From: Candidatus Latescibacterota bacterium
Lineage (GTDB): Bacteria > Latescibacterota > UBA2968 > UBA8231
Length of the DNA stretch: 64,000 nucleotides
Assembly (NCBI GenBank): GCA_965200315.1
Contig: OZ241362.1
Span: 4,736,001 to 4,800,000, forward strand
Direction of reading: 5' to 3'
Shown: in pieces, positions 1 to 64,000 of the stretch
Layout: each line of letters opens with the position of its first letter
Position numbering within the stretch: position 1 is the first letter of the stretch
Notes under the pieces: model-generated
Told to the model about the DNA's origin: nothing
The model's database searches: none
The model's input: only the letters and a program-made list of their open reading frames with translations
Translations under genes and position numbers: made by a program

Positions 1-559
1 ACTTTTTTTTAAAATTTGACTCGTGGGATGTGTCGTGGAACTGGTAGGCCGCAACGTTGCGGAGCAGATGGACAATCCCCTTGGCGGTCATTCTGCTCGC
101 TTCAGGATACTCAGCGGTCTGAGCGGCTTCGACAATTTTCGCTTCGCGATGCCCGCTATCTAGGTATTGCCAGTTCGTTTCAGTGGGAAAATTTGGTCGG
201 CTGAACCTGAAGCCTTCCTCCGTAAAGAGGAAACGGTCGGTTTGGGTGTGGGACAATGCAAACCTGTAGTCGTTCCGGCCCGCCGCCGTAAGCAGGGATA
301 TTTCCGCCTCCATCCGTGGTGTCACGCGACTGCCGCCAAAGAGTTGGTCGTCGGCACCACCCTGCCGCTCGACGAACTCCCCCAGCCGCCGAGAGCGAAG
401 CATCCAGCTCAGCATTTCAAAGAAGCGAATGAAATTCGATTTGCCCGAGCCGTTGGCACCAATTAGGACCGCCGCCTTGGGAATTCTCGCAAGCTCTACA
501 TCAGCCAACGACCGGAAGCCTTGGATGCGGACATGATCTATAAAGGTTGTTTTACTCAG
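1..559 (-). CDS. AAA_21/COG4637-type ATPase, 3' end outside window (absent from ORF track)
   Basis: Manual translation: ...DHVRIQGFRSLADVELARIPKAAVLIGANGSGKSNFIRFFEML...YQFHDTS, open to the window edge; Walker A GANGSGKS. An in-frame TAG lies 5 codons upstream, so the likely start is CTG at 559, 8 nt after AGGGAG. Confidence 0.85.
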   Translation of the reverse strand, partial: MSKTTFIDHVRIQGFRSLADVELARIPKAAVLIGANGSGKSNFIRFFEMLSWMLRSRRLGEFVERQGGADDQLFGGSRVTPRMEAEISLLTAAGRNDYRFALSHTQTDRFLFTEEGFRFSRPNFPTETNWQYLDSGHREAKIVEAAQTAEYPEASRMTAKGIVHLLRNVAAYQFHDTSHESNFKKK

Positions 560-607
560 CGGATATTCTCCCTACGCGGCGACCGGCCTGTCGGTCAATG
601 AGTCATC

Positions 608-691
608 TCACCGCTCACCTAGGCTGAACGAGCGGCCTTCGCGCACTTCTTTGCGGAGCGTTACGATTTTGTACCAAGGGTCGAGGGCCAT
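608..691 (-). pseudogene. 27-codon N-terminal stub of a DUF499 ATPase
   Basis: MALDPWYKIVTLRKEVREGRSFSLGER* resembles the DUF499 N-terminus as recalled (PWYKV..PRKEVREGRSF); expected position downstream of DUF1156. Confidence 0.65.
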
Positions 692-753
692 GTTCAGTTC
701 CTAATTCTCTTATCGTTTCTTGGTGTCCTGTAGAGAGATCATCCGAGTTGTGC

Positions 754-1383
754 TTAAACATCCTCGGTCCAAGTAGCGGGAGGCCACACACCGATATCCT
801 GCCCCATGGAACGAACCAAAAGCCCGAATGAATGAGCGAGCTTACGAAACGATCTGGACCGGCGGTACGCATCTGGCAATGAGAACTTTGCGCTGAATGC
901 TGGTTGATGTATGCGCTCCTGATAGCTCATTCTATCTTGCATTCGCTTTTCTAGTTGTCCCTTCGCGTCACGATGCATTTCCGGGTTAGGATGAAGTCCC
1001 GCGTCGTTCCTGACAGTGGGATGCTCTCGTAGCGACTCAATCGCGGCCAGAAACCATGCCTCGTATTCGCGGTGTGCGATGACGACTTCACACGGCAGCT
1101 TGCAAGCAGACGCTGCCGCCCAATGTTGCACCTGCGGTCCCAACTCGGCGGGACAGTCCGAGTCCCCATCGAACAGGATGAGGACCGCGCAACATTCTGG
1201 CTGTAGGCGAGCCAGCTTTACTGCTGTATTCACTTCGGCTTCACCCGTAAGTTGATTACGCTTTCTCCGAATTGGTCGCCCGATATTGACGCTCCAAACT
1301 TGAGCTTCCGTGACAAAGCGACGAAGCAATACCGGAAGCGCTTCCACCTCCCCATACCCTTCCACGATCGGTTGGATATTCAC
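754..1383 (-). CDS. DUF4276 family protein (TOPRIM-like partner of AAA ATPase)
   Basis: IVEGYGE, LFDGDSDCP and EYEAWFLA motifs; GTG start at 1383 overlaps the upstream ATPase stop (GTGA). Confidence 0.85.
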   Translation of the reverse strand: MNIQPIVEGYGEVEALPVLLRRFVTEAQVWSVNIGRPIRRKRNQLTGEAEVNTAVKLARLQPECCAVLILFDGDSDCPAELGPQVQHWAAASACKLPCEVVIAHREYEAWFLAAIESLREHPTVRNDAGLHPNPEMHRDAKGQLEKRMQDRMSYQERIHQPAFSAKFSLPDAYRRSRSFRKLAHSFGLLVRSMGQDIGVWPPATWTEDV

Positions 1384-2630
1384 GGTAAATCGTCCTGCGG
1401 GAACAGCTCGTACTGGCGAGGATGCCAAGTGAACTGATCGTCGGGGGTTAGAGCATTCGACCATAGTAGCTCTCCAGCCCCCATAAGGTGCTCACGTAAG
1501 GCCGTCCGGGCCGCTGACGAGATCGGACGAACCCGCGTCGCACCTTCTGCCCAACTGGCAATGCGAAGGTGGTGATCCTCGATCCATTTAACGTCGAGTA
1601 CATCGCGACTATGCGTCGTCACTACGACCTGCATAAAGCGCCCGGCGTGACGCAGCGCATCCAAAACCACCCCTAGCGCCTCTATGTGTATGGTAGCTTC
1701 TGGTTCTTCAATTACGAGAAGCGAAGGGGCCGGACGCTGGAAAATCGCTGTGAGTAGCCCCAAGACGCGAAGTGTGCCGTCGGACATGTTGAAGGCTTCA
1801 AACTTCACCGATTTCGGCTGCGCTCTGTTCTGGGCAGACTCGTTCTCCCAACTTTGGGTAAACTCCAGCGTCAGTTTGTTGCCGTGCTCTTTGGACTGGA
1901 TGTCAACGGTCCCGGGCACCAAGATCGCTAAAAGCGCGCGGATTTGCTCCCAATTGTCTGGAGACTCCCGTTGGATTTCGCGCAACACACTGGCGGCGTT
2001 GCTGCCATCAGAACGCAGACGCCCACCTCCCTCTAAGTCTTGCATCCCTCTCAGGGCCGTTGGTTCGATCCGGTACACCCGCATGTCCGACAAGAAGCGA
2101 AAAACCGCCTGAAAGTGCCTATCGCCTCCGATCAGGGGAAGTGCCAAGGCGTTCGGCGCCACAGCCGGCTTTAGGGAAGCAACGGTGCTTTCCCATCCTA
2201 TGAGCGGACGAGATGGAGAGGCGGGCTTAAAGCGCTCAAACCAATCCCGCGAACCATCAGACCTCTGCACGACGCAGCGCTCATGTCCGACCTCGAAGCG
2301 ATGGCCCCTAGAGCCATATAACCGAAAGGCGTACCGCGCCCAAGAGGTGTCTTTATCTGGGTTCTCCAGTTCCACTGCCAAGCCCAGACCCGGCTGAGTG
2401 CCATTCACAGAACTGAGATGACCAATGGCGGCCGATCCACCGCGCTGTTCAAGAACAGCTTGCAGCGGTAAGGCCATCGCATCGGCTAGGAACGCAAACG
2501 CATCGGCCAAGCTGCTCTTGCCAGAGCCGTTCTGACCGACGAGAAAGGTGGGATTGTCGAACTCTATCGCCTCCTTTTCAAAGCTGCGGAAGCGATGTAA
2601 CACTAAGCGGCGTAGAATAGGATCAGCCAT
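1380..2630 (-). CDS. AAA_21 (ABC/SMC-like) ATPase
   Basis: Walker A GQNGSGKS, signature MSDGT, Walker B LVIEEPE, H-loop TTHS. Confidence 0.9.
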   Translation of the reverse strand: MADPILRRLVLHRFRSFEKEAIEFDNPTFLVGQNGSGKSSLADAFAFLADAMALPLQAVLEQRGGSAAIGHLSSVNGTQPGLGLAVELENPDKDTSWARYAFRLYGSRGHRFEVGHERCVVQRSDGSRDWFERFKPASPSRPLIGWESTVASLKPAVAPNALALPLIGGDRHFQAVFRFLSDMRVYRIEPTALRGMQDLEGGGRLRSDGSNAASVLREIQRESPDNWEQIRALLAILVPGTVDIQSKEHGNKLTLEFTQSWENESAQNRAQPKSVKFEAFNMSDGTLRVLGLLTAIFQRPAPSLLVIEEPEATIHIEALGVVLDALRHAGRFMQVVVTTHSRDVLDVKWIEDHHLRIASWAEGATRVRPISSAARTALREHLMGAGELLWSNALTPDDQFTWHPRQYELFPQDDLP

Positions 2631-2633
2631 AGG

Positions 2634-5591
2634 TCACCTCGGCACTGCCAAGAGCATGGCGTCGAGTAGGCGTTTTTCATTGCAGCCTTGAGGGTAAAGG
2701 GCGGATAGGGCATTGGCAAGGCGGAGGAAGTCGGGGCCGCGGTCTTGCTCGGTGTCGATTAGCGTCCGTAGGGCGTTGGCGTGGCCGCTGGACTGGAAGA
2801 GCATGGCGGTGTGGACGCGGTCGAGGGTGGTGTCGCCAAAGGTTGCGGCGAGGGGGTCGTCGGGGGATTCGCCGTATTGCGGGCGTGGCTCGCGGACGAG
2901 CGTGGGGGTGCTTTCCTGATGGTCGGGGAAGAGGGTCTGCTGGATTTTGGTGCGTGAGTCGCTTTCGAGGTAGCTGGCGGCCGCGGCCGCGCCGTCTTCG
3001 CCAAAGAGCTTTTTGGCGCGCTCGGACACGGGTAGGAGGCGGACGACGCCTTTTTCTTGGCCGATGATGCGGTCGGTCCAAGTGTCGAGGTCAATGCCCA
3101 TGGGCTGGGCGAAGCGGCGCACTACGTCGAAGGGGAGCGCAAAGCTACTGGCGGCTACTTTGGCGACGGTTTCATCATCGGCGACGTCGGCTTGTTCCTC
3201 TGCAACCGGGGCGGTGCTTTGCATGGTCCACAGGAAGAGCGCGGTGAGGCGGGCGTCTTCTTCGAGTGCGCCGGACAGGCCGTTGCGCGCTTGGGCCTCG
3301 GCCGTGCCGAGCACTTGTTGCAGGGCGGCGCGGCCTACTACTTCCCAGACCTTTTCGAGGTATTCGCTCAGATCGACGGTGTCGCCTTCGACCGTTTCGA
3401 CGGCGCGGTAGCGGCTGAAAATTTCGAGGGCCGGGCCGATGCAGGCGAAGACCAAATCGGCACCGCGGATACCTTCTTCTTGCAAGCGGTCGATCCAGTC
3501 GGCGACGCGGAGCGGTAGTTCGCGCAGGACATCGGCCCAGTCGCCGATGGGGGCGTCTTCCGGGCGGGGGCGGCAGATGAGGTGGATGCTGGTGGCGAGG
3601 GCGGCGGAATCGCGGGCGCGGAGACGGGATGCCATTTCCGTTTCAATCGGCCACGAGCCGGTGATCGTCCAGCCACCGCGAATCATGCCGGAGAGTAACG
3701 CTTCCCAGCCTTCGGTTGTTTTGTGGGCAAAGACGACGGAGCCGACGCCGTCTTCGCTGAGGACGCGGCGACCTTCGGCGAAGGCTTTTGCCATTTGTTC
3801 CTCGAACCATGCGCGATCTTTGGGTTGTCCGGTATCGTCGCGTTTGATTTCGTCCTGCACGGCTTCGGCTGTTTTGGGCGAGAGGGGGTTGTTTGGATCA
3901 AATGGGTCGCGTAGTAGCGGATTATTGGGTAGCGTCCGCTTGAGCCAGACGAAAAAGAAGTCGGAGAGATCGGAATAGGGGATGGCGTCGTAGTAGGGTG
4001 GATCGGTGAACCAGACTACAGTGGATTGGTCGGGAAGTGGGTGGTCAGTGGCGTCGGCTTGTTGGACGTGGCACCATGCTGTCTTGTGTATGCTTTCTAT
4101 GACCTTACACACAGCATCTATACCAGAGAGAAAAACTCCCAGTGCGTTACTCTTCGGTGTAGATTCACAGAAATCCCACACCATAGGAATAGCTGGACGT
4201 GCAAATAGATTTACAGGATTTTCGGCACCACTTTCCCATCGGGCGAGTGAATTGTTCCCATCCGCCATTCTGCTTAGTAGCAATGCGATCAGGGTTTGTT
4301 GAATGTTTGGCGCAAGCGCTACTGTTGATCGTCCTAACCCCACCAACGCCACTTTCTGCCGCGCCGTAAACAAGTCGCCCCACTGCATCATACCGTAGCG
4401 TTGTACGCTGAACGCCCGCCCTGCGCCCGAACCACCCCCAGTCGGTGTCGGCTCATCCGGCACCGGGCAAAGCCCCTGCTTCCCGCCCCGCTCCCATTCA
4501 TCCAGAACCTGCGCTACCCGCTCCTGAGCTTTTCGCACCGCCGCGTAGTCTGCATCATTCGGTAGCCGATAGTGCCGCCCTGTCTGTCCAGACTTGATCG
4601 TCACCACCGCGGTCATCCGCGCCCCACCCGCCCGTCGCCCCTCCGCGTCAAAAATCACATCCGCGCCGCCCCGCTCAGCCGCAAGCTGCGCCCGCACCCG
4701 CACCGGCGGCAGCACCGCCCCGCAGCACAGACAAGTCGCCCTCGCCCGCGTCACCGTGCCGCCGCGCACCTCTTTGTCCGCCTTGGGCGCAAAAATTTCA
4801 AACTCGACGCTCGGTGGCTCCCCCTCGCCGCGCCCGACTCGATGCCGCAACGCCCACTTGCGCTTGGCCTTCTTGCACAACCAGAATGAACGCATCAGCG
4901 GAATCTCCGCGCCGCAGTTGGGCGCTTCGCAGCGCACCGTCCGCGCCCACAAATACGCAATCGGCGTGGCCCCATCTGGATCGGTCGGATACAAATCGGC
5001 CAGTTCCTTTTCCGCCTGCGCCTTAATCTCGCCGCCAACCCGGCGCAATTCTTCTGCCAGCCCCGGCCCGTGGCGCGGAATGTCCTCCAGCATCACCTTG
5101 AGAATCAGACACGCCACCGGATTCAAATCGCTGGCAAACGCCTCGCAGCCCAGCCGCAACGCTTCCAGCGGAATCGAACCCCCACCCGCAAACGGGTCCA
5201 CCACCAGCGGCGGCTCCGCGCCATGCGCCGCCTTCACTAGCGCCCGGCTCACGTCGAGATGAGTGCGATCCGCCGCATTTTTCCAGGCGGCGAAGTTGGC
5301 GATGAACGACAGCAACCCCTGTCGCAGTTCCATGTCATTCGTCGGTGGCTGCCGCACCGTACGCAGAATTTTCCGCGCTTGCTGCTTAAAGCCCTCCGGG
5401 CAGTGCTCGTCACACGGGTCCGGCAAAAGCAACGCCAGCAATACCGCCCGCGACGACGCCAACGGCCGCCGCGCCCACCACAGGTGCAGCGTACTCGGAC
5501 GCCCGTGCCGAATGGACTTTGTTGCGTGTTTGGAAACCTCGGCGATGGGGAAATCGACTTCGGCGAGACGCTTGCATTCGCGGGGGATCAT
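2634..5591 (-). CDS. DUF1156-containing amino DNA methyltransferase with Zn ribbon (COG1743)
   Basis: LHLWWARRPL (DUF1156), motif I DPFAGGGS, Cys pairs CEAPNC and CLCC, catalytic TDPPYY. Confidence 0.92.
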   Translation of the reverse strand: MIPRECKRLAEVDFPIAEVSKHATKSIRHGRPSTLHLWWARRPLASSRAVLLALLLPDPCDEHCPEGFKQQARKILRTVRQPPTNDMELRQGLLSFIANFAAWKNAADRTHLDVSRALVKAAHGAEPPLVVDPFAGGGSIPLEALRLGCEAFASDLNPVACLILKVMLEDIPRHGPGLAEELRRVGGEIKAQAEKELADLYPTDPDGATPIAYLWARTVRCEAPNCGAEIPLMRSFWLCKKAKRKWALRHRVGRGEGEPPSVEFEIFAPKADKEVRGGTVTRARATCLCCGAVLPPVRVRAQLAAERGGADVIFDAEGRRAGGARMTAVVTIKSGQTGRHYRLPNDADYAAVRKAQERVAQVLDEWERGGKQGLCPVPDEPTPTGGGSGAGRAFSVQRYGMMQWGDLFTARQKVALVGLGRSTVALAPNIQQTLIALLLSRMADGNNSLARWESGAENPVNLFARPAIPMVWDFCESTPKSNALGVFLSGIDAVCKVIESIHKTAWCHVQQADATDHPLPDQSTVVWFTDPPYYDAIPYSDLSDFFFVWLKRTLPNNPLLRDPFDPNNPLSPKTAEAVQDEIKRDDTGQPKDRAWFEEQMAKAFAEGRRVLSEDGVGSVVFAHKTTEGWEALLSGMIRGGWTITGSWPIETEMASRLRARDSAALATSIHLICRPRPEDAPIGDWADVLRELPLRVADWIDRLQEEGIRGADLVFACIGPALEIFSRYRAVETVEGDTVDLSEYLEKVWEVVGRAALQQVLGTAEAQARNGLSGALEEDARLTALFLWTMQSTAPVAEEQADVADDETVAKVAASSFALPFDVVRRFAQPMGIDLDTWTDRIIGQEKGVVRLLPVSERAKKLFGEDGAAAAASYLESDSRTKIQQTLFPDHQESTPTLVREPRPQYGESPDDPLAATFGDTTLDRVHTAMLFQSSGHANALRTLIDTEQDRGPDFLRLANALSALYPQGCNEKRLLDAMLLAVPR

Positions 5592-5983
5592 CCTATGCGT
5601 TCCTCAGCCCATTGGACGACGGCTTCGGCGATGGCTAGTGCTTCCGTGTACTCGGACTCGACTACCGGGTTGGTCAATCCCGGATAACGTCCTTCCGTAG
5701 CATAGAGTGTCAATTCCTCCGCTCTACGAACTGTTTCCGGTATGGGCTCTCCAACTGCATCCAGCAGCGAAAACAACCGCGCCAGATCATGCACATAGGG
5801 AAATTCGACCTTACGTGCGATCATCACCGCCTTGATGGCCTTCTCTGCGGCCTGCTGCGCATCGAAGCACAAATCCTCTAGATAGGCATCGGGAACGCGG
5901 TTCTTCGCTAGGGCCAGATTGCTCCGGGCTCGGTTCAGCCATTCCCGCGGATCATCAGGCGGGAAGCGCTCATGCTGATTCAT
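5588..5983 (-). CDS. HEPN domain protein
   Basis: CFDAQQAAEKAIKA, HDLARL and GRYPG motifs; overlaps both neighbours. Confidence 0.9.
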   Translation of the reverse strand: MNQHERFPPDDPREWLNRARSNLALAKNRVPDAYLEDLCFDAQQAAEKAIKAVMIARKVEFPYVHDLARLFSLLDAVGEPIPETVRRAEELTLYATEGRYPGLTNPVVESEYTEALAIAEAVVQWAEERIG

Positions 5984-6284
5984 ACACCACCTTTCCTTCC
6001 TTCAGTGCCGGTTTGATAACCAGCGCATGGCTGTCCTTGTAACGCTCGACATCCGACGGAGAGACCACGATTGCATCTACCGCGGCACCAGCGCCGCGCA
6101 GATTCCGGTAAATTCCCGCCATGAGACGCCGTGCGTTACCGCCCTCCTTGATGACGAGCAGATCGACGTCGCTATGGCGGTTCATCTCGCCGCGAGCAGC
6201 AGACCCAAAGAGAATGATCTTCTCCGGTTGAGTCACCTCTACAATGCGCTGGATGATGTCGTCCAAAATGTGTTGGTCTAGCAT
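5970..6284 (-). CDS. Minimal nucleotidyltransferase (MNT)
   Basis: ILFGSAARG...SDVDLLV (GS-x10-DxD); likely start MLDQHIL at 6284; paired with HEPN. Confidence 0.9.
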   Translation of the reverse strand: MLDQHILDDIIQRIVEVTQPEKIILFGSAARGEMNRHSDVDLLVIKEGGNARRLMAGIYRNLRGAGAAVDAIVVSPSDVERYKDSHALVIKPALKEGKVVYESA

Positions 6285-6321
6285 GGTGCTGCCTTTGGTT
6301 GGGCGTGTACGGCAAGTGCGG

Positions 6322-6342
6322 CCCGCTTGCGCGGGCATGACG
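6322..6342. repeat. Short palindromic interspersed repeat CCCGCTTGCGCGGGCATGACG, copy 1
   Basis: Identical 21-mer at 37948-37968; related inverted copy at 54228-54283. Confidence 0.75.
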
Positions 6343-6367
6343 AGGGTGTGCGTTTTGCGCCGGCTTC

Positions 6368-6415
6368 TTAGACCCTGTTGGATTCTGGGTCAATATCGCG
6401 GACAGTGGAACTCAT
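6368..6415 (-). pseudogene. 15-aa gene stub with strong RBS
   Basis: AAGGAGG, 5 nt, ATG; encodes MSSTVRDIDPESNRV*. Possibly a remnant ribbon-helix-helix antitoxin start (weak). Confidence 0.3.
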
Positions 6416-6425
6416 TGCGGCCTCC

Positions 6426-7109
6426 TTATCGGTTTGGATAACCGAGACAGCCTAATGACAGCAAAACAAATAAGAGCATTCCGTCAATAGTCGCAGCTAT
6501 ATGGCCCGATGATTGCGTCGCAAGTTCGAGGTTTTGCAGCAGCCTTTGCCACTGATCGACATCGTTTGTAGGTGGAACGCTGCCGCTCAGGACGCGGCCA
6601 AAATAATCGCGCAAATGACGCTGGTCGAGCGAATCGAGTGCCGGGCCGGGGACGGGCTTTAAGCCGTAGCGGAACACGCCGCCCTGTAGGTAGAGCCGTT
6701 CCTCTTCCTCGCGGCCCGCAGCGCGCGTAGTCGTTCCGACGCGCACCTGAATAATCCAATGGCCTCCGCGCTTGGCTTTGTATGGTTTATCCGGCGCATC
6801 CCGCGGAAGAGATATAATGCCGACAATTTTCCCGTTTCCCCAATCCACGGTCTCCCAATAGGGAATCGCCGCTGGCAAGACGTGGGTACGCGCCGTTTCC
6901 ATTACCCATTCTTCGACCTTGCGCGGCTCTCGGCTGAGGCCGGAAATCGACCCATCGTCCTCGACGCCGAGTACGATGTACCCGCCTTCCAGATTGAGTA
7001 GCGCTGCGATTTCCGTGGCGAGTTGTTCCGGGCGGAGATCGGCGCGCTTGAACGCCACGCCGGAGTTCTCGCCATTGCGAATTAGTTCGATCAAATCGGC
7101 TTTGTTCAT
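6426..7109 (-). pseudogene. Schlafen/AlbA_2 protein, C-terminally truncated
   Basis: GENSGVAFK...IAALLNLEGGYIVLGVEDDG; the reading ends shortly after ATIDGMLLF, where full-length members normally continue into HATPase and HTH domains. Confidence 0.7.
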
Positions 7110-7121
7110 GGTGCTTCAGAT

Positions 7122-10100
7122 TTAGGTGTAATTGGCTGCATCTTCCCGAACTTCCATCGGCTGCTTGAGAGTGTCAACGCTGAGCCAGTAGTGCTGCACT
7201 TTGGTGACTTCGCGCCATGAGAACCGGGCTGGGTCTTCGATCGGCTTTTGAAGCTCCGGCCTGCTGGCGCAATTAGTCACCACGTAGAGCCAGTAGCATT
7301 CGCGGCGATCTTCGGCGACGCGACGCTCATTCGGCGTCAGCAGAATGCTGCCGGTGGCCGCGGCGAGACCTTTTATCTCGATCAGCCGCAACTCGCCGGA
7401 CGCTAGATCGAGGCTGGTTATATCGTACCCAAGATTTTTCTCGTGGACATCTTCGACCTGACGACCTTGCGCGGTCTCGTACTCCATGACCACCCGCATG
7501 GCCGTCATTTCGGTTTCGGGATGTGGGCGCAGACGCCGGACATCGAGGGTCTCGCGTTCGGGATGGGGTAGGATCAAGGCGCTGGCAAGCCGCTCGACTC
7601 CCTGCAAGGTCAGTGCCCGCTGCCGCTCAAACTCATCGCGCCGACGGTCGCGGCGTGCCATCACCTCGGCATGGCGCGCTTCGGCCTGCGCGAAGCGACC
7701 CTCGGCACCGGTTGCGTTGTTCTTTCGCTCATCGTCGGCGCGGCCAATATCATCATCGGCCCGCTGTATAACCTCCGTCAAGGAGAGCTCGACGTGATCG
7801 GCAATGCGCTTGACTTCGGCCCGCCGCTCGGCGCGAACCTCTTTGATAAAAGGCACCAAGGAGTTTTCGTTGAGCCAAGCGGTCGCTTCTGGGAGAGCGG
7901 CTACTGGCGGCAGGTCGCTTGGAGCAGCAGTGGGACTGAGATTGCCGAGGACATCCGGCTCGCGGAGACAGGGAGAGCCGCCGTCCGTCAGTTCCACGGT
8001 AAACAACCGTTCGTGAACCACCTTTCCGAGACCATCGACGACCCGCGCCCGGTAGAAGTCGAGGCGCGCCGGTGCTGCGTGCGCCAGAGAATGAAAACAG
8101 GCCCCCTGGGCAAAGGTCTCTCGTCCGAGATTGAGACTGTGCCGACGCAGGGCCTCGAACAGGGGATGCCCTGGAGTCACCCATTCGAGGTTGTGCTGCT
8201 CTGCTGCCTCGCGGTCCGTTGACAAGCGCGGATAGCGCACCGCTAGCTCCGGGAGTTTCCAGTCCGAATTGTGCTCGTATTCCTTCAGCTTGGGCGGCGT
8301 CCGCCCCGGATCGAAGGTATGTGCCAAGTGGCTTACCGGCTTCAGAGTTAGGGCCGCGTGTTGGGCGCACTCCGCGATGAATCGCGCAATGGTCTCGGGC
8401 ACTACGCGCCGCTCTTGGGCCTTGGCCCGGCGCTCGACGAGCATGTCGAGGTTGAGCTTCTTGGAGGCCAACCCTTCGAGGGCCGTCTGGCAGATGGATC
8501 GGAAGTGGCCTTCATCTACATCCTGCAAGAGCCGCTCTTCAAGGTCAGAGTCCCCCAACTTCCCAGCATAGTAGTCCCGCAGTACGCGCTCCACGTGGGC
8601 GGACGGCAAGACTTCGCCGACCACGTTGAACACGGCGTCGTCGAGCGCGTCGCGGATCTCTTGGAGCTTGTCCAACAATCGCTGGAGCACCTGTCCCTCA
8701 ATGGTGTTGGTCGCCACGAAGTTGAAGATGAGGCAGTCGTGCCGTTGGCCGTAGCGATGGATGCGGCCCATGCGCTGTTCGAGCCGGTTCGGATTCCAAG
8801 GGATGTCGTAGTTGAAGAGGATGTGGCAGCACTGAAGGTTGATGCCTTCGCCAGCGGCTTCAGTAGCCACCAACACTTGGATAGCCCCTTCGCGGAACTG
8901 CTGCTCGGTGTAGAGCCGGCTGCCCGGTTCGTCGCGCGAGCCGGGCTTCATGCCGCCGTGGATGCAGCCGACGCGAAAGCCCCAGGCTTGCAAGTGCTCC
9001 ATCAGGTGGTTGAGGGTGTCCTTGAACTCGGTGAAGAGCAGCAGTCGCTGATCGGGCCGGTCGAAGAACCCTTCCTCCTGCATGATCTTCCGCAGATGTC
9101 CGAGCTTCGCCCCGCGGCCCGCGGCTTCGACGGCTTTGGCCTCTTTGGCAAACTGGAGTAATTCGCCGATTTCTTCGCGTATCTGCTCGGCGTTGCCGGC
9201 CAGCGTGATGGCCTCCAGCGTTTCCTCTAGACGCTCGCGCTCGGCGTCTTCCAATTCTTCTAGCTCTTCCAAGTCGGGCAGGTCCGGCGGTGCGGTCTTC
9301 ACCAACTCTTGGGCGCGCTTGAGACCCTCCTCCAGACGCCGAGCGCGGTTTTCGAGCGACCGCCGCATGGCGTAGGTGCTGGAGGCGAGACGCCGTTGGT
9401 ACAGCGACATCAGGAAACCGACCGCCCGAGCACGCGGATCGTCGCCTTGTGCGGCGGCGCGGGCACTCTGCCGTTTTACAAACCGCGTTATGTTTTGGTA
9501 AAGCTCGAACTCAGCACCCCCAATAGCGAACTCGGCGGTGTGCGGGATGCGTTTGGTAAAAACCGGCTTCGCCGCCCATGTTCCGTCCGTCTGGCACTCC
9601 GGGAAGTACACCATTGCCTCCTTGGTGCGCCGCAGGTAAAAGGGCGCTCGCCTCCGTTGCATGGCCTCGCGGATCGAACTCACGTCGGCGTAAGCGTCGC
9701 GGTCGAGCAGTTGTAGGAATAGCGTGAAGTTCTGAGGGTCGCCTTTGTGGGGCGTGGCGGTCAGCAGCAGCACGTGATCGGTGCGGTCGCGCAGCAATTC
9801 TCCCAGCCGGTAGCGCTGGCTCTTGTGGGTCTCGTCGCGCGCTGACATGCGATGCGCTTCGTCGATAATCACCAGATCCCAATGCACCTGTTGCAGGCCG
9901 GGCAAAACTTCGGTGCGCTTGGCGAGGTCGAGCGAGGTGATGATCTGTTTTTGCTCTAGCCATTGGTTGACGCCGAATTGATCGCGAATGTCGCTGCCCT
10001 TCATCACTAGGAACTTTTCGTCGAACTTTTCCTTGAGTTCGCGCTGCCACTGGAACGTCAGGTTGGCGGGGCAGACGACGAGCACCCGTTCGATGAGGCC

Positions 10101-10544
10101 CCGGAGCTTGAGTTCGCGGATCAAGAGGCCGGCCATGATGGTTTTACCAGCCCCTGCGTCGTCGGCGAGCAAGAAGCGTACGCTGGGCAGCTTGAGGAGG
10201 TGCTCGTACACCGCTTCGAGTTGGTGTGGTAGCGGATCTACGTGCGAGATGGAAAGCCCGAAATAGGGATCGAATTCGTAGGCGATGCCGAGCGCATAAG
10301 CTTGGAGGCCGATTCGCAAAAGCCGCCCGTCGCCTTTGTAGGAAAGAGCTGCGTCGGCGATGGTCAGGTTGGAAATATCAGTGGAAGAGAGCGCGACCAG
10401 ACGGAACTGCTCGGACTGTTGGCCGACGAGGCCAGCCTCTAGGTAATCAGTACCGTTTGCACGAACGGTTACTACTCGCATCGGCTCGCTGAACAGCGGG
10501 CCGGTCAGTATCTGCCCTTCGCAGATGGCGGATTCAACCATCAT
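7122..10544 (-). CDS. SNF2-family helicase with C-terminal DUF3883 nuclease-like domain
   Basis: LADDAGAGKT, DEAH, TATPH, GEGINLQ, QRMGRIHRYGQ; C-terminal GYDITS...IEIKG. Confidence 0.93.
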   Translation of the reverse strand: MMVESAICEGQILTGPLFSEPMRVVTVRANGTDYLEAGLVGQQSEQFRLVALSSTDISNLTIADAALSYKGDGRLLRIGLQAYALGIAYEFDPYFGLSISHVDPLPHQLEAVYEHLLKLPSVRFLLADDAGAGKTIMAGLLIRELKLRGLIERVLVVCPANLTFQWQRELKEKFDEKFLVMKGSDIRDQFGVNQWLEQKQIITSLDLAKRTEVLPGLQQVHWDLVIIDEAHRMSARDETHKSQRYRLGELLRDRTDHVLLLTATPHKGDPQNFTLFLQLLDRDAYADVSSIREAMQRRRAPFYLRRTKEAMVYFPECQTDGTWAAKPVFTKRIPHTAEFAIGGAEFELYQNITRFVKRQSARAAAQGDDPRARAVGFLMSLYQRRLASSTYAMRRSLENRARRLEEGLKRAQELVKTAPPDLPDLEELEELEDAERERLEETLEAITLAGNAEQIREEIGELLQFAKEAKAVEAAGRGAKLGHLRKIMQEEGFFDRPDQRLLLFTEFKDTLNHLMEHLQAWGFRVGCIHGGMKPGSRDEPGSRLYTEQQFREGAIQVLVATEAAGEGINLQCCHILFNYDIPWNPNRLEQRMGRIHRYGQRHDCLIFNFVATNTIEGQVLQRLLDKLQEIRDALDDAVFNVVGEVLPSAHVERVLRDYYAGKLGDSDLEERLLQDVDEGHFRSICQTALEGLASKKLNLDMLVERRAKAQERRVVPETIARFIAECAQHAALTLKPVSHLAHTFDPGRTPPKLKEYEHNSDWKLPELAVRYPRLSTDREAAEQHNLEWVTPGHPLFEALRRHSLNLGRETFAQGACFHSLAHAAPARLDFYRARVVDGLGKVVHERLFTVELTDGGSPCLREPDVLGNLSPTAAPSDLPPVAALPEATAWLNENSLVPFIKEVRAERRAEVKRIADHVELSLTEVIQRADDDIGRADDERKNNATGAEGRFAQAEARHAEVMARRDRRRDEFERQRALTLQGVERLASALILPHPERETLDVRRLRPHPETEMTAMRVVMEYETAQGRQVEDVHEKNLGYDITSLDLASGELRLIEIKGLAAATGSILLTPNERRVAEDRRECYWLYVVTNCASRPELQKPIEDPARFSWREVTKVQHYWLSVDTLKQPMEVREDAANYT

Positions 10545-11657
10545 TCCACCACGCGAAAAGCTCCCCCACCTCCATAGTCAGTTCGCGGCCCTGACCGCCG
10601 TCCTCGCGCACCGCGAGCTGGCCAGCCGCGTATTCGACCACGGCGACGCCAGCGAAGTCGGCGGGAATCGCCATGAGAAAGTTGGCGTAGGTAAAAACTT
10701 GGGTCTCGTCGGCGTCGATGAAGCGCAAAATTGGCCGACCAAATATGCGGCCCTTTTCCAACAACACCGGCCCGGGTTGGTGTAGGCCCGTAGTGCCAAA
10801 CTCCAAGCCGCGGGCAAAAGGCTTGCCGTCGCGGACGTGCCGCCAGGCGTCGAACCAAGGGTATTCCTCCATCGGCCAGATGTAGCCGAGCAGCAGCCCT
10901 TTGCTCGCGTTGATGGCCGTGGTCCAGCCGTATTTTTCCTCGATTATGTACGAGACGACTGCTGGCGAGGCGTCATCTGTCAGGTGCCGAATATCGACCT
11001 CGGTGCCGTCCTTTTTGAGTGCGGCGGGCCAGCGCACCTCCGGGTCTTCGGGCGTCGGCATGGGCGTTTCCTGCATAAAGCCGCGCGTACCGTTGGCGTC
11101 GACGCGGGTGCTCTCGTCCAAAAAGGGCGGCCCAATGGTCGGGTGCTGGACGATGTTGTACACGCGGCCCAAATGGCGGGTGTTGGTAACGGCCTCGGCG
11201 ACCGCAAAGACGGCCTGATCCTTCGCCATGCGAATTGAGCGCACGACCTCGAGGCTGGCCAAGGGTAGCTCGGCTGACATCTGGGCATGAGGTAGCCGTC
11301 TGCTGCGCGGACGTCCTCATCTATTGTCCACCACACGCGCGTGGCCTCGCCGTGCCAGCCCATGCCGTGAGCCTGCTCGGCTTCGGTGGCCGGTCCCCAG
11401 CGGTCGAGGCAGAGGAAGTGCCCCATGGAGCGCGGCTCTATGGGCGGTGCTTGGTCGGGGGTGTCGCCGAAGGACCAAGAGTCCCATTGCAGGGGATTGA
11501 GCGGGTTGCTTTTGAGGTGGAAGTCAGAAATGGAGCCACCGCCTAAATCGACGACGAGCATGGCTGCTTGGCCGTCGAGTACGAGGCGGGGGCGATCTTC
11601 GGCCGTGCTATGCGAAGCCGTCCAGAGGAGGGTAGTGAGGAAGAGGGGCCATCTCAT
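10534..11657 (-). pseudogene. Secreted galactose-mutarotase-like protein split by a 1-nt frameshift near 11285
   Basis: AAGGAG RBS and signal peptide MRWPLFLTTLLW; HFLCLDRWG...HGEA in one frame, MSAELPLA...QHPT...RGLEFGT in the next. Adding one G (ATG [G]CC CAG ATG) joins them. Could be a sequencing error. Confidence 0.7.
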
Positions 11658-11754
11658 TATAATAGGTGCTCCTTTTATGGGTGGGGATGGCAAACGGGGC
11701 TTAACAATACTAGAAATTGACAGCAGACAAAAGACGGCGGATGTTGTTTCTGGT

Positions 11755-13821
11755 ATGAGCGTTTTTCTAATCACCACCCTTTCTATCCTCGTCCTAAGCG
11801 GTTGCCAAGAACCGGCCGGCCGCTCAGCAGCGTTCCTCCAATCGTACTACCAAGGCTTGGATTTGCTGGAGCGCTATCGGCTCAGGGCGGCCGAACGCGC
11901 CTTTGCGCATTGCGTCCGGTTGGAACCCGAAGCCGCCGAGGGCTACTGGCAGCTAGGGAGGGTGCGGCTCGTGCAGGGGCGGATAGAAGAAGGCGTGGGG
12001 TTGCTGGAACAAGCGGCGGCACTAGACCCGGCATTGACGGCGGCGCGGTCGCTGGTGTTGGAGACGTTTTTGGGGCGGGGGAAAGAGGCACTCGAAGAGG
12101 GGCAGTTCGCGCCGGCGGAAAGGTATTTGCAGCGGGCGTTGGCCGTTGATCCCCAAGGATATGAGTCGCTCTACTGGGCGGCGATTGCTGCGCTGTGGCA
12201 GGAGGATTATGCCCGCGCCGATTCGATTTTGCAGCAGGCCGTGGCGCTGCATCCCGAGCCTCTGGAGTTGCGCTGGCACCGGAAGTGGGTGCGGGAGGCT
12301 CTGGGGCGGCCGGCGACCGGGGAGTTTGCTGACGCCGTGCCGCAGGGGACTATCAGTGGGCGGTTTAGCGAGATCAGCGTCGCGGCTGGGGTCGATAAAT
12401 TCGACGGCGGCCGCGCCAGCGCTTGGGCCGACTACGACGGGGATGGGGACCTCGACTTGGTCGTCATCGGCCATCCCGAGCTGGCGTACTTCCGCAACGA
12501 CGGCGCACGCTTTGCCGAGCGGACGCCGGCCTCCGGCTTGATGCTGCCCAACGGCGGGATCGGGGTACAGACGGCCGACTACGACAACGACGGGGACGCC
12601 GATGTATATGCGACGCGCGACGGGTGGTTTGGCGGCGGCGCGAATGTGCTCTTCCAAAACGATGGCCGGGGCGTCTTCGCCGATGTGACGGAAGCGTCGG
12701 GCACGGGCGATCCGGGGTCGAGCTTTTGTGCCGCGTGGAGCGACTTCGACCGCGATGGCTATCTCGACATGTACGTGGCCAACGGCACGGGCGCGACCGG
12801 CGATTCGACCAATGTGCTCTATCGCAACCAAGGCGACGGCACTTTTGTCGATGCGGCGGAAGCCGCGGGGGTGGCGCACAGGGGGCAGGCGTTGAGCACG
12901 GCGTGGGGCGACTTTGACGGCGATAGTTGGCCCGATCTGTACGTGTGCAATTTTACCGAACCGAACGTGCTCTTTCGCAATCGGAGCAACGGTGAGTTTG
13001 TCGATCAGACGAAAGCAGCCGGTGTAGGTGCCGAGCACATCGACGGCTTTATAACGTTCGTCCTCGACTACGACAACGACGGTGCGCTGGACATCTTCGT
13101 GGGCAACTGGAGCCAGTACCCGGTGGTGCTGGCTGATCGGGTCGCCGGAAAATCGACGAGCGAGCGGGACCGACCGGTGCTTTTTCGCAACAAGGGAGAC
13201 GGCACCTTCGCCGATGTGACGGAAACAGCCGGGCTAGAGCGAGCGCTGGGCACGATGAGCGGCGTTCCTGGCGATGTGGATAACGACGGCTGGGTAGATA
13301 TCTACCTCGGCAACGGCGGGCCGCAAATGGGCCGGCGCGAGCCGGATGTGCTTTACCGCAATCGGGGGGACGGCACCTTTGTCGATGCGACAGAAGCTGC
13401 CGGGCTGGGGCACTTGGGCAAATCGCACGGCGTTACTTTTGCCGACTACGACCGCGACGGCGACCTCGACCTGTATGCGCCGGTGGGCGGTGCGCAGCGA
13501 GGCGACCAGTGGCCCAACGCCTTCTACCGCAGCGAGGGATTTGGCAATCACTACTTGGTGCTGGAGTTGGAAGGGGTCGAGAGCAATCGCGACGGGATTG
13601 GTGCCAAGGTGTGGGTGCATTCCGGCGAGCTGATGCAGTTTGCAGAAGTAGCTTCTGGATACAGCTTCGGCAACAGCAACAGCTTGGAGTTGGAATTTGG
13701 TTTGGGGCAACGGGTGCGGGCCGACCGCATCGAGGTGGCGTGGCCTAGTGGACAGGTTGATGCGTATCGGGACGTTGAGGCCGATCAGCACTTGGTGCTT
13801 AGGGAGGGGGAGACGCGGTGA
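11755..13821 (+). CDS. TPR + FG-GAP repeat ASPIC/UnbV (CRTAC1-like) lipoprotein
   Basis: Lipobox LSGC after MSVFLIT; TPR helices; repeated DYDxDGxxD; C-terminal NRDGIGA...FGLG...WPSG. Confidence 0.88.
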   Translation: MSVFLITTLSILVLSGCQEPAGRSAAFLQSYYQGLDLLERYRLRAAERAFAHCVRLEPEAAEGYWQLGRVRLVQGRIEEGVGLLEQAAALDPALTAARSLVLETFLGRGKEALEEGQFAPAERYLQRALAVDPQGYESLYWAAIAALWQEDYARADSILQQAVALHPEPLELRWHRKWVREALGRPATGEFADAVPQGTISGRFSEISVAAGVDKFDGGRASAWADYDGDGDLDLVVIGHPELAYFRNDGARFAERTPASGLMLPNGGIGVQTADYDNDGDADVYATRDGWFGGGANVLFQNDGRGVFADVTEASGTGDPGSSFCAAWSDFDRDGYLDMYVANGTGATGDSTNVLYRNQGDGTFVDAAEAAGVAHRGQALSTAWGDFDGDSWPDLYVCNFTEPNVLFRNRSNGEFVDQTKAAGVGAEHIDGFITFVLDYDNDGALDIFVGNWSQYPVVLADRVAGKSTSERDRPVLFRNKGDGTFADVTETAGLERALGTMSGVPGDVDNDGWVDIYLGNGGPQMGRREPDVLYRNRGDGTFVDATEAAGLGHLGKSHGVTFADYDRDGDLDLYAPVGGAQRGDQWPNAFYRSEGFGNHYLVLELEGVESNRDGIGAKVWVHSGELMQFAEVASGYSFGNSNSLELEFGLGQRVRADRIEVAWPSGQVDAYRDVEADQHLVLREGETR

Positions 13822-15188
13822 AGGGGCTGACCGCCATCGCGCTGTTGTTGGCTGGGTGCGCCGAGCCGGATGCGCCGACCGCGTACCGCCAAGCGCAGGC
13901 ACTGATTGGCGGCCGGCCGTTGCGGAGCTTGAGTCAGGCCGAGTTGGCGCAGGCCGAACGCCTAGCAGCGCAGGCGCGGGCCCTCGATCCCGAGCTGCAC
14001 GAGGCGGCCTTTGCGTTGGCGGCGCTCTACGCGGCGCGTGGTGCGTACGAAGACGCGACTGTGCTCTACCGCAGCCTAGTGGAGGCGCGTCCCGACGACG
14101 GGCGAGCCTATGCCGAACTGGGGCTTAGTCTAGCCTCCCAAGGACGCTATCGCGGCGCGTTGCGCGCCTATCAGGATGCCGTGCGCCGAGGCGAGAAGTC
14201 GGCGCTGATCTACGCACGGCTGGGCCATGCCTACCAGGCGCTCGGCCACTTGCCAGAAAATCTCCACGCGGCGCAGGCGGCCTATCGCGCCTCCCTACAG
14301 CTTGTGCCCGTGCAGGCAGAGGTGCGCTATCAGCTAGCGAGGGTAGAGGCGCGGTTGGGGCGAGACGAGGCGGCGCACACGCTGATGGAGCAGGCGCTGG
14401 ATGCCGCGCCCGAAGACCCTGGGATCCGGGCCGACCTCGCCGCGCTCTACAGAGAGGCCGGGCACCGGGAATTGGCCCGCGCCGCGCTGGTTGAGGGTTT
14501 GGCCGCACGCGACGGGGGGGGCGAGGAGGCTGTCTTGCACTACGAATTGGGTCGGCTGCTCTGGGAGGAAGGGGATGGCGTGGGGGCACTGGCGCAGTTT
14601 GAACAGGCGCGGGTCGCCGACCCCGACCTGTACCCCGTTTATCGCTATCTCGGTTTGATCCACAGCGCAGCGGGGCGGCTGGACTCGGCCTTGGCCGCGT
14701 TTGTCGAGTTTGCCGACCGACAGCCTAGCCATGCTGCTGCCCAAGTAAGCATCGGCATCGTCCATAGCCGCCTGGGTGCGCTCGATGCGGCGGAAGCGGC
14801 GTTTAAGGCGGCGCTCGCCTTGGGAGGTACGGAAGGGGACGCGGCTTTGAAGTTGGGTGGGCTATACGTGCATCAGCGGCGGTTGCGGGCGGCCGTGCAG
14901 GTGTTCAAAGAAGCCACGGCCGCCTATCCGCATCACGCCGAGCTTTTTGCGTCCTTGGGCGATGTCTATCGGCAGTTGGGCTTATTTGCCGCGGCCGTGC
15001 AGGCCGGCGAGGAGGCCGTCCGGCTCGAACCCGAGCGGGCGCTGTGGCGCTTCCACCTCGCCTCGACCTACGAGCGATTAGATTCCGACCAAGCGCGGGC
15101 CGAGTGGCGCGTGTACATGGCGTTGGCGGAGGAGGACGAGCGCGAGGCGCAGCGGCTGGCCCACGTAAAATTAAAAATTAAGAACTGA
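13818..15188 (+). CDS. Tetratricopeptide repeat lipoprotein
   Basis: LAGC lipobox, tandem TPR-like helices; GTGA overlap. Confidence 0.85.
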   Translation: MKGLTAIALLLAGCAEPDAPTAYRQAQALIGGRPLRSLSQAELAQAERLAAQARALDPELHEAAFALAALYAARGAYEDATVLYRSLVEARPDDGRAYAELGLSLASQGRYRGALRAYQDAVRRGEKSALIYARLGHAYQALGHLPENLHAAQAAYRASLQLVPVQAEVRYQLARVEARLGRDEAAHTLMEQALDAAPEDPGIRADLAALYREAGHRELARAALVEGLAARDGGGEEAVLHYELGRLLWEEGDGVGALAQFEQARVADPDLYPVYRYLGLIHSAAGRLDSALAAFVEFADRQPSHAAAQVSIGIVHSRLGALDAAEAAFKAALALGGTEGDAALKLGGLYVHQRRLRAAVQVFKEATAAYPHHAELFASLGDVYRQLGLFAAAVQAGEEAVRLEPERALWRFHLASTYERLDSDQARAEWRVYMALAEEDEREAQRLAHVKLKIKN

Positions 15189-15305
15189 TGTTCCGCAGCC
15201 TTCCGCAGCGTCTGCCGCTTGCGGCCTCACCTGTCGTCATTCTCGCGCAAGCTGGAATCGAGCGGGGAGGGGTTGGCTGATTCCCAATTCCAAAGGTGAT
15301 ATTCT

Positions 15306-16172
15306 ATGATTGACCTAGTGGCTTTTGACCTCGACGGCACGGTGCTCGACTCAGAAGGGCGGCTGGCGGCTTCGGCTGTGGCGGCCATCGAGGAGCTGAT
15401 TGGGCGCGGCATCCCCACAGCCAGCATTAGCGGGCGCAGCATCCGCCGTGGCCAATACCCTTTTGCGGCCTACCCAGCACTGGCGCGGGCGCTCTACATA
15501 GGTGGGTACAATGGCTCGGTGGTGCTCGGCCCAGGCGAGGGGGCGGAGCGAGAAGTGCTGCGCGAGGAGCGGTTGGACGAGGCGTCCTTTGCCCAGATAG
15601 TTGAATACGGGCGTGCAGAGGGGCTAAACCTGATCTACTGTCTGTTTGAACGCACGGCTGAGGGGGTCGCCGAGGAGTATCGGTTCGTCCGGCCCATGGA
15701 TTACCTCGAATCGTTTGAGGAGCCGGGCATGGTGCGCGACGGCGATCTGTATGCACGCTGCCAGAGCGGCGAACTGGGCACACCACCCAAGGTCATGCTG
15801 GAAGTAGAACCGGAGCGGCGAGAGCGGCACATCGCCGCTATTGAGGCACTGTGCGGCGATCAGCTATATGTGGCTTGGGCGCATCCCGGGATGGTGGAGT
15901 TTATGCGCCGGGGGGTGAATAAGGGCGTGGCCTTGCGGGCGCTGACCGAGCGGGTGGGCGGGCGCGCCGAGCGCGTCTTGGCGATAGGGGATGCGAACAA
16001 CGACTTGCCCATGTTGCGAGCGGCGGGAATCGGGGTGTTGCTGGGGAATGCAAAGGACGAGGTAAAGGCGGCTGTGGCCGGGGATGGGGTGCGGATTGGA
16101 CCGAGTTTTGCCGAAGATGGATTTGCCAAGATGGTGCGGGAATACGCGCTGGATGGACAGGAGCCGGAATGA
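15306..16172 (+). CDS. Cof-type HAD-IIB hydrolase
   Basis: DLDGTV, SGR, NKG and GDANNDLPM motifs. Confidence 0.92.
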   Translation: MIDLVAFDLDGTVLDSEGRLAASAVAAIEELIGRGIPTASISGRSIRRGQYPFAAYPALARALYIGGYNGSVVLGPGEGAEREVLREERLDEASFAQIVEYGRAEGLNLIYCLFERTAEGVAEEYRFVRPMDYLESFEEPGMVRDGDLYARCQSGELGTPPKVMLEVEPERRERHIAAIEALCGDQLYVAWAHPGMVEFMRRGVNKGVALRALTERVGGRAERVLAIGDANNDLPMLRAAGIGVLLGNAKDEVKAAVAGDGVRIGPSFAEDGFAKMVREYALDGQEPE

Positions 16173-16876
16173 TGCGAGTGTATTGCGGAATTGTGCTTTG
16201 TGTTGTTGTTGCGGCCTCGGCTTTGGCCGAGGAAGGACAAGCTGCGGCCGACTCTCTCAAGGGTGGGGAGATGGTAAAGATCGCAGGGGGAGAGCACGAG
16301 TTTTACATAGACAAGTACGAGGTGACCAACGAGGAGTACGCCGCGTTTCTGACCGAGAAGGGCAACGCCAAGGTGGAGGGCATGTACTGGGTGGAGCTGG
16401 GGAGTCGATATACGGCACTGGTGGAAGAGGAAGGCGCGTACAAGGTCAAAGAAGGGTTTGCGCGGCATCCGGTCATCGAGGTGTCGTGGTACGGGGCGAT
16501 GGCCTATTGCCAGTGGGCGCGCAAGCGCCTGCCGACTCAGGAGGAATGGCAATTCGCCTGTGAGGGAACCGCAGGGCTAAAGTACCCGTGGGGAGGGGAC
16601 TTTGAGGCGGGCCGCGCCAATATCTTCGGCGATAAGGACGGCTACGGGCGGACCGCGCCGGTGGGGTCCTTTCCGAGTGGAGCCAGCCCCTTTGGACTGT
16701 TGGACATGGGCGGCAATGTGTGGGAGTGGACGCAAGGAGGCGAGAAAATGCAGTTTTTGCGCGGGGGGTCGTGGGTCAACGGCCCGACCTTGACCCAGTG
16801 CAACAAGCGGACCAACACCAAGGACTCGCATTCGTATATCAAGGGCAACACCATCGGCTTCCGCTGCGCCCGCTGA
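16169..16876 (+). CDS. Secreted SUMF1/FGE-sulfatase-domain protein
   Basis: YEVTN, HPVIEVSW, RLPTQEEW, DMGGNVWEW, GFRC; lacks the FGE catalytic Cys pair after RGGSW. Confidence 0.9.
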   Translation: MMRVYCGIVLCVVVAASALAEEGQAAADSLKGGEMVKIAGGEHEFYIDKYEVTNEEYAAFLTEKGNAKVEGMYWVELGSRYTALVEEEGAYKVKEGFARHPVIEVSWYGAMAYCQWARKRLPTQEEWQFACEGTAGLKYPWGGDFEAGRANIFGDKDGYGRTAPVGSFPSGASPFGLLDMGGNVWEWTQGGEKMQFLRGGSWVNGPTLTQCNKRTNTKDSHSYIKGNTIGFRCAR

Positions 16877-16958
16877 GCGGTCTTGCAAATAAGTTCTGAT
16901 GTTACGCCCGGGGTCGGTATAAGCGGCTGATGGTTGATTTGCGGCCCGCTCTCCGCCG

Positions 16959-17006
16959 GGATCGAGGGCGTCCCCGCCCTCGCCGAGGGCAAGATGCCCT
17001 CGATCC
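16959..17006. repeat. REP-like inverted pair (GAGGGCRTCYYGCCCTCG)
   Basis: GGATCGAGGGCGTCCCCGCCCTCG followed by the inverted CGAGGGCAAGATGCCCTCGATCC; related unit near 18894-18912. Confidence 0.6.
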
Positions 17007-17093
17007 GGTTAGGCCAGTGGCGGCTACTTAGGCGATGCGGAACATCGGTTAAGTTTATTGCCTGAATTCAGTGTCGTTAGAGCCTCCAACTCT

Positions 17094-18734
17094 ATGATTC
17101 TCGTCTTTTTGTTATTCACAGTCGCCCGTGCCCAAGCCGATCCCTTCTTCGTGGATGCGACGCGAGAAGCTGGCCTAGACCATCCCACCGTCAACGGCGG
17201 CCCACACAAGCGTTTCATTCTCGAATCCACTGGCAGCGGCGCGGCATTTTTCGACTACGACGGCGACGGCGATCTCGACCTCTATGTGGTGAATGGTTCG
17301 ACCTATGCCAACTACAATGCGGGGCCGGGCAATGTGCTCTATCGCAACGACGGCGGAACCTTTGTGGCAGTCGCAGCCGGCGTCGAAGATCGCGGTTGGG
17401 GCAGCGGTGTGGCTGTGGGGGATTACGACGGCGATGGGCAGCGCGATTTGTATGTGACCAACTACGGAGCTAATGCGCTCTATCGCAATCGCGGGGATGG
17501 GACGTTTGCTGCGGCCGCCGAGCAGGGCGAGGACTTCAGCACGAGTGCAGCGTTTTTCGACTACGATGGCGACGGCGACCTCGACCTCTACGTGGCCAAC
17601 TACGTGGTCTTCGACATTGAGCCGGTGTTGCAAGACCCGGAGTTGGACGATCCCTGCATCTATTTGGGCGGGCTGCGGGTCTTTTGTGGGCCGCAGGGCA
17701 TGGAAGGCGGGCGGGATCGGCTCTACCGCAATGATGACGGGATATTTGCCGACGTCACGACCGAGTCCGGCGTGGCCGCGGCCAATGCTTACTACGGCAT
17801 GGGCGTGGTCCCGGCAGATTTTGATCTCGACGGTGATCCCGACCTGTTCGTGGCCAACGACGAGACGCCCAATGTGCTGTTTCGCAACGATGGCGGTCGC
17901 TTGGGCGATATAGGCTTGCAGGCCGGCGTGGCGTACAACGGCGACGGCGAACTTGAGGCGAGCATGGGCGTAGATGCGGGCGATTGCGACGGCGACGGCG
18001 ATCTCGACCTCTATGTGACCAACTTCTACGGCGAGACCAATACGCTCTATTTGAACTCAGGCGGCGGAACCTTTGTTGACGCTACAAGCGAGCGCGGCTT
18101 GGCCGCTCCGACCGTGGGTTATCTCGGCTGGGGTACGCGCTTTTTCGACTTTGACTTCGACGGCGACCTCGACCTGTTCGTGGCCAACGGTCACGTCTAT
18201 CCACAAGTTGACGCGACTTCGGCGGGGGGACGCTACGGCCAGCGCAACCAGCTTTTCGCCAACGAGGGCGAGGGCGTCTTCTCGGTGGTGGAAGGGGCCG
18301 GCCCCGGGCTAGCGGTAGAGAAGTCGAGCCGTGCGACTATCAGCGGCGACTACGACCAAGACGGCGATGTCGATCTGTTCACGACCAATATCGACGACAG
18401 CCCAACGCTCTTGCGCAACGACACGCCCACCGGTCGCTATCTCGTGGTGCAAATCGACCCGGAGGTCGTCGGCACTTGGGTGCGGCTAGTGGCGGGTGGG
18501 CGGACGCAGGTGCGGTCGGTTGGCGGGGCCGCGAGCTATTTGGGCCACAGCGACGTGCGTCTGCACTTTGGCTTGGGCCGGGCCGAGCGCGTCGAGCGCG
18601 TGGAGGTACTGTGGCCCGATGGCGCGAAAGTGCGCGTAGAGGACGTGCCGGCGGGTGAGCTGCTGGTCGTATGTAAGGAACAGTCGCACGTTTTGCGGGA
18701 CTTGGGCGACGGCCCGGCGCACAAGCGGCGATGA
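17094..18734 (+). CDS. CRTAC1 family (FG-GAP/ASPIC-UnbV) secreted protein
   Basis: Signal peptide MILVFLLFTVARAQA; GSGAAFFDYDGDGDLD repeats; LHFGLG...WPDG. Confidence 0.9.
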   Translation: MILVFLLFTVARAQADPFFVDATREAGLDHPTVNGGPHKRFILESTGSGAAFFDYDGDGDLDLYVVNGSTYANYNAGPGNVLYRNDGGTFVAVAAGVEDRGWGSGVAVGDYDGDGQRDLYVTNYGANALYRNRGDGTFAAAAEQGEDFSTSAAFFDYDGDGDLDLYVANYVVFDIEPVLQDPELDDPCIYLGGLRVFCGPQGMEGGRDRLYRNDDGIFADVTTESGVAAANAYYGMGVVPADFDLDGDPDLFVANDETPNVLFRNDGGRLGDIGLQAGVAYNGDGELEASMGVDAGDCDGDGDLDLYVTNFYGETNTLYLNSGGGTFVDATSERGLAAPTVGYLGWGTRFFDFDFDGDLDLFVANGHVYPQVDATSAGGRYGQRNQLFANEGEGVFSVVEGAGPGLAVEKSSRATISGDYDQDGDVDLFTTNIDDSPTLLRNDTPTGRYLVVQIDPEVVGTWVRLVAGGRTQVRSVGGAASYLGHSDVRLHFGLGRAERVERVEVLWPDGAKVRVEDVPAGELLVVCKEQSHVLRDLGDGPAHKRR

Positions 18735-18784
18735 CGAGCGAATATACGGGTGCTGCCTCGCGATAGCTCGAGTTTGAAAATAGA

Positions 18785-19133
18785 TATAGCAATCCTACAT
18801 CATTCATATTTCACATAGCAATCCGACACGACGGACGCGGCGCATAGGAGCGCACCCGGTTTGGTCGAGCCCCCGGCGCACCCCCGCTGGGCTCGAGGAC
18901 ATCCTGCCCTCGAAAAACGCCGTACGCTTAGGCAACGCGCCCGCCCCGCCGCCCGACGGGCGCGGTAAAAGTGCTTCTGATGGCCGCATCCTACATGACT
19001 TGCGGTGCTTGCCGGGTTGTGCTCTCGTCGCCTTGGCCCCGCTGGTGCTTGGTGGTCCATGCGTGCGTCCTTGGGGGGCCGCCCGCGCACCCAGCGATAA
19101 TCCACATCTCACGAATGAGGTAGGATGGCTATA
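18785..19133. mobile_element. MITE-like element, copy 1 (possibly nested)
   Basis: Terminal inverted repeats TATAGCAATCCTACATCATTC / GAATGAGGTAGGATGGCTATA; extra TIR-like starts near 18815 and 18987; internal GCCCGCGCACCCAGCGAT shared with copy 2. Confidence 0.7.
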
Positions 19134-19508
19134 GCAGTTGGCAGGTCGTGCGCGAGCTGCTGAGCTGTGGAGCCGAGATACACATTGTCAACCTCAAGCG
19201 GCTCATGCACGTCAAGAGCTACGGGTCGAAGACCTCCAATGGAGAGATGATCGTCGTCACCAGTGGCAACTTCACCGGACCGGGCATGGCCCAAAACGTC
19301 GAGATGGCCATTTTGCTCGATCATGCGACAACCCGCAGTTTGCGCTTTTCTTGGGACGACATGCTTGATGCGATGTTCGCACAACGCTGGGATTTCTACC
19401 AACCGAACCTTGCTAACACAACGTTCACAGGCAATCGCGGCAAGCGGTACAGGCTTCATATCCAATCAGGAATTCCAGACCACAATCGGCCGTTCGTCGC
19501 ACTCATAA
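19133..19508 (+). pseudogene. Relic of a BfiI-like phospholipase-D-family restriction endonuclease
   Basis: SSWQVVRELL...KRLMHVKSYG...SGNFTGPGMAQNVE (HxK...N...E), then an abrupt jump to FTGNRGKR and frameshifted GFISNQEF. Matches R.BfiI as recalled. Confidence 0.75.
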
Positions 19509-19563
19509 CCCCATCTCTTAATTTCAGCGAGCGTTGCCGATTTCCTCCACCCTCTATGGGCGA

Positions 19564-19592
19564 TTGACGCGGCGATTTTTATTCCCTAGCTT
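19564..19592 (+). promoter_or_regulatory. Putative sigma70 promoter of the ABC operon
   Basis: TTGACG-17 nt-TAGCTT, 32 nt before ATG 19625. Confidence 0.5.
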
Positions 19593-19624
19593 TAATGTTT
19601 CTCTAAATCCACCCGTATATACTC

Positions 19625-20635
19625 ATGTCTTGGAATTTTGTCGTCAAAAGAGTCGCCCTTTTCCTGATCGTAGTATGGGCCGCGGCGAGCGTGAACTTTT
19701 TTGTGCCGCGGCTGGGTACGGGCCGCGATCCCATCCGCGAGAAGCTCGGCCAGCTAGCCGCCAGCGGTGGTTTGCGCCAAGACGGCATTGAGGCCATGGT
19801 CAAGGCCTATCAGGCCAAGTTCGGTCTCGACAAACCGCTCCACGTCCAATACTTCAACTTTCTCAGCGACACCTTTACGCTCGACTTGGGCTATTCGCTG
19901 GCCAACTATCCGGCTCGCGTCGGGCAGATCATCGGCAATGCCATTCCGTGGACCATTGGCCTGATGATCATTTCAGTGCTGCTCGGATTTGCCTTGGGTA
20001 CGCTCATGGGGGCGCTGTCGGCTTGGCCATCGGCACCGCGCTTTACGCGCAACTTGGCGGTGCCGATGATGACCTTGTCGGCGATTCCGCCCTACCTGCT
20101 AGGGCTAATTGTGCTCTACATATTGGGCCTCAAGCTGAACCTCTTCCCGCTGTCGGGCGGGTACTCGCCCGGCATGTTGGCGATCTTCAGTCCCGCCTTT
20201 GTCCTCGACGTGTTGCACCATTCGATTTTGCCAGCACTGGCCATTGTCTTGCAGCAGGTCGGCTTCTGGGCGCTGGGGATGCGGGGGATGATGGTCACCA
20301 CCTCGGGCGAGGATTACATCACGCTGGCCGAGGCCAATGGCCTGCGCAACCGCACGATCTTCTTCCGCTTCGGCCTGCGCAACGCCCTGCTGCCGCAGCT
20401 TACGGCGCTGGGGCTGTCGCTGGCCAACGTGGTCGCCGGTCAGGTCATCGTCGAGGTAATTTTCGCCTATCCGGGGATCGGCACGGTGCTCTTTCAGGCC
20501 ATCCAAGCCTCGGATTATACGGTTATCAACGGCGTAGTGCTGATTCTCATCATGTCCATCGGCTTGGTGACCATGCTGATGGACTTCTTCTATCCGCTGC
20601 TCGACCCGCGGATTTCCCATAGCCGCCACCACTAG
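19625..20635 (+). CDS. ABC transporter permease (DppB/OppB-like)
   Basis: FGLDKPLHVQY, EDYITLAEANGL (EAA loop), LDPRI. Confidence 0.92.
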   Translation: MSWNFVVKRVALFLIVVWAAASVNFFVPRLGTGRDPIREKLGQLAASGGLRQDGIEAMVKAYQAKFGLDKPLHVQYFNFLSDTFTLDLGYSLANYPARVGQIIGNAIPWTIGLMIISVLLGFALGTLMGALSAWPSAPRFTRNLAVPMMTLSAIPPYLLGLIVLYILGLKLNLFPLSGGYSPGMLAIFSPAFVLDVLHHSILPALAIVLQQVGFWALGMRGMMVTTSGEDYITLAEANGLRNRTIFFRFGLRNALLPQLTALGLSLANVVAGQVIVEVIFAYPGIGTVLFQAIQASDYTVINGVVLILIMSIGLVTMLMDFFYPLLDPRISHSRHH

Positions 20636-20637
20636 CC

Positions 20638-21495
20638 ATGCATCGCTTAGACCAAATTCTCTACTACTTGCGCGAAAGCCCAATGCTTGCGGCCGGTCTG
20701 TGCATGATCCTGTTGGTAGTGCTGTTCGGGGTCTTGGGGCCGATCTTCGTCGATACCTCGCTGGCCCAGCCGCTGGCCACGCCGCCGCGACAAGCGCCCT
20801 CGCTGGAGCACCCCTTTGGCACCGACGACTCTGGCCGCGATCTCCTCGCCGTGATGGTGGTGGGGGTGCCGCTAACCATGCGGATTGGTCTGTTGGCCGG
20901 TACGGTAGGGCTGGGGCTGGGCATTTTCCTCGGCTTTACGAGCGGCTATATGGGCGGCAAGATCGACACGATCATCCGCGGCCTCGTGGATACGCTGCTT
21001 ACGGTGCCCGGCCTCGTGGTGCTGGTCTCCATCGCCTCGACGATCCGCGAGGAAATCAGCGTCAACATCATGGCCTTGGTGGTGGCTTCGCTGGCGTGGA
21101 TGTGGCCCACGCGCACGATTCGCTCGCAGGTCTTGACCATGCGCGAGCGGGCGTACGTGCAGATGGCCAAACTCAATGGCATGAGCAACGGCGAGATCAT
21201 CTGGAAGGAGCTTTTCCCCAATCTGCTGCCCTATCTCGCGGCCAATTTTACCAATGCCGTCAACTGGGCCATTCTCTCGTCGATTGGCCTAGAGGCCCTC
21301 GGGTTGGGGCCGCAGAACGATCCAACGGTCGGCATGACCATTTATTGGGCCATTACGTTCAGTGCGCTCATCCGCGGCATGTGGTGGTGGTGGGCGATTC
21401 CAATTTTCTTTATCGGCGTGATCTTCGTCGGCTTGTTGATGACTGCGGCTGGCTTAGACGAGCTGGCCAACCCCAAACAGCGCAAGGCCGTATGA
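20638..21495 (+). CDS. ABC transporter permease (DppC/OppC-like)
   Basis: HPFGTDDSGRDL, EAA-like loop, ANPK C-terminus. Confidence 0.92.
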   Translation: MHRLDQILYYLRESPMLAAGLCMILLVVLFGVLGPIFVDTSLAQPLATPPRQAPSLEHPFGTDDSGRDLLAVMVVGVPLTMRIGLLAGTVGLGLGIFLGFTSGYMGGKIDTIIRGLVDTLLTVPGLVVLVSIASTIREEISVNIMALVVASLAWMWPTRTIRSQVLTMRERAYVQMAKLNGMSNGEIIWKELFPNLLPYLAANFTNAVNWAILSSIGLEALGLGPQNDPTVGMTIYWAITFSALIRGMWWWWAIPIFFIGVIFVGLLMTAAGLDELANPKQRKAV

Positions 21496-22523
21496 GCAAG
21501 GCCGACAAAGAGGGCTTCGGCGAGCTCAGCCGAGACGTCCTGCTGGACATTCGCGGCTTGGAGGTCCACTTCGAGACCCGGCGCGGCATTGCCCGCGCTG
21601 TCAACATGGTCGATCTGACCCTGTACAAAGGCGAGCGCTTTGGCCTCGTCGGCGAATCCGGCAGCGGCAAGACCACGTTGATTTTGGCGCTGTTGCGGAT
21701 GATCAAGACGCCGGGCTTCATCGCCGGAGGCAGCGCGGCCTTAGACGACGGGACCGACCTGATCCAACTCGACCGCGAGCAAGTGCGGCAAGCCCGGCTC
21801 AAGCGGGTCGCCATGGTGCCTCAGGGCGCGATGAACTCGCTCAACCCGGTGATGAGGATCGGGGAACAGCTCATGCTGACGATGCGCGAGCATGCGGTCG
21901 AGCAATCTCCGCCGCCCAAGGCCGCGCAAATGGAGCGCGCGATTGGGCTATTGGACAAGGTCGGGCTGAAGCCGGAAGTGGCCCGTCTTTATCCCCACGA
22001 ATTGAGCGGCGGCATGAAGCAGCGGGCCTGCATTGCCCAGGCCATCTCGCTCGATCCGCAGCTCATCTTGGCCGACGAGCCGACCTCGGCCCTCGACGTG
22101 GTGGTGCAGCGGCAAATCATGCAGACCTTGCGCCAGCTACAGCACCAGCTCAACGCCACCGTGCTTTTGGTGGGCCACGACATGGGCCTGATGGCGCAGT
22201 TTGCCGAGCGCGTGGGCATCATGTACGGCGGCAAATTGGTCGAGGTGGGTCGGGTTGAGGAGATTTTTCACAATCCTCAACATCCCTACACTCAGCTCTT
22301 GATTTCCAGCATTCCCTCGTTTGAGACCAAGGGCGAGTTCAAGGGCATTCCCGGGGTCGCGCTGTCGTTGTTGGAGCCGCCGTCGGGCTGCCTCTTCCAC
22401 CCGCGCTGTCCCCAAGCCATGCCCCAGTGCAGCCAGCGCATCCCCACCTTGAAAACGGTCGCCCCCGACCACTTAGCGTCGTGTTTGTTGCACGAGGAGG
22501 ACGCCGATGCCCCCGCTTCTTGA
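21492..22523 (+). CDS. ABC transporter ATP-binding protein (DppD/OppD-like)
   Basis: Start MSKADK (ATGA overlap); GESGSGKT, LSGGMKQR, DEPT, HPYT, GCLFHPRC. Confidence 0.93.
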   Translation: MSKADKEGFGELSRDVLLDIRGLEVHFETRRGIARAVNMVDLTLYKGERFGLVGESGSGKTTLILALLRMIKTPGFIAGGSAALDDGTDLIQLDREQVRQARLKRVAMVPQGAMNSLNPVMRIGEQLMLTMREHAVEQSPPPKAAQMERAIGLLDKVGLKPEVARLYPHELSGGMKQRACIAQAISLDPQLILADEPTSALDVVVQRQIMQTLRQLQHQLNATVLLVGHDMGLMAQFAERVGIMYGGKLVEVGRVEEIFHNPQHPYTQLLISSIPSFETKGEFKGIPGVALSLLEPPSGCLFHPRCPQAMPQCSQRIPTLKTVAPDHLASCLLHEEDADAPAS

Positions 22524-23562
22524 GGCGCGTCACCTGCGCAAAGTTTTTTGCAGCGGCGGCCAGCGCTTCGGCCCCAGTATCGAGACTGTAGCTGTCGACG
22601 ATTTTTCCCTGTCGATTGACGCCGAACGGCCCTCCTTTACCACGATTGCCGGCGAGTCCGGCAGCGGTAAGACCACAATCGCCCGCATGTTGCTCGGAGT
22701 GCTCAATCCGAGTGCCGGCGAGGTGCGCTACCAAGGCAGCGATGTACACGACCTGCTGAAAGAGGAGCGGCAGCAATTCCGCAAGGACGTGCAGGCGATT
22801 TTTCAAGACCCCTTTGAGGTGTACAATCCCTTCTACAAGATCGATCACATCCTGACGACGCCAGTGCGGAAGTTCGGATTGGCTGCGTCCAAGGCCGATG
22901 CGTACGACAAGATACGCGAGGCCCTGCGCACGGTCGGGCTGCGGCCCGAAGAAACGCTGGGCCGCTATCCCCACCAGCTTTCGGGGGGGCAGCGCCAGCG
23001 CATCACCATTGCGCGGGCACTCTTGCTCAAGCCCAAGCTAATCATCGCCGACGAACCGGTGTCTATGGTCGACGCCTCGCTCCGCGCCACCATTCTCTCC
23101 ACCCTGCACGCGCTGTATCGCGATTTCGGCATTTCCTTTATCTACATCACCCACGATCTGACGACCGCGTACCAAGTCAGCGAGAACATCGTCATCCTAT
23201 TCCACGGGGCCGTGGCCGAGGCTGGCCACACCGAGAAGGTGATCAAAGATCCGCAGCATCCCTATACGCGCGAGCTCATTCACTCGATTCCGGTGCCCGA
23301 GCCGGGGCGCGAGTGGATCGACGAAGCGGTGGAAGAAAAGGAAGTGGTCGATATAGAGGATCTAGAGGCCGAAGAGGCGGCTGCCGGCTGTCGCTACGTG
23401 CTGCGCTGTCCCCAAGCCATGGCCCTGTGTGCGGCCGCGCCGCCGTTTTACCGGCCAGAGGCCGAGCGGGCGGTGGCTTGTTTTCTGCACGCCGAGTCGC
23501 CGGTGTTGGAAAGCGGCGATCTAAACGAAGTGTTTTCGGCAGCAGCCGACGCGCAGGAATAA
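22507..23562 (+). CDS. ABC transporter ATP-binding protein (DppF/OppF-like)
   Basis: GESGSGKT, LSGGQRQR, DEPV, HPYT. Confidence 0.93.
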   Translation: MPPLLEARHLRKVFCSGGQRFGPSIETVAVDDFSLSIDAERPSFTTIAGESGSGKTTIARMLLGVLNPSAGEVRYQGSDVHDLLKEERQQFRKDVQAIFQDPFEVYNPFYKIDHILTTPVRKFGLAASKADAYDKIREALRTVGLRPEETLGRYPHQLSGGQRQRITIARALLLKPKLIIADEPVSMVDASLRATILSTLHALYRDFGISFIYITHDLTTAYQVSENIVILFHGAVAEAGHTEKVIKDPQHPYTRELIHSIPVPEPGREWIDEAVEEKEVVDIEDLEAEEAAAGCRYVLRCPQAMALCAAAPPFYRPEAERAVACFLHAESPVLESGDLNEVFSAAADAQE

Positions 23563-23578
23563 TTTTCCGGAGGAGTCC

Positions 23579-25309
23579 ATGCAGGGTCTGTTGTTGTGCT
23601 TGGTGGGGGTGCTGTTGGTCGGCTGTGGAGACGGAGGGCACAAGAATGTGCCGCGGAGCCGGACCTTGGTCATGGATTGTTCCAGCTTGCAAGACTGTAG
23701 CGGGCAGATCAAGGACTACAACTCGTTTAACCCGTTTTTGCTGACCGGCGTTTCCAAGACGGGTTGGAACTTCCAGTACGAGCCGCTGTATTTCTACAAC
23801 GCGTACAGCCTGCAAGCCGACAACATCATCCCTTGGATCGCCACCGGGCACGAGTACAACGAAGACTACACCGCGGTCACCATCCACATCCGCGAGGGAG
23901 TCGAGTGGAGCGATGGGCAGCCGTGGACGGCGCACGACTTGGTCTTTACGATCAACATGCTCAAGGACCACGCGCCGCATCTGTCTTTTTCCACGGATAT
24001 GCAGACGTGGGTAAAAAGCGCGGTGGCGACTGACGATCACACGGCTAAAATCGCGCTGACCAAGCCCAATCCGCGCTTTGTCTTCAGCTACTTCACCAAC
24101 AACTTTGACAACGGCATCCCCATTGTACCCAAGCACATTTGGGCGGGCCAAGACCCACAGACGTTCAACAACTTCGACCCGGAAAAAGGCTGGCCCGTGG
24201 CCAGCGGCCCATACGAGATTCTCATTTCTGTGCCCGCGCAGCGAGTGTGGGATTTGCGCCCGGGCTGGTGGGCGCAAAAGACGGGCTTTCGCCAGCCGCC
24301 GGCCGTGGAGCGCATCATCTACCTGACGCACATGGAGGAGACCAAGCGAGTGCAGAACTTGATCTCCAATGCCATGGATACCTGCCTCGACATCCGGCCG
24401 CCGAATATACAGTCGATTCTCGACGCCAATCCCAACGTCTCTACGTGGACCGGGCGCGAGCTGCCGCTCGGGTATCTCGACTGGTGGCCGGTGTGCTTGG
24501 GATTCAACAATTTGGAGCCGCCGTTTAACGACCCGGAGATCCGCCGCGCCATCAACTACGCCATTGACCGCGACCAATTGGTGGCCATTGGCTGGCAGGG
24601 AGCCGGGACCAAATCGCATCTGCCGCTACCGGACTTCCCGCCCATCCGCCAATACACCGACGCGATTCAAGACTTGGTGGAAAAGTATGAAATCGGCGTC
24701 CACGACCCGGCCAAAGCCGCGGCGATTATGGAGCGCAAGGGGTGGCGCAAGGACGCCGAGGGCTTTTGGACTAAAGAGGGCGAGCGGCTCAAAATCGTCA
24801 TTGACATTTTCGACATTTTCGCCGACTTAACGCCGGTTTTGGTGGCGCAGTTGGAACGCGCTGGTTTCGACGCTGACTTCCGCATGACGCCCGATGCGTT
24901 TTCGCGCATGGCGCAGGGCGCGGCGCGGGCTTTCTTAATGGGCAATGGCGCGAGCGTACGCGATCCGTACTTCACCTTGCGGCTCTACCACAGCCGTTTC
25001 GTCCGCCCCACCGGCACGCACTCCGAGCGGTTTTGGCGCTGGTCGAACCCGGAGTTTGACGCGCTGGTCGATCAGATGGGGCAGACTGCGCCCGACGACC
25101 CGGCGCTGCAAACGCTCTTCCGCGAGGCCATGGAAATCTGGCTGGCCGAGTTGCCCGCCATCCCCATCGTTCAGTGGTATCACCGCATCCCACACAATCA
25201 GACCTATTGGCAGAACTGGCCGTCGGCGAAAAACCCGTATATCAACAGTGCCTACTGGCACAACACGTGGCTGTTGGTGTTGCTCGGGCTGGAGCCGGTG
25301 GGGGGATAG
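23579..25309 (+). CDS. ABC substrate-binding lipoprotein, family 5
   Basis: GGAG RBS, LVGC lipobox, IREGVEWSDGQPWTAHD, PFNDPEIRRAINYAIDR. Confidence 0.92.
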   Translation: MQGLLLCLVGVLLVGCGDGGHKNVPRSRTLVMDCSSLQDCSGQIKDYNSFNPFLLTGVSKTGWNFQYEPLYFYNAYSLQADNIIPWIATGHEYNEDYTAVTIHIREGVEWSDGQPWTAHDLVFTINMLKDHAPHLSFSTDMQTWVKSAVATDDHTAKIALTKPNPRFVFSYFTNNFDNGIPIVPKHIWAGQDPQTFNNFDPEKGWPVASGPYEILISVPAQRVWDLRPGWWAQKTGFRQPPAVERIIYLTHMEETKRVQNLISNAMDTCLDIRPPNIQSILDANPNVSTWTGRELPLGYLDWWPVCLGFNNLEPPFNDPEIRRAINYAIDRDQLVAIGWQGAGTKSHLPLPDFPPIRQYTDAIQDLVEKYEIGVHDPAKAAAIMERKGWRKDAEGFWTKEGERLKIVIDIFDIFADLTPVLVAQLERAGFDADFRMTPDAFSRMAQGAARAFLMGNGASVRDPYFTLRLYHSRFVRPTGTHSERFWRWSNPEFDALVDQMGQTAPDDPALQTLFREAMEIWLAELPAIPIVQWYHRIPHNQTYWQNWPSAKNPYINSAYWHNTWLLVLLGLEPVGG

Positions 25310-25390
25310 CGGCGCATGTCTGATGCGCTTCGTCTAGATGGGGCCGTGGCTTAGTGCAGGCGAAACCGCGCCAACGTCGGAGAAGGCTTA

Positions 25391-25486
25391 ATGAATATAG
25401 ACCAGTTAAGTGAACAACTATCTGGGATTAGAGATAAGGGATATGTTGTTTCATTGAGGAAAGGTAACAGAGTACAAATACTATGA
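25391..25486 (+). pseudogene. 31-aa stub of an MvaI/BcnI-family restriction endonuclease
   Basis: MNIDQLSEQLSGIRDKGYVVSLRKGNRVQIL*, AT-rich; stop overlaps the methyltransferase ATG (ATGA). Confidence 0.55.
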
Positions 25487-26730
25487 TAGACACGAACTGT
25501 AAATACAAAGATGAAGCCTGGGATTTCAGAAAAACGGATACCAAGGAATATACTCACTGTTTTCACAATTATCCCGCGATGATGATTCCCCATATTGCCA
25601 GGAATCTCTTAGAGCGATATGGTAGTACAGGTGGATGGTTGTTAGATCCTTATTGTGGTACTGGTACATCCTTGGTAGAGGCATCTATATTTGGAATGAA
25701 TGGCATTGGATGTGATATAAACCCCCTCATGAGACTGGTCGCAACAGCTAAGACCTCGCCGCTCTCTCTACAAATCCTTGATTTTCATTTGAGGGATTTA
25801 GATAACACTATCTTTCAAGCTGGTTTCTCTAATAAAATACCTCATACGCCAGTCCCTGATGTCCTAAATCTGGACTATTGGTTCTCTGAAGATGTTACGA
25901 CGTACCTGTCTTTTCTTCGCTCGTACATTTACGCGATAGAAGATGAAGGAGTTCGCAATTTCTTTTGGGTTGCATTTTCAGAGACAGTTCGGGAGTGTTC
26001 CTACACGAAGAATAGCGAGTTCAAATTAAACAGAATATCGTCTCAGAAAATGAAAAATTTCAAGCCGGATGTTTTCGGTATTTTACAGAACAAGCTAAGA
26101 CGAAATCGGTTGGGTTTTGGCAATTATCTAAACAAAAGAAAAAATGTCGATATGTTTGTTTCGGGTAAGAATACTGCAAATGGCGAATTGCCCGAAAAGA
26201 AACCGTTGAGGGGTTTCGATTTGGTCGTCACCTCTCCGCCTTATGGCGACTCACAAACAACCGTTGCGTATGGGCAATTTTCGCGTTTATCGGCTGATTG
26301 GATCGGCTTACTTGATTCTCGCAAAGTTGACCGAATATCAATGGGAGGTAAAAAAAAAGAAAGGAGATTGTGTGCGTCTCCAGTTGCGGAGGCCATTAGA
26401 AAAATCCGTGCAGTGGATGAAAAACGCGCTATGCAGGTCGAGGCATTTTACATTGATTTAGAGCATAGTATAAATTGCATCGCGCCACTGCTCAAAAAAC
26501 ATGCAACGATTTGCTATGTAGTTGGTAATCGTCGGGTTAAAGATGTTATTCTGCCGACAGACGAGTTTGTTGTTTTTGCCTTCGCTCAGCATGGATTTTC
26601 TCATCGAAAAACCATCGTTAGGAATATACCTAATAAACGCATGCCGCAAAAGAACAGTCCTTCCAACATTGTGGGTAGGACGGCTACCACGATGCAAGAG
26701 GAAAACATCGTTATTTGTCAACGGCTGTGA
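25483..26730 (+). CDS. N4-cytosine DNA methyltransferase, M.MvaI-like (alpha class)
   Basis: THCFHNYPAMMIP, motif I DPYCGTGT before motif IV TSPPY; markedly AT-rich relative to flanks. Confidence 0.88.
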   Translation: MIDTNCKYKDEAWDFRKTDTKEYTHCFHNYPAMMIPHIARNLLERYGSTGGWLLDPYCGTGTSLVEASIFGMNGIGCDINPLMRLVATAKTSPLSLQILDFHLRDLDNTIFQAGFSNKIPHTPVPDVLNLDYWFSEDVTTYLSFLRSYIYAIEDEGVRNFFWVAFSETVRECSYTKNSEFKLNRISSQKMKNFKPDVFGILQNKLRRNRLGFGNYLNKRKNVDMFVSGKNTANGELPEKKPLRGFDLVVTSPPYGDSQTTVAYGQFSRLSADWIGLLDSRKVDRISMGGKKKERRLCASPVAEAIRKIRAVDEKRAMQVEAFYIDLEHSINCIAPLLKKHATICYVVGNRRVKDVILPTDEFVVFAFAQHGFSHRKTIVRNIPNKRMPQKNSPSNIVGRTATTMQEENIVICQRL

Positions 26731-26876
26731 TTAAATTAGTCGTAGAGATCATGCGCGTTATGGCGTTGCGAAAAGTCGAAGCTGAGCCGCGCCGACATCG
26801 TTCGCTAAGTAGAGGATCGACGGCCTCAGCGTAGCTTTGGAGCGGCTGCGCGACAGCGGATAAAAGGAGGACAACT

Positions 26877-27743
26877 ATGCGCTATCGGCGATTGGGGCGG
26901 ACAGAGTTGCAAGTGAGCGCGGTCAGCCTAGGAGGGGCCTACTTGGGGGGCAAGGAGCCCGAGTGCGCCGAGGAAAACGCCCGGGCAATTGTGCGGCGTG
27001 CGTTGGATTTGGGCTGCAATTACATCGATACGGCCCCGCTCTACGGGGCTAGCGAAGAGTTGCTGGGCAAGGCACTGGCCGGGGAGTGCCGCCCCTTTTA
27101 TTTGGCGACCAAGGTAGGGTTTAAGCCGGAAGGCTTTGACTACCGGCGCGATTCGGTCTTGCAGAGCTTGGAGCGCAGCTTGGCCTTGCTGGGCCTAGCT
27201 AAGTTGACGGTGGCACAGATCCACGAAGTGAACATGGCGGGCTGGGAGCGGATCGTGGAAAAGGGCGGCGTGTTGGAAGGGTTGCGCGCCGCGCAAAAAC
27301 AGGGGCTGTGCGATTTTATCGGCGTGACGGGCCGGGCCATCCCCCTGTTGGCGCGGCTGGCGGCGACCGGAGAATTTGATACGGTGCTGTGCTATCACGA
27401 CTATCATCCCTGTGTGCAGTTGGCGGCGGACGAGGTGTTGCCAGCGGCGGCAGCGAGTGATATGGGTGTGGTGCTGGCAACGGTGCTGGCTGGGGGTATG
27501 TACGTCGCTGGCGAGAACCAGCACGTGGCGGTGGAGCGTCGGTTTGAGCGCGAGGAAGAGCGACAACGCGCTTGGGCGACAATTGCCCGGCTGGTTCAGG
27601 AGGAGTCGACGCTGCCGCAGAGCGCGTTTCGCTGGGTCTTAGCCGACGAGCGGGTAACGACTGTGGCCAGCGGCGCGGCGAGCGTGGCCGAGCTGGAGGA
27701 AGTGGCGCAGGCCGGGGATATGGAACCGCTGATGAGCGGGTAG
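26877..27743 (+). CDS. Aldo/keto reductase
   Basis: AAGGAGG RBS; YRRLGRTELQVS, IDTAPLYG, ATKVG. Confidence 0.92.
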   Translation: MRYRRLGRTELQVSAVSLGGAYLGGKEPECAEENARAIVRRALDLGCNYIDTAPLYGASEELLGKALAGECRPFYLATKVGFKPEGFDYRRDSVLQSLERSLALLGLAKLTVAQIHEVNMAGWERIVEKGGVLEGLRAAQKQGLCDFIGVTGRAIPLLARLAATGEFDTVLCYHDYHPCVQLAADEVLPAAAASDMGVVLATVLAGGMYVAGENQHVAVERRFEREEERQRAWATIARLVQEESTLPQSAFRWVLADERVTTVASGAASVAELEEVAQAGDMEPLMSG

Positions 27744-27755
27744 GCCGCGGTCGGG

Positions 27756-28373
27756 TCAGAGCTTGATGACGGCGATGAGGACGCCAGTGATGGCCACCAA
27801 AGTGCCCATCATCCACAGGAAATAGGTGTCCATGCGCTGGTGGACGGCGCGGATCTGCTCGCCTAAGTCGCGGTTGGTGTCGTCAATGCGGCTGCCCAAG
27901 TCGCGGTTGGTGTCGTCTATGCGCTGGTGGACGGCGCGGATCTGCTCGCCCAAGTCGCGGTTGGTCTCGTCAATGCGGTTGCCCAAGACGCGGTTGGTCT
28001 CTTTGAGGCCATCATTCAATAAGCGGTTGGTGTCGTCTATGCGCTGGTGGACGGCGCGGATCTGCTCGCCTAAGTCGCGGTTGGTGTCGTCAATGCGGCT
28101 GCCCAAGTCGCGGTTGGTGTCGTCTATGCGCTGGTGGACGGCGCGGATCTGCTCGCCCAAGTCGCGGTTGGTCTCTTTGAGGCCATCATTCAATAAGCGG
28201 TTGGTCTCGTCCATGCGCTGGTGGACGATTCCTATTTCGGTGCGCAGACCTTGAATGTCGTCGTGCGATTGGGTGCGCAGACCTTGAATGTCGTCGTGCA
28301 GATAGCTAATACTCCAAGGCATTTCTTCGGGGGTGGGGATCGCACGGGTTTGCCGATCGGCACTTTCGCTCAT
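27756..28373 (-). CDS. Hendecad-repeat coiled-coil protein with C-terminal membrane anchor (DUF1640/CCDC90-like architecture)
   Basis: CAGGAG RBS; 11- and 18-aa repeats RIDDTNRDLG(S/EQIRAVHQ); hydrophobic tail FLWMMGTLVAITGVLIAVIKL. Confidence 0.8.
   Translation of the reverse strand: MSESADRQTRAIPTPEEMPWSISYLHDDIQGLRTQSHDDIQGLRTEIGIVHQRMDETNRLLNDGLKETNRDLGEQIRAVHQRIDDTNRDLGSRIDDTNRDLGEQIRAVHQRIDDTNRLLNDGLKETNRVLGNRIDETNRDLGEQIRAVHQRIDDTNRDLGSRIDDTNRDLGEQIRAVHQRMDTYFLWMMGTLVAITGVLIAVIKL
27830..28299. repeat. In-frame tandem repeats of 33-bp and 54-bp modules
   Basis: Near-identical units such as ATGCGCTGGTGGACGGCGCGGATCTGCTCGCC (4 copies) and GGTGCGCAGACCTTGAATGTCGTCGTGC (2 copies). Confidence 0.9.
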
Positions 28374-28459
28374 GGTTACGCTCCTGTATCAGGCGAGGGT
28401 AGGGAAAATATAAACCGAGTGCTAAAAACTACCAACAGGCGGCTTTTATACATGCCTAA

Positions 28460-28475
28460 TGCAATATCTGTGCCA
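28460..28475 (-). promoter_or_regulatory. Sigma54 (-24/-12) promoter
   Basis: Minus strand reads TGGCAC-AGATA-TTGCA, matching TGGCAC-N5-TTGCW, 86 nt upstream of ATG 28373. Confidence 0.7.
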
Positions 28476-28575
28476 GCGCCGATAGTCTGATAAGGCGGCT
28501 TGGGATCGGCGCACCTTGGGTCGAATAGTATCCATCAATGGGTACTAAGAGACTCTAAGAAGCATGGTACGTTTC

Positions 28576-29628
28576 TTAGATCCACCCATGCTGAGTGGTT
28601 ACGGGTGCGCCGGAAGTTTGGGTCTGCCAATGCGGCTTGCGGCCTATTTTGACCTCGCGGCGGGTGAGGGACGAGGCTTCGGCCGCGAAGAGGATTTCCA
28701 TGATGTGCCGCCCGTATTGGCCGTGAGTCGGCGGCTCGATGTTGAGCGCGATGGCCTCGGCAAAGCGCTGCCACTCGTGGTACATTTCGCTCGGCGCGTT
28801 TTCAAACGGGACGTCTTCCCACGTATCGCCCTGGCCTATTTTGACGTACTTCTCGCCGTGCTGGCTGAAGCGCAGCGAGCCGTTGGCGCAGATCACTTGG
28901 CATTCAAAATTCGGCGCACCGTCTGCAAACCCCACAGCCACGGCCGTGCCGGCGAGGCCGTTTTTGTAGCGGATAAAGGCCGTGGCTGAATCGTCGCTGG
29001 CTTGGTAGTGCGCACGAGTGCCAATGGCGGCTGAGACCGACGCGGCTTGCGACGCCATCACCCACGTGAGCCGATCGACGACGTGAACGCCGTTGGTCAA
29101 CCACATGCCGCCGCCGTGGAAGCGGCTGCGGTATTGGGGCCGCCGACCGGCGAAATTCCAGTTTTTCGACATGTAGCTGACCGCCGTAATCACCGGGCCG
29201 AGCTGGCCAGAGTCGAGGATTTCCTTGGCCTTGAGGCTGGTGCTGTAAAAGTGCTGCGACAGCCCGACCATCAGCTTGACGTTGTTTTCGGCGGCCGCGG
29301 CGACCATGGCGTCGCATTGCGCTAGGTTGATGGCCATGGGCTTTTCGACGAGTACGTGCTTGCCGGCGCGGCAGGCGTCGATGGTGAGCTGGTGGTGCAA
29401 TTGGTGGCCGAGCACGACGGCGACCGCATCGACGTCGGCATCCTCTAAGAGTTCGTGGTGCGTTGGGTAGCCCTTGGGGATGTGGTATTTGTCCATGTAC
29501 TCGCGCCGCTTTTCTTCCAATAGATCGGCGACTGCTACTACTTCTACTTGGTCGAGATGGGCGATTGCATCGCAGTGGGAGCGGGCGATGCCGCCGAGGC
29601 CAATGATGCCGACTTTGAGCGCTGCCAT
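28576..29628 (-). CDS. Gfo/Idh/MocA oxidoreductase
   Basis: KVGIIGLGGIA, HVLVEKPMA, GGGMWLTNGVH; start MAALK. Confidence 0.92.
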   Translation of the reverse strand: MAALKVGIIGLGGIARSHCDAIAHLDQVEVVAVADLLEEKRREYMDKYHIPKGYPTHHELLEDADVDAVAVVLGHQLHHQLTIDACRAGKHVLVEKPMAINLAQCDAMVAAAAENNVKLMVGLSQHFYSTSLKAKEILDSGQLGPVITAVSYMSKNWNFAGRRPQYRSRFHGGGMWLTNGVHVVDRLTWVMASQAASVSAAIGTRAHYQASDDSATAFIRYKNGLAGTAVAVGFADGAPNFECQVICANGSLRFSQHGEKYVKIGQGDTWEDVPFENAPSEMYHEWQRFAEAIALNIEPPTHGQYGRHIMEILFAAEASSLTRREVKIGRKPHWQTQTSGAPVTTQHGWI

Positions 29629-29703
29629 TGTGGTATCCTTTGGTGTGAATGAGGGTGAGGTAAGTATAGAATGCGGCTTGGTCGGCGACAAATCGGCGCA
29701 TGT

Positions 29704-29732
29704 TTGCGCTGAAATAGATAATGACCTAAGAT
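29704..29732 (+). promoter_or_regulatory. Putative sigma70 promoter, probably leaderless transcript
   Basis: TTGCGC-17 nt-TAAGAT; ATG begins 7 nt after the -10 box; no SD. Confidence 0.45.
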
Positions 29733-29738
29733 GCCCTA

Positions 29739-31682
29739 ATGCCCGGTAATTTTACCTATCGCTCGTTCGCCGTGGGTGCGTTGCTATCGCTGGCGATCAA
29801 CATGTTCTTCGCCTATGCGCGGCTGGCGATGGCCACCGCCGGCATGTCCTCCGATTACATCACCGCTGGGGCGGTTTTCCTGTTCTTCCTGGTGGTGGCT
29901 TTTGTCAATCCCGCACTCAAGTTGATGCGCCGTTCTTGGGGCTTTAACCGCTCCGAATTGATTGTCATCTACGCGATGATGATCATTGGCTCGGCCATTC
30001 CCACGTGGGGCTTTACGGGCAATTTGATCGCCATGTTGCCCAACATCTACTACTATGCCACGCCCGAGAACAACTGGTCGGAGTTGTTGCATCCTTATGT
30101 CCGCGAGTGGATGGTGCCGCAGGATCCAGACGCGATCAAGTACTTCTTCGAGGGCCTGCCCAAGGGACAACCCATCCCTTGGGAACACTGGATGGTGCCG
30201 CTGGCGGCTTGGGTCTCGTTTATTGTGGCGATTTACCTGATGATGATCGCCATCGCGTCAATCGTCCGCCGCCAGTGGGTCGACTACGACCGCTTAACCT
30301 TTCCGCTGTTGCAGCTACCCATCGACCTGACCGAAGAAGGCAAGAGCGGGTCCATCGTCGGTCCGCTGTTCAAAAGGCCGCTTTTGTGGATCGGGTTCGC
30401 GCTGCCTGTTGTGCTGCACAGCACCAACGCCTTAAACCACTATTTCCCCTTTATCCCGGCAGTGCAGTTGCGCCACAGCATCTCGCTGTTTAACCACGCG
30501 CTGGGGCTGACGACCAATGTGAACTTTGTGGCAATAGGGCTGGCGTACTTTTTGAGCTTAGACGTGGGGTTGAGCATCTGGCTCTTCCACTTGTTGACCA
30601 AAGCTCAGATCACCACTGAGAACGTCCTCGGCTACTCGCTGCCTGGTCGCCGCGACCTGTTTATGGAAGGCTCGATGTCGGTGTCCTACGAGGGGATGGG
30701 GGCCATGCTGGTGCTGGTGCTTTACGGGCTGTGGAACAGCCGCAGCTACCTGCGGCGGGTTTGGCGCAAGGCCCTGTACAACGAGGGGAGATTGGACGAT
30801 TCGCAGGAGATTCTCTCGTATCGGGCGGCGCTCATCGTCTTGGTCTTGGCCAGCGCGTACGCTACCGGCTGGCTGATCTTATCGGGGGTGCCGTGGTGGG
30901 TCGCGCTGTTTTTCCTCTTCGTCGCCTTCTGCATCTTCTACGGGCTGACGCGCATAGTCGCCGAGGGGGGGTTGGGTTTTGCGCGGGCGCAGATGACGGC
31001 GCAGCCGTTTGTGATTGACGCGGTGGGCACGGAGGCGATAGGTCCGTCGGGGCTGGTGAGCTTGGGGATGACCTTTAGCTGGGCGGGCGATCTGCGGACG
31101 ATGGTGATGACCTCGGCGATCAATGGGCTCAAGCTTGCCGATATTGGCAAAGTGCGGGGACGGCCGCTGTTTTGGGCGCTGATGCTCTCGATTGTGGTCG
31201 GCTTGACTGGGTCCATATGGATGGTGGTGTGGATGGGATATCAGTACGGGGGCATCAATTTGGATTGGTGGTTCTACAACCGCTTCGGCGAAATAGTCCA
31301 CGGCGACTCGGCCTACAAGATCGCCAACCCAAGGCATCCCATAAGCGACTTTGGTGAGATCGGGCCGCGCTTCTTGTTCGCCGGAATCGGCGCGGGGATC
31401 ATGGGGCTGTTGATGTACGCCCGGCATCACTTTCTCTGGTGGCCGGTGCATTACCTCGGCTTCCCCATCGGCGCGACCCTGACGATCATCTGGACGTGGT
31501 TCAGCATTTTCATCGGCTGGGTCCTCAAAGCCTTGGTGCTCAAATACGGCGGCGTGACGCTCTATAGGCAGCTGCGGCCGCTGTTTTTGGGATTGATTCT
31601 GGGGCATATTTTTGTGTCGGGCTTCTGGGTGCTCTTCGACTATGTCACCGGGGAGACCGGCAATCGGATTCCGATTTTTTGA
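29739..31682 (+). CDS. Polytopic membrane protein, DUF6785/DUF6784-like (OPT-related putative transporter)
   Basis: Many TM helices; YYATPENNW, QWVDYDRLTFPL, WWPVHYLG, KYGG...RPLFLGLILG. Confidence 0.8.
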   Translation: MPGNFTYRSFAVGALLSLAINMFFAYARLAMATAGMSSDYITAGAVFLFFLVVAFVNPALKLMRRSWGFNRSELIVIYAMMIIGSAIPTWGFTGNLIAMLPNIYYYATPENNWSELLHPYVREWMVPQDPDAIKYFFEGLPKGQPIPWEHWMVPLAAWVSFIVAIYLMMIAIASIVRRQWVDYDRLTFPLLQLPIDLTEEGKSGSIVGPLFKRPLLWIGFALPVVLHSTNALNHYFPFIPAVQLRHSISLFNHALGLTTNVNFVAIGLAYFLSLDVGLSIWLFHLLTKAQITTENVLGYSLPGRRDLFMEGSMSVSYEGMGAMLVLVLYGLWNSRSYLRRVWRKALYNEGRLDDSQEILSYRAALIVLVLASAYATGWLILSGVPWWVALFFLFVAFCIFYGLTRIVAEGGLGFARAQMTAQPFVIDAVGTEAIGPSGLVSLGMTFSWAGDLRTMVMTSAINGLKLADIGKVRGRPLFWALMLSIVVGLTGSIWMVVWMGYQYGGINLDWWFYNRFGEIVHGDSAYKIANPRHPISDFGEIGPRFLFAGIGAGIMGLLMYARHHFLWWPVHYLGFPIGATLTIIWTWFSIFIGWVLKALVLKYGGVTLYRQLRPLFLGLILGHIFVSGFWVLFDYVTGETGNRIPIF

Positions 31683-31695
31683 GGGGGAAAAATCA

Positions 31696-32724
31696 ATGCA
31701 AGCAGGAGATAGAGAAAAAATTGGGCCGCACGGCTTGGAGGTAACGCGGTTGGGGTTGGGCGGCACGACCTTTGGCAACATGTACTCGGTGCTGAGCGAG
31801 CAAGAAGGGCTGGACGTGCTAGACGCGGCCTTTGCGGCCGGGGTGCGCTACTTCGACACGGCGCCGCTGTACGGCTATGGTTTGAGCGAGACGCGCTTGG
31901 GGCCGGGGCTTATGCGCTACAACCGCGACGAGATCGTCCTTTCCTCCAAGGTGGGCTATACGCTGGTGGAGCGGCAGCCCGGCGACGACTATGTCGATCT
32001 GTTCATCGATGCACCCGAACTGACTAGCTATTTCGACTTCTCGCGCGACGCGGTGCTGCGCTCGATTGAAGGGAGTTTAGCGCGGCTCAAAATGGATCGC
32101 CTCGATATGGTGCTGATCCACGACCCGGACGAGGGGCGGAGCATTGAGCCGGATTGGAGGCCGGGCGAGCGGGGGTACTTCGACCAAGTGATGGCCGAAA
32201 CGTATCCCGCGCTCGACGAGTTGCGCCAGCAAAAGGTAGTCAAGGCGATTGGCCTAGGGATGAACCAGTGGCAGATGTTAGCTGACTTCGCCCGCGCCGG
32301 GGAATTCGACGCCTTTTTGTTGGCTGGCCGCTATACGCTACTGGAGCAGGAATCGCTGCGCGAGTTGTTGCCGCTGTGCTCGGAGAAGGGAGTGCGGATC
32401 GTCATTGGCGGGCCGTACAATTCGGGGATTTTGGCTACCGGAGCGGTCGAAGGCGCGTATTACAACTACGCGCCCGCGTCGCAACAGGTGCTGGAAAAGG
32501 TGCGCCGCATCGAAGCGGTCTGCGCCCGGCACGAGGTGCCCTTGTCGGCTGCGGCGCTGCAATTCCCCTTTGGACATCCGGCGGTGGCAACCGTCATTCC
32601 CGGGGCGCGGACCGTGTCAGAAGTTGCCGCCAATGTGGATTGCCTAGCGCACGCGATTCCCGCCGACTATTGGGCCGAGCTCAAAGAGGAAGGGTTGATC
32701 GACGCGGCGGCACCGACTCCTTAG
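31696..32724 (+). CDS. Aldo/keto reductase (D-threo-aldose dehydrogenase-like)
   Basis: FDTAPLYGYGLSE, SSKVG, IHDPD, LAGRYTLLEQ. Confidence 0.9.
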   Translation: MQAGDREKIGPHGLEVTRLGLGGTTFGNMYSVLSEQEGLDVLDAAFAAGVRYFDTAPLYGYGLSETRLGPGLMRYNRDEIVLSSKVGYTLVERQPGDDYVDLFIDAPELTSYFDFSRDAVLRSIEGSLARLKMDRLDMVLIHDPDEGRSIEPDWRPGERGYFDQVMAETYPALDELRQQKVVKAIGLGMNQWQMLADFARAGEFDAFLLAGRYTLLEQESLRELLPLCSEKGVRIVIGGPYNSGILATGAVEGAYYNYAPASQQVLEKVRRIEAVCARHEVPLSAAALQFPFGHPAVATVIPGARTVSEVAANVDCLAHAIPADYWAELKEEGLIDAAAPTP

Positions 32725-32820
32725 AGCCGCAGATGGCTGCCTCTCGCATCGTTCAATCATATAGGAGCCGCTACAATCCCCTTTTAGCCCAATCCCCATG
32801 CACGCCAAGGAGTAATCACT

Positions 32821-35304
32821 ATGTCTAAGTGGCCGATGCTCAAGCACTACGATCGGGATCATCTCGCCAGCATTGCCATGCCCATTGGCGGCATAGGCAC
32901 GGGCACAGTTTCACTCGGAGGGCGCGGGGATTTGCGCGACTGGGAGTTGATGAACCGCCCGGCCAAGGGGTTTATCCCAAAGCGCGAAGGGAGCCGAGAA
33001 GGTGGCCCATTTTTTGCCCTGTACGCCAAACCCGCTGGTGGCCCCTCCGTTACCCGCGCGCTCGAAGGGCCGGTAGATGTATCCGAATACCAAGGTTCGA
33101 GCGGCAGTGTGGCGGCCAATCACGGCTTGCCGCGCTTTGCACAATGTGAGTTTGCCGCGGCCTATCCACTTGCACAGGTCCAGCTGTCCGATCCACGAGT
33201 TCCGGTCGCGGTTTGTCTCGAAGCGTTTAACCCGCTTATTCCCGCCAACGCCGATGACAGCGGCATCCCCATCGCGGTGCTGCGCTATGCGCTGACCAAT
33301 CGGACCAACAAGCGCGTCACGGCCTCGGTGTGCGGCTCGCTGCCCAATTTCATTGGCAACGATGGCGTGGAAGAGCTGGCCCGGGCCAATCGCAATCGCT
33401 TTCGCAAAGCAACGCACTGTCAGGGCATTTTCATGGACAGCAAGGGGGTTGATCCCACTGCCATCAGTTATGGCACGATGGCCCTGACCACCCCGGCCAA
33501 AACGGGTATTACCTATCGCACGGCCTGGAAAAAAGCCGGGTGGGGCACGTCGCTGCTCGACTTTTGGGACGACTTTGCCGCCGATGGCCGGGTGGAAAAG
33601 CGCTCCGGTGAAGAGGTTGGCATGCCGAGTGCCTCGCTCGTAGTGCGCACCAACATTTTGCCCAAGCAACACAAGACCATCACCTTTTTGCTGACTTGGC
33701 ACTTTCCCAATCGGCACACGTGGTCGCCGGGCGACGATCCCTACATTGGCAACTACTATGCGACTCACTATGGAGATGCGTGGGATGTGGCCTGCAAAAC
33801 CGCGCCGAGGCTCAAAAAGCTCGAACAACAGACCGTGCGCTTTGTCCAAGCCTTCACAGCAAGCGACCTGCCCGAGGTAGTAAAGGAAGCCGCCCTTTTT
33901 AATCTCAGCACCCTGCGGACCCAAACGTGCTTCCGCACCCCCGATGGACGTTTATTTGGCTGGGAGGGATACAACGATCACAGTGGCTGCTGCATGGGCT
34001 CTTGTACGCATGTGTGGAATTACGAACAAAGTACGGCGTTCCTCTTTGGCGATCTAGCCCGCACGATGCGCGATACCGAATTCAATTGCGCCACCGACGA
34101 CCATGGCATGATGAACTTTCGCGTCCATCTGCCGCTAAGTCGCGCTCAAGAATTTGGCAAAGCCGCGGCCGATGGTCAGATGGGCTGTATTATGAAGGCC
34201 TATCGCGACTGGCAGCTTTGCGGCGACGATGCCTTCCTACAATCGATTTGGCCAAAGGTCAAAAAGGCCCTTGAGTTTTGCTGGATCGAAGGGGGGTGGG
34301 ACGGCGATGGCGACGGCGTTATGGAGGGCTGTCAGCACAATACCATGGATGTTGAGTACTACGGCCCTAATCCACAAATGGGGATCTGGTATCTGGGTGC
34401 TCTGCGCGCCGGCGAGGAAATGGCAGCTCATCTGGGCGAATCCGACTTGGCGCAAACCTGCCGGCGGCTCTACGAGGGGGGCCGCGCCTACATCGACGAG
34501 CAGTTGTTCAACGGCGAATACTATGAACATCGCATTGAGCCACCCAAAAAAGTGGCCGCATCGCTGCGGCTGGGCATGGGCGCGGCCGAACTCTCCGATC
34601 CCGATTACCAACTCGGCCGCGGTTGTCTGGTCGATCAGCTCGTTGGCCAGTTTTTCGCCCACGTCTGCGGCTTGGGCTATCTGACCAAACGCGCCCATGT
34701 GCGCCAAACCCTCAGGAGCATCCGCAAATACAACCACCGCCAGAAGCTGACGGATCACTTCAACTGCATGCGCTCTTATGCCTTGGGCGATGAGTCGGCC
34801 TTGCTCATGGCGAGCTATCCCCACGAGCGGCCCGACAACCCGTTTCCCTATTTCACGGAAGTGATGACCGGGTTTGAATACACGGCGGCCATTGGCATGC
34901 TCTACGAGGGGCAGCTCAAAAACGGTCTGCAAACCATGCGCGACATTCGCAATCGCTACGACGGGGCCAAACGCAGCCCCTTTGACGAAGCCGAATGCGG
35001 CCATCACTACGCCCGGGCCATGGTTGCTTGGGCCGGGGTGCTGGCGCTGACGGGGTTTAATTATTCGGGGGTTACAAAGTCCATCGCCTTTGCCGCAGAG
35101 CAAGGGACCTTTTTCTGGTCAAATGGCACTGCTTGGGGCACGGTGCGCATTGCCCAACGCCCGTCGGGCTACCGCATTGTCTTGGATGTTTTGTATGGGC
35201 AGATCAAAATTAAGCGCTTTCGGCTGACCGGCGTGGGAGAGCACACCTTTGACCGGCAGCTCGTGCTGCGCGAGAATAGCCAACGGACCTTTGTCTTGAG
35301 ATGA
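32821..35304 (+). CDS. Glycoside hydrolase family 116 (GBA2-like)
   Basis: MPIGGIGTG, WEG...CTHVWNY, AADGQMG, QHNTMD, ECGHHYARAM. Confidence 0.9.
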   Translation: MSKWPMLKHYDRDHLASIAMPIGGIGTGTVSLGGRGDLRDWELMNRPAKGFIPKREGSREGGPFFALYAKPAGGPSVTRALEGPVDVSEYQGSSGSVAANHGLPRFAQCEFAAAYPLAQVQLSDPRVPVAVCLEAFNPLIPANADDSGIPIAVLRYALTNRTNKRVTASVCGSLPNFIGNDGVEELARANRNRFRKATHCQGIFMDSKGVDPTAISYGTMALTTPAKTGITYRTAWKKAGWGTSLLDFWDDFAADGRVEKRSGEEVGMPSASLVVRTNILPKQHKTITFLLTWHFPNRHTWSPGDDPYIGNYYATHYGDAWDVACKTAPRLKKLEQQTVRFVQAFTASDLPEVVKEAALFNLSTLRTQTCFRTPDGRLFGWEGYNDHSGCCMGSCTHVWNYEQSTAFLFGDLARTMRDTEFNCATDDHGMMNFRVHLPLSRAQEFGKAAADGQMGCIMKAYRDWQLCGDDAFLQSIWPKVKKALEFCWIEGGWDGDGDGVMEGCQHNTMDVEYYGPNPQMGIWYLGALRAGEEMAAHLGESDLAQTCRRLYEGGRAYIDEQLFNGEYYEHRIEPPKKVAASLRLGMGAAELSDPDYQLGRGCLVDQLVGQFFAHVCGLGYLTKRAHVRQTLRSIRKYNHRQKLTDHFNCMRSYALGDESALLMASYPHERPDNPFPYFTEVMTGFEYTAAIGMLYEGQLKNGLQTMRDIRNRYDGAKRSPFDEAECGHHYARAMVAWAGVLALTGFNYSGVTKSIAFAAEQGTFFWSNGTAWGTVRIAQRPSGYRIVLDVLYGQIKIKRFRLTGVGEHTFDRQLVLRENSQRTFVLR

Positions 35305-35329
35305 TCATATCGAACAAGGAGCATACAAC

Positions 35330-36085
35330 ATGACGCGCTATACCCGCATTGGCCTGACCGGGGCTAACGGCACCATCGGCCGCGTACTGCTGGCCGGCTT
35401 GGGTGCTGAGTACGAGTTCAAGGCGTTCACGCGCCGCCCGGTCGATTTCCCTTCCACTATAGTCAATTTTGACCGCGCTTCAGAGGTCGAAGGGGCCTTT
35501 GAGGGCTTGGAGGCCGTCATTCATCTGGCGGCCGATCCCAGTCCAATGGCCCCTTGGGAGCGCGTACGGGATCACAACCTCGAAGGCATGTACCAGGTGC
35601 TGGAAGCGTGCCGCCGATCTGGGGTCAGACGCTTGGTCTTTGCTTCGACCAATCACACCCAACACGGCAATACTATTTTGACCACTCCTGAGACCTTGGA
35701 TTCGTCCAAGCGCATCCGCATGCGTTTGGACGAGCCGCCTAATCCCGACTCCATGTACGCGGTTTCCAAGCTCTTTGGCGAAAACATGGGCAAGCTGTAC
35801 AGTCAGCGATACGGCCTCGAATTCGTCGGTCTGCGCATCGGCTGGATCATTGCTGAAGACGATCCGACCACCATGCGCGGCACCCCGGCCGAGGGCTATA
35901 TGCGAGCCATGTTCCTCAGCCACCGCGATTGTATTGCAGCTCATCGCCGGGCCCTAGAAGTGGACACCCAGTACCTGCTGGCCTATGTGGTTAGTGGCAA
36001 TGGGCGGCGCGTTTTTGATCTAGAGGCGACCGGGCAGGGCCTCGGTTATGTACCGCAAGACGACGCCGAGGATTACTTTCGCTGA
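35330..36085 (+). CDS. NAD-dependent epimerase/dehydrogenase (uronate dehydrogenase-like)
   Basis: TGANGTIG, IHLAA, FASTNH, YAVSK, LRIG, LSHRD. Confidence 0.88.
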   Translation: MTRYTRIGLTGANGTIGRVLLAGLGAEYEFKAFTRRPVDFPSTIVNFDRASEVEGAFEGLEAVIHLAADPSPMAPWERVRDHNLEGMYQVLEACRRSGVRRLVFASTNHTQHGNTILTTPETLDSSKRIRMRLDEPPNPDSMYAVSKLFGENMGKLYSQRYGLEFVGLRIGWIIAEDDPTTMRGTPAEGYMRAMFLSHRDCIAAHRRALEVDTQYLLAYVVSGNGRRVFDLEATGQGLGYVPQDDAEDYFR

Positions 36086-36797
36086 GTGGAGGGTCAGGAC
36101 TAGGCAAGTGCACAATGCGACGTTGGCCGCGGGCCGCGCCATCCCGAATGGTTTAACATGGTCTAATGAGCGAAGCTTATTACATGGGTATCCTTCGGCA
36201 GGGCGGAGGAAAAGCCCTGATCCCTGGAACCGCGAGCACTTTAGCAAGGCGTTCAAATACCGTAAGGGGGCGCACAGCGCGGCGGCCAAGCCACTTGCCC
36301 CGACGACGATGTTGTTGCTGTGGGGCAGAGTGGGGGCGAGCGGCGAACTCGTCCTTGAGCCGGCGTTTGTGGTCAACGCCCCGCCGGTGCTGCCGCAGAC
36401 GAGCGGTCCTTATTGGCTCATAGGTAAAGATGCCGACGGCAGCGAATTATTCGCTCTTAGCTTCGATATGGCCGCGAGCGCTGATGGGGACGGCGGCGCG
36501 GCCTTTGCTTTTGCCCTCCCAGTACAGCCGGAGTGGGCCGACGAGCTGGAGCGCATCACGCTTTCTGGTCCTAAAAGGGCGGTGACCATGGATGGCGACG
36601 GGCCTCGGTCCGTCGCCATCCTACAAGATTCCTCTACTGGGCGTGTACTAGGTATCCTGCGAGACTTAGACCCGAGGGGGCCTTTGCCGGCCGCACGGAA
36701 GGCGTTGCCGGAATCGGGTCTTGTCACCGTAAGCCGCGGCATCCCCACCCCAAGCTCGTGGATCGTTCTCTTGCCCGCCGAGGCTCCGACGCCTTGA
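36086..36797 (+). pseudogene. C-terminal fragment of a large secreted (M66 peptidase/Ig-like-associated) protein
   Basis: LLLWG...LEPAFVVNAPP...LFALSF...DGDG...FAFALP...ILRDL recalled as a C-terminal module; no credible start or RBS. Confidence 0.45.
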
Positions 36798-36946
36798 GCA
36801 GTATAGCTATCGGACGTATTTTAAGATGATGCCCAGCTCCTCGAGCTTGGCAAGTACCTCATCTCACCCCTCGGCCTCTAAGTTTGCTGTTTGCTGGATA
36901 ATTTTCTAGTCAAACTTGCTTGGGGACTTTATCAGAAAGGCATAGA

Positions 36947-37915
36947 ATGACCCCTTCCCCCCGCATCGCCAACTCGTGCCTAAGGATTCTGGACCAGAAA
37001 CTCATCCGGCACCTAACCCCCTTGCTCATCGTTGCCCTTAGTGCCCTGATGCCGCAGATGGCAGCGGCAGGTGCTTGGACGCTTGGAAAGGGCAACGTAT
37101 GGAGCAAAATCACCTACCTGTCGCAATCGACCAACGAGCATTACGATAATGACGGAAATGTTGGTGAAATTCCCGCTCGCTATAAGTCCCAGCAGGTCTA
37201 TCTCGACGTTTACTACGGTTTGAATGACCGGATCGACGTCGGCATACAGCTCCCGTATATCAGCAACGAGTTTGTAGATGTTAGCCCGGATCATCCTTTC
37301 TATGGAGCACCCGATAAAAAGGACTCGGGCTTGGGCGATATACGCGGATTCGCCAAAATCAACCTCGTCAATAGTGCCGACCTAGTGGGTACGCTGAAGT
37401 TGGGTCTCAAAGCTCCCATGGGCGAATACCGGGAAGTGCCCGAGGCCCTTTCTATAACCGGAGGTCAATGGGATTTCGACGTTGTCGCACAGCTTGGCCG
37501 GTCTTTTTACCCCGCGCCGGTGTATGCCAACGTCGATTTGGGGTATCGCCTGCGCGGAGAATACAAGGATTCCAACCCCGACGACGCCGGCGGCGTCGAC
37601 CGCACCTACACCCCGGGCGGAGAGTTCGTTTTTAATGCCGAGGCAGGCTATAACCCTATGGACAAGTTCCTCCTCGCCCTCAAGTACGAACGCATTGCAG
37701 GCGCGGAGTACGACACCATAAATAACCCCCCAGCAGGCAGTCAGGAAGAAACGCTTAACCAAAGCGTCTCCTACTTGGCTCCGACGGTCTTGGTCAACCT
37801 CCATCCCAGCCTGAGCGTCGAAGCCTCGGCGCGCACGGCGGTCAGCGGCAGCAGGTATTTCGCCGGCCAGATCTATACGGTGGGGGTTTCTTACAGCGGC
37901 AGTCTGATGCCGTAG
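36947..37915 (+). CDS. Putative outer-membrane beta-barrel (Phenol_MetA_deg-like)
   Basis: Signal peptide ending AAAGA; SGLGDI; amphipathic strands; C-terminal VGVSY. Start uncertain. Confidence 0.65.
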   Translation: MTPSPRIANSCLRILDQKLIRHLTPLLIVALSALMPQMAAAGAWTLGKGNVWSKITYLSQSTNEHYDNDGNVGEIPARYKSQQVYLDVYYGLNDRIDVGIQLPYISNEFVDVSPDHPFYGAPDKKDSGLGDIRGFAKINLVNSADLVGTLKLGLKAPMGEYREVPEALSITGGQWDFDVVAQLGRSFYPAPVYANVDLGYRLRGEYKDSNPDDAGGVDRTYTPGGEFVFNAEAGYNPMDKFLLALKYERIAGAEYDTINNPPAGSQEETLNQSVSYLAPTVLVNLHPSLSVEASARTAVSGSRYFAGQIYTVGVSYSGSLMP

Positions 37916-37947
37916 CGCGAGTAGAAAGGCCGCGCCGTTTTCTGGTT

Positions 37948-37968
37948 CCCGCTTGCGCGGGCATGACG
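37948..37968. repeat. Short palindromic interspersed repeat, copy 2
   Basis: Identical to 6322-6342. Confidence 0.75.
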
Positions 37969-37984
37969 GCGTGATGTAGTAATC

Positions 37985-38022
37985 ACAGGGGAAGGGGCTT
38001 TGGGGTCCTTTCCCCTGTTTTT
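37985..38022 (+). terminator. Intrinsic terminator
   Basis: Stem ACAGGGGAAGGGGC / GTCCTTTCCCCTGT with 6-nt loop, followed by a T run. Confidence 0.7.
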
Positions 38023-38052
38023 CGTCTTTCATCTATACAAGGAGCCATCCGC

Positions 38053-38844
38053 ATGAACACACCGAACATTACCTTGGCCTCGGGCCACTCCATCCCGCAA
38101 TTGGGGCTGGGCACTTGGATGTTGCGCGGCCAGCCGTGCAAAGACGTGGTCAAAGAGGCCCTCGAACTGGGCTATACGCATTTGGATTCGGCTTGGATGT
38201 ACGAGAATCAGGACGCCATCGGCCAAGTCCTCAAGGAGGTCGGGGCGGACCGCGACAGCCTCTTCATCACCTCCAAGATTTGGCATTCGCACCTAAAGTA
38301 CGAAGCGACCTTGGAACAGATGGAGGAGATTTTGCGCGATCTGCAGACCGAATACGTCGATCTCCTGCTCATTCACCATCCTGGGCAGGGCGTGCCGGTG
38401 GAGCGCACCTTGGCTGCTTTTGAAAAAATCTACGAGGCTGGTCAGGCCAAGAGCATTGGCATCAGCAACTTCAGCATTGAGCAGACCGATCGGGCGCGGG
38501 CCGCCACCGGCTTGCCGATCTGCACCAATCAGGTGGAATACCACCTGCGCCACAACCGCGAAAGCCTGCGCCGCCATTGCCACGCCCACAACGTGGTGCT
38601 GACGGCGCACCGCCCGCTGGCCCAAGGCGAGCTGGCCGAGGACGAGGCCCTAAAACAGGTGGCCGCCGAGCACGGCAAGACCTTGGCCCAAGTGGCCCTG
38701 AAGTGGCTTGTGCAAAAGGATATGATCGTCGTCCCCAAGGCCAGCTCAACGGCCCATTTGCGCGACAATCTGGATTTGTTTGGCTGGCAGCTAGGAGACG
38801 AGGAGATGGCGCGTCTCGACGAGGTGGGGAGCGATCCCAACTAG
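38053..38844 (+). CDS. Aldo/keto reductase (DkgB-like)
   Basis: IPQLGLGTW, DSAWMYENQ, ITSKIW, SIGISNF, NQVEYH, VPKAS. Confidence 0.93.
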   Translation: MNTPNITLASGHSIPQLGLGTWMLRGQPCKDVVKEALELGYTHLDSAWMYENQDAIGQVLKEVGADRDSLFITSKIWHSHLKYEATLEQMEEILRDLQTEYVDLLLIHHPGQGVPVERTLAAFEKIYEAGQAKSIGISNFSIEQTDRARAATGLPICTNQVEYHLRHNRESLRRHCHAHNVVLTAHRPLAQGELAEDEALKQVAAEHGKTLAQVALKWLVQKDMIVVPKASSTAHLRDNLDLFGWQLGDEEMARLDEVGSDPN

Positions 38845-38859
38845 GTCGCTGCGGTTGGT

Positions 38860-40782
38860 TCAGTAATAGTAAAACGCATAGACCAGCGCTGCCCCGCCAA
38901 CGCCGACGCAGGTGCCCAAGATCAGGCCGATGAAGAAGGGCAGCAAGGTGCGGTAGAGCCGGATGCCGCCGTAGCGCAGGGCTAGGAGTTTGATCAGCCA
39001 AGCCAAGAAAATTCCGAACCAGTCGATAGAAACGGTGTTGGTCAGGGCGATGCCCAGCCCCACCGGGTGCAGAGGCCAGCCGGCGAAGCGGTACTGGGCC
39101 AGCGCGAGCAGCCCAGCGAGGCCAGCGCCGATGGCGAGGAACACGGCTACTAGCGGCTCGGCCGGATTGGGGTTGTTGATCGAATTGGCGACCCAAGACC
39201 AGTGGTATTGTGGTGAGCTGACGAAGTACCAGCCGTAGCCGTGGAGCAGTCCGTGGCGGTATCCCAGCCATATATAGCAGACCATGGTGGTTATGAGGCC
39301 GGCGATCATGGCCGCGGACAAAAAGAGTACCAGCTTGCGCCCGCTGATCTTGAGCCGAGCGGGTTCGCAGACCTTGAAGGCGTGGGCGAGGGTGCCCATC
39401 AAAAAGAGCTGCAGGTCGGCCGTCCAGACCATGCTCAGCCCCATCGCGCTCAGCCCTTGGGCCCCAAAAGGGGCGGTGCCCACGAGATTGGTCAAAATCG
39501 GCGGCACGGAGGCCGGAGCGCGCAGACGGCCGATCCCGGTCTGGGCCAACAGGCGGGCAATGCCAAAGAAGATCACCAGCGCGACCAGCAAAAAGACGAT
39601 GCTCCAGACCAAACTCAAGCCGCTGGCCCAAAGGAAGCCAGTCATGTACGTCAGCCCGACCAGTCCGAGCAGAGCGGCGACACGCGGCGAAATCGGGCTG
39701 TCGCGGCTTGGGGCACCGCCGATGATCAGCCGCCACTGGCGACGCAGGAAGTCGCGCGACATCCACAGCGAAATCCCGACGATGCACACAAGCGAGCCAA
39801 TTTGCTGATGGGCTAGCAGCACGTTGGGTGGTGAGTGGGGCTGGGCCGGTAGCGATAGGGCAACGCCTAGCCAGTTGAGCAGTGCGCCTTCGGCGGCGAT
39901 GAGTATGTGAAAAAACCAGACGCTGAACAGCACGTTGAGGCCGACCAGATAGCTCAAGCCCACGACCAGCAGGTCGGTGTTAAGCCCGTAACTAAGCCCG
40001 AACTGACGAATCTCAATGCGACCGCCGGGAATGCCGAAGCCGTGGATGATCTCGATATCTAACACTCGGTCGAGCATGTTGACGGTTGGCAATGCCCAAG
40101 CGATGAGAAACCCCAGCCACAATAGCTTGCTTTTGAGAACGGACGCGGTGGGGTTTTCCAAGCTCTCGAGGAGCATGTTGGGGACGGCGGCAAGGGGATA
40201 CACCAAGCGCTCTTGGCGCGACCACTGGTGATGGACGAGGCTGATTAGGGCGATGCTGACCAAGAAGAAGGCCAGCATGAAGAGGTCCCACCACACGAGC
40301 GGCCCGGCCCACAAGCCCCAAGGCACGGGTGCGGCGGCCTCAGTGCCTTCAAAAAGCTGGCGGATCGCTTCGAGGTCGCGGGGGACGGCCCAGTGGGGGA
40401 TGTGCGGCCAGAGCAGGTCGGACCAGTTGTTTTCTGGGGTGGCGTAGTAAAAGACACCGGCAATGAGCGGGATGAAATAGCCGCCAAAGCCCATGGAAGG
40501 CAGCACCACGGCGACCATGAGCGCGGCATAGACCAAGGCGAAATTGGCTGGCGAGAGGCGCAAGAGCGGGTGGAGCAGGCGCAGCGCGAGGGCGACGACC
40601 ACGAGCCAGAAAATTAGGAAGATGACGCCGACGGTGTTGAAGTGATCGGTCAGCCCAGTGTAGCTTCCATAGAGAACGTAGGTCCGCACACTGGTAAAGG
40701 TCATGCAGACGGTAAAGACTAGGACGAGGCCGAAGGAGAAGCAGGTGCCGAGGAAGGAAGTGGTTGTAGGGAGACGGGGCAT
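38860..40782 (-). CDS. Second DUF6785/DUF6784-like membrane protein
   Basis: Shares YYATPENNWS, QW...ERLVYPL, WPLHPVG, RYGG...PFFIGLILG with 29739-31682. Confidence 0.8.
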   Translation of the reverse strand: MPRLPTTTSFLGTCFSFGLVLVFTVCMTFTSVRTYVLYGSYTGLTDHFNTVGVIFLIFWLVVVALALRLLHPLLRLSPANFALVYAALMVAVVLPSMGFGGYFIPLIAGVFYYATPENNWSDLLWPHIPHWAVPRDLEAIRQLFEGTEAAAPVPWGLWAGPLVWWDLFMLAFFLVSIALISLVHHQWSRQERLVYPLAAVPNMLLESLENPTASVLKSKLLWLGFLIAWALPTVNMLDRVLDIEIIHGFGIPGGRIEIRQFGLSYGLNTDLLVVGLSYLVGLNVLFSVWFFHILIAAEGALLNWLGVALSLPAQPHSPPNVLLAHQQIGSLVCIVGISLWMSRDFLRRQWRLIIGGAPSRDSPISPRVAALLGLVGLTYMTGFLWASGLSLVWSIVFLLVALVIFFGIARLLAQTGIGRLRAPASVPPILTNLVGTAPFGAQGLSAMGLSMVWTADLQLFLMGTLAHAFKVCEPARLKISGRKLVLFLSAAMIAGLITTMVCYIWLGYRHGLLHGYGWYFVSSPQYHWSWVANSINNPNPAEPLVAVFLAIGAGLAGLLALAQYRFAGWPLHPVGLGIALTNTVSIDWFGIFLAWLIKLLALRYGGIRLYRTLLPFFIGLILGTCVGVGGAALVYAFYYY

Positions 40783-41119
40783 GGACGAATTGCGAGTTAA
40801 AATAAAAAAATGAGCTTCTTTATATCTTTAATTAAGAGAATAAATGAGGGGAGCGTAGGCAATGATGCACAGATACAGCATCTCGCCCCGCACTTGGCAA
40901 GCCTTAACACGGGCACAAAAAACGCTTGACTTGGAGGGATTCCCTATATGCAATTATCTAAATATACAGAAGTTATCCTAATACATAGCTGATTGTCGAG
41001 GCATTAGAGGCTTATAAACTCCTGATTCAAGACGCGCTCGATTTCTTAACGATTGTTGAGGCATGTCCAGCAAAGCCGTTATGAAACTGTATCGACTCCT
41101 TCACCCATAAGCAAAAGCC

Positions 41120-42526
41120 GTGAAGAGAAATTCTTTGCCAAGTATGTTACCTAGACCAGTCGGGCGGCAACGAGAGGTCTTGTACCTCCCAGCTGATGGC
41201 CATACAGTAGTGCTCGGTACCGCTGGGAGCGGCAAGACGACGCTCTCTATTCTCCGCGCTCTTTATTTGTCTGATCTGTCCACAGACCACGGTGGGCGGA
41301 CGCTGCTGGTGACGTTCAACCGATGTTTGGTCACCTATATGGAACATCTGGCTGGAACAATTCAGCGACCTGTGGACGTCCGAAATTATCATCGCTTTGC
41401 ATTGGGTTATCTCAACTACAGAGGCAAATTGCCACCGGAGAGCATCTGTAGCCCCGAAGAACGGTTGCGCTATATAAGGCTTGCAGTGAGCCAAGCGCGA
41501 GCCGATGGTGTCCAGAGTCCGATGCTACGACGTTCAGAGGAATTCCTCAATGAAGAGTTCCAATGGATTCAGCAGCATGGTATTGCGAGCAAGGAGGATT
41601 ATGTCGCGGCGGAACGTATAGGCCAGATGGCAACCCGAGTTACAAGAGATGAGCGCCCTTTACTATTCGATCTTTACAATCGATACTTGAATCAGCGGCA
41701 GCAAGGCGGCAAGTCGTACGACTGGGACGACCTCGCCAGTACCGTACTCCGAGAGCTTCAGTTCGACCAGAGTAAACGCCTCTATCGCCACGTAATTATT
41801 GACGAAGGCCAAGACTTCTCGCCCGAGATGCTGCGCTCACTCGCAGCAGCCATACCAGAAAACGGAAGTCTCACTTTCTTTGGTGATATTGCTCAGCAGA
41901 TATACGGGCACCGGATGTCTTGGCGAAGTGCTGGACTTACTGCGACGAATGTCTGGCTATTTAAGGAAAACTACCGCAACACCAAGCAGATTTCCCAACT
42001 CGCGCTCGCGCTCGCAGCCATGCCCAATTTTCCGGATGATCCGGACTTGGTCGAGCCAACGGCTCCGGTTGCCGACGGGCCATCTCCGGCACTTGTGCCG
42101 CTGGCAAGCGAGTCGGAAGAGCGAGAATTTGTCGTTTCGCGAGCGGCCGAATCAGCCCAGACGGGAACAGTTGCCATTTTGTTCAGGACGCGAGATCAAG
42201 AGAGGGCTTTTCTACAGCACCCCCCAAGCGAGGCGACGCGGTTCGATCGTGAACTGAAACAATGGCTAAGTGGTCCGGGGCTTTTCTATGGCACATATCA
42301 CGCAGCCAAGGGGCTGGAGTTTGATACAGTGTTCCTGCCGCTCCTGTCGGACAAATGTTGGCCCCATCCGCCCGACGTTGAACTTTTGGGGGAACAAGAA
42401 GCGGCGGCCCGAAACTCGCGCCTTCTTTACGTTGGGATCACGCGGGCCAGATCGACGCTCGTACTCACATACTCGGGGTGCAGGACGGCACTCTTACCGG
42501 AAACAACAGGGCTGTATCAAGAATGA
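41120..42526 (+). CDS. Compact SF1 (UvrD-like) helicase
   Basis: GTAGSGKT, IIDEGQD, GDIAQQIY, ENYRNT, TYHAAKGLEFD, LLYVGITRAR; alternative start ATG 41144. Confidence 0.92.
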   Translation: MKRNSLPSMLPRPVGRQREVLYLPADGHTVVLGTAGSGKTTLSILRALYLSDLSTDHGGRTLLVTFNRCLVTYMEHLAGTIQRPVDVRNYHRFALGYLNYRGKLPPESICSPEERLRYIRLAVSQARADGVQSPMLRRSEEFLNEEFQWIQQHGIASKEDYVAAERIGQMATRVTRDERPLLFDLYNRYLNQRQQGGKSYDWDDLASTVLRELQFDQSKRLYRHVIIDEGQDFSPEMLRSLAAAIPENGSLTFFGDIAQQIYGHRMSWRSAGLTATNVWLFKENYRNTKQISQLALALAAMPNFPDDPDLVEPTAPVADGPSPALVPLASESEEREFVVSRAAESAQTGTVAILFRTRDQERAFLQHPPSEATRFDRELKQWLSGPGLFYGTYHAAKGLEFDTVFLPLLSDKCWPHPPDVELLGEQEAAARNSRLLYVGITRARSTLVLTYSGCRTALLPETTGLYQE

Positions 42527-43233
42527 CCGAGACGATAGCTTCGATACAGGCCAGCGCGGTGTGCCGAGGAATCACACGCCTTTGCCATTTCACGCCTTCT
42601 CACAATCTTGGACACATCGCAGAGGATCGCGTAGGGATTCTCGCCTCGAAGCATCTTGGGGAGAATGAAAAGGCTGTCTTCAATCCGACGGACTCAGGGC
42701 GCCTAGATGGTTATCCAGACCATGTGTGCTGCTCGATCCAGTACCCGAACGCTTGGTACTTCAGAAAAGCTCGCAGTCGGGGACCGCTATTTCGAGATTG
42801 GGTCATACTTCTAATCAAGCCTCGATACCTGTGGCAGGCTGGCGCGAAGTTCTGTCCCCGCAATGCGGCGGCCGAGCACGGGAGGCTTGTCAATGAAGGT
42901 GCAAAGGCATTCGAGGAGTTATTTGCCGACACCGGCGAAAGTACTTGCACGTACAGGCGTGACCGTCTTCATCCTGATTTCCTTCCTACCGACGAACAAG
43001 CCGAGGTGTTGATTCCGGATCACATCCGACGGGTAGATGTGATCGGCATCGCTGTTTGCGATGACGCACAGGCCCAACGGGAAGTGGCTCGGCTGAAGCT
43101 ACTTGGCCAGAGTCTATCACCGATCTTGATTGTTCCCGAGTTTTTCGACCCGAATAAGCTCAGTCAATTGCTACGTGCTGGTCGGGTTCCGGTCGAGCGC
43201 GAGCATCAACAAGGAGACCCTCATGGCCGATAA
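42523..43233 (+). CDS. darT: DarT (DUF4433) ssDNA ADP-ribosyltransferase, DarT1-like
   Basis: LCHFT..NL, D..RLDG, CCSIQYPN, FCPRNAA, PTDEQAEVL (catalytic Glu); ATG 42523 overlaps the helicase stop. Confidence 0.85.
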   Translation: MTETIASIQASAVCRGITRLCHFTPSHNLGHIAEDRVGILASKHLGENEKAVFNPTDSGRLDGYPDHVCCSIQYPNAWYFRKARSRGPLFRDWVILLIKPRYLWQAGAKFCPRNAAAEHGRLVNEGAKAFEELFADTGESTCTYRRDRLHPDFLPTDEQAEVLIPDHIRRVDVIGIAVCDDAQAQREVARLKLLGQSLSPILIVPEFFDPNKLSQLLRAGRVPVEREHQQGDPHGR

Positions 43234-44890
43234 CAGCGATAGCCAAGCGTACGAACCGATCTTGCCGTTGCAGGCCAAAGCCGAGGGTGCCTTTCTTGCG
43301 CTCGCTGCTGGCGACGCGCTGGGCTGGCCCCAAGAAATAGCTCGAAACGTCCAAGGCAACCCTAAGAACAAAGGGGCACATGTAGAGTTCAAGGGATGGA
43401 CCCGGCGCAGTGGTGGGCGATTACGATCCTATGAGGAAAATATCTACGCCGGAAACTACAGCGACGATACGCAACTTACTCTCGCGGTCGCACGGAGCAG
43501 AACGGACCATGGCCTTGAATGGTGGAAAGCGTTTACGAAGGTGGAACTTCCGCTCTGGACGCTGTACGAACGGGGCGGGGGTGGGGCCACGAAGCGCGCG
43601 GCTAAAGCATGGGGCGAAGGTACATCTCCTTGGATGTCGGACAAGAACAATGGTGTTCGCCGATACTTTGAGGCTGGCGGCAACGGGGTCGCCATGCGTG
43701 TCCTACCCCATGCCTTGTTTCTCGCTGGGCAGGAAGATCCCGCCGACCTTATGTACGATGTCATTCTCGACGGCTTGGCTACCCATGGCCATCCTCGCGC
43801 ACTCGTCGGAGCAACCGTATATGCCTATGCCGCGTGGGTGCTGACCCGCAGGAGTGGTACGCTCCGGTTTGGCGAATTACTAGATATGCTGATTGATGCG
43901 TCACCTATATGGAGCAAATTCCCCAAGTCGGATCGCGATGGCGGGACTTGGTTTCCGGCCGCTAAAGGTGCGATAGGCGATCGGTACGAGTTGATTTGGG
44001 ACCAAACGATTGAGGAGATGCGAGAGTTACTCGCGAAAGCGCAAAGAGGGGTCCAAGCTGGTGCGCTCGCGGACGACCATGTGGTCTTGAAAGAACTAGG
44101 ATGTTTTGGTCGTTCTAAGGGTGCAGGAACCGTTAGCGCGGCTGCCGCCGTGTACCTTGTCGCACGGCATGCAGCACAGCCGGTACAGGCGATACTCAGA
44201 GCTGCCTTTGAGCAGGGCGCGGACACAGACACACTCGCGGCCATGACCGGAGGGCTGATGGGATGCTTGGCGGGTGTCGAATGGCTGCCGGCACCGTGGC
44301 TAAAAGTCCAGGATTCCGAATACCTCCGGAACATCGCCAGCCAAATTGCCTTAGGGCCGGACGGCGCGTCCCAGCATCCTGTAGAACCTCTTGCAAACCC
44401 TCAAGCTATCTTCTCTGACCTTGCTCGGAACGGAGACCGCGAAGTAGTCCTTGGCGGCTTAGAACGAGTTCGGGCAACGCCTCTGCCGATCCCAAAGCCA
44501 ATTGCCCGATCAATCACGGTCCAAGCATGGCAGCTAAAAACTTCCGATGGCCAGACCATGTATGTCACCAAGGTGGACCATTTGCGGGACGACAGGGCGA
44601 GCCATACGCTGGAGCCAACCCGTCCTACAACTCCCAAGCCAGCCAGCGCGAACGAGGCGGTGGAATCCGTTGGGGTCTCAAAGAACGCGCTCTACGTTGA
44701 GTTTTGCCGACAACTGCAAAGCCATCTAGAATCTAGGGCAATGAAAACCAAAGAAATAGAGAGTGCTTTGGACCTCGTTCCAAGCCAAGTCAAAAAATGG
44801 CTGAGCCGAGCCGAACAGGATGGACGGATTCGACGGATATCCAAAAAGCCCGCAGAATTCGCGCTATGTGACCAGAAGTTCCTGCAGTAA
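43223..44890 (+). CDS. ADP-ribosylglycohydrolase (ARH/DraG family) with C-terminal extension and wHTH
   Basis: AAGGAG RBS; GDALG, SDDTQ, GNGVAMR, THGHP, DTDTLAAMTG; C-terminal TKEIESALDLVPSQVKKWLSRAEQDGRI. Confidence 0.9.
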   Translation: MADNSDSQAYEPILPLQAKAEGAFLALAAGDALGWPQEIARNVQGNPKNKGAHVEFKGWTRRSGGRLRSYEENIYAGNYSDDTQLTLAVARSRTDHGLEWWKAFTKVELPLWTLYERGGGGATKRAAKAWGEGTSPWMSDKNNGVRRYFEAGGNGVAMRVLPHALFLAGQEDPADLMYDVILDGLATHGHPRALVGATVYAYAAWVLTRRSGTLRFGELLDMLIDASPIWSKFPKSDRDGGTWFPAAKGAIGDRYELIWDQTIEEMRELLAKAQRGVQAGALADDHVVLKELGCFGRSKGAGTVSAAAAVYLVARHAAQPVQAILRAAFEQGADTDTLAAMTGGLMGCLAGVEWLPAPWLKVQDSEYLRNIASQIALGPDGASQHPVEPLANPQAIFSDLARNGDREVVLGGLERVRATPLPIPKPIARSITVQAWQLKTSDGQTMYVTKVDHLRDDRASHTLEPTRPTTPKPASANEAVESVGVSKNALYVEFCRQLQSHLESRAMKTKEIESALDLVPSQVKKWLSRAEQDGRIRRISKKPAEFALCDQKFLQ

Positions 44891-44934
44891 AGATGTCCTT
44901 CCGAGTAGCAGTCAACCGTCGTTAGGGCGGTAAC

Positions 44935-46749
44935 ATGCCCCGCTGCGTAGCTAATTTTCATACTCCATACCTCGGCTGGCTCGTCTTCGCCCTCGCCCTC
45001 GCGGTGCGGGTCGCCTATATCCTCGAAGCAGATGCAAGTCCGCTTTTTGCACATCCGGCGGTCGATGCCAAGACGTACACCCACCACGCCCAGCGCTTGG
45101 CGGCGGGCAACTGGTTGGGCGTCGGCGAGGGGCCGTTTTGGCAGCCGCCGCTGTACCCGTACTTCCTCGGGGCGGTAAAGAGTCTTTTTCCAGAGTCATT
45201 TTTTTACGCCGTGCGCTTTGTGCAGGCTTTGCTAGGGGCGCTGGTCTGCGCGATGAGCTGGTGGCTCGGCCGCGCCTTGTTCAATCCGATGGTGGGGTTG
45301 CTGGCCGGGATTGGCGCGGCGCTGTGCGGGCCGCTGATCTTTTTTGACGGCGAGCTGTTGCCGGCTTCACTGGCCGCTTTCGTCGATCTGCTGGCCCTAG
45401 TGGTGCTTTTGCGCGTCTGGCGTCGTCCGAGCCGTTGGGGTTTTTTGGGTGCCGGGGCGGTCTTTGGCGTTGGTGCGCTGGCCGTGCCGACGGTGCTGAC
45501 TTTTGCGGTCGCCGTGCCCGTTGTCCTCTTGTGGCGTGCTCCCCGTCGGCCGGGTTTGGTCTGGGCCGGTGCGTTCTCGCTCGGAGTGGTTTTGGCTATC
45601 GCGCCGGTAGCTTGGCGCAACTGGGCCATCGGCGGCGACGGGGTGGGGATTTCCTACAACGCGGGGATCAACCTGTACATCGGCAACAACCCCGACTATG
45701 CAGAGACCGTGGCCATCCGCCCGGGGTGGGAATGGGACGATTTGGTCACCCAACCGGCGCGGGAGGGGGTTGAACAGCCCTCAGCTAAGTCGGCTTATTT
45801 TGCCTCGCGGGCTTGGGACTACATCCGCGGCGATCCGATTGGCTGGCTGGGGTTGATGGGGCGCAAGTTAGGGGCGTTTTGGCACGGCGACGAGCGAGGG
45901 CGCAACCAGCCGATCTACTTCTGGCGCACGTACTCCAAGGTGCTGTCGGCGACTCTGTGGAAAGCGGGCATTGCTTTCCCCTTTGGCTTGGTGGCCCCCT
46001 TGGCGCTGTGGGGCATGCTGCTGAGCGTGCGGCGGATCGGGCCGACGTGGCCGCTGCTATACGTGCTGTGCTATTGTCTGGGGGTGGTGGCGTTTTTTGT
46101 GGCGGCGCGCTACCGGGTGCCGGTGTTGCCGGTGCTCATAGCTTTTGCCGCCTACGGGTTGTGGGTGCTGTGGGACTGGGGACGAGCGGGCTGTGGGCGC
46201 AGCTTGGGGCTGGGGTTGGTTGTCTGCGCGGCCTTTGCGGTGGCGGCCAACAGCCATCTAGCGCCAATGGACATGCAAGGGGATGCGGCCATCCACTACA
46301 ATCTGGGCAATGCGTATGCCGAGGCTGGCGACAAAGAGCGGGCACTGGCGGCGTTTGAGCGGGCGGTGGCTGAGGACCCGGAGTACTGGCAGGCGTGGGT
46401 AAATCTGGGGGGGGTCAAGGCGGCACTGGGCGATATAGAAAGCGGTGGTGCCATTTTTGCGCGGGTGGCGCAAAAGGCCCCGCGGCAAGTCGAGCCGTGG
46501 ATGAACTTGGCGCACGTGCGGATCATGCAGGGCGATGCAAAAGGGGCGATACCAGCCTACGAGGCCGCGCTCGCGGCCAATCCGCGCCTCCTACCGGCCT
46601 ATGCGGAGATGATGGTCCTGTATGGACGGCTAGGTGCGCCCGCCGAGGCCGCCCGAGTGCTCAACCGCGCCGTGGAGCACCTGCCCGCCGAGCGCGAGCG
46701 GTTGGAGCGGCTATACGGACGGCTGCTCAAGGCGGCTGGACGACCTTGA
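44935..46749 (+). CDS. GT-C glycosyltransferase (PMT_2/GT39-like) with C-terminal TPRs
   Basis: VDAKTY, PPLYPYFL, NLYIGNN, RYRVP, multiple TMs, HYNLGNAY TPRs. Confidence 0.85.
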   Translation: MPRCVANFHTPYLGWLVFALALAVRVAYILEADASPLFAHPAVDAKTYTHHAQRLAAGNWLGVGEGPFWQPPLYPYFLGAVKSLFPESFFYAVRFVQALLGALVCAMSWWLGRALFNPMVGLLAGIGAALCGPLIFFDGELLPASLAAFVDLLALVVLLRVWRRPSRWGFLGAGAVFGVGALAVPTVLTFAVAVPVVLLWRAPRRPGLVWAGAFSLGVVLAIAPVAWRNWAIGGDGVGISYNAGINLYIGNNPDYAETVAIRPGWEWDDLVTQPAREGVEQPSAKSAYFASRAWDYIRGDPIGWLGLMGRKLGAFWHGDERGRNQPIYFWRTYSKVLSATLWKAGIAFPFGLVAPLALWGMLLSVRRIGPTWPLLYVLCYCLGVVAFFVAARYRVPVLPVLIAFAAYGLWVLWDWGRAGCGRSLGLGLVVCAAFAVAANSHLAPMDMQGDAAIHYNLGNAYAEAGDKERALAAFERAVAEDPEYWQAWVNLGGVKAALGDIESGGAIFARVAQKAPRQVEPWMNLAHVRIMQGDAKGAIPAYEAALAANPRLLPAYAEMMVLYGRLGAPAEAARVLNRAVEHLPAERERLERLYGRLLKAAGRP

Positions 46750-46772
46750 GCAGAGGCAGGAGTCGTTGCGGC

Positions 46773-47008
46773 CTAGGAAGTCTCGCGGCCTGGGTTCTCA
46801 ATCTCAAGGCAAAGTTCAATGACAACTTCCAACTGCTGACGAACTTCCTCTGGCGTATCTCCATGACAACAGTTCCCGCCGGCAATTGGCGCGTAGCCGA
46901 TGAAGCACTCGTCTTCGTCTGACCAGTAAATACGATAGAGACATTCGCGTCCCTTTTTCTCAACCCTGCCATCTTCAATAGTCGCTGGGGATGGAGAACC
47001 TCGTTCAT
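46773..47008 (-). pseudogene. hicB: HicB-family antitoxin, frameshifted near 5' end
   Basis: Alternative frame YRIYWSDEDECFIGYAPIAGGNCCHGDTPEEVRQQLEVVIE; ATG 47008 is out of frame. Confidence 0.7.
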
Positions 47009-47103
47009 CGTTTGACCTTTCTGAGACTTAGTTTAATGTCTCTTTCTTGATAAGGTTTGGCGTCCGCTCCTCGTTGGCCGGAAATCGTCACGATGACTCT
47101 CAA
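47005..47103 (-). pseudogene. hicA: 3' fragment of HicA-family toxin
   Basis: VIVTISGQRGADAKPYQERDIKLSLRKVKR*; stop overlaps the hicB ATG. Confidence 0.6.
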
Positions 47104-47105
47104 AT

Positions 47106-48737
47106 TCAAGGCGGCTGGACGACCTTGAGCACTTGGTTGGCGGCGACCCGTTCCAGCGTCTGGTGCGTCCCGTCCGGCCAGTAGATTTCCACTTGGACGC
47201 TCGTGGCCGCGCCCAGTCCGAAGTGCAGGCGCGGGTCGTGGCTGGACAGATAGCTGCCGCCCGATTGCCGCTCCTGCACTTGGCGCACCCCGCCAGCCAC
47301 AACCTCCACCCGCGTGCCGAGGGCGTCGGGGTGGGTTTTCCCCACCAACAGGATTTGTAGCCAGTGGCGGGCATTGCCGCCGTCGTTGCGCAACAGGCGC
47401 GGCCGGGCTGCTACCGTGGTGACTAGGAGGTCGAGGTCGCCGTCGTCGTCATAGTCGGCGACAGCCGTGGCGCGGCCGGCGTTGGCCCGTTGGAAATCCG
47501 GCCCCAACGCGGCTGAGACGTCGGCAAAGCGGCGGCCCGCGTCGTTGCGGAACATCTGGTTGGGTTGCCGATAGGTCTGGCTCGAATCCACTTCGGCAAT
47601 GCGGTCAATGACGTGGCCATTGGCGGCGAACAAGTCGAGGTCGCCATCGTTGTCGTAGTCGAAAAATTTGGTGCCAAAGCCGAGGGGCCGGTACGAGGGA
47701 TCGGCCAGCCCTAGGCGCTGGGTGGCGACGGCGAATTGGCCTTGGCCGTCGTTGCGGTAGAGGGCGTTGGTCTCAAAGGCGAAGTTGGTGACAAAAAGGT
47801 CGGCGTCGCCATCGCGGTCGTAGTCGCCAAAATCGACGCCCATGCCGGCGTCGGCATGCCCGTGCTCGTTGTAGCGGGTGCCGGCAATTAAGCCTACTTC
47901 GGCGAAAGTGCTGTGCTGGTTGGCGTAGAGGAAGTTCATGGTGCCGTCGTTGGCCACGTAGATGTCGGTGTCGCCGTCGCGGTCGTAATCGGCCAGCGCG
48001 ACGCCCAGCCCCTTGCCCTTGAGCGCGATGCCGGTGGCCTCAGTGACATTGGCGAAGGTATTGCCGTCGTTGCGGTAGAGGAGGTCGCCGGTGGGGTCGT
48101 ACACGCTCGGCTCGCAGTACGAGCGCACTTGACCTTGTTGGCAGACGGCCTCGTCGTCGAGCCCGTAGCGCACGTAGTTGGCGACGAACAGGTCGAGATC
48201 GCCGTCGAGATCGTAGTCGAGGAAGCCGGCACTGGAGCCCCAGCGCGGGTCTGCTAGGCCGGCCGACGTTTTGGCAAAGGTGCCTTGGTCGTTGCGGTAG
48301 AGGGCGTTGGGGCCGTAGTTGGCGACGAAGAGGTCGGGGTCGCCGTCGGCATCGTAGTCTGCGGCCGCGACGCCAAAGCCGTAGCCGGGGTCAGCACTGC
48401 CGCTGTGGGCGGTGACGTCGGCGAAAGTGCCGACGCCCGCGTTGCGATAGAGGCGGTTGACCGGCGGCAGGTCTGGGGGATGGCCGGTTAGGTAGGTGCC
48501 GTTGGCGAGGTAGAGGTCGAGGCGGCCATCGCCGTCGTAGTCGAGGAAGGCGGCTCCGGCACCGAAGGTTTCGACGTAGTAGTAGGAGCCGGAAAAGCCG
48601 TTGTAGTGGACGAAGTCGATGCCAGCGGCGGCTCCGGCGGCGGCGAAATGCACGGGCGGTGCTGGGGGGTCTTGGGGGGCGCAGGCGCAGAGGGTGCTGG
48701 CGAGGGCGAGACCCCATATTTTGTAGTACTCAATCAG
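47106..48737 (-). CDS. Third CRTAC1 family lipoprotein; start codon uncertain
   Basis: FG-GAP repeats and UnbV end; frame open upstream of 48653 through a signal with lipobox (YYKIWGLALASTLCAC) lacking ATG/GTG/TTG. Confidence 0.85.
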   Translation of the reverse strand: MIEYYKIWGLALASTLCACAPQDPPAPPVHFAAAGAAAGIDFVHYNGFSGSYYYVETFGAGAAFLDYDGDGRLDLYLANGTYLTGHPPDLPPVNRLYRNAGVGTFADVTAHSGSADPGYGFGVAAADYDADGDPDLFVANYGPNALYRNDQGTFAKTSAGLADPRWGSSAGFLDYDLDGDLDLFVANYVRYGLDDEAVCQQGQVRSYCEPSVYDPTGDLLYRNDGNTFANVTEATGIALKGKGLGVALADYDRDGDTDIYVANDGTMNFLYANQHSTFAEVGLIAGTRYNEHGHADAGMGVDFGDYDRDGDADLFVTNFAFETNALYRNDGQGQFAVATQRLGLADPSYRPLGFGTKFFDYDNDGDLDLFAANGHVIDRIAEVDSSQTYRQPNQMFRNDAGRRFADVSAALGPDFQRANAGRATAVADYDDDGDLDLLVTTVAARPRLLRNDGGNARHWLQILLVGKTHPDALGTRVEVVAGGVRQVQERQSGGSYLSSHDPRLHFGLGAATSVQVEIYWPDGTHQTLERVAANQVLKVVQPP

Positions 48738-48961
48738 GCGAATTCGATGACGTCGAGGGTTTGGGACTGGGCTAGTTCCTTGCTCTGCTGGAGGAGTCGA
48801 TCCAGCGTCTTAGCGGTCTGGGCCGTCATATAGGTTTGATGACAATGGCGGCAATGGACCACCGGAACCTTATCCACTAGGAACGTATCGTTTTTGGGAC
48901 CGCATACTGGCGTCTTGTAGCGCAGCTTTGCGCCGTCTTTACCGCAGTAGTCGCAAATCAT
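48734..48961 (-). CDS. YgiT-type zinc finger protein (MqsA-like antitoxin)
   Basis: MICDYCG...VPVVHCRHCHQTY; GGAG upstream. Confidence 0.85.
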   Translation of the reverse strand: MICDYCGKDGAKLRYKTPVCGPKNDTFLVDKVPVVHCRHCHQTYMTAQTAKTLDRLLQQSKELAQSQTLDVIEFA

Positions 48962-48992
48962 GCGGTTTCTCTCCATTTGTGTTCGCCCGAGG

Positions 48993-49169
48993 TCAAATCC
49001 CGCTGACGGCAACAATGCGCCCCGTGAGGATAATGTGTTCTCCATCTAAAATGCTCAGCTCGTCGTCCTGTAATTCCTCGTAGGAATGATCGGGAACAAT
49101 ATACTCATTGGCGCGAATTTTGTCGCGCATCTGATGAAGGATGTGAGCCGTTCCTTTGCACGGGACCAA
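48993..49169 (-). pseudogene. Truncated DUF4258 toxin
   Basis: ILHQMRDKIRANEYIVPDHSYEELQDDELSILDGEHIILTGRIVAVSGI*, directly upstream of the YgiT finger. Confidence 0.6.
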
Positions 49170-49303
49170 CTATATAGACCGCCACGTTTTCTTGCTGTGC
49201 GGCGATTGCTTCGTTTGCAGACGGACGAGTCCTCCCGCTTGCGCGATGTGGTTGCGGATTATTTAATGGTGGCGGCACTAACCACTAAACAGGAGGATGG
49301 ACG

Positions 49304-49495
49304 ATGCCATTTATCAATGTGAAGATGCTCGCGGGGCGTTCCACCGAGCAGAAGCGGGCCTTAGTCGAAGCCCTGACCGAGGCCATAGTGGATACCTGCA
49401 ACGCGCGCCGGGAGGGGACGACGGTAGTGCTTGAAGAATGCGAGCACGAGGACTGGGCAGTCGGCGGGGTGCTGGTGGCGGACCGGCCGCAATAA
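49304..49495 (+). CDS. 4-oxalocrotonate tautomerase family protein
   Basis: AGGAGG RBS; N-terminal Pro, GRSTEQKR, WAVGG. Confidence 0.92.
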   Translation: MPFINVKMLAGRSTEQKRALVEALTEAIVDTCNARREGTTVVLEECEHEDWAVGGVLVADRPQ

Positions 49496-49500
49496 CGAGG

Positions 49501-51042
49501 CTACGGCATATAGGCCAAAGCGACGGCGATCAGCATACCGAACGAAACCCAGCCTAGCAGGGCCTCGGCAACAGCGAGGAGTTTGAGCTTGCCCGTCGCG
49601 TCCCAAGCTCGGGAGTTGACGTGGATGAAGGTGTAGATGCTGAAGACGATGCAGTCGGCGAGGGTGGGCTGGCCTGCGCCGGAGGGGGAGCGCATGGAGC
49701 CGGAAGCTGCGCGGTACGCCAAGCCGCAGAGGAGGACAATGGCGAGCATGAAGGCGATTACTCGCTGGGGGGCCATGCCGTAGTCTGCACCCAGCCGCCA
49801 CAGTTCTAGGCCCCAGCGCGCTGGCTCGTGCCAAGCACGTGCGAGGCGCTGGTGGTCCATGCGTTCGGCGTGGCAGGCTGCGGCGTCGCCGTTCAAGCCT
49901 TGGGCTAGGAATTGGTGGTACAGAGCGGCGTAGGTTGGGTCGAGGGTGGCGGCGTGGGTTGAGTCGGCTGTGGCGAGATGGCCGGCTAGCTGGGGCCAGT
50001 GCGCTTGGAGGCGGCCAAAGCGCGGCTGGTGCAAGTAGAGTTGGCTGCCTGTGGCGAAGGTCGAATCCGTCCCGGCCGACCGCAGGTCGATCAGGGCGAA
50101 GGCGGCGCGGCTCAGGTCGAGGGAGCGGTTGAAGAAGGCCCCGAGGCGGATGACGCGGCCCTCGCTCTCGCTGAAGTCGGCCTCTTGGCGGAAATAAGTG
50201 CCATCAAAGCGCGCTTGGCCAAAGGTTGCACTGCGAAAGTGCGCTGCCCGTGCGAATGTGAAGTCGGCGAAGGACGCCTCGCCGCTGAACCGCGCTCGGT
50301 CGAAGGATACTTCTCCGTCGGCGCGTCCACTGGCGAAGGACACGTCCTCGGCGAAGTGCGCATCCCAAAACAGGGCCCGGTCGGCGAAGCGGACCCCGGC
50401 GAAAGATAAAGGCTGCGCCCAAGCGGTTTCCTTGAAGGAGGCGATTCCGGCGAAGGCGGCGTCGGTGAAGATGGCTGGCGCGGCAAAGGCGGCCTGCTCG
50501 AAATAGGCGGCGTTGTCGAATTGGGTCTGGGCGAAGTGGGTGTGCTGGCCGGCAAAGCGCGCCCCGACGAACGAGGTGACTCCGGCGAAGCGGCTTGCGG
50601 TTAGGTCGGCGTCGCCGAGGAAGTGGGTCTTTTGGAAGGTTGCGTGTTTGGCCAGATGGCTTGCGTGCAGGGCGAAAGCGGCGGTAAAGCGCACTTCGGC
50701 GAAGGAGACGCCACCGGCGAAATGGGTGTGTGCAAAGCGCACCGGGGCGAGGAACGCGACTTGGCTGAAGGACACCTCGTCGAGAAAATACACGTCCACC
50801 AAATCGAGGGAGACGCGCACGGTGTCGAGTCCTGAAGTTGGTGCAAACAGGCGTCCGCCAAAGGCGACTTGTCGGTGGACGATGGGCGGGCCGTGGGCTG
50901 GGCGTTGTAGTTGGGCGATCAGCGTCTCAATGGGGAGCAAGGGCAGGGTTTGGCCGGCGATGGTGGTATCGGGCGCGGGCGTCTGGGCGCTCAAGGCGCT
51001 GCTCAAAAAGAGCAAGGCGGAAAAAAGGAGCTTGGGCAGCAT
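49501..51042 (-). CDS. Pentapeptide-repeat protein with C-terminal two-TM channel-like domain
   Basis: Signal peptide; long (A/V)xFxx repeats; ADYG...TM...FSIYTF...EALLG. Confidence 0.8.
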   Translation of the reverse strand: MLPKLLFSALLFLSSALSAQTPAPDTTIAGQTLPLLPIETLIAQLQRPAHGPPIVHRQVAFGGRLFAPTSGLDTVRVSLDLVDVYFLDEVSFSQVAFLAPVRFAHTHFAGGVSFAEVRFTAAFALHASHLAKHATFQKTHFLGDADLTASRFAGVTSFVGARFAGQHTHFAQTQFDNAAYFEQAAFAAPAIFTDAAFAGIASFKETAWAQPLSFAGVRFADRALFWDAHFAEDVSFASGRADGEVSFDRARFSGEASFADFTFARAAHFRSATFGQARFDGTYFRQEADFSESEGRVIRLGAFFNRSLDLSRAAFALIDLRSAGTDSTFATGSQLYLHQPRFGRLQAHWPQLAGHLATADSTHAATLDPTYAALYHQFLAQGLNGDAAACHAERMDHQRLARAWHEPARWGLELWRLGADYGMAPQRVIAFMLAIVLLCGLAYRAASGSMRSPSGAGQPTLADCIVFSIYTFIHVNSRAWDATGKLKLLAVAEALLGWVSFGMLIAVALAYMP

Positions 51043-51259
51043 ACGGGGTGTTGCGTTCAAAAGCGCAGCGTGGCACCGGCTGACAAGGGTCCGCTAGCAT
51101 TCGGCACCACGCCGACGGGGATGCGGTGGGCTTTGGGCTTCGACTTGCGCTCAGCCGCAAGGGGCTTATGCGACTGCGCGGACAGGATTTTCATAGATAG
51201 CCTTCCCGTATTGCGTTGCTAGCAGCGTCCTCTGTGGTTCGGCAACTAGCGCCGCTAAC

Positions 51260-51459
51260 TATAGCAATCCTACATGACTTGCAAGCATGGAACGTTCATC
51301 GGTATCGTCTGCGCTGGTTCCCGGCCGTAGGCCAGCGGGCGAGACGCCCGCGCACCCAGCGATGCGCCGCATGGCCGAATGACCTTTGAATTTCATTATC
51401 TGAGACGCCCGCGCACCCAGCGATGCGGCGGATGGCACGAATAACGTAGGACTGCTATA
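51260..51459. mobile_element. MITE-like element, copy 2
   Basis: TATAGCAATCCTACATGA ... TAACGTAGGACTGCTATA termini; internal direct repeat GAGACGCCCGCGCACCCAGCGATGCG twice. Confidence 0.75.
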
Positions 51460-51801
51460 TAATGGAGTTTATAGATAGTAAGCTATTATCGAGTATCAGA
51501 GACAAAAAAGGCATACTACTTTGTGTAGTTTGAGGTGGTTGACATAATTCGGCGCAGTCGAGCACATTGAGCAGGCCGAGGGGCGCGGCGGACTTTAACG
51601 CGGGCGTCATGGTTGGGTATTGGGTAGGGGCGGACGACGGCCCTGTGGTTTAAGGCTGGGATACAAAGTACCGCACGCAAAACCGAAAATCAAAGAAAAA
51701 CATGTTCCCGCGGTGCCCATTGAGCTAGCTGGTGCGCCTCAGCCAAGAGCACCGCCCTCCTGCTTTTTGCCCATTCGCTTGCCGGCCTGTGCGCTGAATT
51801 C

Positions 51802-51830
51802 TTGACAAGTCTGGCGGAAAGGCGTAACAA
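51802..51830 (+). promoter_or_regulatory. Possible sigma70 promoter, leaderless
   Basis: TTGACA-17 nt-TAACAA (weak -10); ATG 51837 begins 7 nt later; no SD. Confidence 0.3.
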
Positions 51831-51836
51831 ACAGCC

Positions 51837-54101
51837 ATGCAATATCCCTTTCTTTGCGCCGTTTTCCTCGCTGCCCTGAGCGTCCTGCCGGCTGCGGCCG
51901 ACACCATCGTCGTCGGTGCGAGCGGACTGGGCTGGCGCAGTGGGGGCGGCGCGATCCAAGCCAAGGTCATTCGCAGTGCCCAAAGCGTTGAGGGGACCAA
52001 CGCGCCCGGCGGCGTCATCGACTTTGCGCCTGCTGACTTTGCGGGCTGGATCTTCCCCCAGCGCGCCGATACCACCCTCAACATCGCCCTCGGGGCCAAC
52101 ACCGAGTCTCGCGGGGGTTCGATCACGTCGCCCAACAACCTCAACGTCCGCGGCGAACTGCCCAAGCTCATCGACGACGACGGCCAGAGCGGACTCGATC
52201 TGCGCTTGAGTGCCGGAGCCAAAAGTGCCCAAGTTTTGGGGCTGATCATCGACTTGGACTTGGGGGCGCGCTTTGGCGTTGATCGCTTCCGCTTTTTTCC
52301 GCGCAACGCCGCACCCGAATTCCCCGCGCCGAATTTTCCCTTCCAGAACGACTTTATGCGCAGCTTTGAGATTTTTATCAACGACGGCACGCCGGACACC
52401 CAGCGCGAGGGGGTGCCCATCCGCACGAGCGTGGCGCTGGAGGGCCAAAACGAAGAGGCCGTCGTCGATATCCGCATCCCGCCGCAATACGTGCGCTTCG
52501 TGCGGCTCAAATCCCTGACGGCGCTGGGGTTTGACATCGCCGAGTTGCAGGTCTTCGGCACGGGCTTTGTGCCCGAAGCCGTCTATATCTCCAACATCTT
52601 CGACTTTGGCGATCTGGCGCTGCTGGGCCATGTGCGCTGGGTGCAGGAGCAGGTCGGCGACCCGCAGCTTTCGCGGATTGCGGTGCATACGCGCACGGGC
52701 ATGGATCCCGAGCCGGTGGAATTCAACAAGGTGCGGCCCGGCGAGCAGATCTTCCGAGTGGGGGGAGGCAATGTGGGGTTGCAGTCCGATGGGGCTGGGG
52801 TCAGTAGCGGCACCGGAATCAGCAGCGGCCTCGGCACGGGCGAGGTTGGGGTGCCGTGGAAGTTCGCCAAAGACGTGGAAGACGAGGCCCTGCAAGCGCT
52901 GGTTGCGGAGGTGCTCGACAACGAGGAAGTGGATTTGCGCGACGCCGTGCAGGCGTTTAATGCGCTGTCGCAGGCGGAGCGGGAGCAGGTGACGTTGAGC
53001 GAGGCCGACTACAAGAAACTCCCGCGCGGCGACCGGGCGACGATCCGCAACGACGTGAGCAACTGGAGCGCGTGGTCGCCGCCCTATCCCGCGAGCAGCA
53101 TCGTCTCCTTGGCGGACTTGGGCACCGAAGGCGCGGGCGGCCCCATCGTCTCGCCAAACCCGCGGCGCTACTTCCAGTTTATGATCGAGTTCTTTAGCGA
53201 CGACTTTGAGGCGGCCACGGGCGTCGGGGGCCTTTCCTTTGACGTGCTGCCCTCGCCGTTTGCCGAGGAACTGATCGCCGAGATCGGCCCACGCAGCGCG
53301 GCTGTGGGTGAGCAGACGGACTTCACCTATGCGGTGCGGAGCAAATTCCGCCCCGGCGAGGACCGGGGTTTTAATCGCCTGCGGATCGCCACTCCGCTCC
53401 GGGTGGAACAGGTAGGCGCAGTGCGGATACAGCCGCCTGCGGGCGACGCGCTGGAGGCCGACTTCAGCGGCGCGGTGCTCGATGCGTTGCCCGTGGTGCG
53501 CGGCGACTTTGCGGTTGTAGAGGTGGCCGACGATGCCTTTGCCATTGAGTTTCCGACTGTGGGCGAAGACGACACCGAGTTGCGGGTGAGCTTTGCCAAC
53601 GCGGTCCTGCGCTTCGGCACCACGTTTAGCGGCCAAGTGTTTAACACCGCGTCTGAGGGCCAGTTGGGGCAGAGTGTGGTGGCCGGCAATGCGGCCGATT
53701 TGGGGGAGGGCGACCCGGACACGCAGGCACTGGGGACGCCTTTTGAGGGCAATCTGTCGGTGCAAGTACCCATCTCCGGCCAACTGCTGATCAACGTGCG
53801 TGCCCAGCCGCCGGTCTTTACTCCCAATGGAGACAGCGTCAACGACCGGGCCGAACTCCAATACGACTTGACCAATGTGGGCCGCCCCACGCGGCTGCGG
53901 GTTGCGATTTTCGATTTGGCCGGTCGGCCGGTGCGGCATCTGTACGACGCGCTGGATCAGAGTGGGCGCTTTGCCCGGCTTTGGGATGGGCGCGACGACG
54001 CGGGCCAGTTGGTGCCGCCGGGCAATTACGTGTTCAGCGTTGCGCTGGATGCCAAGACGGGGCGAGCTAGGGAGGTTGGGCTGGTTGCGGTGGTTTATTG
54101 A
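51837..54101 (+). CDS. Secreted protein with discoidin-like region and C-terminal FlgD-Ig/CTD-like domain
   Basis: Signal peptide; IDLDLGARFGVDRFRFFP; IAELQVFG; FTPNGDSVND...WDGRDDAGQLVPPGNY...VAVVY. Confidence 0.8.
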   Translation: MQYPFLCAVFLAALSVLPAAADTIVVGASGLGWRSGGGAIQAKVIRSAQSVEGTNAPGGVIDFAPADFAGWIFPQRADTTLNIALGANTESRGGSITSPNNLNVRGELPKLIDDDGQSGLDLRLSAGAKSAQVLGLIIDLDLGARFGVDRFRFFPRNAAPEFPAPNFPFQNDFMRSFEIFINDGTPDTQREGVPIRTSVALEGQNEEAVVDIRIPPQYVRFVRLKSLTALGFDIAELQVFGTGFVPEAVYISNIFDFGDLALLGHVRWVQEQVGDPQLSRIAVHTRTGMDPEPVEFNKVRPGEQIFRVGGGNVGLQSDGAGVSSGTGISSGLGTGEVGVPWKFAKDVEDEALQALVAEVLDNEEVDLRDAVQAFNALSQAEREQVTLSEADYKKLPRGDRATIRNDVSNWSAWSPPYPASSIVSLADLGTEGAGGPIVSPNPRRYFQFMIEFFSDDFEAATGVGGLSFDVLPSPFAEELIAEIGPRSAAVGEQTDFTYAVRSKFRPGEDRGFNRLRIATPLRVEQVGAVRIQPPAGDALEADFSGAVLDALPVVRGDFAVVEVADDAFAIEFPTVGEDDTELRVSFANAVLRFGTTFSGQVFNTASEGQLGQSVVAGNAADLGEGDPDTQALGTPFEGNLSVQVPISGQLLINVRAQPPVFTPNGDSVNDRAELQYDLTNVGRPTRLRVAIFDLAGRPVRHLYDALDQSGRFARLWDGRDDAGQLVPPGNYVFSVALDAKTGRAREVGLVAVVY

Positions 54102-54227
54102 TGGGGTACTCGGGGTCGTCTTGGACGCGCCGCACTCGTCCGCAGGACGCAAAAAAACCGCAATTTTTGAATTACTGACTGATGTTACGCAGCCTTATGC
54201 CGCATCTACTGCTTGCTAGCCACTCGT

Positions 54228-54283
54228 CGTCCTTCCCGCGCAAGAACGTCACCCCGTGCCCCGACACGGGGCGGGAATCCAGG
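54228..54283. repeat. Palindromic repeat copy 3 with nested hairpin
   Basis: CGTCCTTCCCGCGCAAG...CGGGAATCCAGG interrupted by a segment containing CCCCGTGCCCCGACACGGGG. Confidence 0.55.
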
Positions 54284-54312
54284 CCAGCGCATGAGCCTCG
54301 AACTGCTTGCAC

Positions 54313-54328
54313 AGGCATGACAATAGCT
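54313..54328 (+). promoter_or_regulatory. Weak sigma54-like site
   Basis: AGGCATGACAATAGCT has GG-N10-GC spacing, 89 nt upstream of ATG 54418; imperfect match. Confidence 0.25.
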
Positions 54329-54417
54329 GCGTAACATCAGTGAATTATAAAAATAATTGACACATTCAGTCCTAGTTCGGCTGGCCTCGCCCGGTGCTCT
54401 CTACAAGCGTGTGGGAA

Positions 54418-57207
54418 ATGCGTATGCTGAAAAATTACTTCGTCATCTTGGGGTTGGTATTGGTCGTGGGCGTCCCGGCTGGGGGCCAGACCGACGTCCA
54501 GCGCGGCGGGTCGGTCACTTTTGCGCCGACTGGTCCGGGCGTACTCTTTGGTGCGCTCGATCCGGCGGTCAAAAAGTGGTACGTGCCGCAGGAACTCTTC
54601 TTCGACTACGGCTGGCGCCAGTGGGAATACTCCAACTACGCCCGCACTCCGTATGAGCGCTACGTCAACACCACCCGCGAGGGCGACTATTTCTACGATG
54701 TGTACGGCAACTTCACCACGCGCGGTTGGCTGATCTACGACTGGCGTCAGTTCCAGCCGCAGCCCCTGGGCAGCGGCATCTTCCAGAGCACGCGCTTCAA
54801 CCGTTGGTTCAATGCGGTGACCATCAGCGGCGATTCGCAGGGGCAGTACAACTACGCGATCACGGTCGGCGACCGGATTCGCACGACGCTGACGCCGCTG
54901 ACCTTTTCCAAGCCGGACTTCAACGGGGTGCAGGTGGATTTTGCCGCGGACAAGTACCAAGCGACGATCCTCGCCTCGCGCATCAGCGAGCCGATCCGCG
55001 GCTCCACCCAGCTTTCGGGCGGGATTACCGAGCCGGTGACGCAGACCAACATCACCTCGTTGTTCGGCGGGCGGGCGACCTTTCAGGTAGGTGATTTCGT
55101 CGAGTTGGGCGCCCAAGTGATGGGCGCCAGCAACGGCAATACGCTGCTCGACATGTTCAACGGCGACCTGATCGCCGGCAGCCTCACCGCTGGGCAGAGC
55201 ACGGCACCGCTGACGGCGATTGCGGTGATTCTGAGCGACGACTCGCCCGACGACAACGAAGGGGGTGCGGCGCTGTTTAGCCACGACGTGCGGATTACCA
55301 GCCGCGACTTCGACACCGGCAAGGAGACGGTTACCACCTTGCGAGAAGTGGTCCGCCCCGGCTCGCAGTGGCCGATCATCTTCGGCGGGTTCCGGCGTCC
55401 GGGCTTTTTAGCGGCAGACGGCCCAGAGCGGATCATCGTCAACTACGACTTCAACGACCCGGCCTATGTTGGTCCAGACCCGACGACGATCGTCGGGGTG
55501 GATTTCAACTTTGTGCTGGCCAACGACTTCAAGGTCGAGATGTGGTCCGACCGCCAGACGGGGTTGCGCGGCGCACCGCCTGCGCCGTTGACCGCCGAGG
55601 TGATCGACGCGGCGCAACCTGCGTTGATTGTAGTGAGGCGGGCTGAGGGCAATGTCGCGGACATTACGAACTTGCAGCGGATTGAGTTTTCCTACGGCCT
55701 GCCGACGGCCAATTTGGTCGGCGGTTTCACCATTGAAGGCACCGGCGTCCTCGGCTTCGACTTCTACGGCGAGTGGGACCGCAACAAGCGCTATTTCCAG
55801 TTTCCCAATGCCGCGCTGTTCAACGAGGGCGAAGAGCACGCGATTTCCTCCGAGGGGTCCGACGCTTGGTACTTCAATGTCTCGCGCAATGTGTTCCCCT
55901 ATTTTTTCTACGGCGAAGCCTACTCCATAGACGAAGCCTATTCGACGACCGCCTTCTTGGTCAGTGCCACGGGCGATGTGCAATACGACAATACCCAGCG
56001 GCACCTCTACGAGTTCGTCGATGACAACGACGACCAAGACCGCTTCCCCGATTGGATTCGCTTTGGCTCGACCAACGACCGGGCGATTTTTCCCGGCTGG
56101 GACCAAAACAACGACTTCATCTCCGACTTCAACCAGAACGACAACGCCACCGCGGCCAATATTATCCCTGACTACGACGAGCCGTTTCTGCGCTACAATG
56201 TCGATCGGCCGGAGTTTCTCTTTGGCATTGATTTGAATAACAACAACTGGATCGACCGCTTTGAAGACGACGATCTGCCCGATTATCCGTACAAGCCAGA
56301 CCGGCGGGGATACAATGTTTTCGGCGGAGTTCACCTCGCGCCGGATATGCGGCTGACTATTGGCCGCACGGACGAAAAATCGCCGGCGACCGACGCGTTC
56401 AACGAGACCAATTACGCGATGTTCACGCTGGATCGGGACTACGCGGGCTCGGGGCACTTGCGGGTTTTCAACATGCTCAAACAGGCCCAAGACACCATTC
56501 CCGATGCCCGACGCGAGCCTACCCCGTTTGTGGGTGCGCCGATCCAGCCGGTGGTGCGCGACCTGTTGGCGGCACAGGACACTTGGGTCAATACCGCGTA
56601 CGCGCAGTTCGATTATCAGGGCATCAAAGGGCTAAACGTGGTCAACAAATTCAAGTGGGAGCGTTTCCAGCAAAACGCGCAAGACCCGCGCGACAGTATG
56701 GGTCGCCCATTGGAAGGTAGCGCGAGTTTCCTCGGGCTGATCAACAAGGTGGACTACATCTACGGCCTCGGTCGCTTTGACTTGCAGCCGAGGTGCAAGA
56801 GCGAGTTTTTGCGGCAGACGCCCTTTGTCGCCGACGAAGAGCGGCGCGAGGAATGGGCCCTGACCGTGCAGTTGATCGCCCGCCTACCAGTTATGAGGCG
56901 CACGGTTATCGAATCCGGCGTGGAGCAGTTGTGGTTTAGCGACCGAGTGCAGGACGAGGACGCGCTGCGGGCGGCGGGGCTTTTGCAAGACACCGGGGAT
57001 TGGCGCTCGACCCATATCGCAGTGCAGCTCTCGACGACTTCCGACTATCAGGGATACCGGCTGACCACGCAAGCGGGCCTGCGCTTTGGCCGCATCCTCA
57101 GCGAGCGGGTGATTGAGGACAGCGACCGGCCGGGCGTTTTCAAAACCGACGACAAGGGTAAGAATGAGACCACGACCTTTATCACGGTATTCGCCGGTCT
57201 GGAGTGA
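54418..57207 (+). CDS. Large secreted/outer-membrane protein with Asp-rich Ca-binding-like motifs (unknown family)
   Basis: Signal peptide; amphipathic beta strands; DDNDDQDRFPD, DQNNDFISD, GIDLNNNNWID; ends TFITVFAGLE. Confidence 0.75.
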   Translation: MRMLKNYFVILGLVLVVGVPAGGQTDVQRGGSVTFAPTGPGVLFGALDPAVKKWYVPQELFFDYGWRQWEYSNYARTPYERYVNTTREGDYFYDVYGNFTTRGWLIYDWRQFQPQPLGSGIFQSTRFNRWFNAVTISGDSQGQYNYAITVGDRIRTTLTPLTFSKPDFNGVQVDFAADKYQATILASRISEPIRGSTQLSGGITEPVTQTNITSLFGGRATFQVGDFVELGAQVMGASNGNTLLDMFNGDLIAGSLTAGQSTAPLTAIAVILSDDSPDDNEGGAALFSHDVRITSRDFDTGKETVTTLREVVRPGSQWPIIFGGFRRPGFLAADGPERIIVNYDFNDPAYVGPDPTTIVGVDFNFVLANDFKVEMWSDRQTGLRGAPPAPLTAEVIDAAQPALIVVRRAEGNVADITNLQRIEFSYGLPTANLVGGFTIEGTGVLGFDFYGEWDRNKRYFQFPNAALFNEGEEHAISSEGSDAWYFNVSRNVFPYFFYGEAYSIDEAYSTTAFLVSATGDVQYDNTQRHLYEFVDDNDDQDRFPDWIRFGSTNDRAIFPGWDQNNDFISDFNQNDNATAANIIPDYDEPFLRYNVDRPEFLFGIDLNNNNWIDRFEDDDLPDYPYKPDRRGYNVFGGVHLAPDMRLTIGRTDEKSPATDAFNETNYAMFTLDRDYAGSGHLRVFNMLKQAQDTIPDARREPTPFVGAPIQPVVRDLLAAQDTWVNTAYAQFDYQGIKGLNVVNKFKWERFQQNAQDPRDSMGRPLEGSASFLGLINKVDYIYGLGRFDLQPRCKSEFLRQTPFVADEERREEWALTVQLIARLPVMRRTVIESGVEQLWFSDRVQDEDALRAAGLLQDTGDWRSTHIAVQLSTTSDYQGYRLTTQAGLRFGRILSERVIEDSDRPGVFKTDDKGKNETTTFITVFAGLE

Positions 57208-57211
57208 GGCC

Positions 57212-58804
57212 GTGTGGCGCTTTTGCTTGCTGGTGATTGTGGCCTTGGGTTGCGCCCAAGAGCCTGAGGAGTTGGTGCTGGCCCGAGTGGATGGCGAGCC
57301 GATTACTGAGTCGGAGTTCAGGGGGTTTGACGCGCGGATTCCCGCGGGGATGAAAGAGGGAGGCCAGCGCCAAGTGCTCGAGAGCCTGATCGACAAAAAG
57401 CTGCTACTGAGCGAAGCGGACGCCGCCAATATGGCTGAAGACAGTTGGTTCAAAGGCGAACTAGCCCGCTTCAAACGCGCTCGGCTGATGGCGCTGTACA
57501 TAGAGCGCGAGGTCGTCGCCAAGATCGACATCACCCCCGAGGAAATAGAGAGGTACTACCGAAAGAGCGGCCGGCATCGCGCCCTGCGCTTGGGAGGCAT
57601 CATGGTCGGGAGTTTGGCGGAAGCACTCGCAATCACCGACCAGCTTGCCGCGGGGGCTGATTTCCACGAGTTGGCCAGTGCGCACTCGGTTCACGAGCGG
57701 ACTGCCGGGCGGGGTGGCGACACGGGCATCTACCAGACGCGCGATCAGATGTCGGAAGAGACGGTCGAGCAGGTGCTCGGGTTGGCGATAGGGGGTATTT
57801 CCGCGCCGGTGCGCGAAGTGTTCGGCCACGAGGACTTTTACGTGATCTACAAAGTCCTCGACGAGATTCCAGCGCCGCTTACTGCGTCGGAGCAGATCAT
57901 CGTCGAGGAGCTGACGGTGCAAAAGCGCGAGGAGCGATTGCAGGCACTCCGCGATTCGCTGGTGCAAGCGTACGCACCGATGCCGCGCCCGGCCGCGGTC
58001 CAGCGGCTCGTCGCGGACGGGGTCATGGCGGACCAAGCCGCGGTTCTCTGCACGTATCGGGGCGGCGAACTCACCGTCAGCGGTTTTTTGGCGGCGTACG
58101 AGCGTCTCGCCGGCCGGAGCTTACAGGCGGCCGACAGTGCGCACGTGGCTGAGGTGTTGCAGCGCCGAGTGCTGCCCGACCTGTTCGTGAGCGCCGAGAT
58201 TGAGGCGGCCGGTTTGGCAGAGGATGCGCGGTTTGAAGAGACTGTGGCGTTTAAGAGCGAGGAGTTGCTGCTCAGCGCATTGCGCCGGCGGGAGGTCGAC
58301 CAATACGTGAGTGTAACCGAAGCAGAAGCGCGCGACTTCTACGAAGCGCATCCCGAAAAATTCGCTCGGCCCGAGAGCACGACCATCGTCGAGATTTTGG
58401 TGGCGTCGGATTCGCTGGCTCAGCGCTTGGGGGACGAGCTGCGCACCGGGGGCGATGCGGCCGCGCTGGCCCAGCGGCATACCCGGCGCGAGGGCAGCTT
58501 GCACCACGGCGGCCAGATGCAACTCAATGCGTACACCCAAGGGTTGTTTCCCGTGCTGTCCGCTGCCGTGCAGGAAGTCGCCGTCGGCGAGGTGGGCGGG
58601 CCGTTGAAGACCGAGCAGGGCTATTCGGTCTTCAAGGTGCTGGAGCGTACGCGCGAGCAGATCTCGTACAACGCCGAATCACAGCGCCGCGCCCGCGCTT
58701 ATGTGCGGATCGACAAGTCGAAAAGGGCCTACGTGCGGTTCGTGCGCGAGTTGCGGAATAAGTACCCGGTGGAAATTGTCGAGGGTGGTTTGGAAAAGCT
58801 GTAA
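57212..58804 (+). CDS. PpiC/parvulin-type peptidyl-prolyl isomerase lipoprotein, two rotamase domains
   Basis: ALGC lipobox; LARVDGEPIT; GADFHELASAHS...GGDTG; second domain GEVGGPLKTEQGYSVFKV. Confidence 0.85.
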   Translation: MWRFCLLVIVALGCAQEPEELVLARVDGEPITESEFRGFDARIPAGMKEGGQRQVLESLIDKKLLLSEADAANMAEDSWFKGELARFKRARLMALYIEREVVAKIDITPEEIERYYRKSGRHRALRLGGIMVGSLAEALAITDQLAAGADFHELASAHSVHERTAGRGGDTGIYQTRDQMSEETVEQVLGLAIGGISAPVREVFGHEDFYVIYKVLDEIPAPLTASEQIIVEELTVQKREERLQALRDSLVQAYAPMPRPAAVQRLVADGVMADQAAVLCTYRGGELTVSGFLAAYERLAGRSLQAADSAHVAEVLQRRVLPDLFVSAEIEAAGLAEDARFEETVAFKSEELLLSALRRREVDQYVSVTEAEARDFYEAHPEKFARPESTTIVEILVASDSLAQRLGDELRTGGDAAALAQRHTRREGSLHHGGQMQLNAYTQGLFPVLSAAVQEVAVGEVGGPLKTEQGYSVFKVLERTREQISYNAESQRRARAYVRIDKSKRAYVRFVRELRNKYPVEIVEGGLEKL

Positions 58805-58891
58805 ACCCCGGATACCCGTATGAGGATTTTTCGCTTCACACCCTTTTGCCGTCTGACGAATTCGCCAATCAACTTGGAAAAGCTCTGAACC

Positions 58892-61756
58892 GTGCGTTGG
58901 ATGGCTTACATAGCGTTGGTCTTGGCACTGGCCTGGCCGGCTGGAGCGCAGACGGATTACGGCTACCGCTTGGGATGGCAGGAAAGAGGCGAAGTCCGCT
59001 TCAATGCCCAAGGGCCAAGTGTGCTGATGGGGGCTTTAGACCCCACGGTCATGCGCTGGTACATGCCGCAGGAGCTGTTCGACGAGTACGGCCGCCGCCA
59101 GTGGCGCTACACCAACTACGCCAGCGAGCCGTACCGGCGCTACATCGACCGCAACCAAGAGGGCACGTATTTCTACGACACCTACGGCAAGCTGATCTCG
59201 CGCGGCTGGCTGGTGTACGACTGGCGACAGACTCAGGCGCGCACGGTCGAGAGCAGCGAGTTGACCAAAGAGCGGCGCTACGCCACTTGGTTCAACCGGC
59301 TGATTATCTCCTCGGATGCAAGCGGCGACTACAACTACTCGCTGATGATCGGCGACGAAATTTTCGCCACCCTGACGCCGATGACCTTTCGCAAGGTTGG
59401 CTTTAATGGGGTCGTAACGAGCCTTGATGCACGGCATTTGCGCTTCACCGGCTTGTTTTCGCGCCCGAGCCTGCCCATCGTCGAGATCGACCCGGACATT
59501 CCGACGGCCTCGCAGGACAACTTCACCAGTTTGATCGCCGGGCGTCTAGAGGCCGATTTGGGGGCCAACGCGACCTTGGGCCTGACGTTGGTCAATGCCC
59601 ACAACGGGGCCGGCAACCGCGAGAGCTTTGCGGGTAATCCGCTCAAAGGTGTGCTGACGACCGGGCAGTTAGGTAGAAGGCTCAACAAGCTGATCGTGCG
59701 GCTGTCCGACGATTCGCCCGCCGACGGCGAGGGCGGGCCGGTGTTGTTCGGCACACAGGTGGAGATCACCACAGCTCTTCAGCGCGAGGTGCCGGTCGCA
59801 GGCGGCGTACGGAAGGTCTTTAAGGACACCACGTTCACCGGCAGCAGCGTTGGCTTTGCGCCGGTGATAGAGGGTGGACAGGAGCGCGGCGGGTTTTTGC
59901 GGGCCGACGGGGCGGAGAGCATTGTGCTGCAGTACGCGTTGGCGGCCGAAGAGGGCGAAAGCGAGGAGGGCACCTTGCGCTTGGCCTTGCAGCGCCGGTT
60001 GGAGTTAGGGCTGGACGAGGCCGACGACGCCATCGCCCGCGTCAAAAACGTGCGTTTCCGCTTCGTGCTGGCCAATGACTACCGGATCGAAGTAGCCTCC
60101 GACCGGCAAAACAGCCGCATCGGCATCCCGGAGTTTTTGGTGGTGACGCGGGCGGCTGGCAACGTCAAAAATCAGCTCAATCCGTGCGAGGTGGTCTTTG
60201 ACTATGGCCTGCCGACCGCTGCGCAGATCGCCGGTATTACGGCCGAGGTGCGCGACTGGCAGGGCTTTGACTTTTATGGAGAATTCAACGTCAGTACCCA
60301 GTACCGCCAATTCCCCTCGACGACGCGCGAATCGCACCGCTCGTTTTCCGGGATCCAAGGCGACGAGCATGCCGTTGGCTGGCTGTTCAATCTCGTGCGG
60401 CAGGCCGGCCCTTGGCGCTTCGCTCTCGAAGGCTTTGGCATGGACGACGCCTACGCCACCAGCTTTAAGCCGGTGGATGGTCGCGGCTTGGTCGACTATG
60501 CGCCCGAAGCCACGGACCGGCTCTACGATTTCGTCGAAGACAACGACGATCAGGACCGCCACCCCGACCAGAAGCGGTTTTTCGAGGGCGGGTTGGTGCC
60601 GCCGCAATCGACTGCGCTGGGTGGCTTTCAGGTGCGCTCGGACGGTGTGCCCGACCCGGCGGTTTTTCCCGGATACGACGAAAACGGCGACTTCATCGCC
60701 GACCTCAATCAGAATAGAAACTTCTTCCCCGACTACGAAGAGCCTTTCCTGCGCCACCACTCGGACCGGCCGGAGTTCCTCTTTGGCATTGACTTAAACA
60801 ACAACGGCTGGGCCGAGCGCTTTGAAAACGACGATTTGCCCGACTATCCCTATAAGAAAGACCACTGGGGCTACAACGCCTACGCCAGCGTGGAGGTCAA
60901 CCCGGAAATCCGCCTCTCGGCCGGCTATCTGCGCCAGAACATGCGCCAGACCGACCGCAAAAATCACACGGCCTACGGGCTCATTACTTTTGAACGGGAT
61001 TGGCCCGGCCGCGGCCAAGTGCGGGTCTTCGACATGCTGAAGAAGGCCGCCGACACCATTCCCGATCCGCTGTCGCAGTGGATCGTGCCGACGCTCGAAT
61101 TCGGGGCGGCGGGGCAGACGAGCGGGCAGCACATTGCCGTGCCCGATTTGCTGGCGGCCGAGGACACTTGGATCAATGCGTTTTACGCTGAGTGGCAACA
61201 CGCCAGTCCACGGCGCTGGAAGACTAAGCACCGCTTCAAATGGGAGTGGTGGCACCAGCGCGACTCGCAACTTGGTGCGCTGGGGCCGTTGGGCCGCAAT
61301 GGCCGCGAGCGTTCAGGTTTTGTGGGGTTGATCGACAAGATCGACGGCGTCTTTACGTGGGGCGCGGTGGCGATTTTGCCCCGCCTTAAAAGCGAGTTTC
61401 TCAGTCAATCGCCCTTCTCCTTGGCCGAGCGTCGCCGCCGCTCTTGGGATGGGATCGGGTCGCTGTTGGTCCGCTTTCCGGTGATGCGGGACTCGGAGCT
61501 TGAGCTGGGGTTTGAGCAGCGGCTGTTCTTCGAGTTGCTGCGGGACGAAAAGCCGCTGGCGGAAAACGTGCTGACGGGCGATTTCCGCGGCACGGTGTGG
61601 GCGGCGCAATTGAGCAATCAGCGAGAGTATCTAGGCTACGGATTGACGACTCAGCTCGGGTTGCGCTTTGATCGGCGTTCTTTGGAAGTGGTCGGGCGAG
61701 AGCGCGAGACGCGGGTCGCTGGGCTGGCGTTTCTGTCGATATTTGCCAGTCTGTGA
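58892..61756 (+). CDS. Paralog of 54418-57207
   Basis: Shared GALDP, WYxPQELF, RGWLxYDWRQ, TLTPxTF, LSDDSP, DNDDQDR, RPEFLFGIDLNNN, DDLPDYPYK. Confidence 0.78.
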   Translation: MRWMAYIALVLALAWPAGAQTDYGYRLGWQERGEVRFNAQGPSVLMGALDPTVMRWYMPQELFDEYGRRQWRYTNYASEPYRRYIDRNQEGTYFYDTYGKLISRGWLVYDWRQTQARTVESSELTKERRYATWFNRLIISSDASGDYNYSLMIGDEIFATLTPMTFRKVGFNGVVTSLDARHLRFTGLFSRPSLPIVEIDPDIPTASQDNFTSLIAGRLEADLGANATLGLTLVNAHNGAGNRESFAGNPLKGVLTTGQLGRRLNKLIVRLSDDSPADGEGGPVLFGTQVEITTALQREVPVAGGVRKVFKDTTFTGSSVGFAPVIEGGQERGGFLRADGAESIVLQYALAAEEGESEEGTLRLALQRRLELGLDEADDAIARVKNVRFRFVLANDYRIEVASDRQNSRIGIPEFLVVTRAAGNVKNQLNPCEVVFDYGLPTAAQIAGITAEVRDWQGFDFYGEFNVSTQYRQFPSTTRESHRSFSGIQGDEHAVGWLFNLVRQAGPWRFALEGFGMDDAYATSFKPVDGRGLVDYAPEATDRLYDFVEDNDDQDRHPDQKRFFEGGLVPPQSTALGGFQVRSDGVPDPAVFPGYDENGDFIADLNQNRNFFPDYEEPFLRHHSDRPEFLFGIDLNNNGWAERFENDDLPDYPYKKDHWGYNAYASVEVNPEIRLSAGYLRQNMRQTDRKNHTAYGLITFERDWPGRGQVRVFDMLKKAADTIPDPLSQWIVPTLEFGAAGQTSGQHIAVPDLLAAEDTWINAFYAEWQHASPRRWKTKHRFKWEWWHQRDSQLGALGPLGRNGRERSGFVGLIDKIDGVFTWGAVAILPRLKSEFLSQSPFSLAERRRRSWDGIGSLLVRFPVMRDSELELGFEQRLFFELLRDEKPLAENVLTGDFRGTVWAAQLSNQREYLGYGLTTQLGLRFDRRSLEVVGRERETRVAGLAFLSIFASL

Positions 61757-61882
61757 GAGCGTCAGTTGTGGAACTGGAAGCAGAGGACGACAGCAAGCTG
61801 TTGATGTTTAGCTCTTTTCGCGCTTCCACGTCATTTGGATTACTACCGCCTATATCGCCAGAGGGCTATTAAAAAGGGCCTT

Positions 61883-63802
61883 ATGCTACTAAAGACCTGT
61901 ATCCGACTTGTGCTAGCGCTCGCTTGGCTGACTAGCGGCGCAGACGCGCTGACGATTTATCGGATCGGTGGTTCGTCGCTGCCGAAGCCGGAGTTGGCCG
62001 AGGGCGTGGAATTTGTGCAGCTCGAATGGGAGGGGGTGGAAGCGGCGCAGCACGGCGCGGTCGAATCCCTGAAAACTGATGCGGACTTTATCGAGCCAGA
62101 GCAACTGGACCCGTCGGTGAACTTGACGCCGCGCCTCAAGGAACGCGGTGGCCGGGTGCAGACGCTGGTCTGGCGAGGCTGGGAGCGAAGCGGCGACACG
62201 GAGGCCGTGCTCTGGGACGAAGATGTAGAGACCGCCTTCTTGGGCGACGGGCATTGGACCACCTCGGGCATTGGCGTACGCAACAAGAGCCTAATTTTCG
62301 AGTTCGGAGGCAACTTCACGGTCGAGCGCGTCAAATTCTATCCACGCGAGCGCTTTGAAGAAGAGCGCTTTTTGCAGCGCTTTATCATCGGCGTCAGCGA
62401 CGGCAACCCGCTCAAGGAAGGTACGCGCGAATATACTGCGGGCACGCGCGGTTCTTTATTTGACTTCGACATCGTGCATCAGGCCACCGAGAACACGACC
62501 TCAGTGGTCGAGCTTGAGCTGCCGCCAGTGCCGATTCGCCGCATGCTCTTTGAAGCGCATGAAAACACCCAAGGCATCTGGGAAATCGCCGAGTTTGAAA
62601 TCTACGGCAAGGGCTTTACGCCAACGGCGCGCTACGTATCCAATGTCCTCGATTTGGGCGGGCGGGCGGCGCTGGGCGAATTGAGCTGGAGCAGCCAAGT
62701 CGATCCCGGGGCGCAAATCGAGCTCAGTATGCGCGCTGGCGACGACAGCGATCCCAACACCTATTGGCGCAGCACGTTCCGCGGCGATGAGCGGACTCGG
62801 CTGGATACTCGGGGGCGGCCTTTGACTCTGCGGTCGTACAATCGGCTGGAGAGAGCACAGCAGGCCGGTATCTCGCCCGATACGGAAAACTGGGAGGGCT
62901 GGAGCGCGGCCTACGACTTGACGCGGAGCAGCGTACCCATGCAGGGGACGCAACCGCGGCAATTCGTGCAGGTCCGGGCCAACTTCCGCTCCACCGTAGA
63001 GGCCGGTGGCCGGCTGAACTTCGTGCAATTTGCCGTGTCTAGGCCGCCGATGGCTTCCTTGGTGTTGGCCGAGATTGCGCCCGTCTTGGCGACCACGGGC
63101 GTGGCGACCGAGTTCACCTACATGCTCCTGCCGCGCCTAGAAGCCGAGGATTTGGGGTTCGACACCATTGAGATTGACACGCCGACTCAGGCGGCGGGCA
63201 TTGACGCGGTGCGCTATAGCGGCGAAGAGGTTGCCTTTGAGGTGCAGCGGCTCGATGAGCACGGCTTTGCGGTCGGCGTTCCGCGGATAGACCAAGCGCG
63301 CGATGGCGAGCTGATAGAGGTGGTCTTTCGCTGTGAGGTTTTCAAGTTTGGAACGCTGTTTTCGGGCCGCGTGTACGACAGCACTCGGCCGCAGGAGGTG
63401 CGCCAAGTGGTGACGCCGGGCGAGGTGGTTGAGTTGGTCGAGGGCAATACGCTGAGCGTGGGGCTGACTAATATCGCCGGGCAGGTGGTCGGTGCGCTCA
63501 AGCTCGTGCCAGCGGCGTTTACGCCCAATGGCGACCAGATCAACGATGCCGTGCGGATCGAATACGACCTGTTGAATGTGATCGGGAATGCCGAGGTCGC
63601 GGTGGTGATCTACGATTTGCCGGGGACGCGGATCGGCGAGGTTTTTCGCGGCCCGGCGCAGAGCGGCCAGTTTGCCGCCGAGTGGGACGGTCGGGATGGA
63701 ACGGGTGCCTTGCTCGCGCCGGGATTGTACGTGCTGCGCCTCGAGGTCGAGACCGACGGCGGCACCAAGGCCCGCTCGCGCATCGTCTCGCTGGTGTATT
63801 AA
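61883..63802 (+). CDS. Second secreted FlgD-Ig/CTD-like protein
   Basis: Signal peptide; WEIAEFEIYG; SNVLDLG; FTPNGDQIND...WDGRDGTG...PGLY...VSLVY. Confidence 0.8.
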   Translation: MLLKTCIRLVLALAWLTSGADALTIYRIGGSSLPKPELAEGVEFVQLEWEGVEAAQHGAVESLKTDADFIEPEQLDPSVNLTPRLKERGGRVQTLVWRGWERSGDTEAVLWDEDVETAFLGDGHWTTSGIGVRNKSLIFEFGGNFTVERVKFYPRERFEEERFLQRFIIGVSDGNPLKEGTREYTAGTRGSLFDFDIVHQATENTTSVVELELPPVPIRRMLFEAHENTQGIWEIAEFEIYGKGFTPTARYVSNVLDLGGRAALGELSWSSQVDPGAQIELSMRAGDDSDPNTYWRSTFRGDERTRLDTRGRPLTLRSYNRLERAQQAGISPDTENWEGWSAAYDLTRSSVPMQGTQPRQFVQVRANFRSTVEAGGRLNFVQFAVSRPPMASLVLAEIAPVLATTGVATEFTYMLLPRLEAEDLGFDTIEIDTPTQAAGIDAVRYSGEEVAFEVQRLDEHGFAVGVPRIDQARDGELIEVVFRCEVFKFGTLFSGRVYDSTRPQEVRQVVTPGEVVELVEGNTLSVGLTNIAGQVVGALKLVPAAFTPNGDQINDAVRIEYDLLNVIGNAEVAVVIYDLPGTRIGEVFRGPAQSGQFAAEWDGRDGTGALLAPGLYVLRLEVETDGGTKARSRIVSLVY

Positions 63803-63816
63803 GAGGAGAGGGCCTT

Positions 63817-64000
63817 ATGAGCTACATCGCCGTTGTGTTGCTGTGGACAGCCGCAGCCCATGCCCAAGGAGGCGGCTACCGGCTCACCGCGGACCAGCTC
63901 GTCATTGACCGCGCCGTGCATTGGCGCGCTTGGGAGTTTCCGGTGGGCACCCTGGCGATTGACGCAAGCGGTGCGGTGACGCCGTTTGAGTTGCGCCGCC
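63817..64000 (+). CDS. Secreted protein, 5' part only
   Basis: GAGGAG RBS; MSYIAVVLLWTAAAHAQGGGYRLTADQLVIDRAVHWRAW..., open to the window end. Confidence 0.7.
   Translation, partial: MSYIAVVLLWTAAAHAQGGGYRLTADQLVIDRAVHWRAWEFPVGTLAIDASGAVTPFELRR

Follow-up and report, generated by a model that had tools for sequence, protein, structure and literature searches.

The closest described counterpart of the locus reported here is DarHTG, a three-gene system presented by Liu et al. (Nucleic Acids Res, 8 April 2026, PMC13069673; preprint 8 December 2025) and also called Liu-DS3 or, in the preprint, “TgaH-DarTG.” As described there, a DarT toxin is encoded together with a UvrD-like helicase that lacks the 2B domain and with DarG3, an ARH-like antitoxin whose fold most resembles those of ARHs from archaea and eukaryotes. 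Members are reported from different phyla, and the Escherichia coli representative protects against phages T4, T5, T7, and SSL_2009a. According to the same account, defense is lost in a DarT active-site mutant and likewise in a helicase ATP-binding mutant, and a DarG3 mutant proved uncloneable, the hydrolase behaving as an essential antitoxin; the evidence cited here from that account is genetic.

Several two-gene systems also bear comparison. DarTG1 combines DarT1 with a NADAR antitoxin (Schuller et al., Mol Cell 2023, PMC11543638), and DarTG2 combines DarT2, which is thymidine-specific and sequence-specific, with DarG, a macrodomain antitoxin fused to a DarT-binding domain. In Tre1-Tri1 (PDB 6DRE/6DRH) and DraT-DraG, an ADP-ribosyltransferase is paired with a reversing enzyme of the ARH family, and the substrates are protein arginines.

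Within a window of 64,000 nucleotides from a Candidatus Latescibacterota bacterium, three overlapping plus-strand open reading frames without internal stops encode a UvrD-like helicase, a DarT1-like ADP-ribosyltransferase, and an ARH with a C-terminal winged helix-turn-helix (wHTH) domain (Table 1). We consider it probable, at roughly 80%, that this trio belongs, as a Latescibacterota representative, to the DarHTG family of antiphage toxin-antitoxin systems, with homology read from architecture and the E. coli system compared by its description. Four features of DarHTG recur in the trio: the gene order helicase, DarT, hydrolase; a UvrD-like helicase in which the 2B domain is absent; an intact DarT; and an antitoxin of the ARH fold rather than a NADAR or macrodomain protein. 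The type system comes from E. coli, whereas the trio comes from Latescibacterota, and the trio ARH ends in a wHTH, which may or may not have a counterpart in E. coli DarG3. The initial annotation had presented the locus as a candidate new system. Because DarHTG has already been published and genetically validated, the trio itself is not new.

Table 1. Coordinates of the trio, its parts, and its surroundings within the window
Feature	Position	Strand	Remarks
Upstream flank: DUF6785/DUF6784 membrane protein	38860-40782	-	no relation to trio
Accessory island (leader and three genes)	40759-44973	.	4,215 bp; presence/absence segment
AT-rich leader upstream of helicase gene	40783-41119	+	GC 0.41; varies independently of trio
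Helicase (DarH-type SF1, UvrD-like, 2B domain absent)	41120-42526	+	468 aa; GTG start
DarT1-like ADP-ribosyltransferase toxin	42523-43233	+	236 aa; PF14487, E = 6.9e-15; 8BAQ, E = 4.4e-23
Ribosome-binding site AAGGAG of ARH gene, within DarT gene	43211-43216	+	6 nt 5' of ATG
DarG3-type antitoxin candidate (ARH enzyme and C-terminal extension)	43223-44890	+	555 aa
ARH catalytic domain	43268-44350	+	residues 16-376; metal-binding SDD and DTDT; pLDDT mostly >90
Small conserved middle domain	44399-44581	+	residues 393-453; one helix and four strands (predicted structure)
C-terminal wHTH	44687-44866	+	residues 489-548; helix-helix-helix-strand-strand; pLDDT about 90
Downstream flank: PMT_2 and TPR glycosyltransferase	44935-46749	+	no relation to trio

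The physical description given in the initial annotation agrees with the reading frames and junction positions. The helicase and DarT genes share an ATGA overlap (42523-42526), and the DarT and ARH genes overlap by 11 nt (43223-43233), with the AAGGAG site lying inside the DarT gene. Translation of the helicase could equally well begin at an ATG at position 41144, just 5' of the conserved LPxP motif. The trio is indeed lower in GC than its surroundings (0.557 vs. 0.601 for the whole window) and follows an AT-rich leader (0.412); the dip is real and modest, as an equally low value occurs in 25 of 302 windows of the same size, 9 of which overlap the island. The genes on either side are unrelated to it, as had been claimed, and the wider neighbors are membrane, sugar, and transport genes. 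No defense island surrounds this copy, and no integrase or further defense gene lies nearby.

Pfam profiles match the helicase reading frame to UvrD-helicase (E = 5.5e-15) and UvrD_C (E = 8e-19), and motifs I-VI vary little or not at all across the alignments (GSGKT, TFN, DEGQD, GDxAQQIYG, NYRNT, KGLEFD, and VGxTRA). UvrD, PcrA, and Rep lead the Foldseek matches, the best being UvrD 2is4 (E = 7e-19), with TM scores of 0.69-0.75 on the query and about 0.5 on the target. Residues 173-367 align to PcrA 167-373 and residues 376-453 to PcrA 550-624. The roughly 177 PcrA residues in between (373-550), which form the 2B domain, have no counterpart and are spanned by nine query residues. Thus, the helicase is a UvrD-like SF1 enzyme without a 2B domain.

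The second protein scores 55.7 bits against PF14487, well above the cutoff of 22.5. A sequence comparison with solved structures yielded a single relative, DarT1 of E. coli C7 (8BAQ), and no DarT2 at E ≤ 1. The label “DarT1-like” was therefore apt. Its motifs H22-F23-T24, R60-L-D62-G63, C70-S-I-Q-Y-P-N76, and Q159-A-E161 are invariant or nearly so, with E161 invariant, and R60, D62, S71, N114, Q159, and E161 align with R52, D54, S63, N104, Q150, and E152 of DarT1. Judged by these positions, the enzyme retains all catalytic residues. It differs from DarT1 in about 65 additional, subfamily-specific residues at the C terminus and in the residues that read guanine O6/N7 in DarT1, K74 and Y75, whose equivalents are a variable K82 and A83. 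Guanine N2 would be the likeliest target, given that N114, the counterpart of the DarT1 residue holding guanine N2/N3 (N104), is invariant in the trio subfamily; the unconserved K74/Y75 equivalents, however, make this assignment tentative.

The third protein matches ADP_ribosyl_GH (E = 5e-37), and its fold is nearest to ARH3 (6g1q, E = 1.4e-9) and archaeal MJ1187 (1t5j, E = 4.3e-9), with DraG and Tri1 among both the fold and the sequence matches. Residues E38, D81, D82, D334, D336, and T337 are invariant, including those of the S80-D81-D82 and D334-T-D336-T337 motifs. The motifs that had been singled out in the three proteins are thus all kept, and sequence and fold show the third protein to be an ARH-fold hydrolase of the DarG3 type with an intact metal site. 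Tre1-Tri1 and DraT-DraG resemble the trio in joining a transferase to an ARH-family enzyme that reverses it, but their transferases are not DarT-like and no helicase is present.

The C-terminal part of the ARH is modular. A middle domain (HMM from alignment A2) occurs in all 46 unique full-length metagenome relatives, and a disordered linker (residues 457-486) precedes the wHTH. This last domain matches the C terminus of the PADLOC PsyrA model (E = 2.4e-7), and the wHTH domains of clade members give weak FaeA, MarR, TrmB, and AbiEi_4 matches. The PsyrA antitoxin of PsyrTA is also paired with a helicase-containing toxin, but it shares only this segment of roughly 70 residues with the trio ARH, and the remainder is unrelated. 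In 42 of the 46 relatives, a glyoxalase/VOC domain stands in place of the wHTH, which is therefore a minority form of the ARH C-terminal module. The proposal that the ARH is guided by its wHTH thus finds no support as a family feature. The other parts of the functional reading offered at the outset, namely that DarT is the toxin, that the ARH is a DarT antitoxin of a third kind, and that the helicase is essential, agree with what is reported for E. coli DarHTG (PMC13069673).

Neither Macro nor NADAR was found in the trio proteins, the ARH extension included, at E ≤ 0.1 in a Pfam profile search, in line with the initial annotation. NADAR (PF08719) also had no match in the source genome, which is 94.7% complete, while the control matched in 3 of 14 genomes; the only Macro match there is a standalone 182-aa reading frame 2 Mb from the trio. 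By these profiles, no other eraser appears to accompany the trio. We therefore rejected identity with DarTG1, which the trio resembles in its toxin but not in its antitoxin or in its added helicase. Identity with DarTG2 was likewise rejected; this system shares with the trio reversible DNA ADP-ribosylation by an antiphage toxin-antitoxin pair, and an antitoxin with a noncatalytic C-terminal part, but differs in its macrodomain and DarT2 toxin. In PADLOC-DB 2.0, the trio yielded a weak DarT match (E = 2e-5) and generic GajB/UvrD matches besides the PsyrA match. Gabija (GajA-GajB) was rejected, as GajB models match the helicase only through shared UvrD motifs and no gene resembling GajA, the ATP-dependent nuclease with which GajB is paired, adjoins it.

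The three-gene order, whose conservation the initial annotation had proposed to check, recurs widely. Among metagenome loci with enough flanking DNA, the helicase lies upstream of DarT in 53 of 55 and an ARH lies downstream in 54 of 54; the 4-nt helicase/DarT overlap is present in 37 of 43 unique complete loci, and the DarT and ARH frames mostly overlap. Leifsonia carries this trio too, as do replicons of Ralstonia, Streptomyces, and Rhodococcus; the translationally coupled gene order is conserved across phyla. No relatives were found in phage records and viral contigs. A blastn search of 5,426 E. coli genomes gave no match, which is expected at this divergence and says little, and K-12 has no DarT of the trio kind. 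Two singleton proteins join DarT to the helicase, one as helicase+DarT (P0311) and one in reverse order (P0286), and weakly favor a partnership between them.

This arrangement bears on whether the ARH is the antitoxin at all. It might instead be a protein de-ADP-ribosylase, acting against phage ADP-ribosyltransferases or on the helicase, with DarT checked by binding or expression level only. Known ARHs (DraG, ARH1, ARH3, and Tri1) do act on protein- or phosphate-linked ADP-ribose, and ARG-centered systems without a linked transferase, proposed to counter viral ADP-ribosylation, figure in the account by Aravind’s group. However, we regard this alternative as quite improbable given that an ARH adjoins this DarT subfamily at every locus examined, that DarT+ARH fusions exist, and that the E. 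coli DarG3 mutant is reported to be uncloneable (PMC13069673). Moreover, DraG and Tri1 cut the N-glycosidic bond to a guanidino nitrogen, which would be chemically near guanine N2.

The behavior of the locus within its genus speaks to two further alternatives. Of 26 orthologous sites, 6 carry the island and 19 are empty. In DNA runs X1 and X5, labeled “sponge metagenome,” a contig joining position 40758 to 44974 with 93 other letters between coexists with an island-bearing contig (40729-45003); read depths for island and joint were 97.6 and 52.6 in X1, and 16.3 and 26.3 in X5. Thus, in a single sample some members of the population carry the island and others lack it, and such polymorphism fits a defense gene. 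If the trio were a housekeeping regulator, in which reversible DNA ADP-ribosylation slows replication or tunes expression under stress and the helicase serves in repair or bypass of marked DNA, this patchiness would be unexpected. The trio proteins also diverge faster than their flanks (81-89% vs. 94-95% identity). A role of this sort is described for DarTG in Mycobacterium tuberculosis (PMC12170906), and the trio is chromosomal, at one fixed site amid housekeeping genes; given also the reported phage defense by E. coli DarHTG (PMC13069673), we judge this reading unlikely, though less so than the other alternatives. Defense and regulatory roles are not mutually exclusive. Least probable of all is an inactive relic of a decaying toxin-antitoxin island. 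Decayed relatives do occur, one in which the ARH persists beside a mere C-terminal piece of DarT and the helicase is gone (L015) and another retaining only a 25-aa helicase remnant (L028), but the three reading frames of the trio are uninterrupted with every catalytic motif intact, and five congeneric copies keep 81-89% identity along their entire length.

The leader has a history of its own. A homologous leader (73-78% identity) occurs without the trio at loci L105-L107, and at L122 the trio is present without the leader. It contains no convincing sigma-70 promoter and has no Rfam match. The locus was found in two RNA libraries, where DNA carry-over is possible, so this is not proof of transcription.

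Complex prediction places DarT on the helicase with an ipSAE of 0.65 (runs, 0.61, 0.66, and 0.65), compared to 0.00 for the best of three controls, including one in which the helicase was replaced. At least 75% of contacts agree among runs, and partner pLDDT is at least 73. Of 80 solved complexes, 58 attained the docking mark, as did 2 of 110 mismatched pairs; this calibration is only approximate here since the docking job comprised three chains and used custom alignments. Predicted interface residues are conserved no better than the rest (helicase, 0.61 vs. 0.54; DarT, 0.70 vs. 0.69).

As a member of the DarHTG family, the trio might operate as follows. In uninfected cells, DarT would place ADP-ribose on bases of single-stranded DNA, and the ARH would erase the mark, making it a type IV antitoxin. 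The helicase would hold DarT on its N-terminal 1A face and, driven by ATP and lacking a 2B domain, would unwind duplex DNA and feed single strands to a toxin that acts only on these. Upon infection, tagging of fast-replicating phage DNA would outpace erasure, such that replication stalls and the cell aborts or arrests. The wHTH would be a swappable accessory module, serving operon autoregulation or DNA tethering outside the core of the mechanism.

We tentatively go further, with a joint reading that we hold to be somewhat less than an even bet and that goes beyond what is cited here from the DarHTG article. The helicase may be a toxin carrier, onto which DarT docks by a subfamily-specific C-terminal helix (residues 182-194), and the resulting “unwind-and-tag” machine could let a transferase restricted to single strands mark duplex phage DNA. 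The ARH may cleave base-linked (N-glycosidic) ADP-ribose on DNA, which would make it the first enzyme of its fold to do so; an overview table of erasers from February 2026 lists no ARH with this activity. The middle domain and the exchangeable end module, wHTH here and VOC in most relatives, might then set when erasure stops.

The trio extends DarHTG to an uncultured phylum, and the polymorphism of its island within single samples is in keeping with continuing gain and loss under selection by phages. Two leads can be tested, the predicted DarT-helicase complex and the modular antitoxin tail, in which the conserved middle domain is followed by either a wHTH or a VOC domain. Each touches on the question of how a toxin-antitoxin system came to depend on a helicase.

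The helicase, DarT1-like toxin and ADP-ribosylglycohydrolase (ARH) genes in the window belong to DarHTG (Liu-DS3), an assignment based on architecture and fold rather than on direct alignment to the E. coli proteins, and the trio itself is an already published kind of system (Liu et al., Nucleic Acids Res 2026, PMC13069673). In the passages of that paper used here, the antitoxin DarG3 is described as like eukaryotic and archaeal ADP-ribosylglycohydrolases and unlike the two known kinds of DarG. The same passages report that, with DarHTG cloned in E. coli MG1655, T7 at high MOI causes culture collapse and T4, T5 and SSL_2009a retard growth, that defence requires the activities of both DarT and the helicase, and that construction of a DarG3 mutant was not achievable. 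They also give the system as commonest in Thermodesulfobacteriota (about 3.6%) and Bacteroidota (about 2.6%). A preprint of 8 Dec 2025 (bioRxiv 10.64898/2025.12.08.692795) names the helicase TgaH in the portion drawn on here.

All four architectural features stated for DarHTG were tested and found in the window trio. The genes follow the same order of helicase, DarT and ARH, the helicase is UvrD-like and lacks a 2B domain, and the ARH resembles ARH3 and archaeal MJ1187. The initial annotation was right in substance to propose a DNA ADP-ribosylation defence system with an ARH as antitoxin, but its suggestion of novelty does not stand. Beyond the paper and the preprint, literature searches on the names DarHTG, DarG3, DarT3 and DarTG3 returned no relevant paper, and a search combining DUF4433, ADP-ribosylglycohydrolase and helicase returned 0 papers. 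Apparent uses of “DarT3” and “DarG3” in a V. cholerae preprint were rejected as superscript reference numbers misread as names. All complete E. coli genomes were searched by blastn (distant mode) with the 3.8-kb trio as query and gave no match, and a DarT profile search of K-12 found nothing.

The three parts are directly observed as intact genes with intact active sites. As initially described, they overlap, by ATGA at the helicase/DarT junction and by 11 nt at the DarT/ARH junction, where AAGGAG lies six bases 5′ of the ARH ATG. An alternative helicase start, ATG at 41144 and immediately 5′ of a conserved LPxP motif, is equally plausible. The proposed check with PADLOC and Pfam models was run. 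PADLOC-DB 2.0 (2023) holds no model for a helicase-DarT-ARH system, and Pfam assigns UvrD-helicase/UvrD_C, DarT (PF14487, 55.7 bits; cut-off 22.5) and ADP_ribosyl_GH (128.5 bits), with no Macro or NADAR match in the trio at E<=0.1. The motifs that had been named for DarT, the ARH and the helicase are all present, and are invariant or nearly so in the alignments of relatives.

Genes and predicted ARH modules in the window
Feature	Position	Strand	Description
Helicase gene	41120-42526	+	468 aa, GTG start, intact ORF
DarT gene	42523-43233	+	236 aa, intact ORF
ARH gene	43223-44890	+	555 aa, intact ORF
ARH catalytic domain	residues 16-376		predicted model
ARH small helix-plus-four-strand domain	residues 393-453		predicted model
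ARH disordered linker	residues 457-486		predicted model
ARH winged helix	residues 489-548		predicted model

The trio is flanked by genes for a DUF6785/DUF6784 membrane protein and a PMT_2+TPR glycosyltransferase. The lower GC content noted earlier for the trio (0.557) and its leader (0.412) relative to the window (0.601) is real but modest; GC as low as that of the trio occurs in 25 of 302 same-size windows, nine of which overlap the island formed by leader and trio. A second, equally low-GC stretch lies at 22600-29400, especially 25483-26730. In it are genes for oligopeptide ABC transporters and a 415-aa ORF that matches N6_N4 DNA methylase only in part, over residues 10-81. The DUF6785/DUF6784 protein occurs as two paralogues 7 kb apart (29739-31682 and 38860-40782, the latter being the flanking gene), and genomes of the genus hold 1-5 such matches.

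Linkage of helicase, DarT and ARH is strict. Of 1,530 candidates scored, 960 are DarT relatives at E<=1e-3, and a DarT profile matched 2,701 entries of a cluster-representative library at E<=1e-3 (187 at E<=1e-30). A metagenome contig scan anchored on DarT yielded 116 relatives, from which 80 loci were kept. The suggested test of whether the three-gene order recurs across genomes had a positive outcome: a near-full helicase lies directly upstream of DarT in 53 of the 55 loci whose upstream DNA reaches 1,450 bp or more, and an ARH directly downstream in all 54 loci that extend 1,250 bp or more on that side. The two exceptions are a 25-aa helicase remnant (L028) and a split gene or match (L067), and DarT looks intact in both. 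At L028 (3763-5920), the ARH is also short, at about 460 aa. Removing duplicates by DarT DNA leaves 43 of the 48 complete loci, and 37 of these share the 4-nt helicase/DarT overlap.

The trio is also present in a Leifsonia genome (43/44/34% identity) and on Ralstonia, Streptomyces and Rhodococcus replicons. On the latter three, the first gene is annotated as helicase or “3′-5′ exonuclease,” the second as DarT or hypothetical and the third as ADP-ribosylglycohydrolase or hypothetical. The helicase-DarT-ARH system as such is still missing from public annotation. For example, the DarH-type helicase at 2655-3998 of a locus on a Streptomyces sp. NBC_01220 plasmid (L021) is called “3′-5′ exonuclease” in RefSeq, and the Ralstonia trio is annotated as a helicase and two hypothetical proteins.

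A phage or plasmid origin of the trio was considered and rejected. DarT found no match by tblastn in 50,697 phage records, and IMG/VR viral contigs held no relatives. Plasmid records do match DarT (31, six covering at least 80% of it), and the four matches inspected are large replicons or unannotated. Within the genus, close DarT homologues occur in 5 of 24 other genomes, and none was found in the 16 genomes searched outside it. Across the phylum, 44 of the 168 genomes searched carry some DarT-family gene. These genes are mostly canonical (Pfam E about 1e-60), the helicase-linked kind scoring 1e-14 to 1e-19, and both kinds occur together in several congeners (e.g., genomes G022 and G007).

By sequence, the only solved structure matching the window DarT is E. 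coli C7 DarT1 (8BAQ, E 4.4e-23), and no DarT2 structure matches at E<=1. Based on the residue comparison with DarT1, guanine N2 would be the likeliest target, with odds that are close to even. The last ~65 residues of the window DarT have no DarT1 counterpart and are conserved within the subfamily.

DarT1 residues and their window counterparts in the 8BAQ alignment (roles as given in the part of PMC11543638 used here; PDB chain numbering is that paper's +1)
DarT1 residue	Role in DarT1	Window residue	State in family
R52	catalysis	R60	invariant
D54	catalysis	D62	invariant
S63	mechanistically dispensable	S71	invariant
M71	catalysis	Y79	
K74	reads guanine N7	K82	variable
Y75	reads guanine O6	A83	
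N104	holds guanine N2/N3	N114	invariant
Q150	DNA backbone contact	Q159	invariant
E152	catalytic Glu	E161	invariant

The predicted ARH structure (pLDDT 86.2, pTM 0.78) matches the folds of ARH3, archaeal MJ1187, DraG and the immunity protein Tri1. DraG and Tri1 both cleave an N-glycosidic bond to a guanidino nitrogen, and by this analogy ARH action on guanine-N2-ADP-ribose would be chemically reasonable. The overview table of PMC12945103 (Feb 2026) lists no ARH activity on guanine-N2-ADP-ribose. The possibility that the ARH extension conceals a NADAR or macrodomain is ruled out, as the extension is too small and has the wrong shape. In the genome (94.7% complete, one contig), no NADAR match was found, and Macro matches one standalone 182-aa ORF 2 Mb from the trio.

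The C-terminal module of the ARH varies among relatives. Pfam finds ADP_ribosyl_GH in 28 of 28 aligned relatives and a Glyoxalase/VOC domain in 16 of them. Among 46 unique full-length metagenome ORFs, 42 end in VOC, one in a wHTH and three in neither, and all 46 keep the middle domain, although these counts are partly circular because the HMMs were built from the 28-relative alignment. The wHTH form is found at the Latescibacterota loci and two Bryobacterales loci, and probably also in the 120 best full-length relatives listed (at least 60% identity, 93-100% coverage). Matches to wHTH families in the window's clade are weak only (FaeA, MarR, TrmB, AbiEi_4). The wHTH also matches the C-terminus of the PADLOC PsyrA antitoxin model (2.4e-7), and residues 385-555 gave no usable match in the ESM Atlas. 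A Bryobacterales contig (L015, ~5793-7683) carries an ARH-wHTH gene 54% identical to that of the window. All that precedes this gene is a piece similar to DarT residues 168-233, and the 5.8 kb upstream contain no helicase, an arrangement suggestive of a decayed system or an orphan antitoxin.

The predicted helicase structure (pLDDT 86.7, pTM 0.86) best matches UvrD, PcrA and Rep. In a profile alignment, residues 173-367 correspond to PcrA 167-373 and residues 376-453 to PcrA 550-624. About 177 PcrA residues, the 2B domain, therefore have no counterpart. We know of no solved DarT-helicase complex. Complex prediction used three chains, with DarT scored as the partner of the helicase and ARH residues 380-555, and a custom-built alignment was supplied for every chain. 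DarT docked to the helicase with ipSAE 0.65 (runs 0.61, 0.66, 0.65), with at least 75% of contacts agreeing and partner pLDDT of at least 73, while the controls, including replacement of the helicase only, reached 0.00 at best of three. The ipSAE mark is reached by 58 of 80 solved complexes versus 2 of 110 mismatched pairs, a calibration that is only rough here because it is based on single-chain pairs and other alignments. The model supports, rather than shows, DarT-helicase binding.

Predicted contacts involve helicase residues 10-25, 45-57 and 277-279 and DarT residues 25-31, 89-92 and 182-194, the last within the subfamily-specific tail. Conservation of these residues is not above background, which counts against docking and adds nothing to the score. 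The absence of confident contacts between DarT and ARH residues 380-555 in this model is not evidence either way. Fused genes among the 150 best representatives weakly favour docking. P0311 (689 aa) joins helicase to DarT and is 30% identical to the window helicase over its full length, and P0286 (789 aa) joins DarT to a DarH-like helicase with degenerate-looking motifs II and VI; because its arrangement is reversed, P0286 is not a read-through error of the usual gene order. Both are singletons from one contig each. Other fused proteins in public data (P0251, P0260, P0376, P0322, P0368) include DarT+ARH among the fused forms, several of which are cut by contig ends.

The island (40759-44973) is an accessory segment. 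Among 26 orthologous DUF6785 loci in the genus, the trio separates DUF6785 from PMT/TPR in six, including the window, the two genes are back to back in 19 (with a 55-bp spacer at one such empty site, L115), and one locus ends at a contig edge. Leader homologues remain at three empty sites and the leader is missing from one occupied site, so it is a separate variable piece with only short, weak repeats and no Rfam family at E<=1. Within the genus, flank proteins share 94-95% identity versus 81-89% for trio proteins. No integrase was found in the island, and no other defence gene near it.

Population data came from a single study, four runs of which, labelled “sponge metagenome,” provided contigs that match the region; run X1 may be where the window DNA itself comes from. 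In DNA runs X1 and X5, an island-bearing contig (40729-45003) coexists with a joint from 40758 to 44974 that has 93 other letters between. Depths for island, joint and flank are 97.6, 52.6 and 144-155 in X1, and 16.3, 26.3 and about 40 in X5. This suggests that about two thirds and about two fifths of the population, respectively, carry the island, contig depths being rough. In the two metatranscriptome libraries (X4, X6; one study), the trio appears as fragmentary contigs at depth 3-10, which we do not count as transcription because DNA carry-over cannot be excluded. A joint from 41667 to 42324, seen in both RNA libraries and neither DNA run, skips 656 nt of the helicase gene and is probably an assembly artefact, as just 30 letters lie on its shorter side.

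Empty sites (L115) have a 55-bp divergent promoter region, which the island replaces (window 44891-44974 and 40759-40782); the island also supplies the first eight DUF6785 codons and about 13 PMT/TPR codons. Because PMT/TPR starts 44 nt past the ARH stop with no terminator between, it may be transcribed from within the island in cells that carry it. A promoter-like site lies at 44704-44732. No promoter was found upstream of the helicase, and the whole region holds two sites versus 2.1 expected, none convincing.

DarT1 is inactive on dsDNA, according to the part of Schuller et al. (2023, PMC11543638) used here. In the most likely mechanism, DarT would ride on the 2B-less helicase, which would supply ssDNA from duplex DNA. 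DarT would ADP-ribosylate bases of this ssDNA, and the ARH, whose end module may be regulatory, would erase the marks in healthy cells. Infection could then tip the balance such that replicating phage DNA becomes modified. The points of interest are the base that DarT targets, the action of the ARH on DNA, the predicted complex of DarH with DarT, and the exchangeable end module of the antitoxin.
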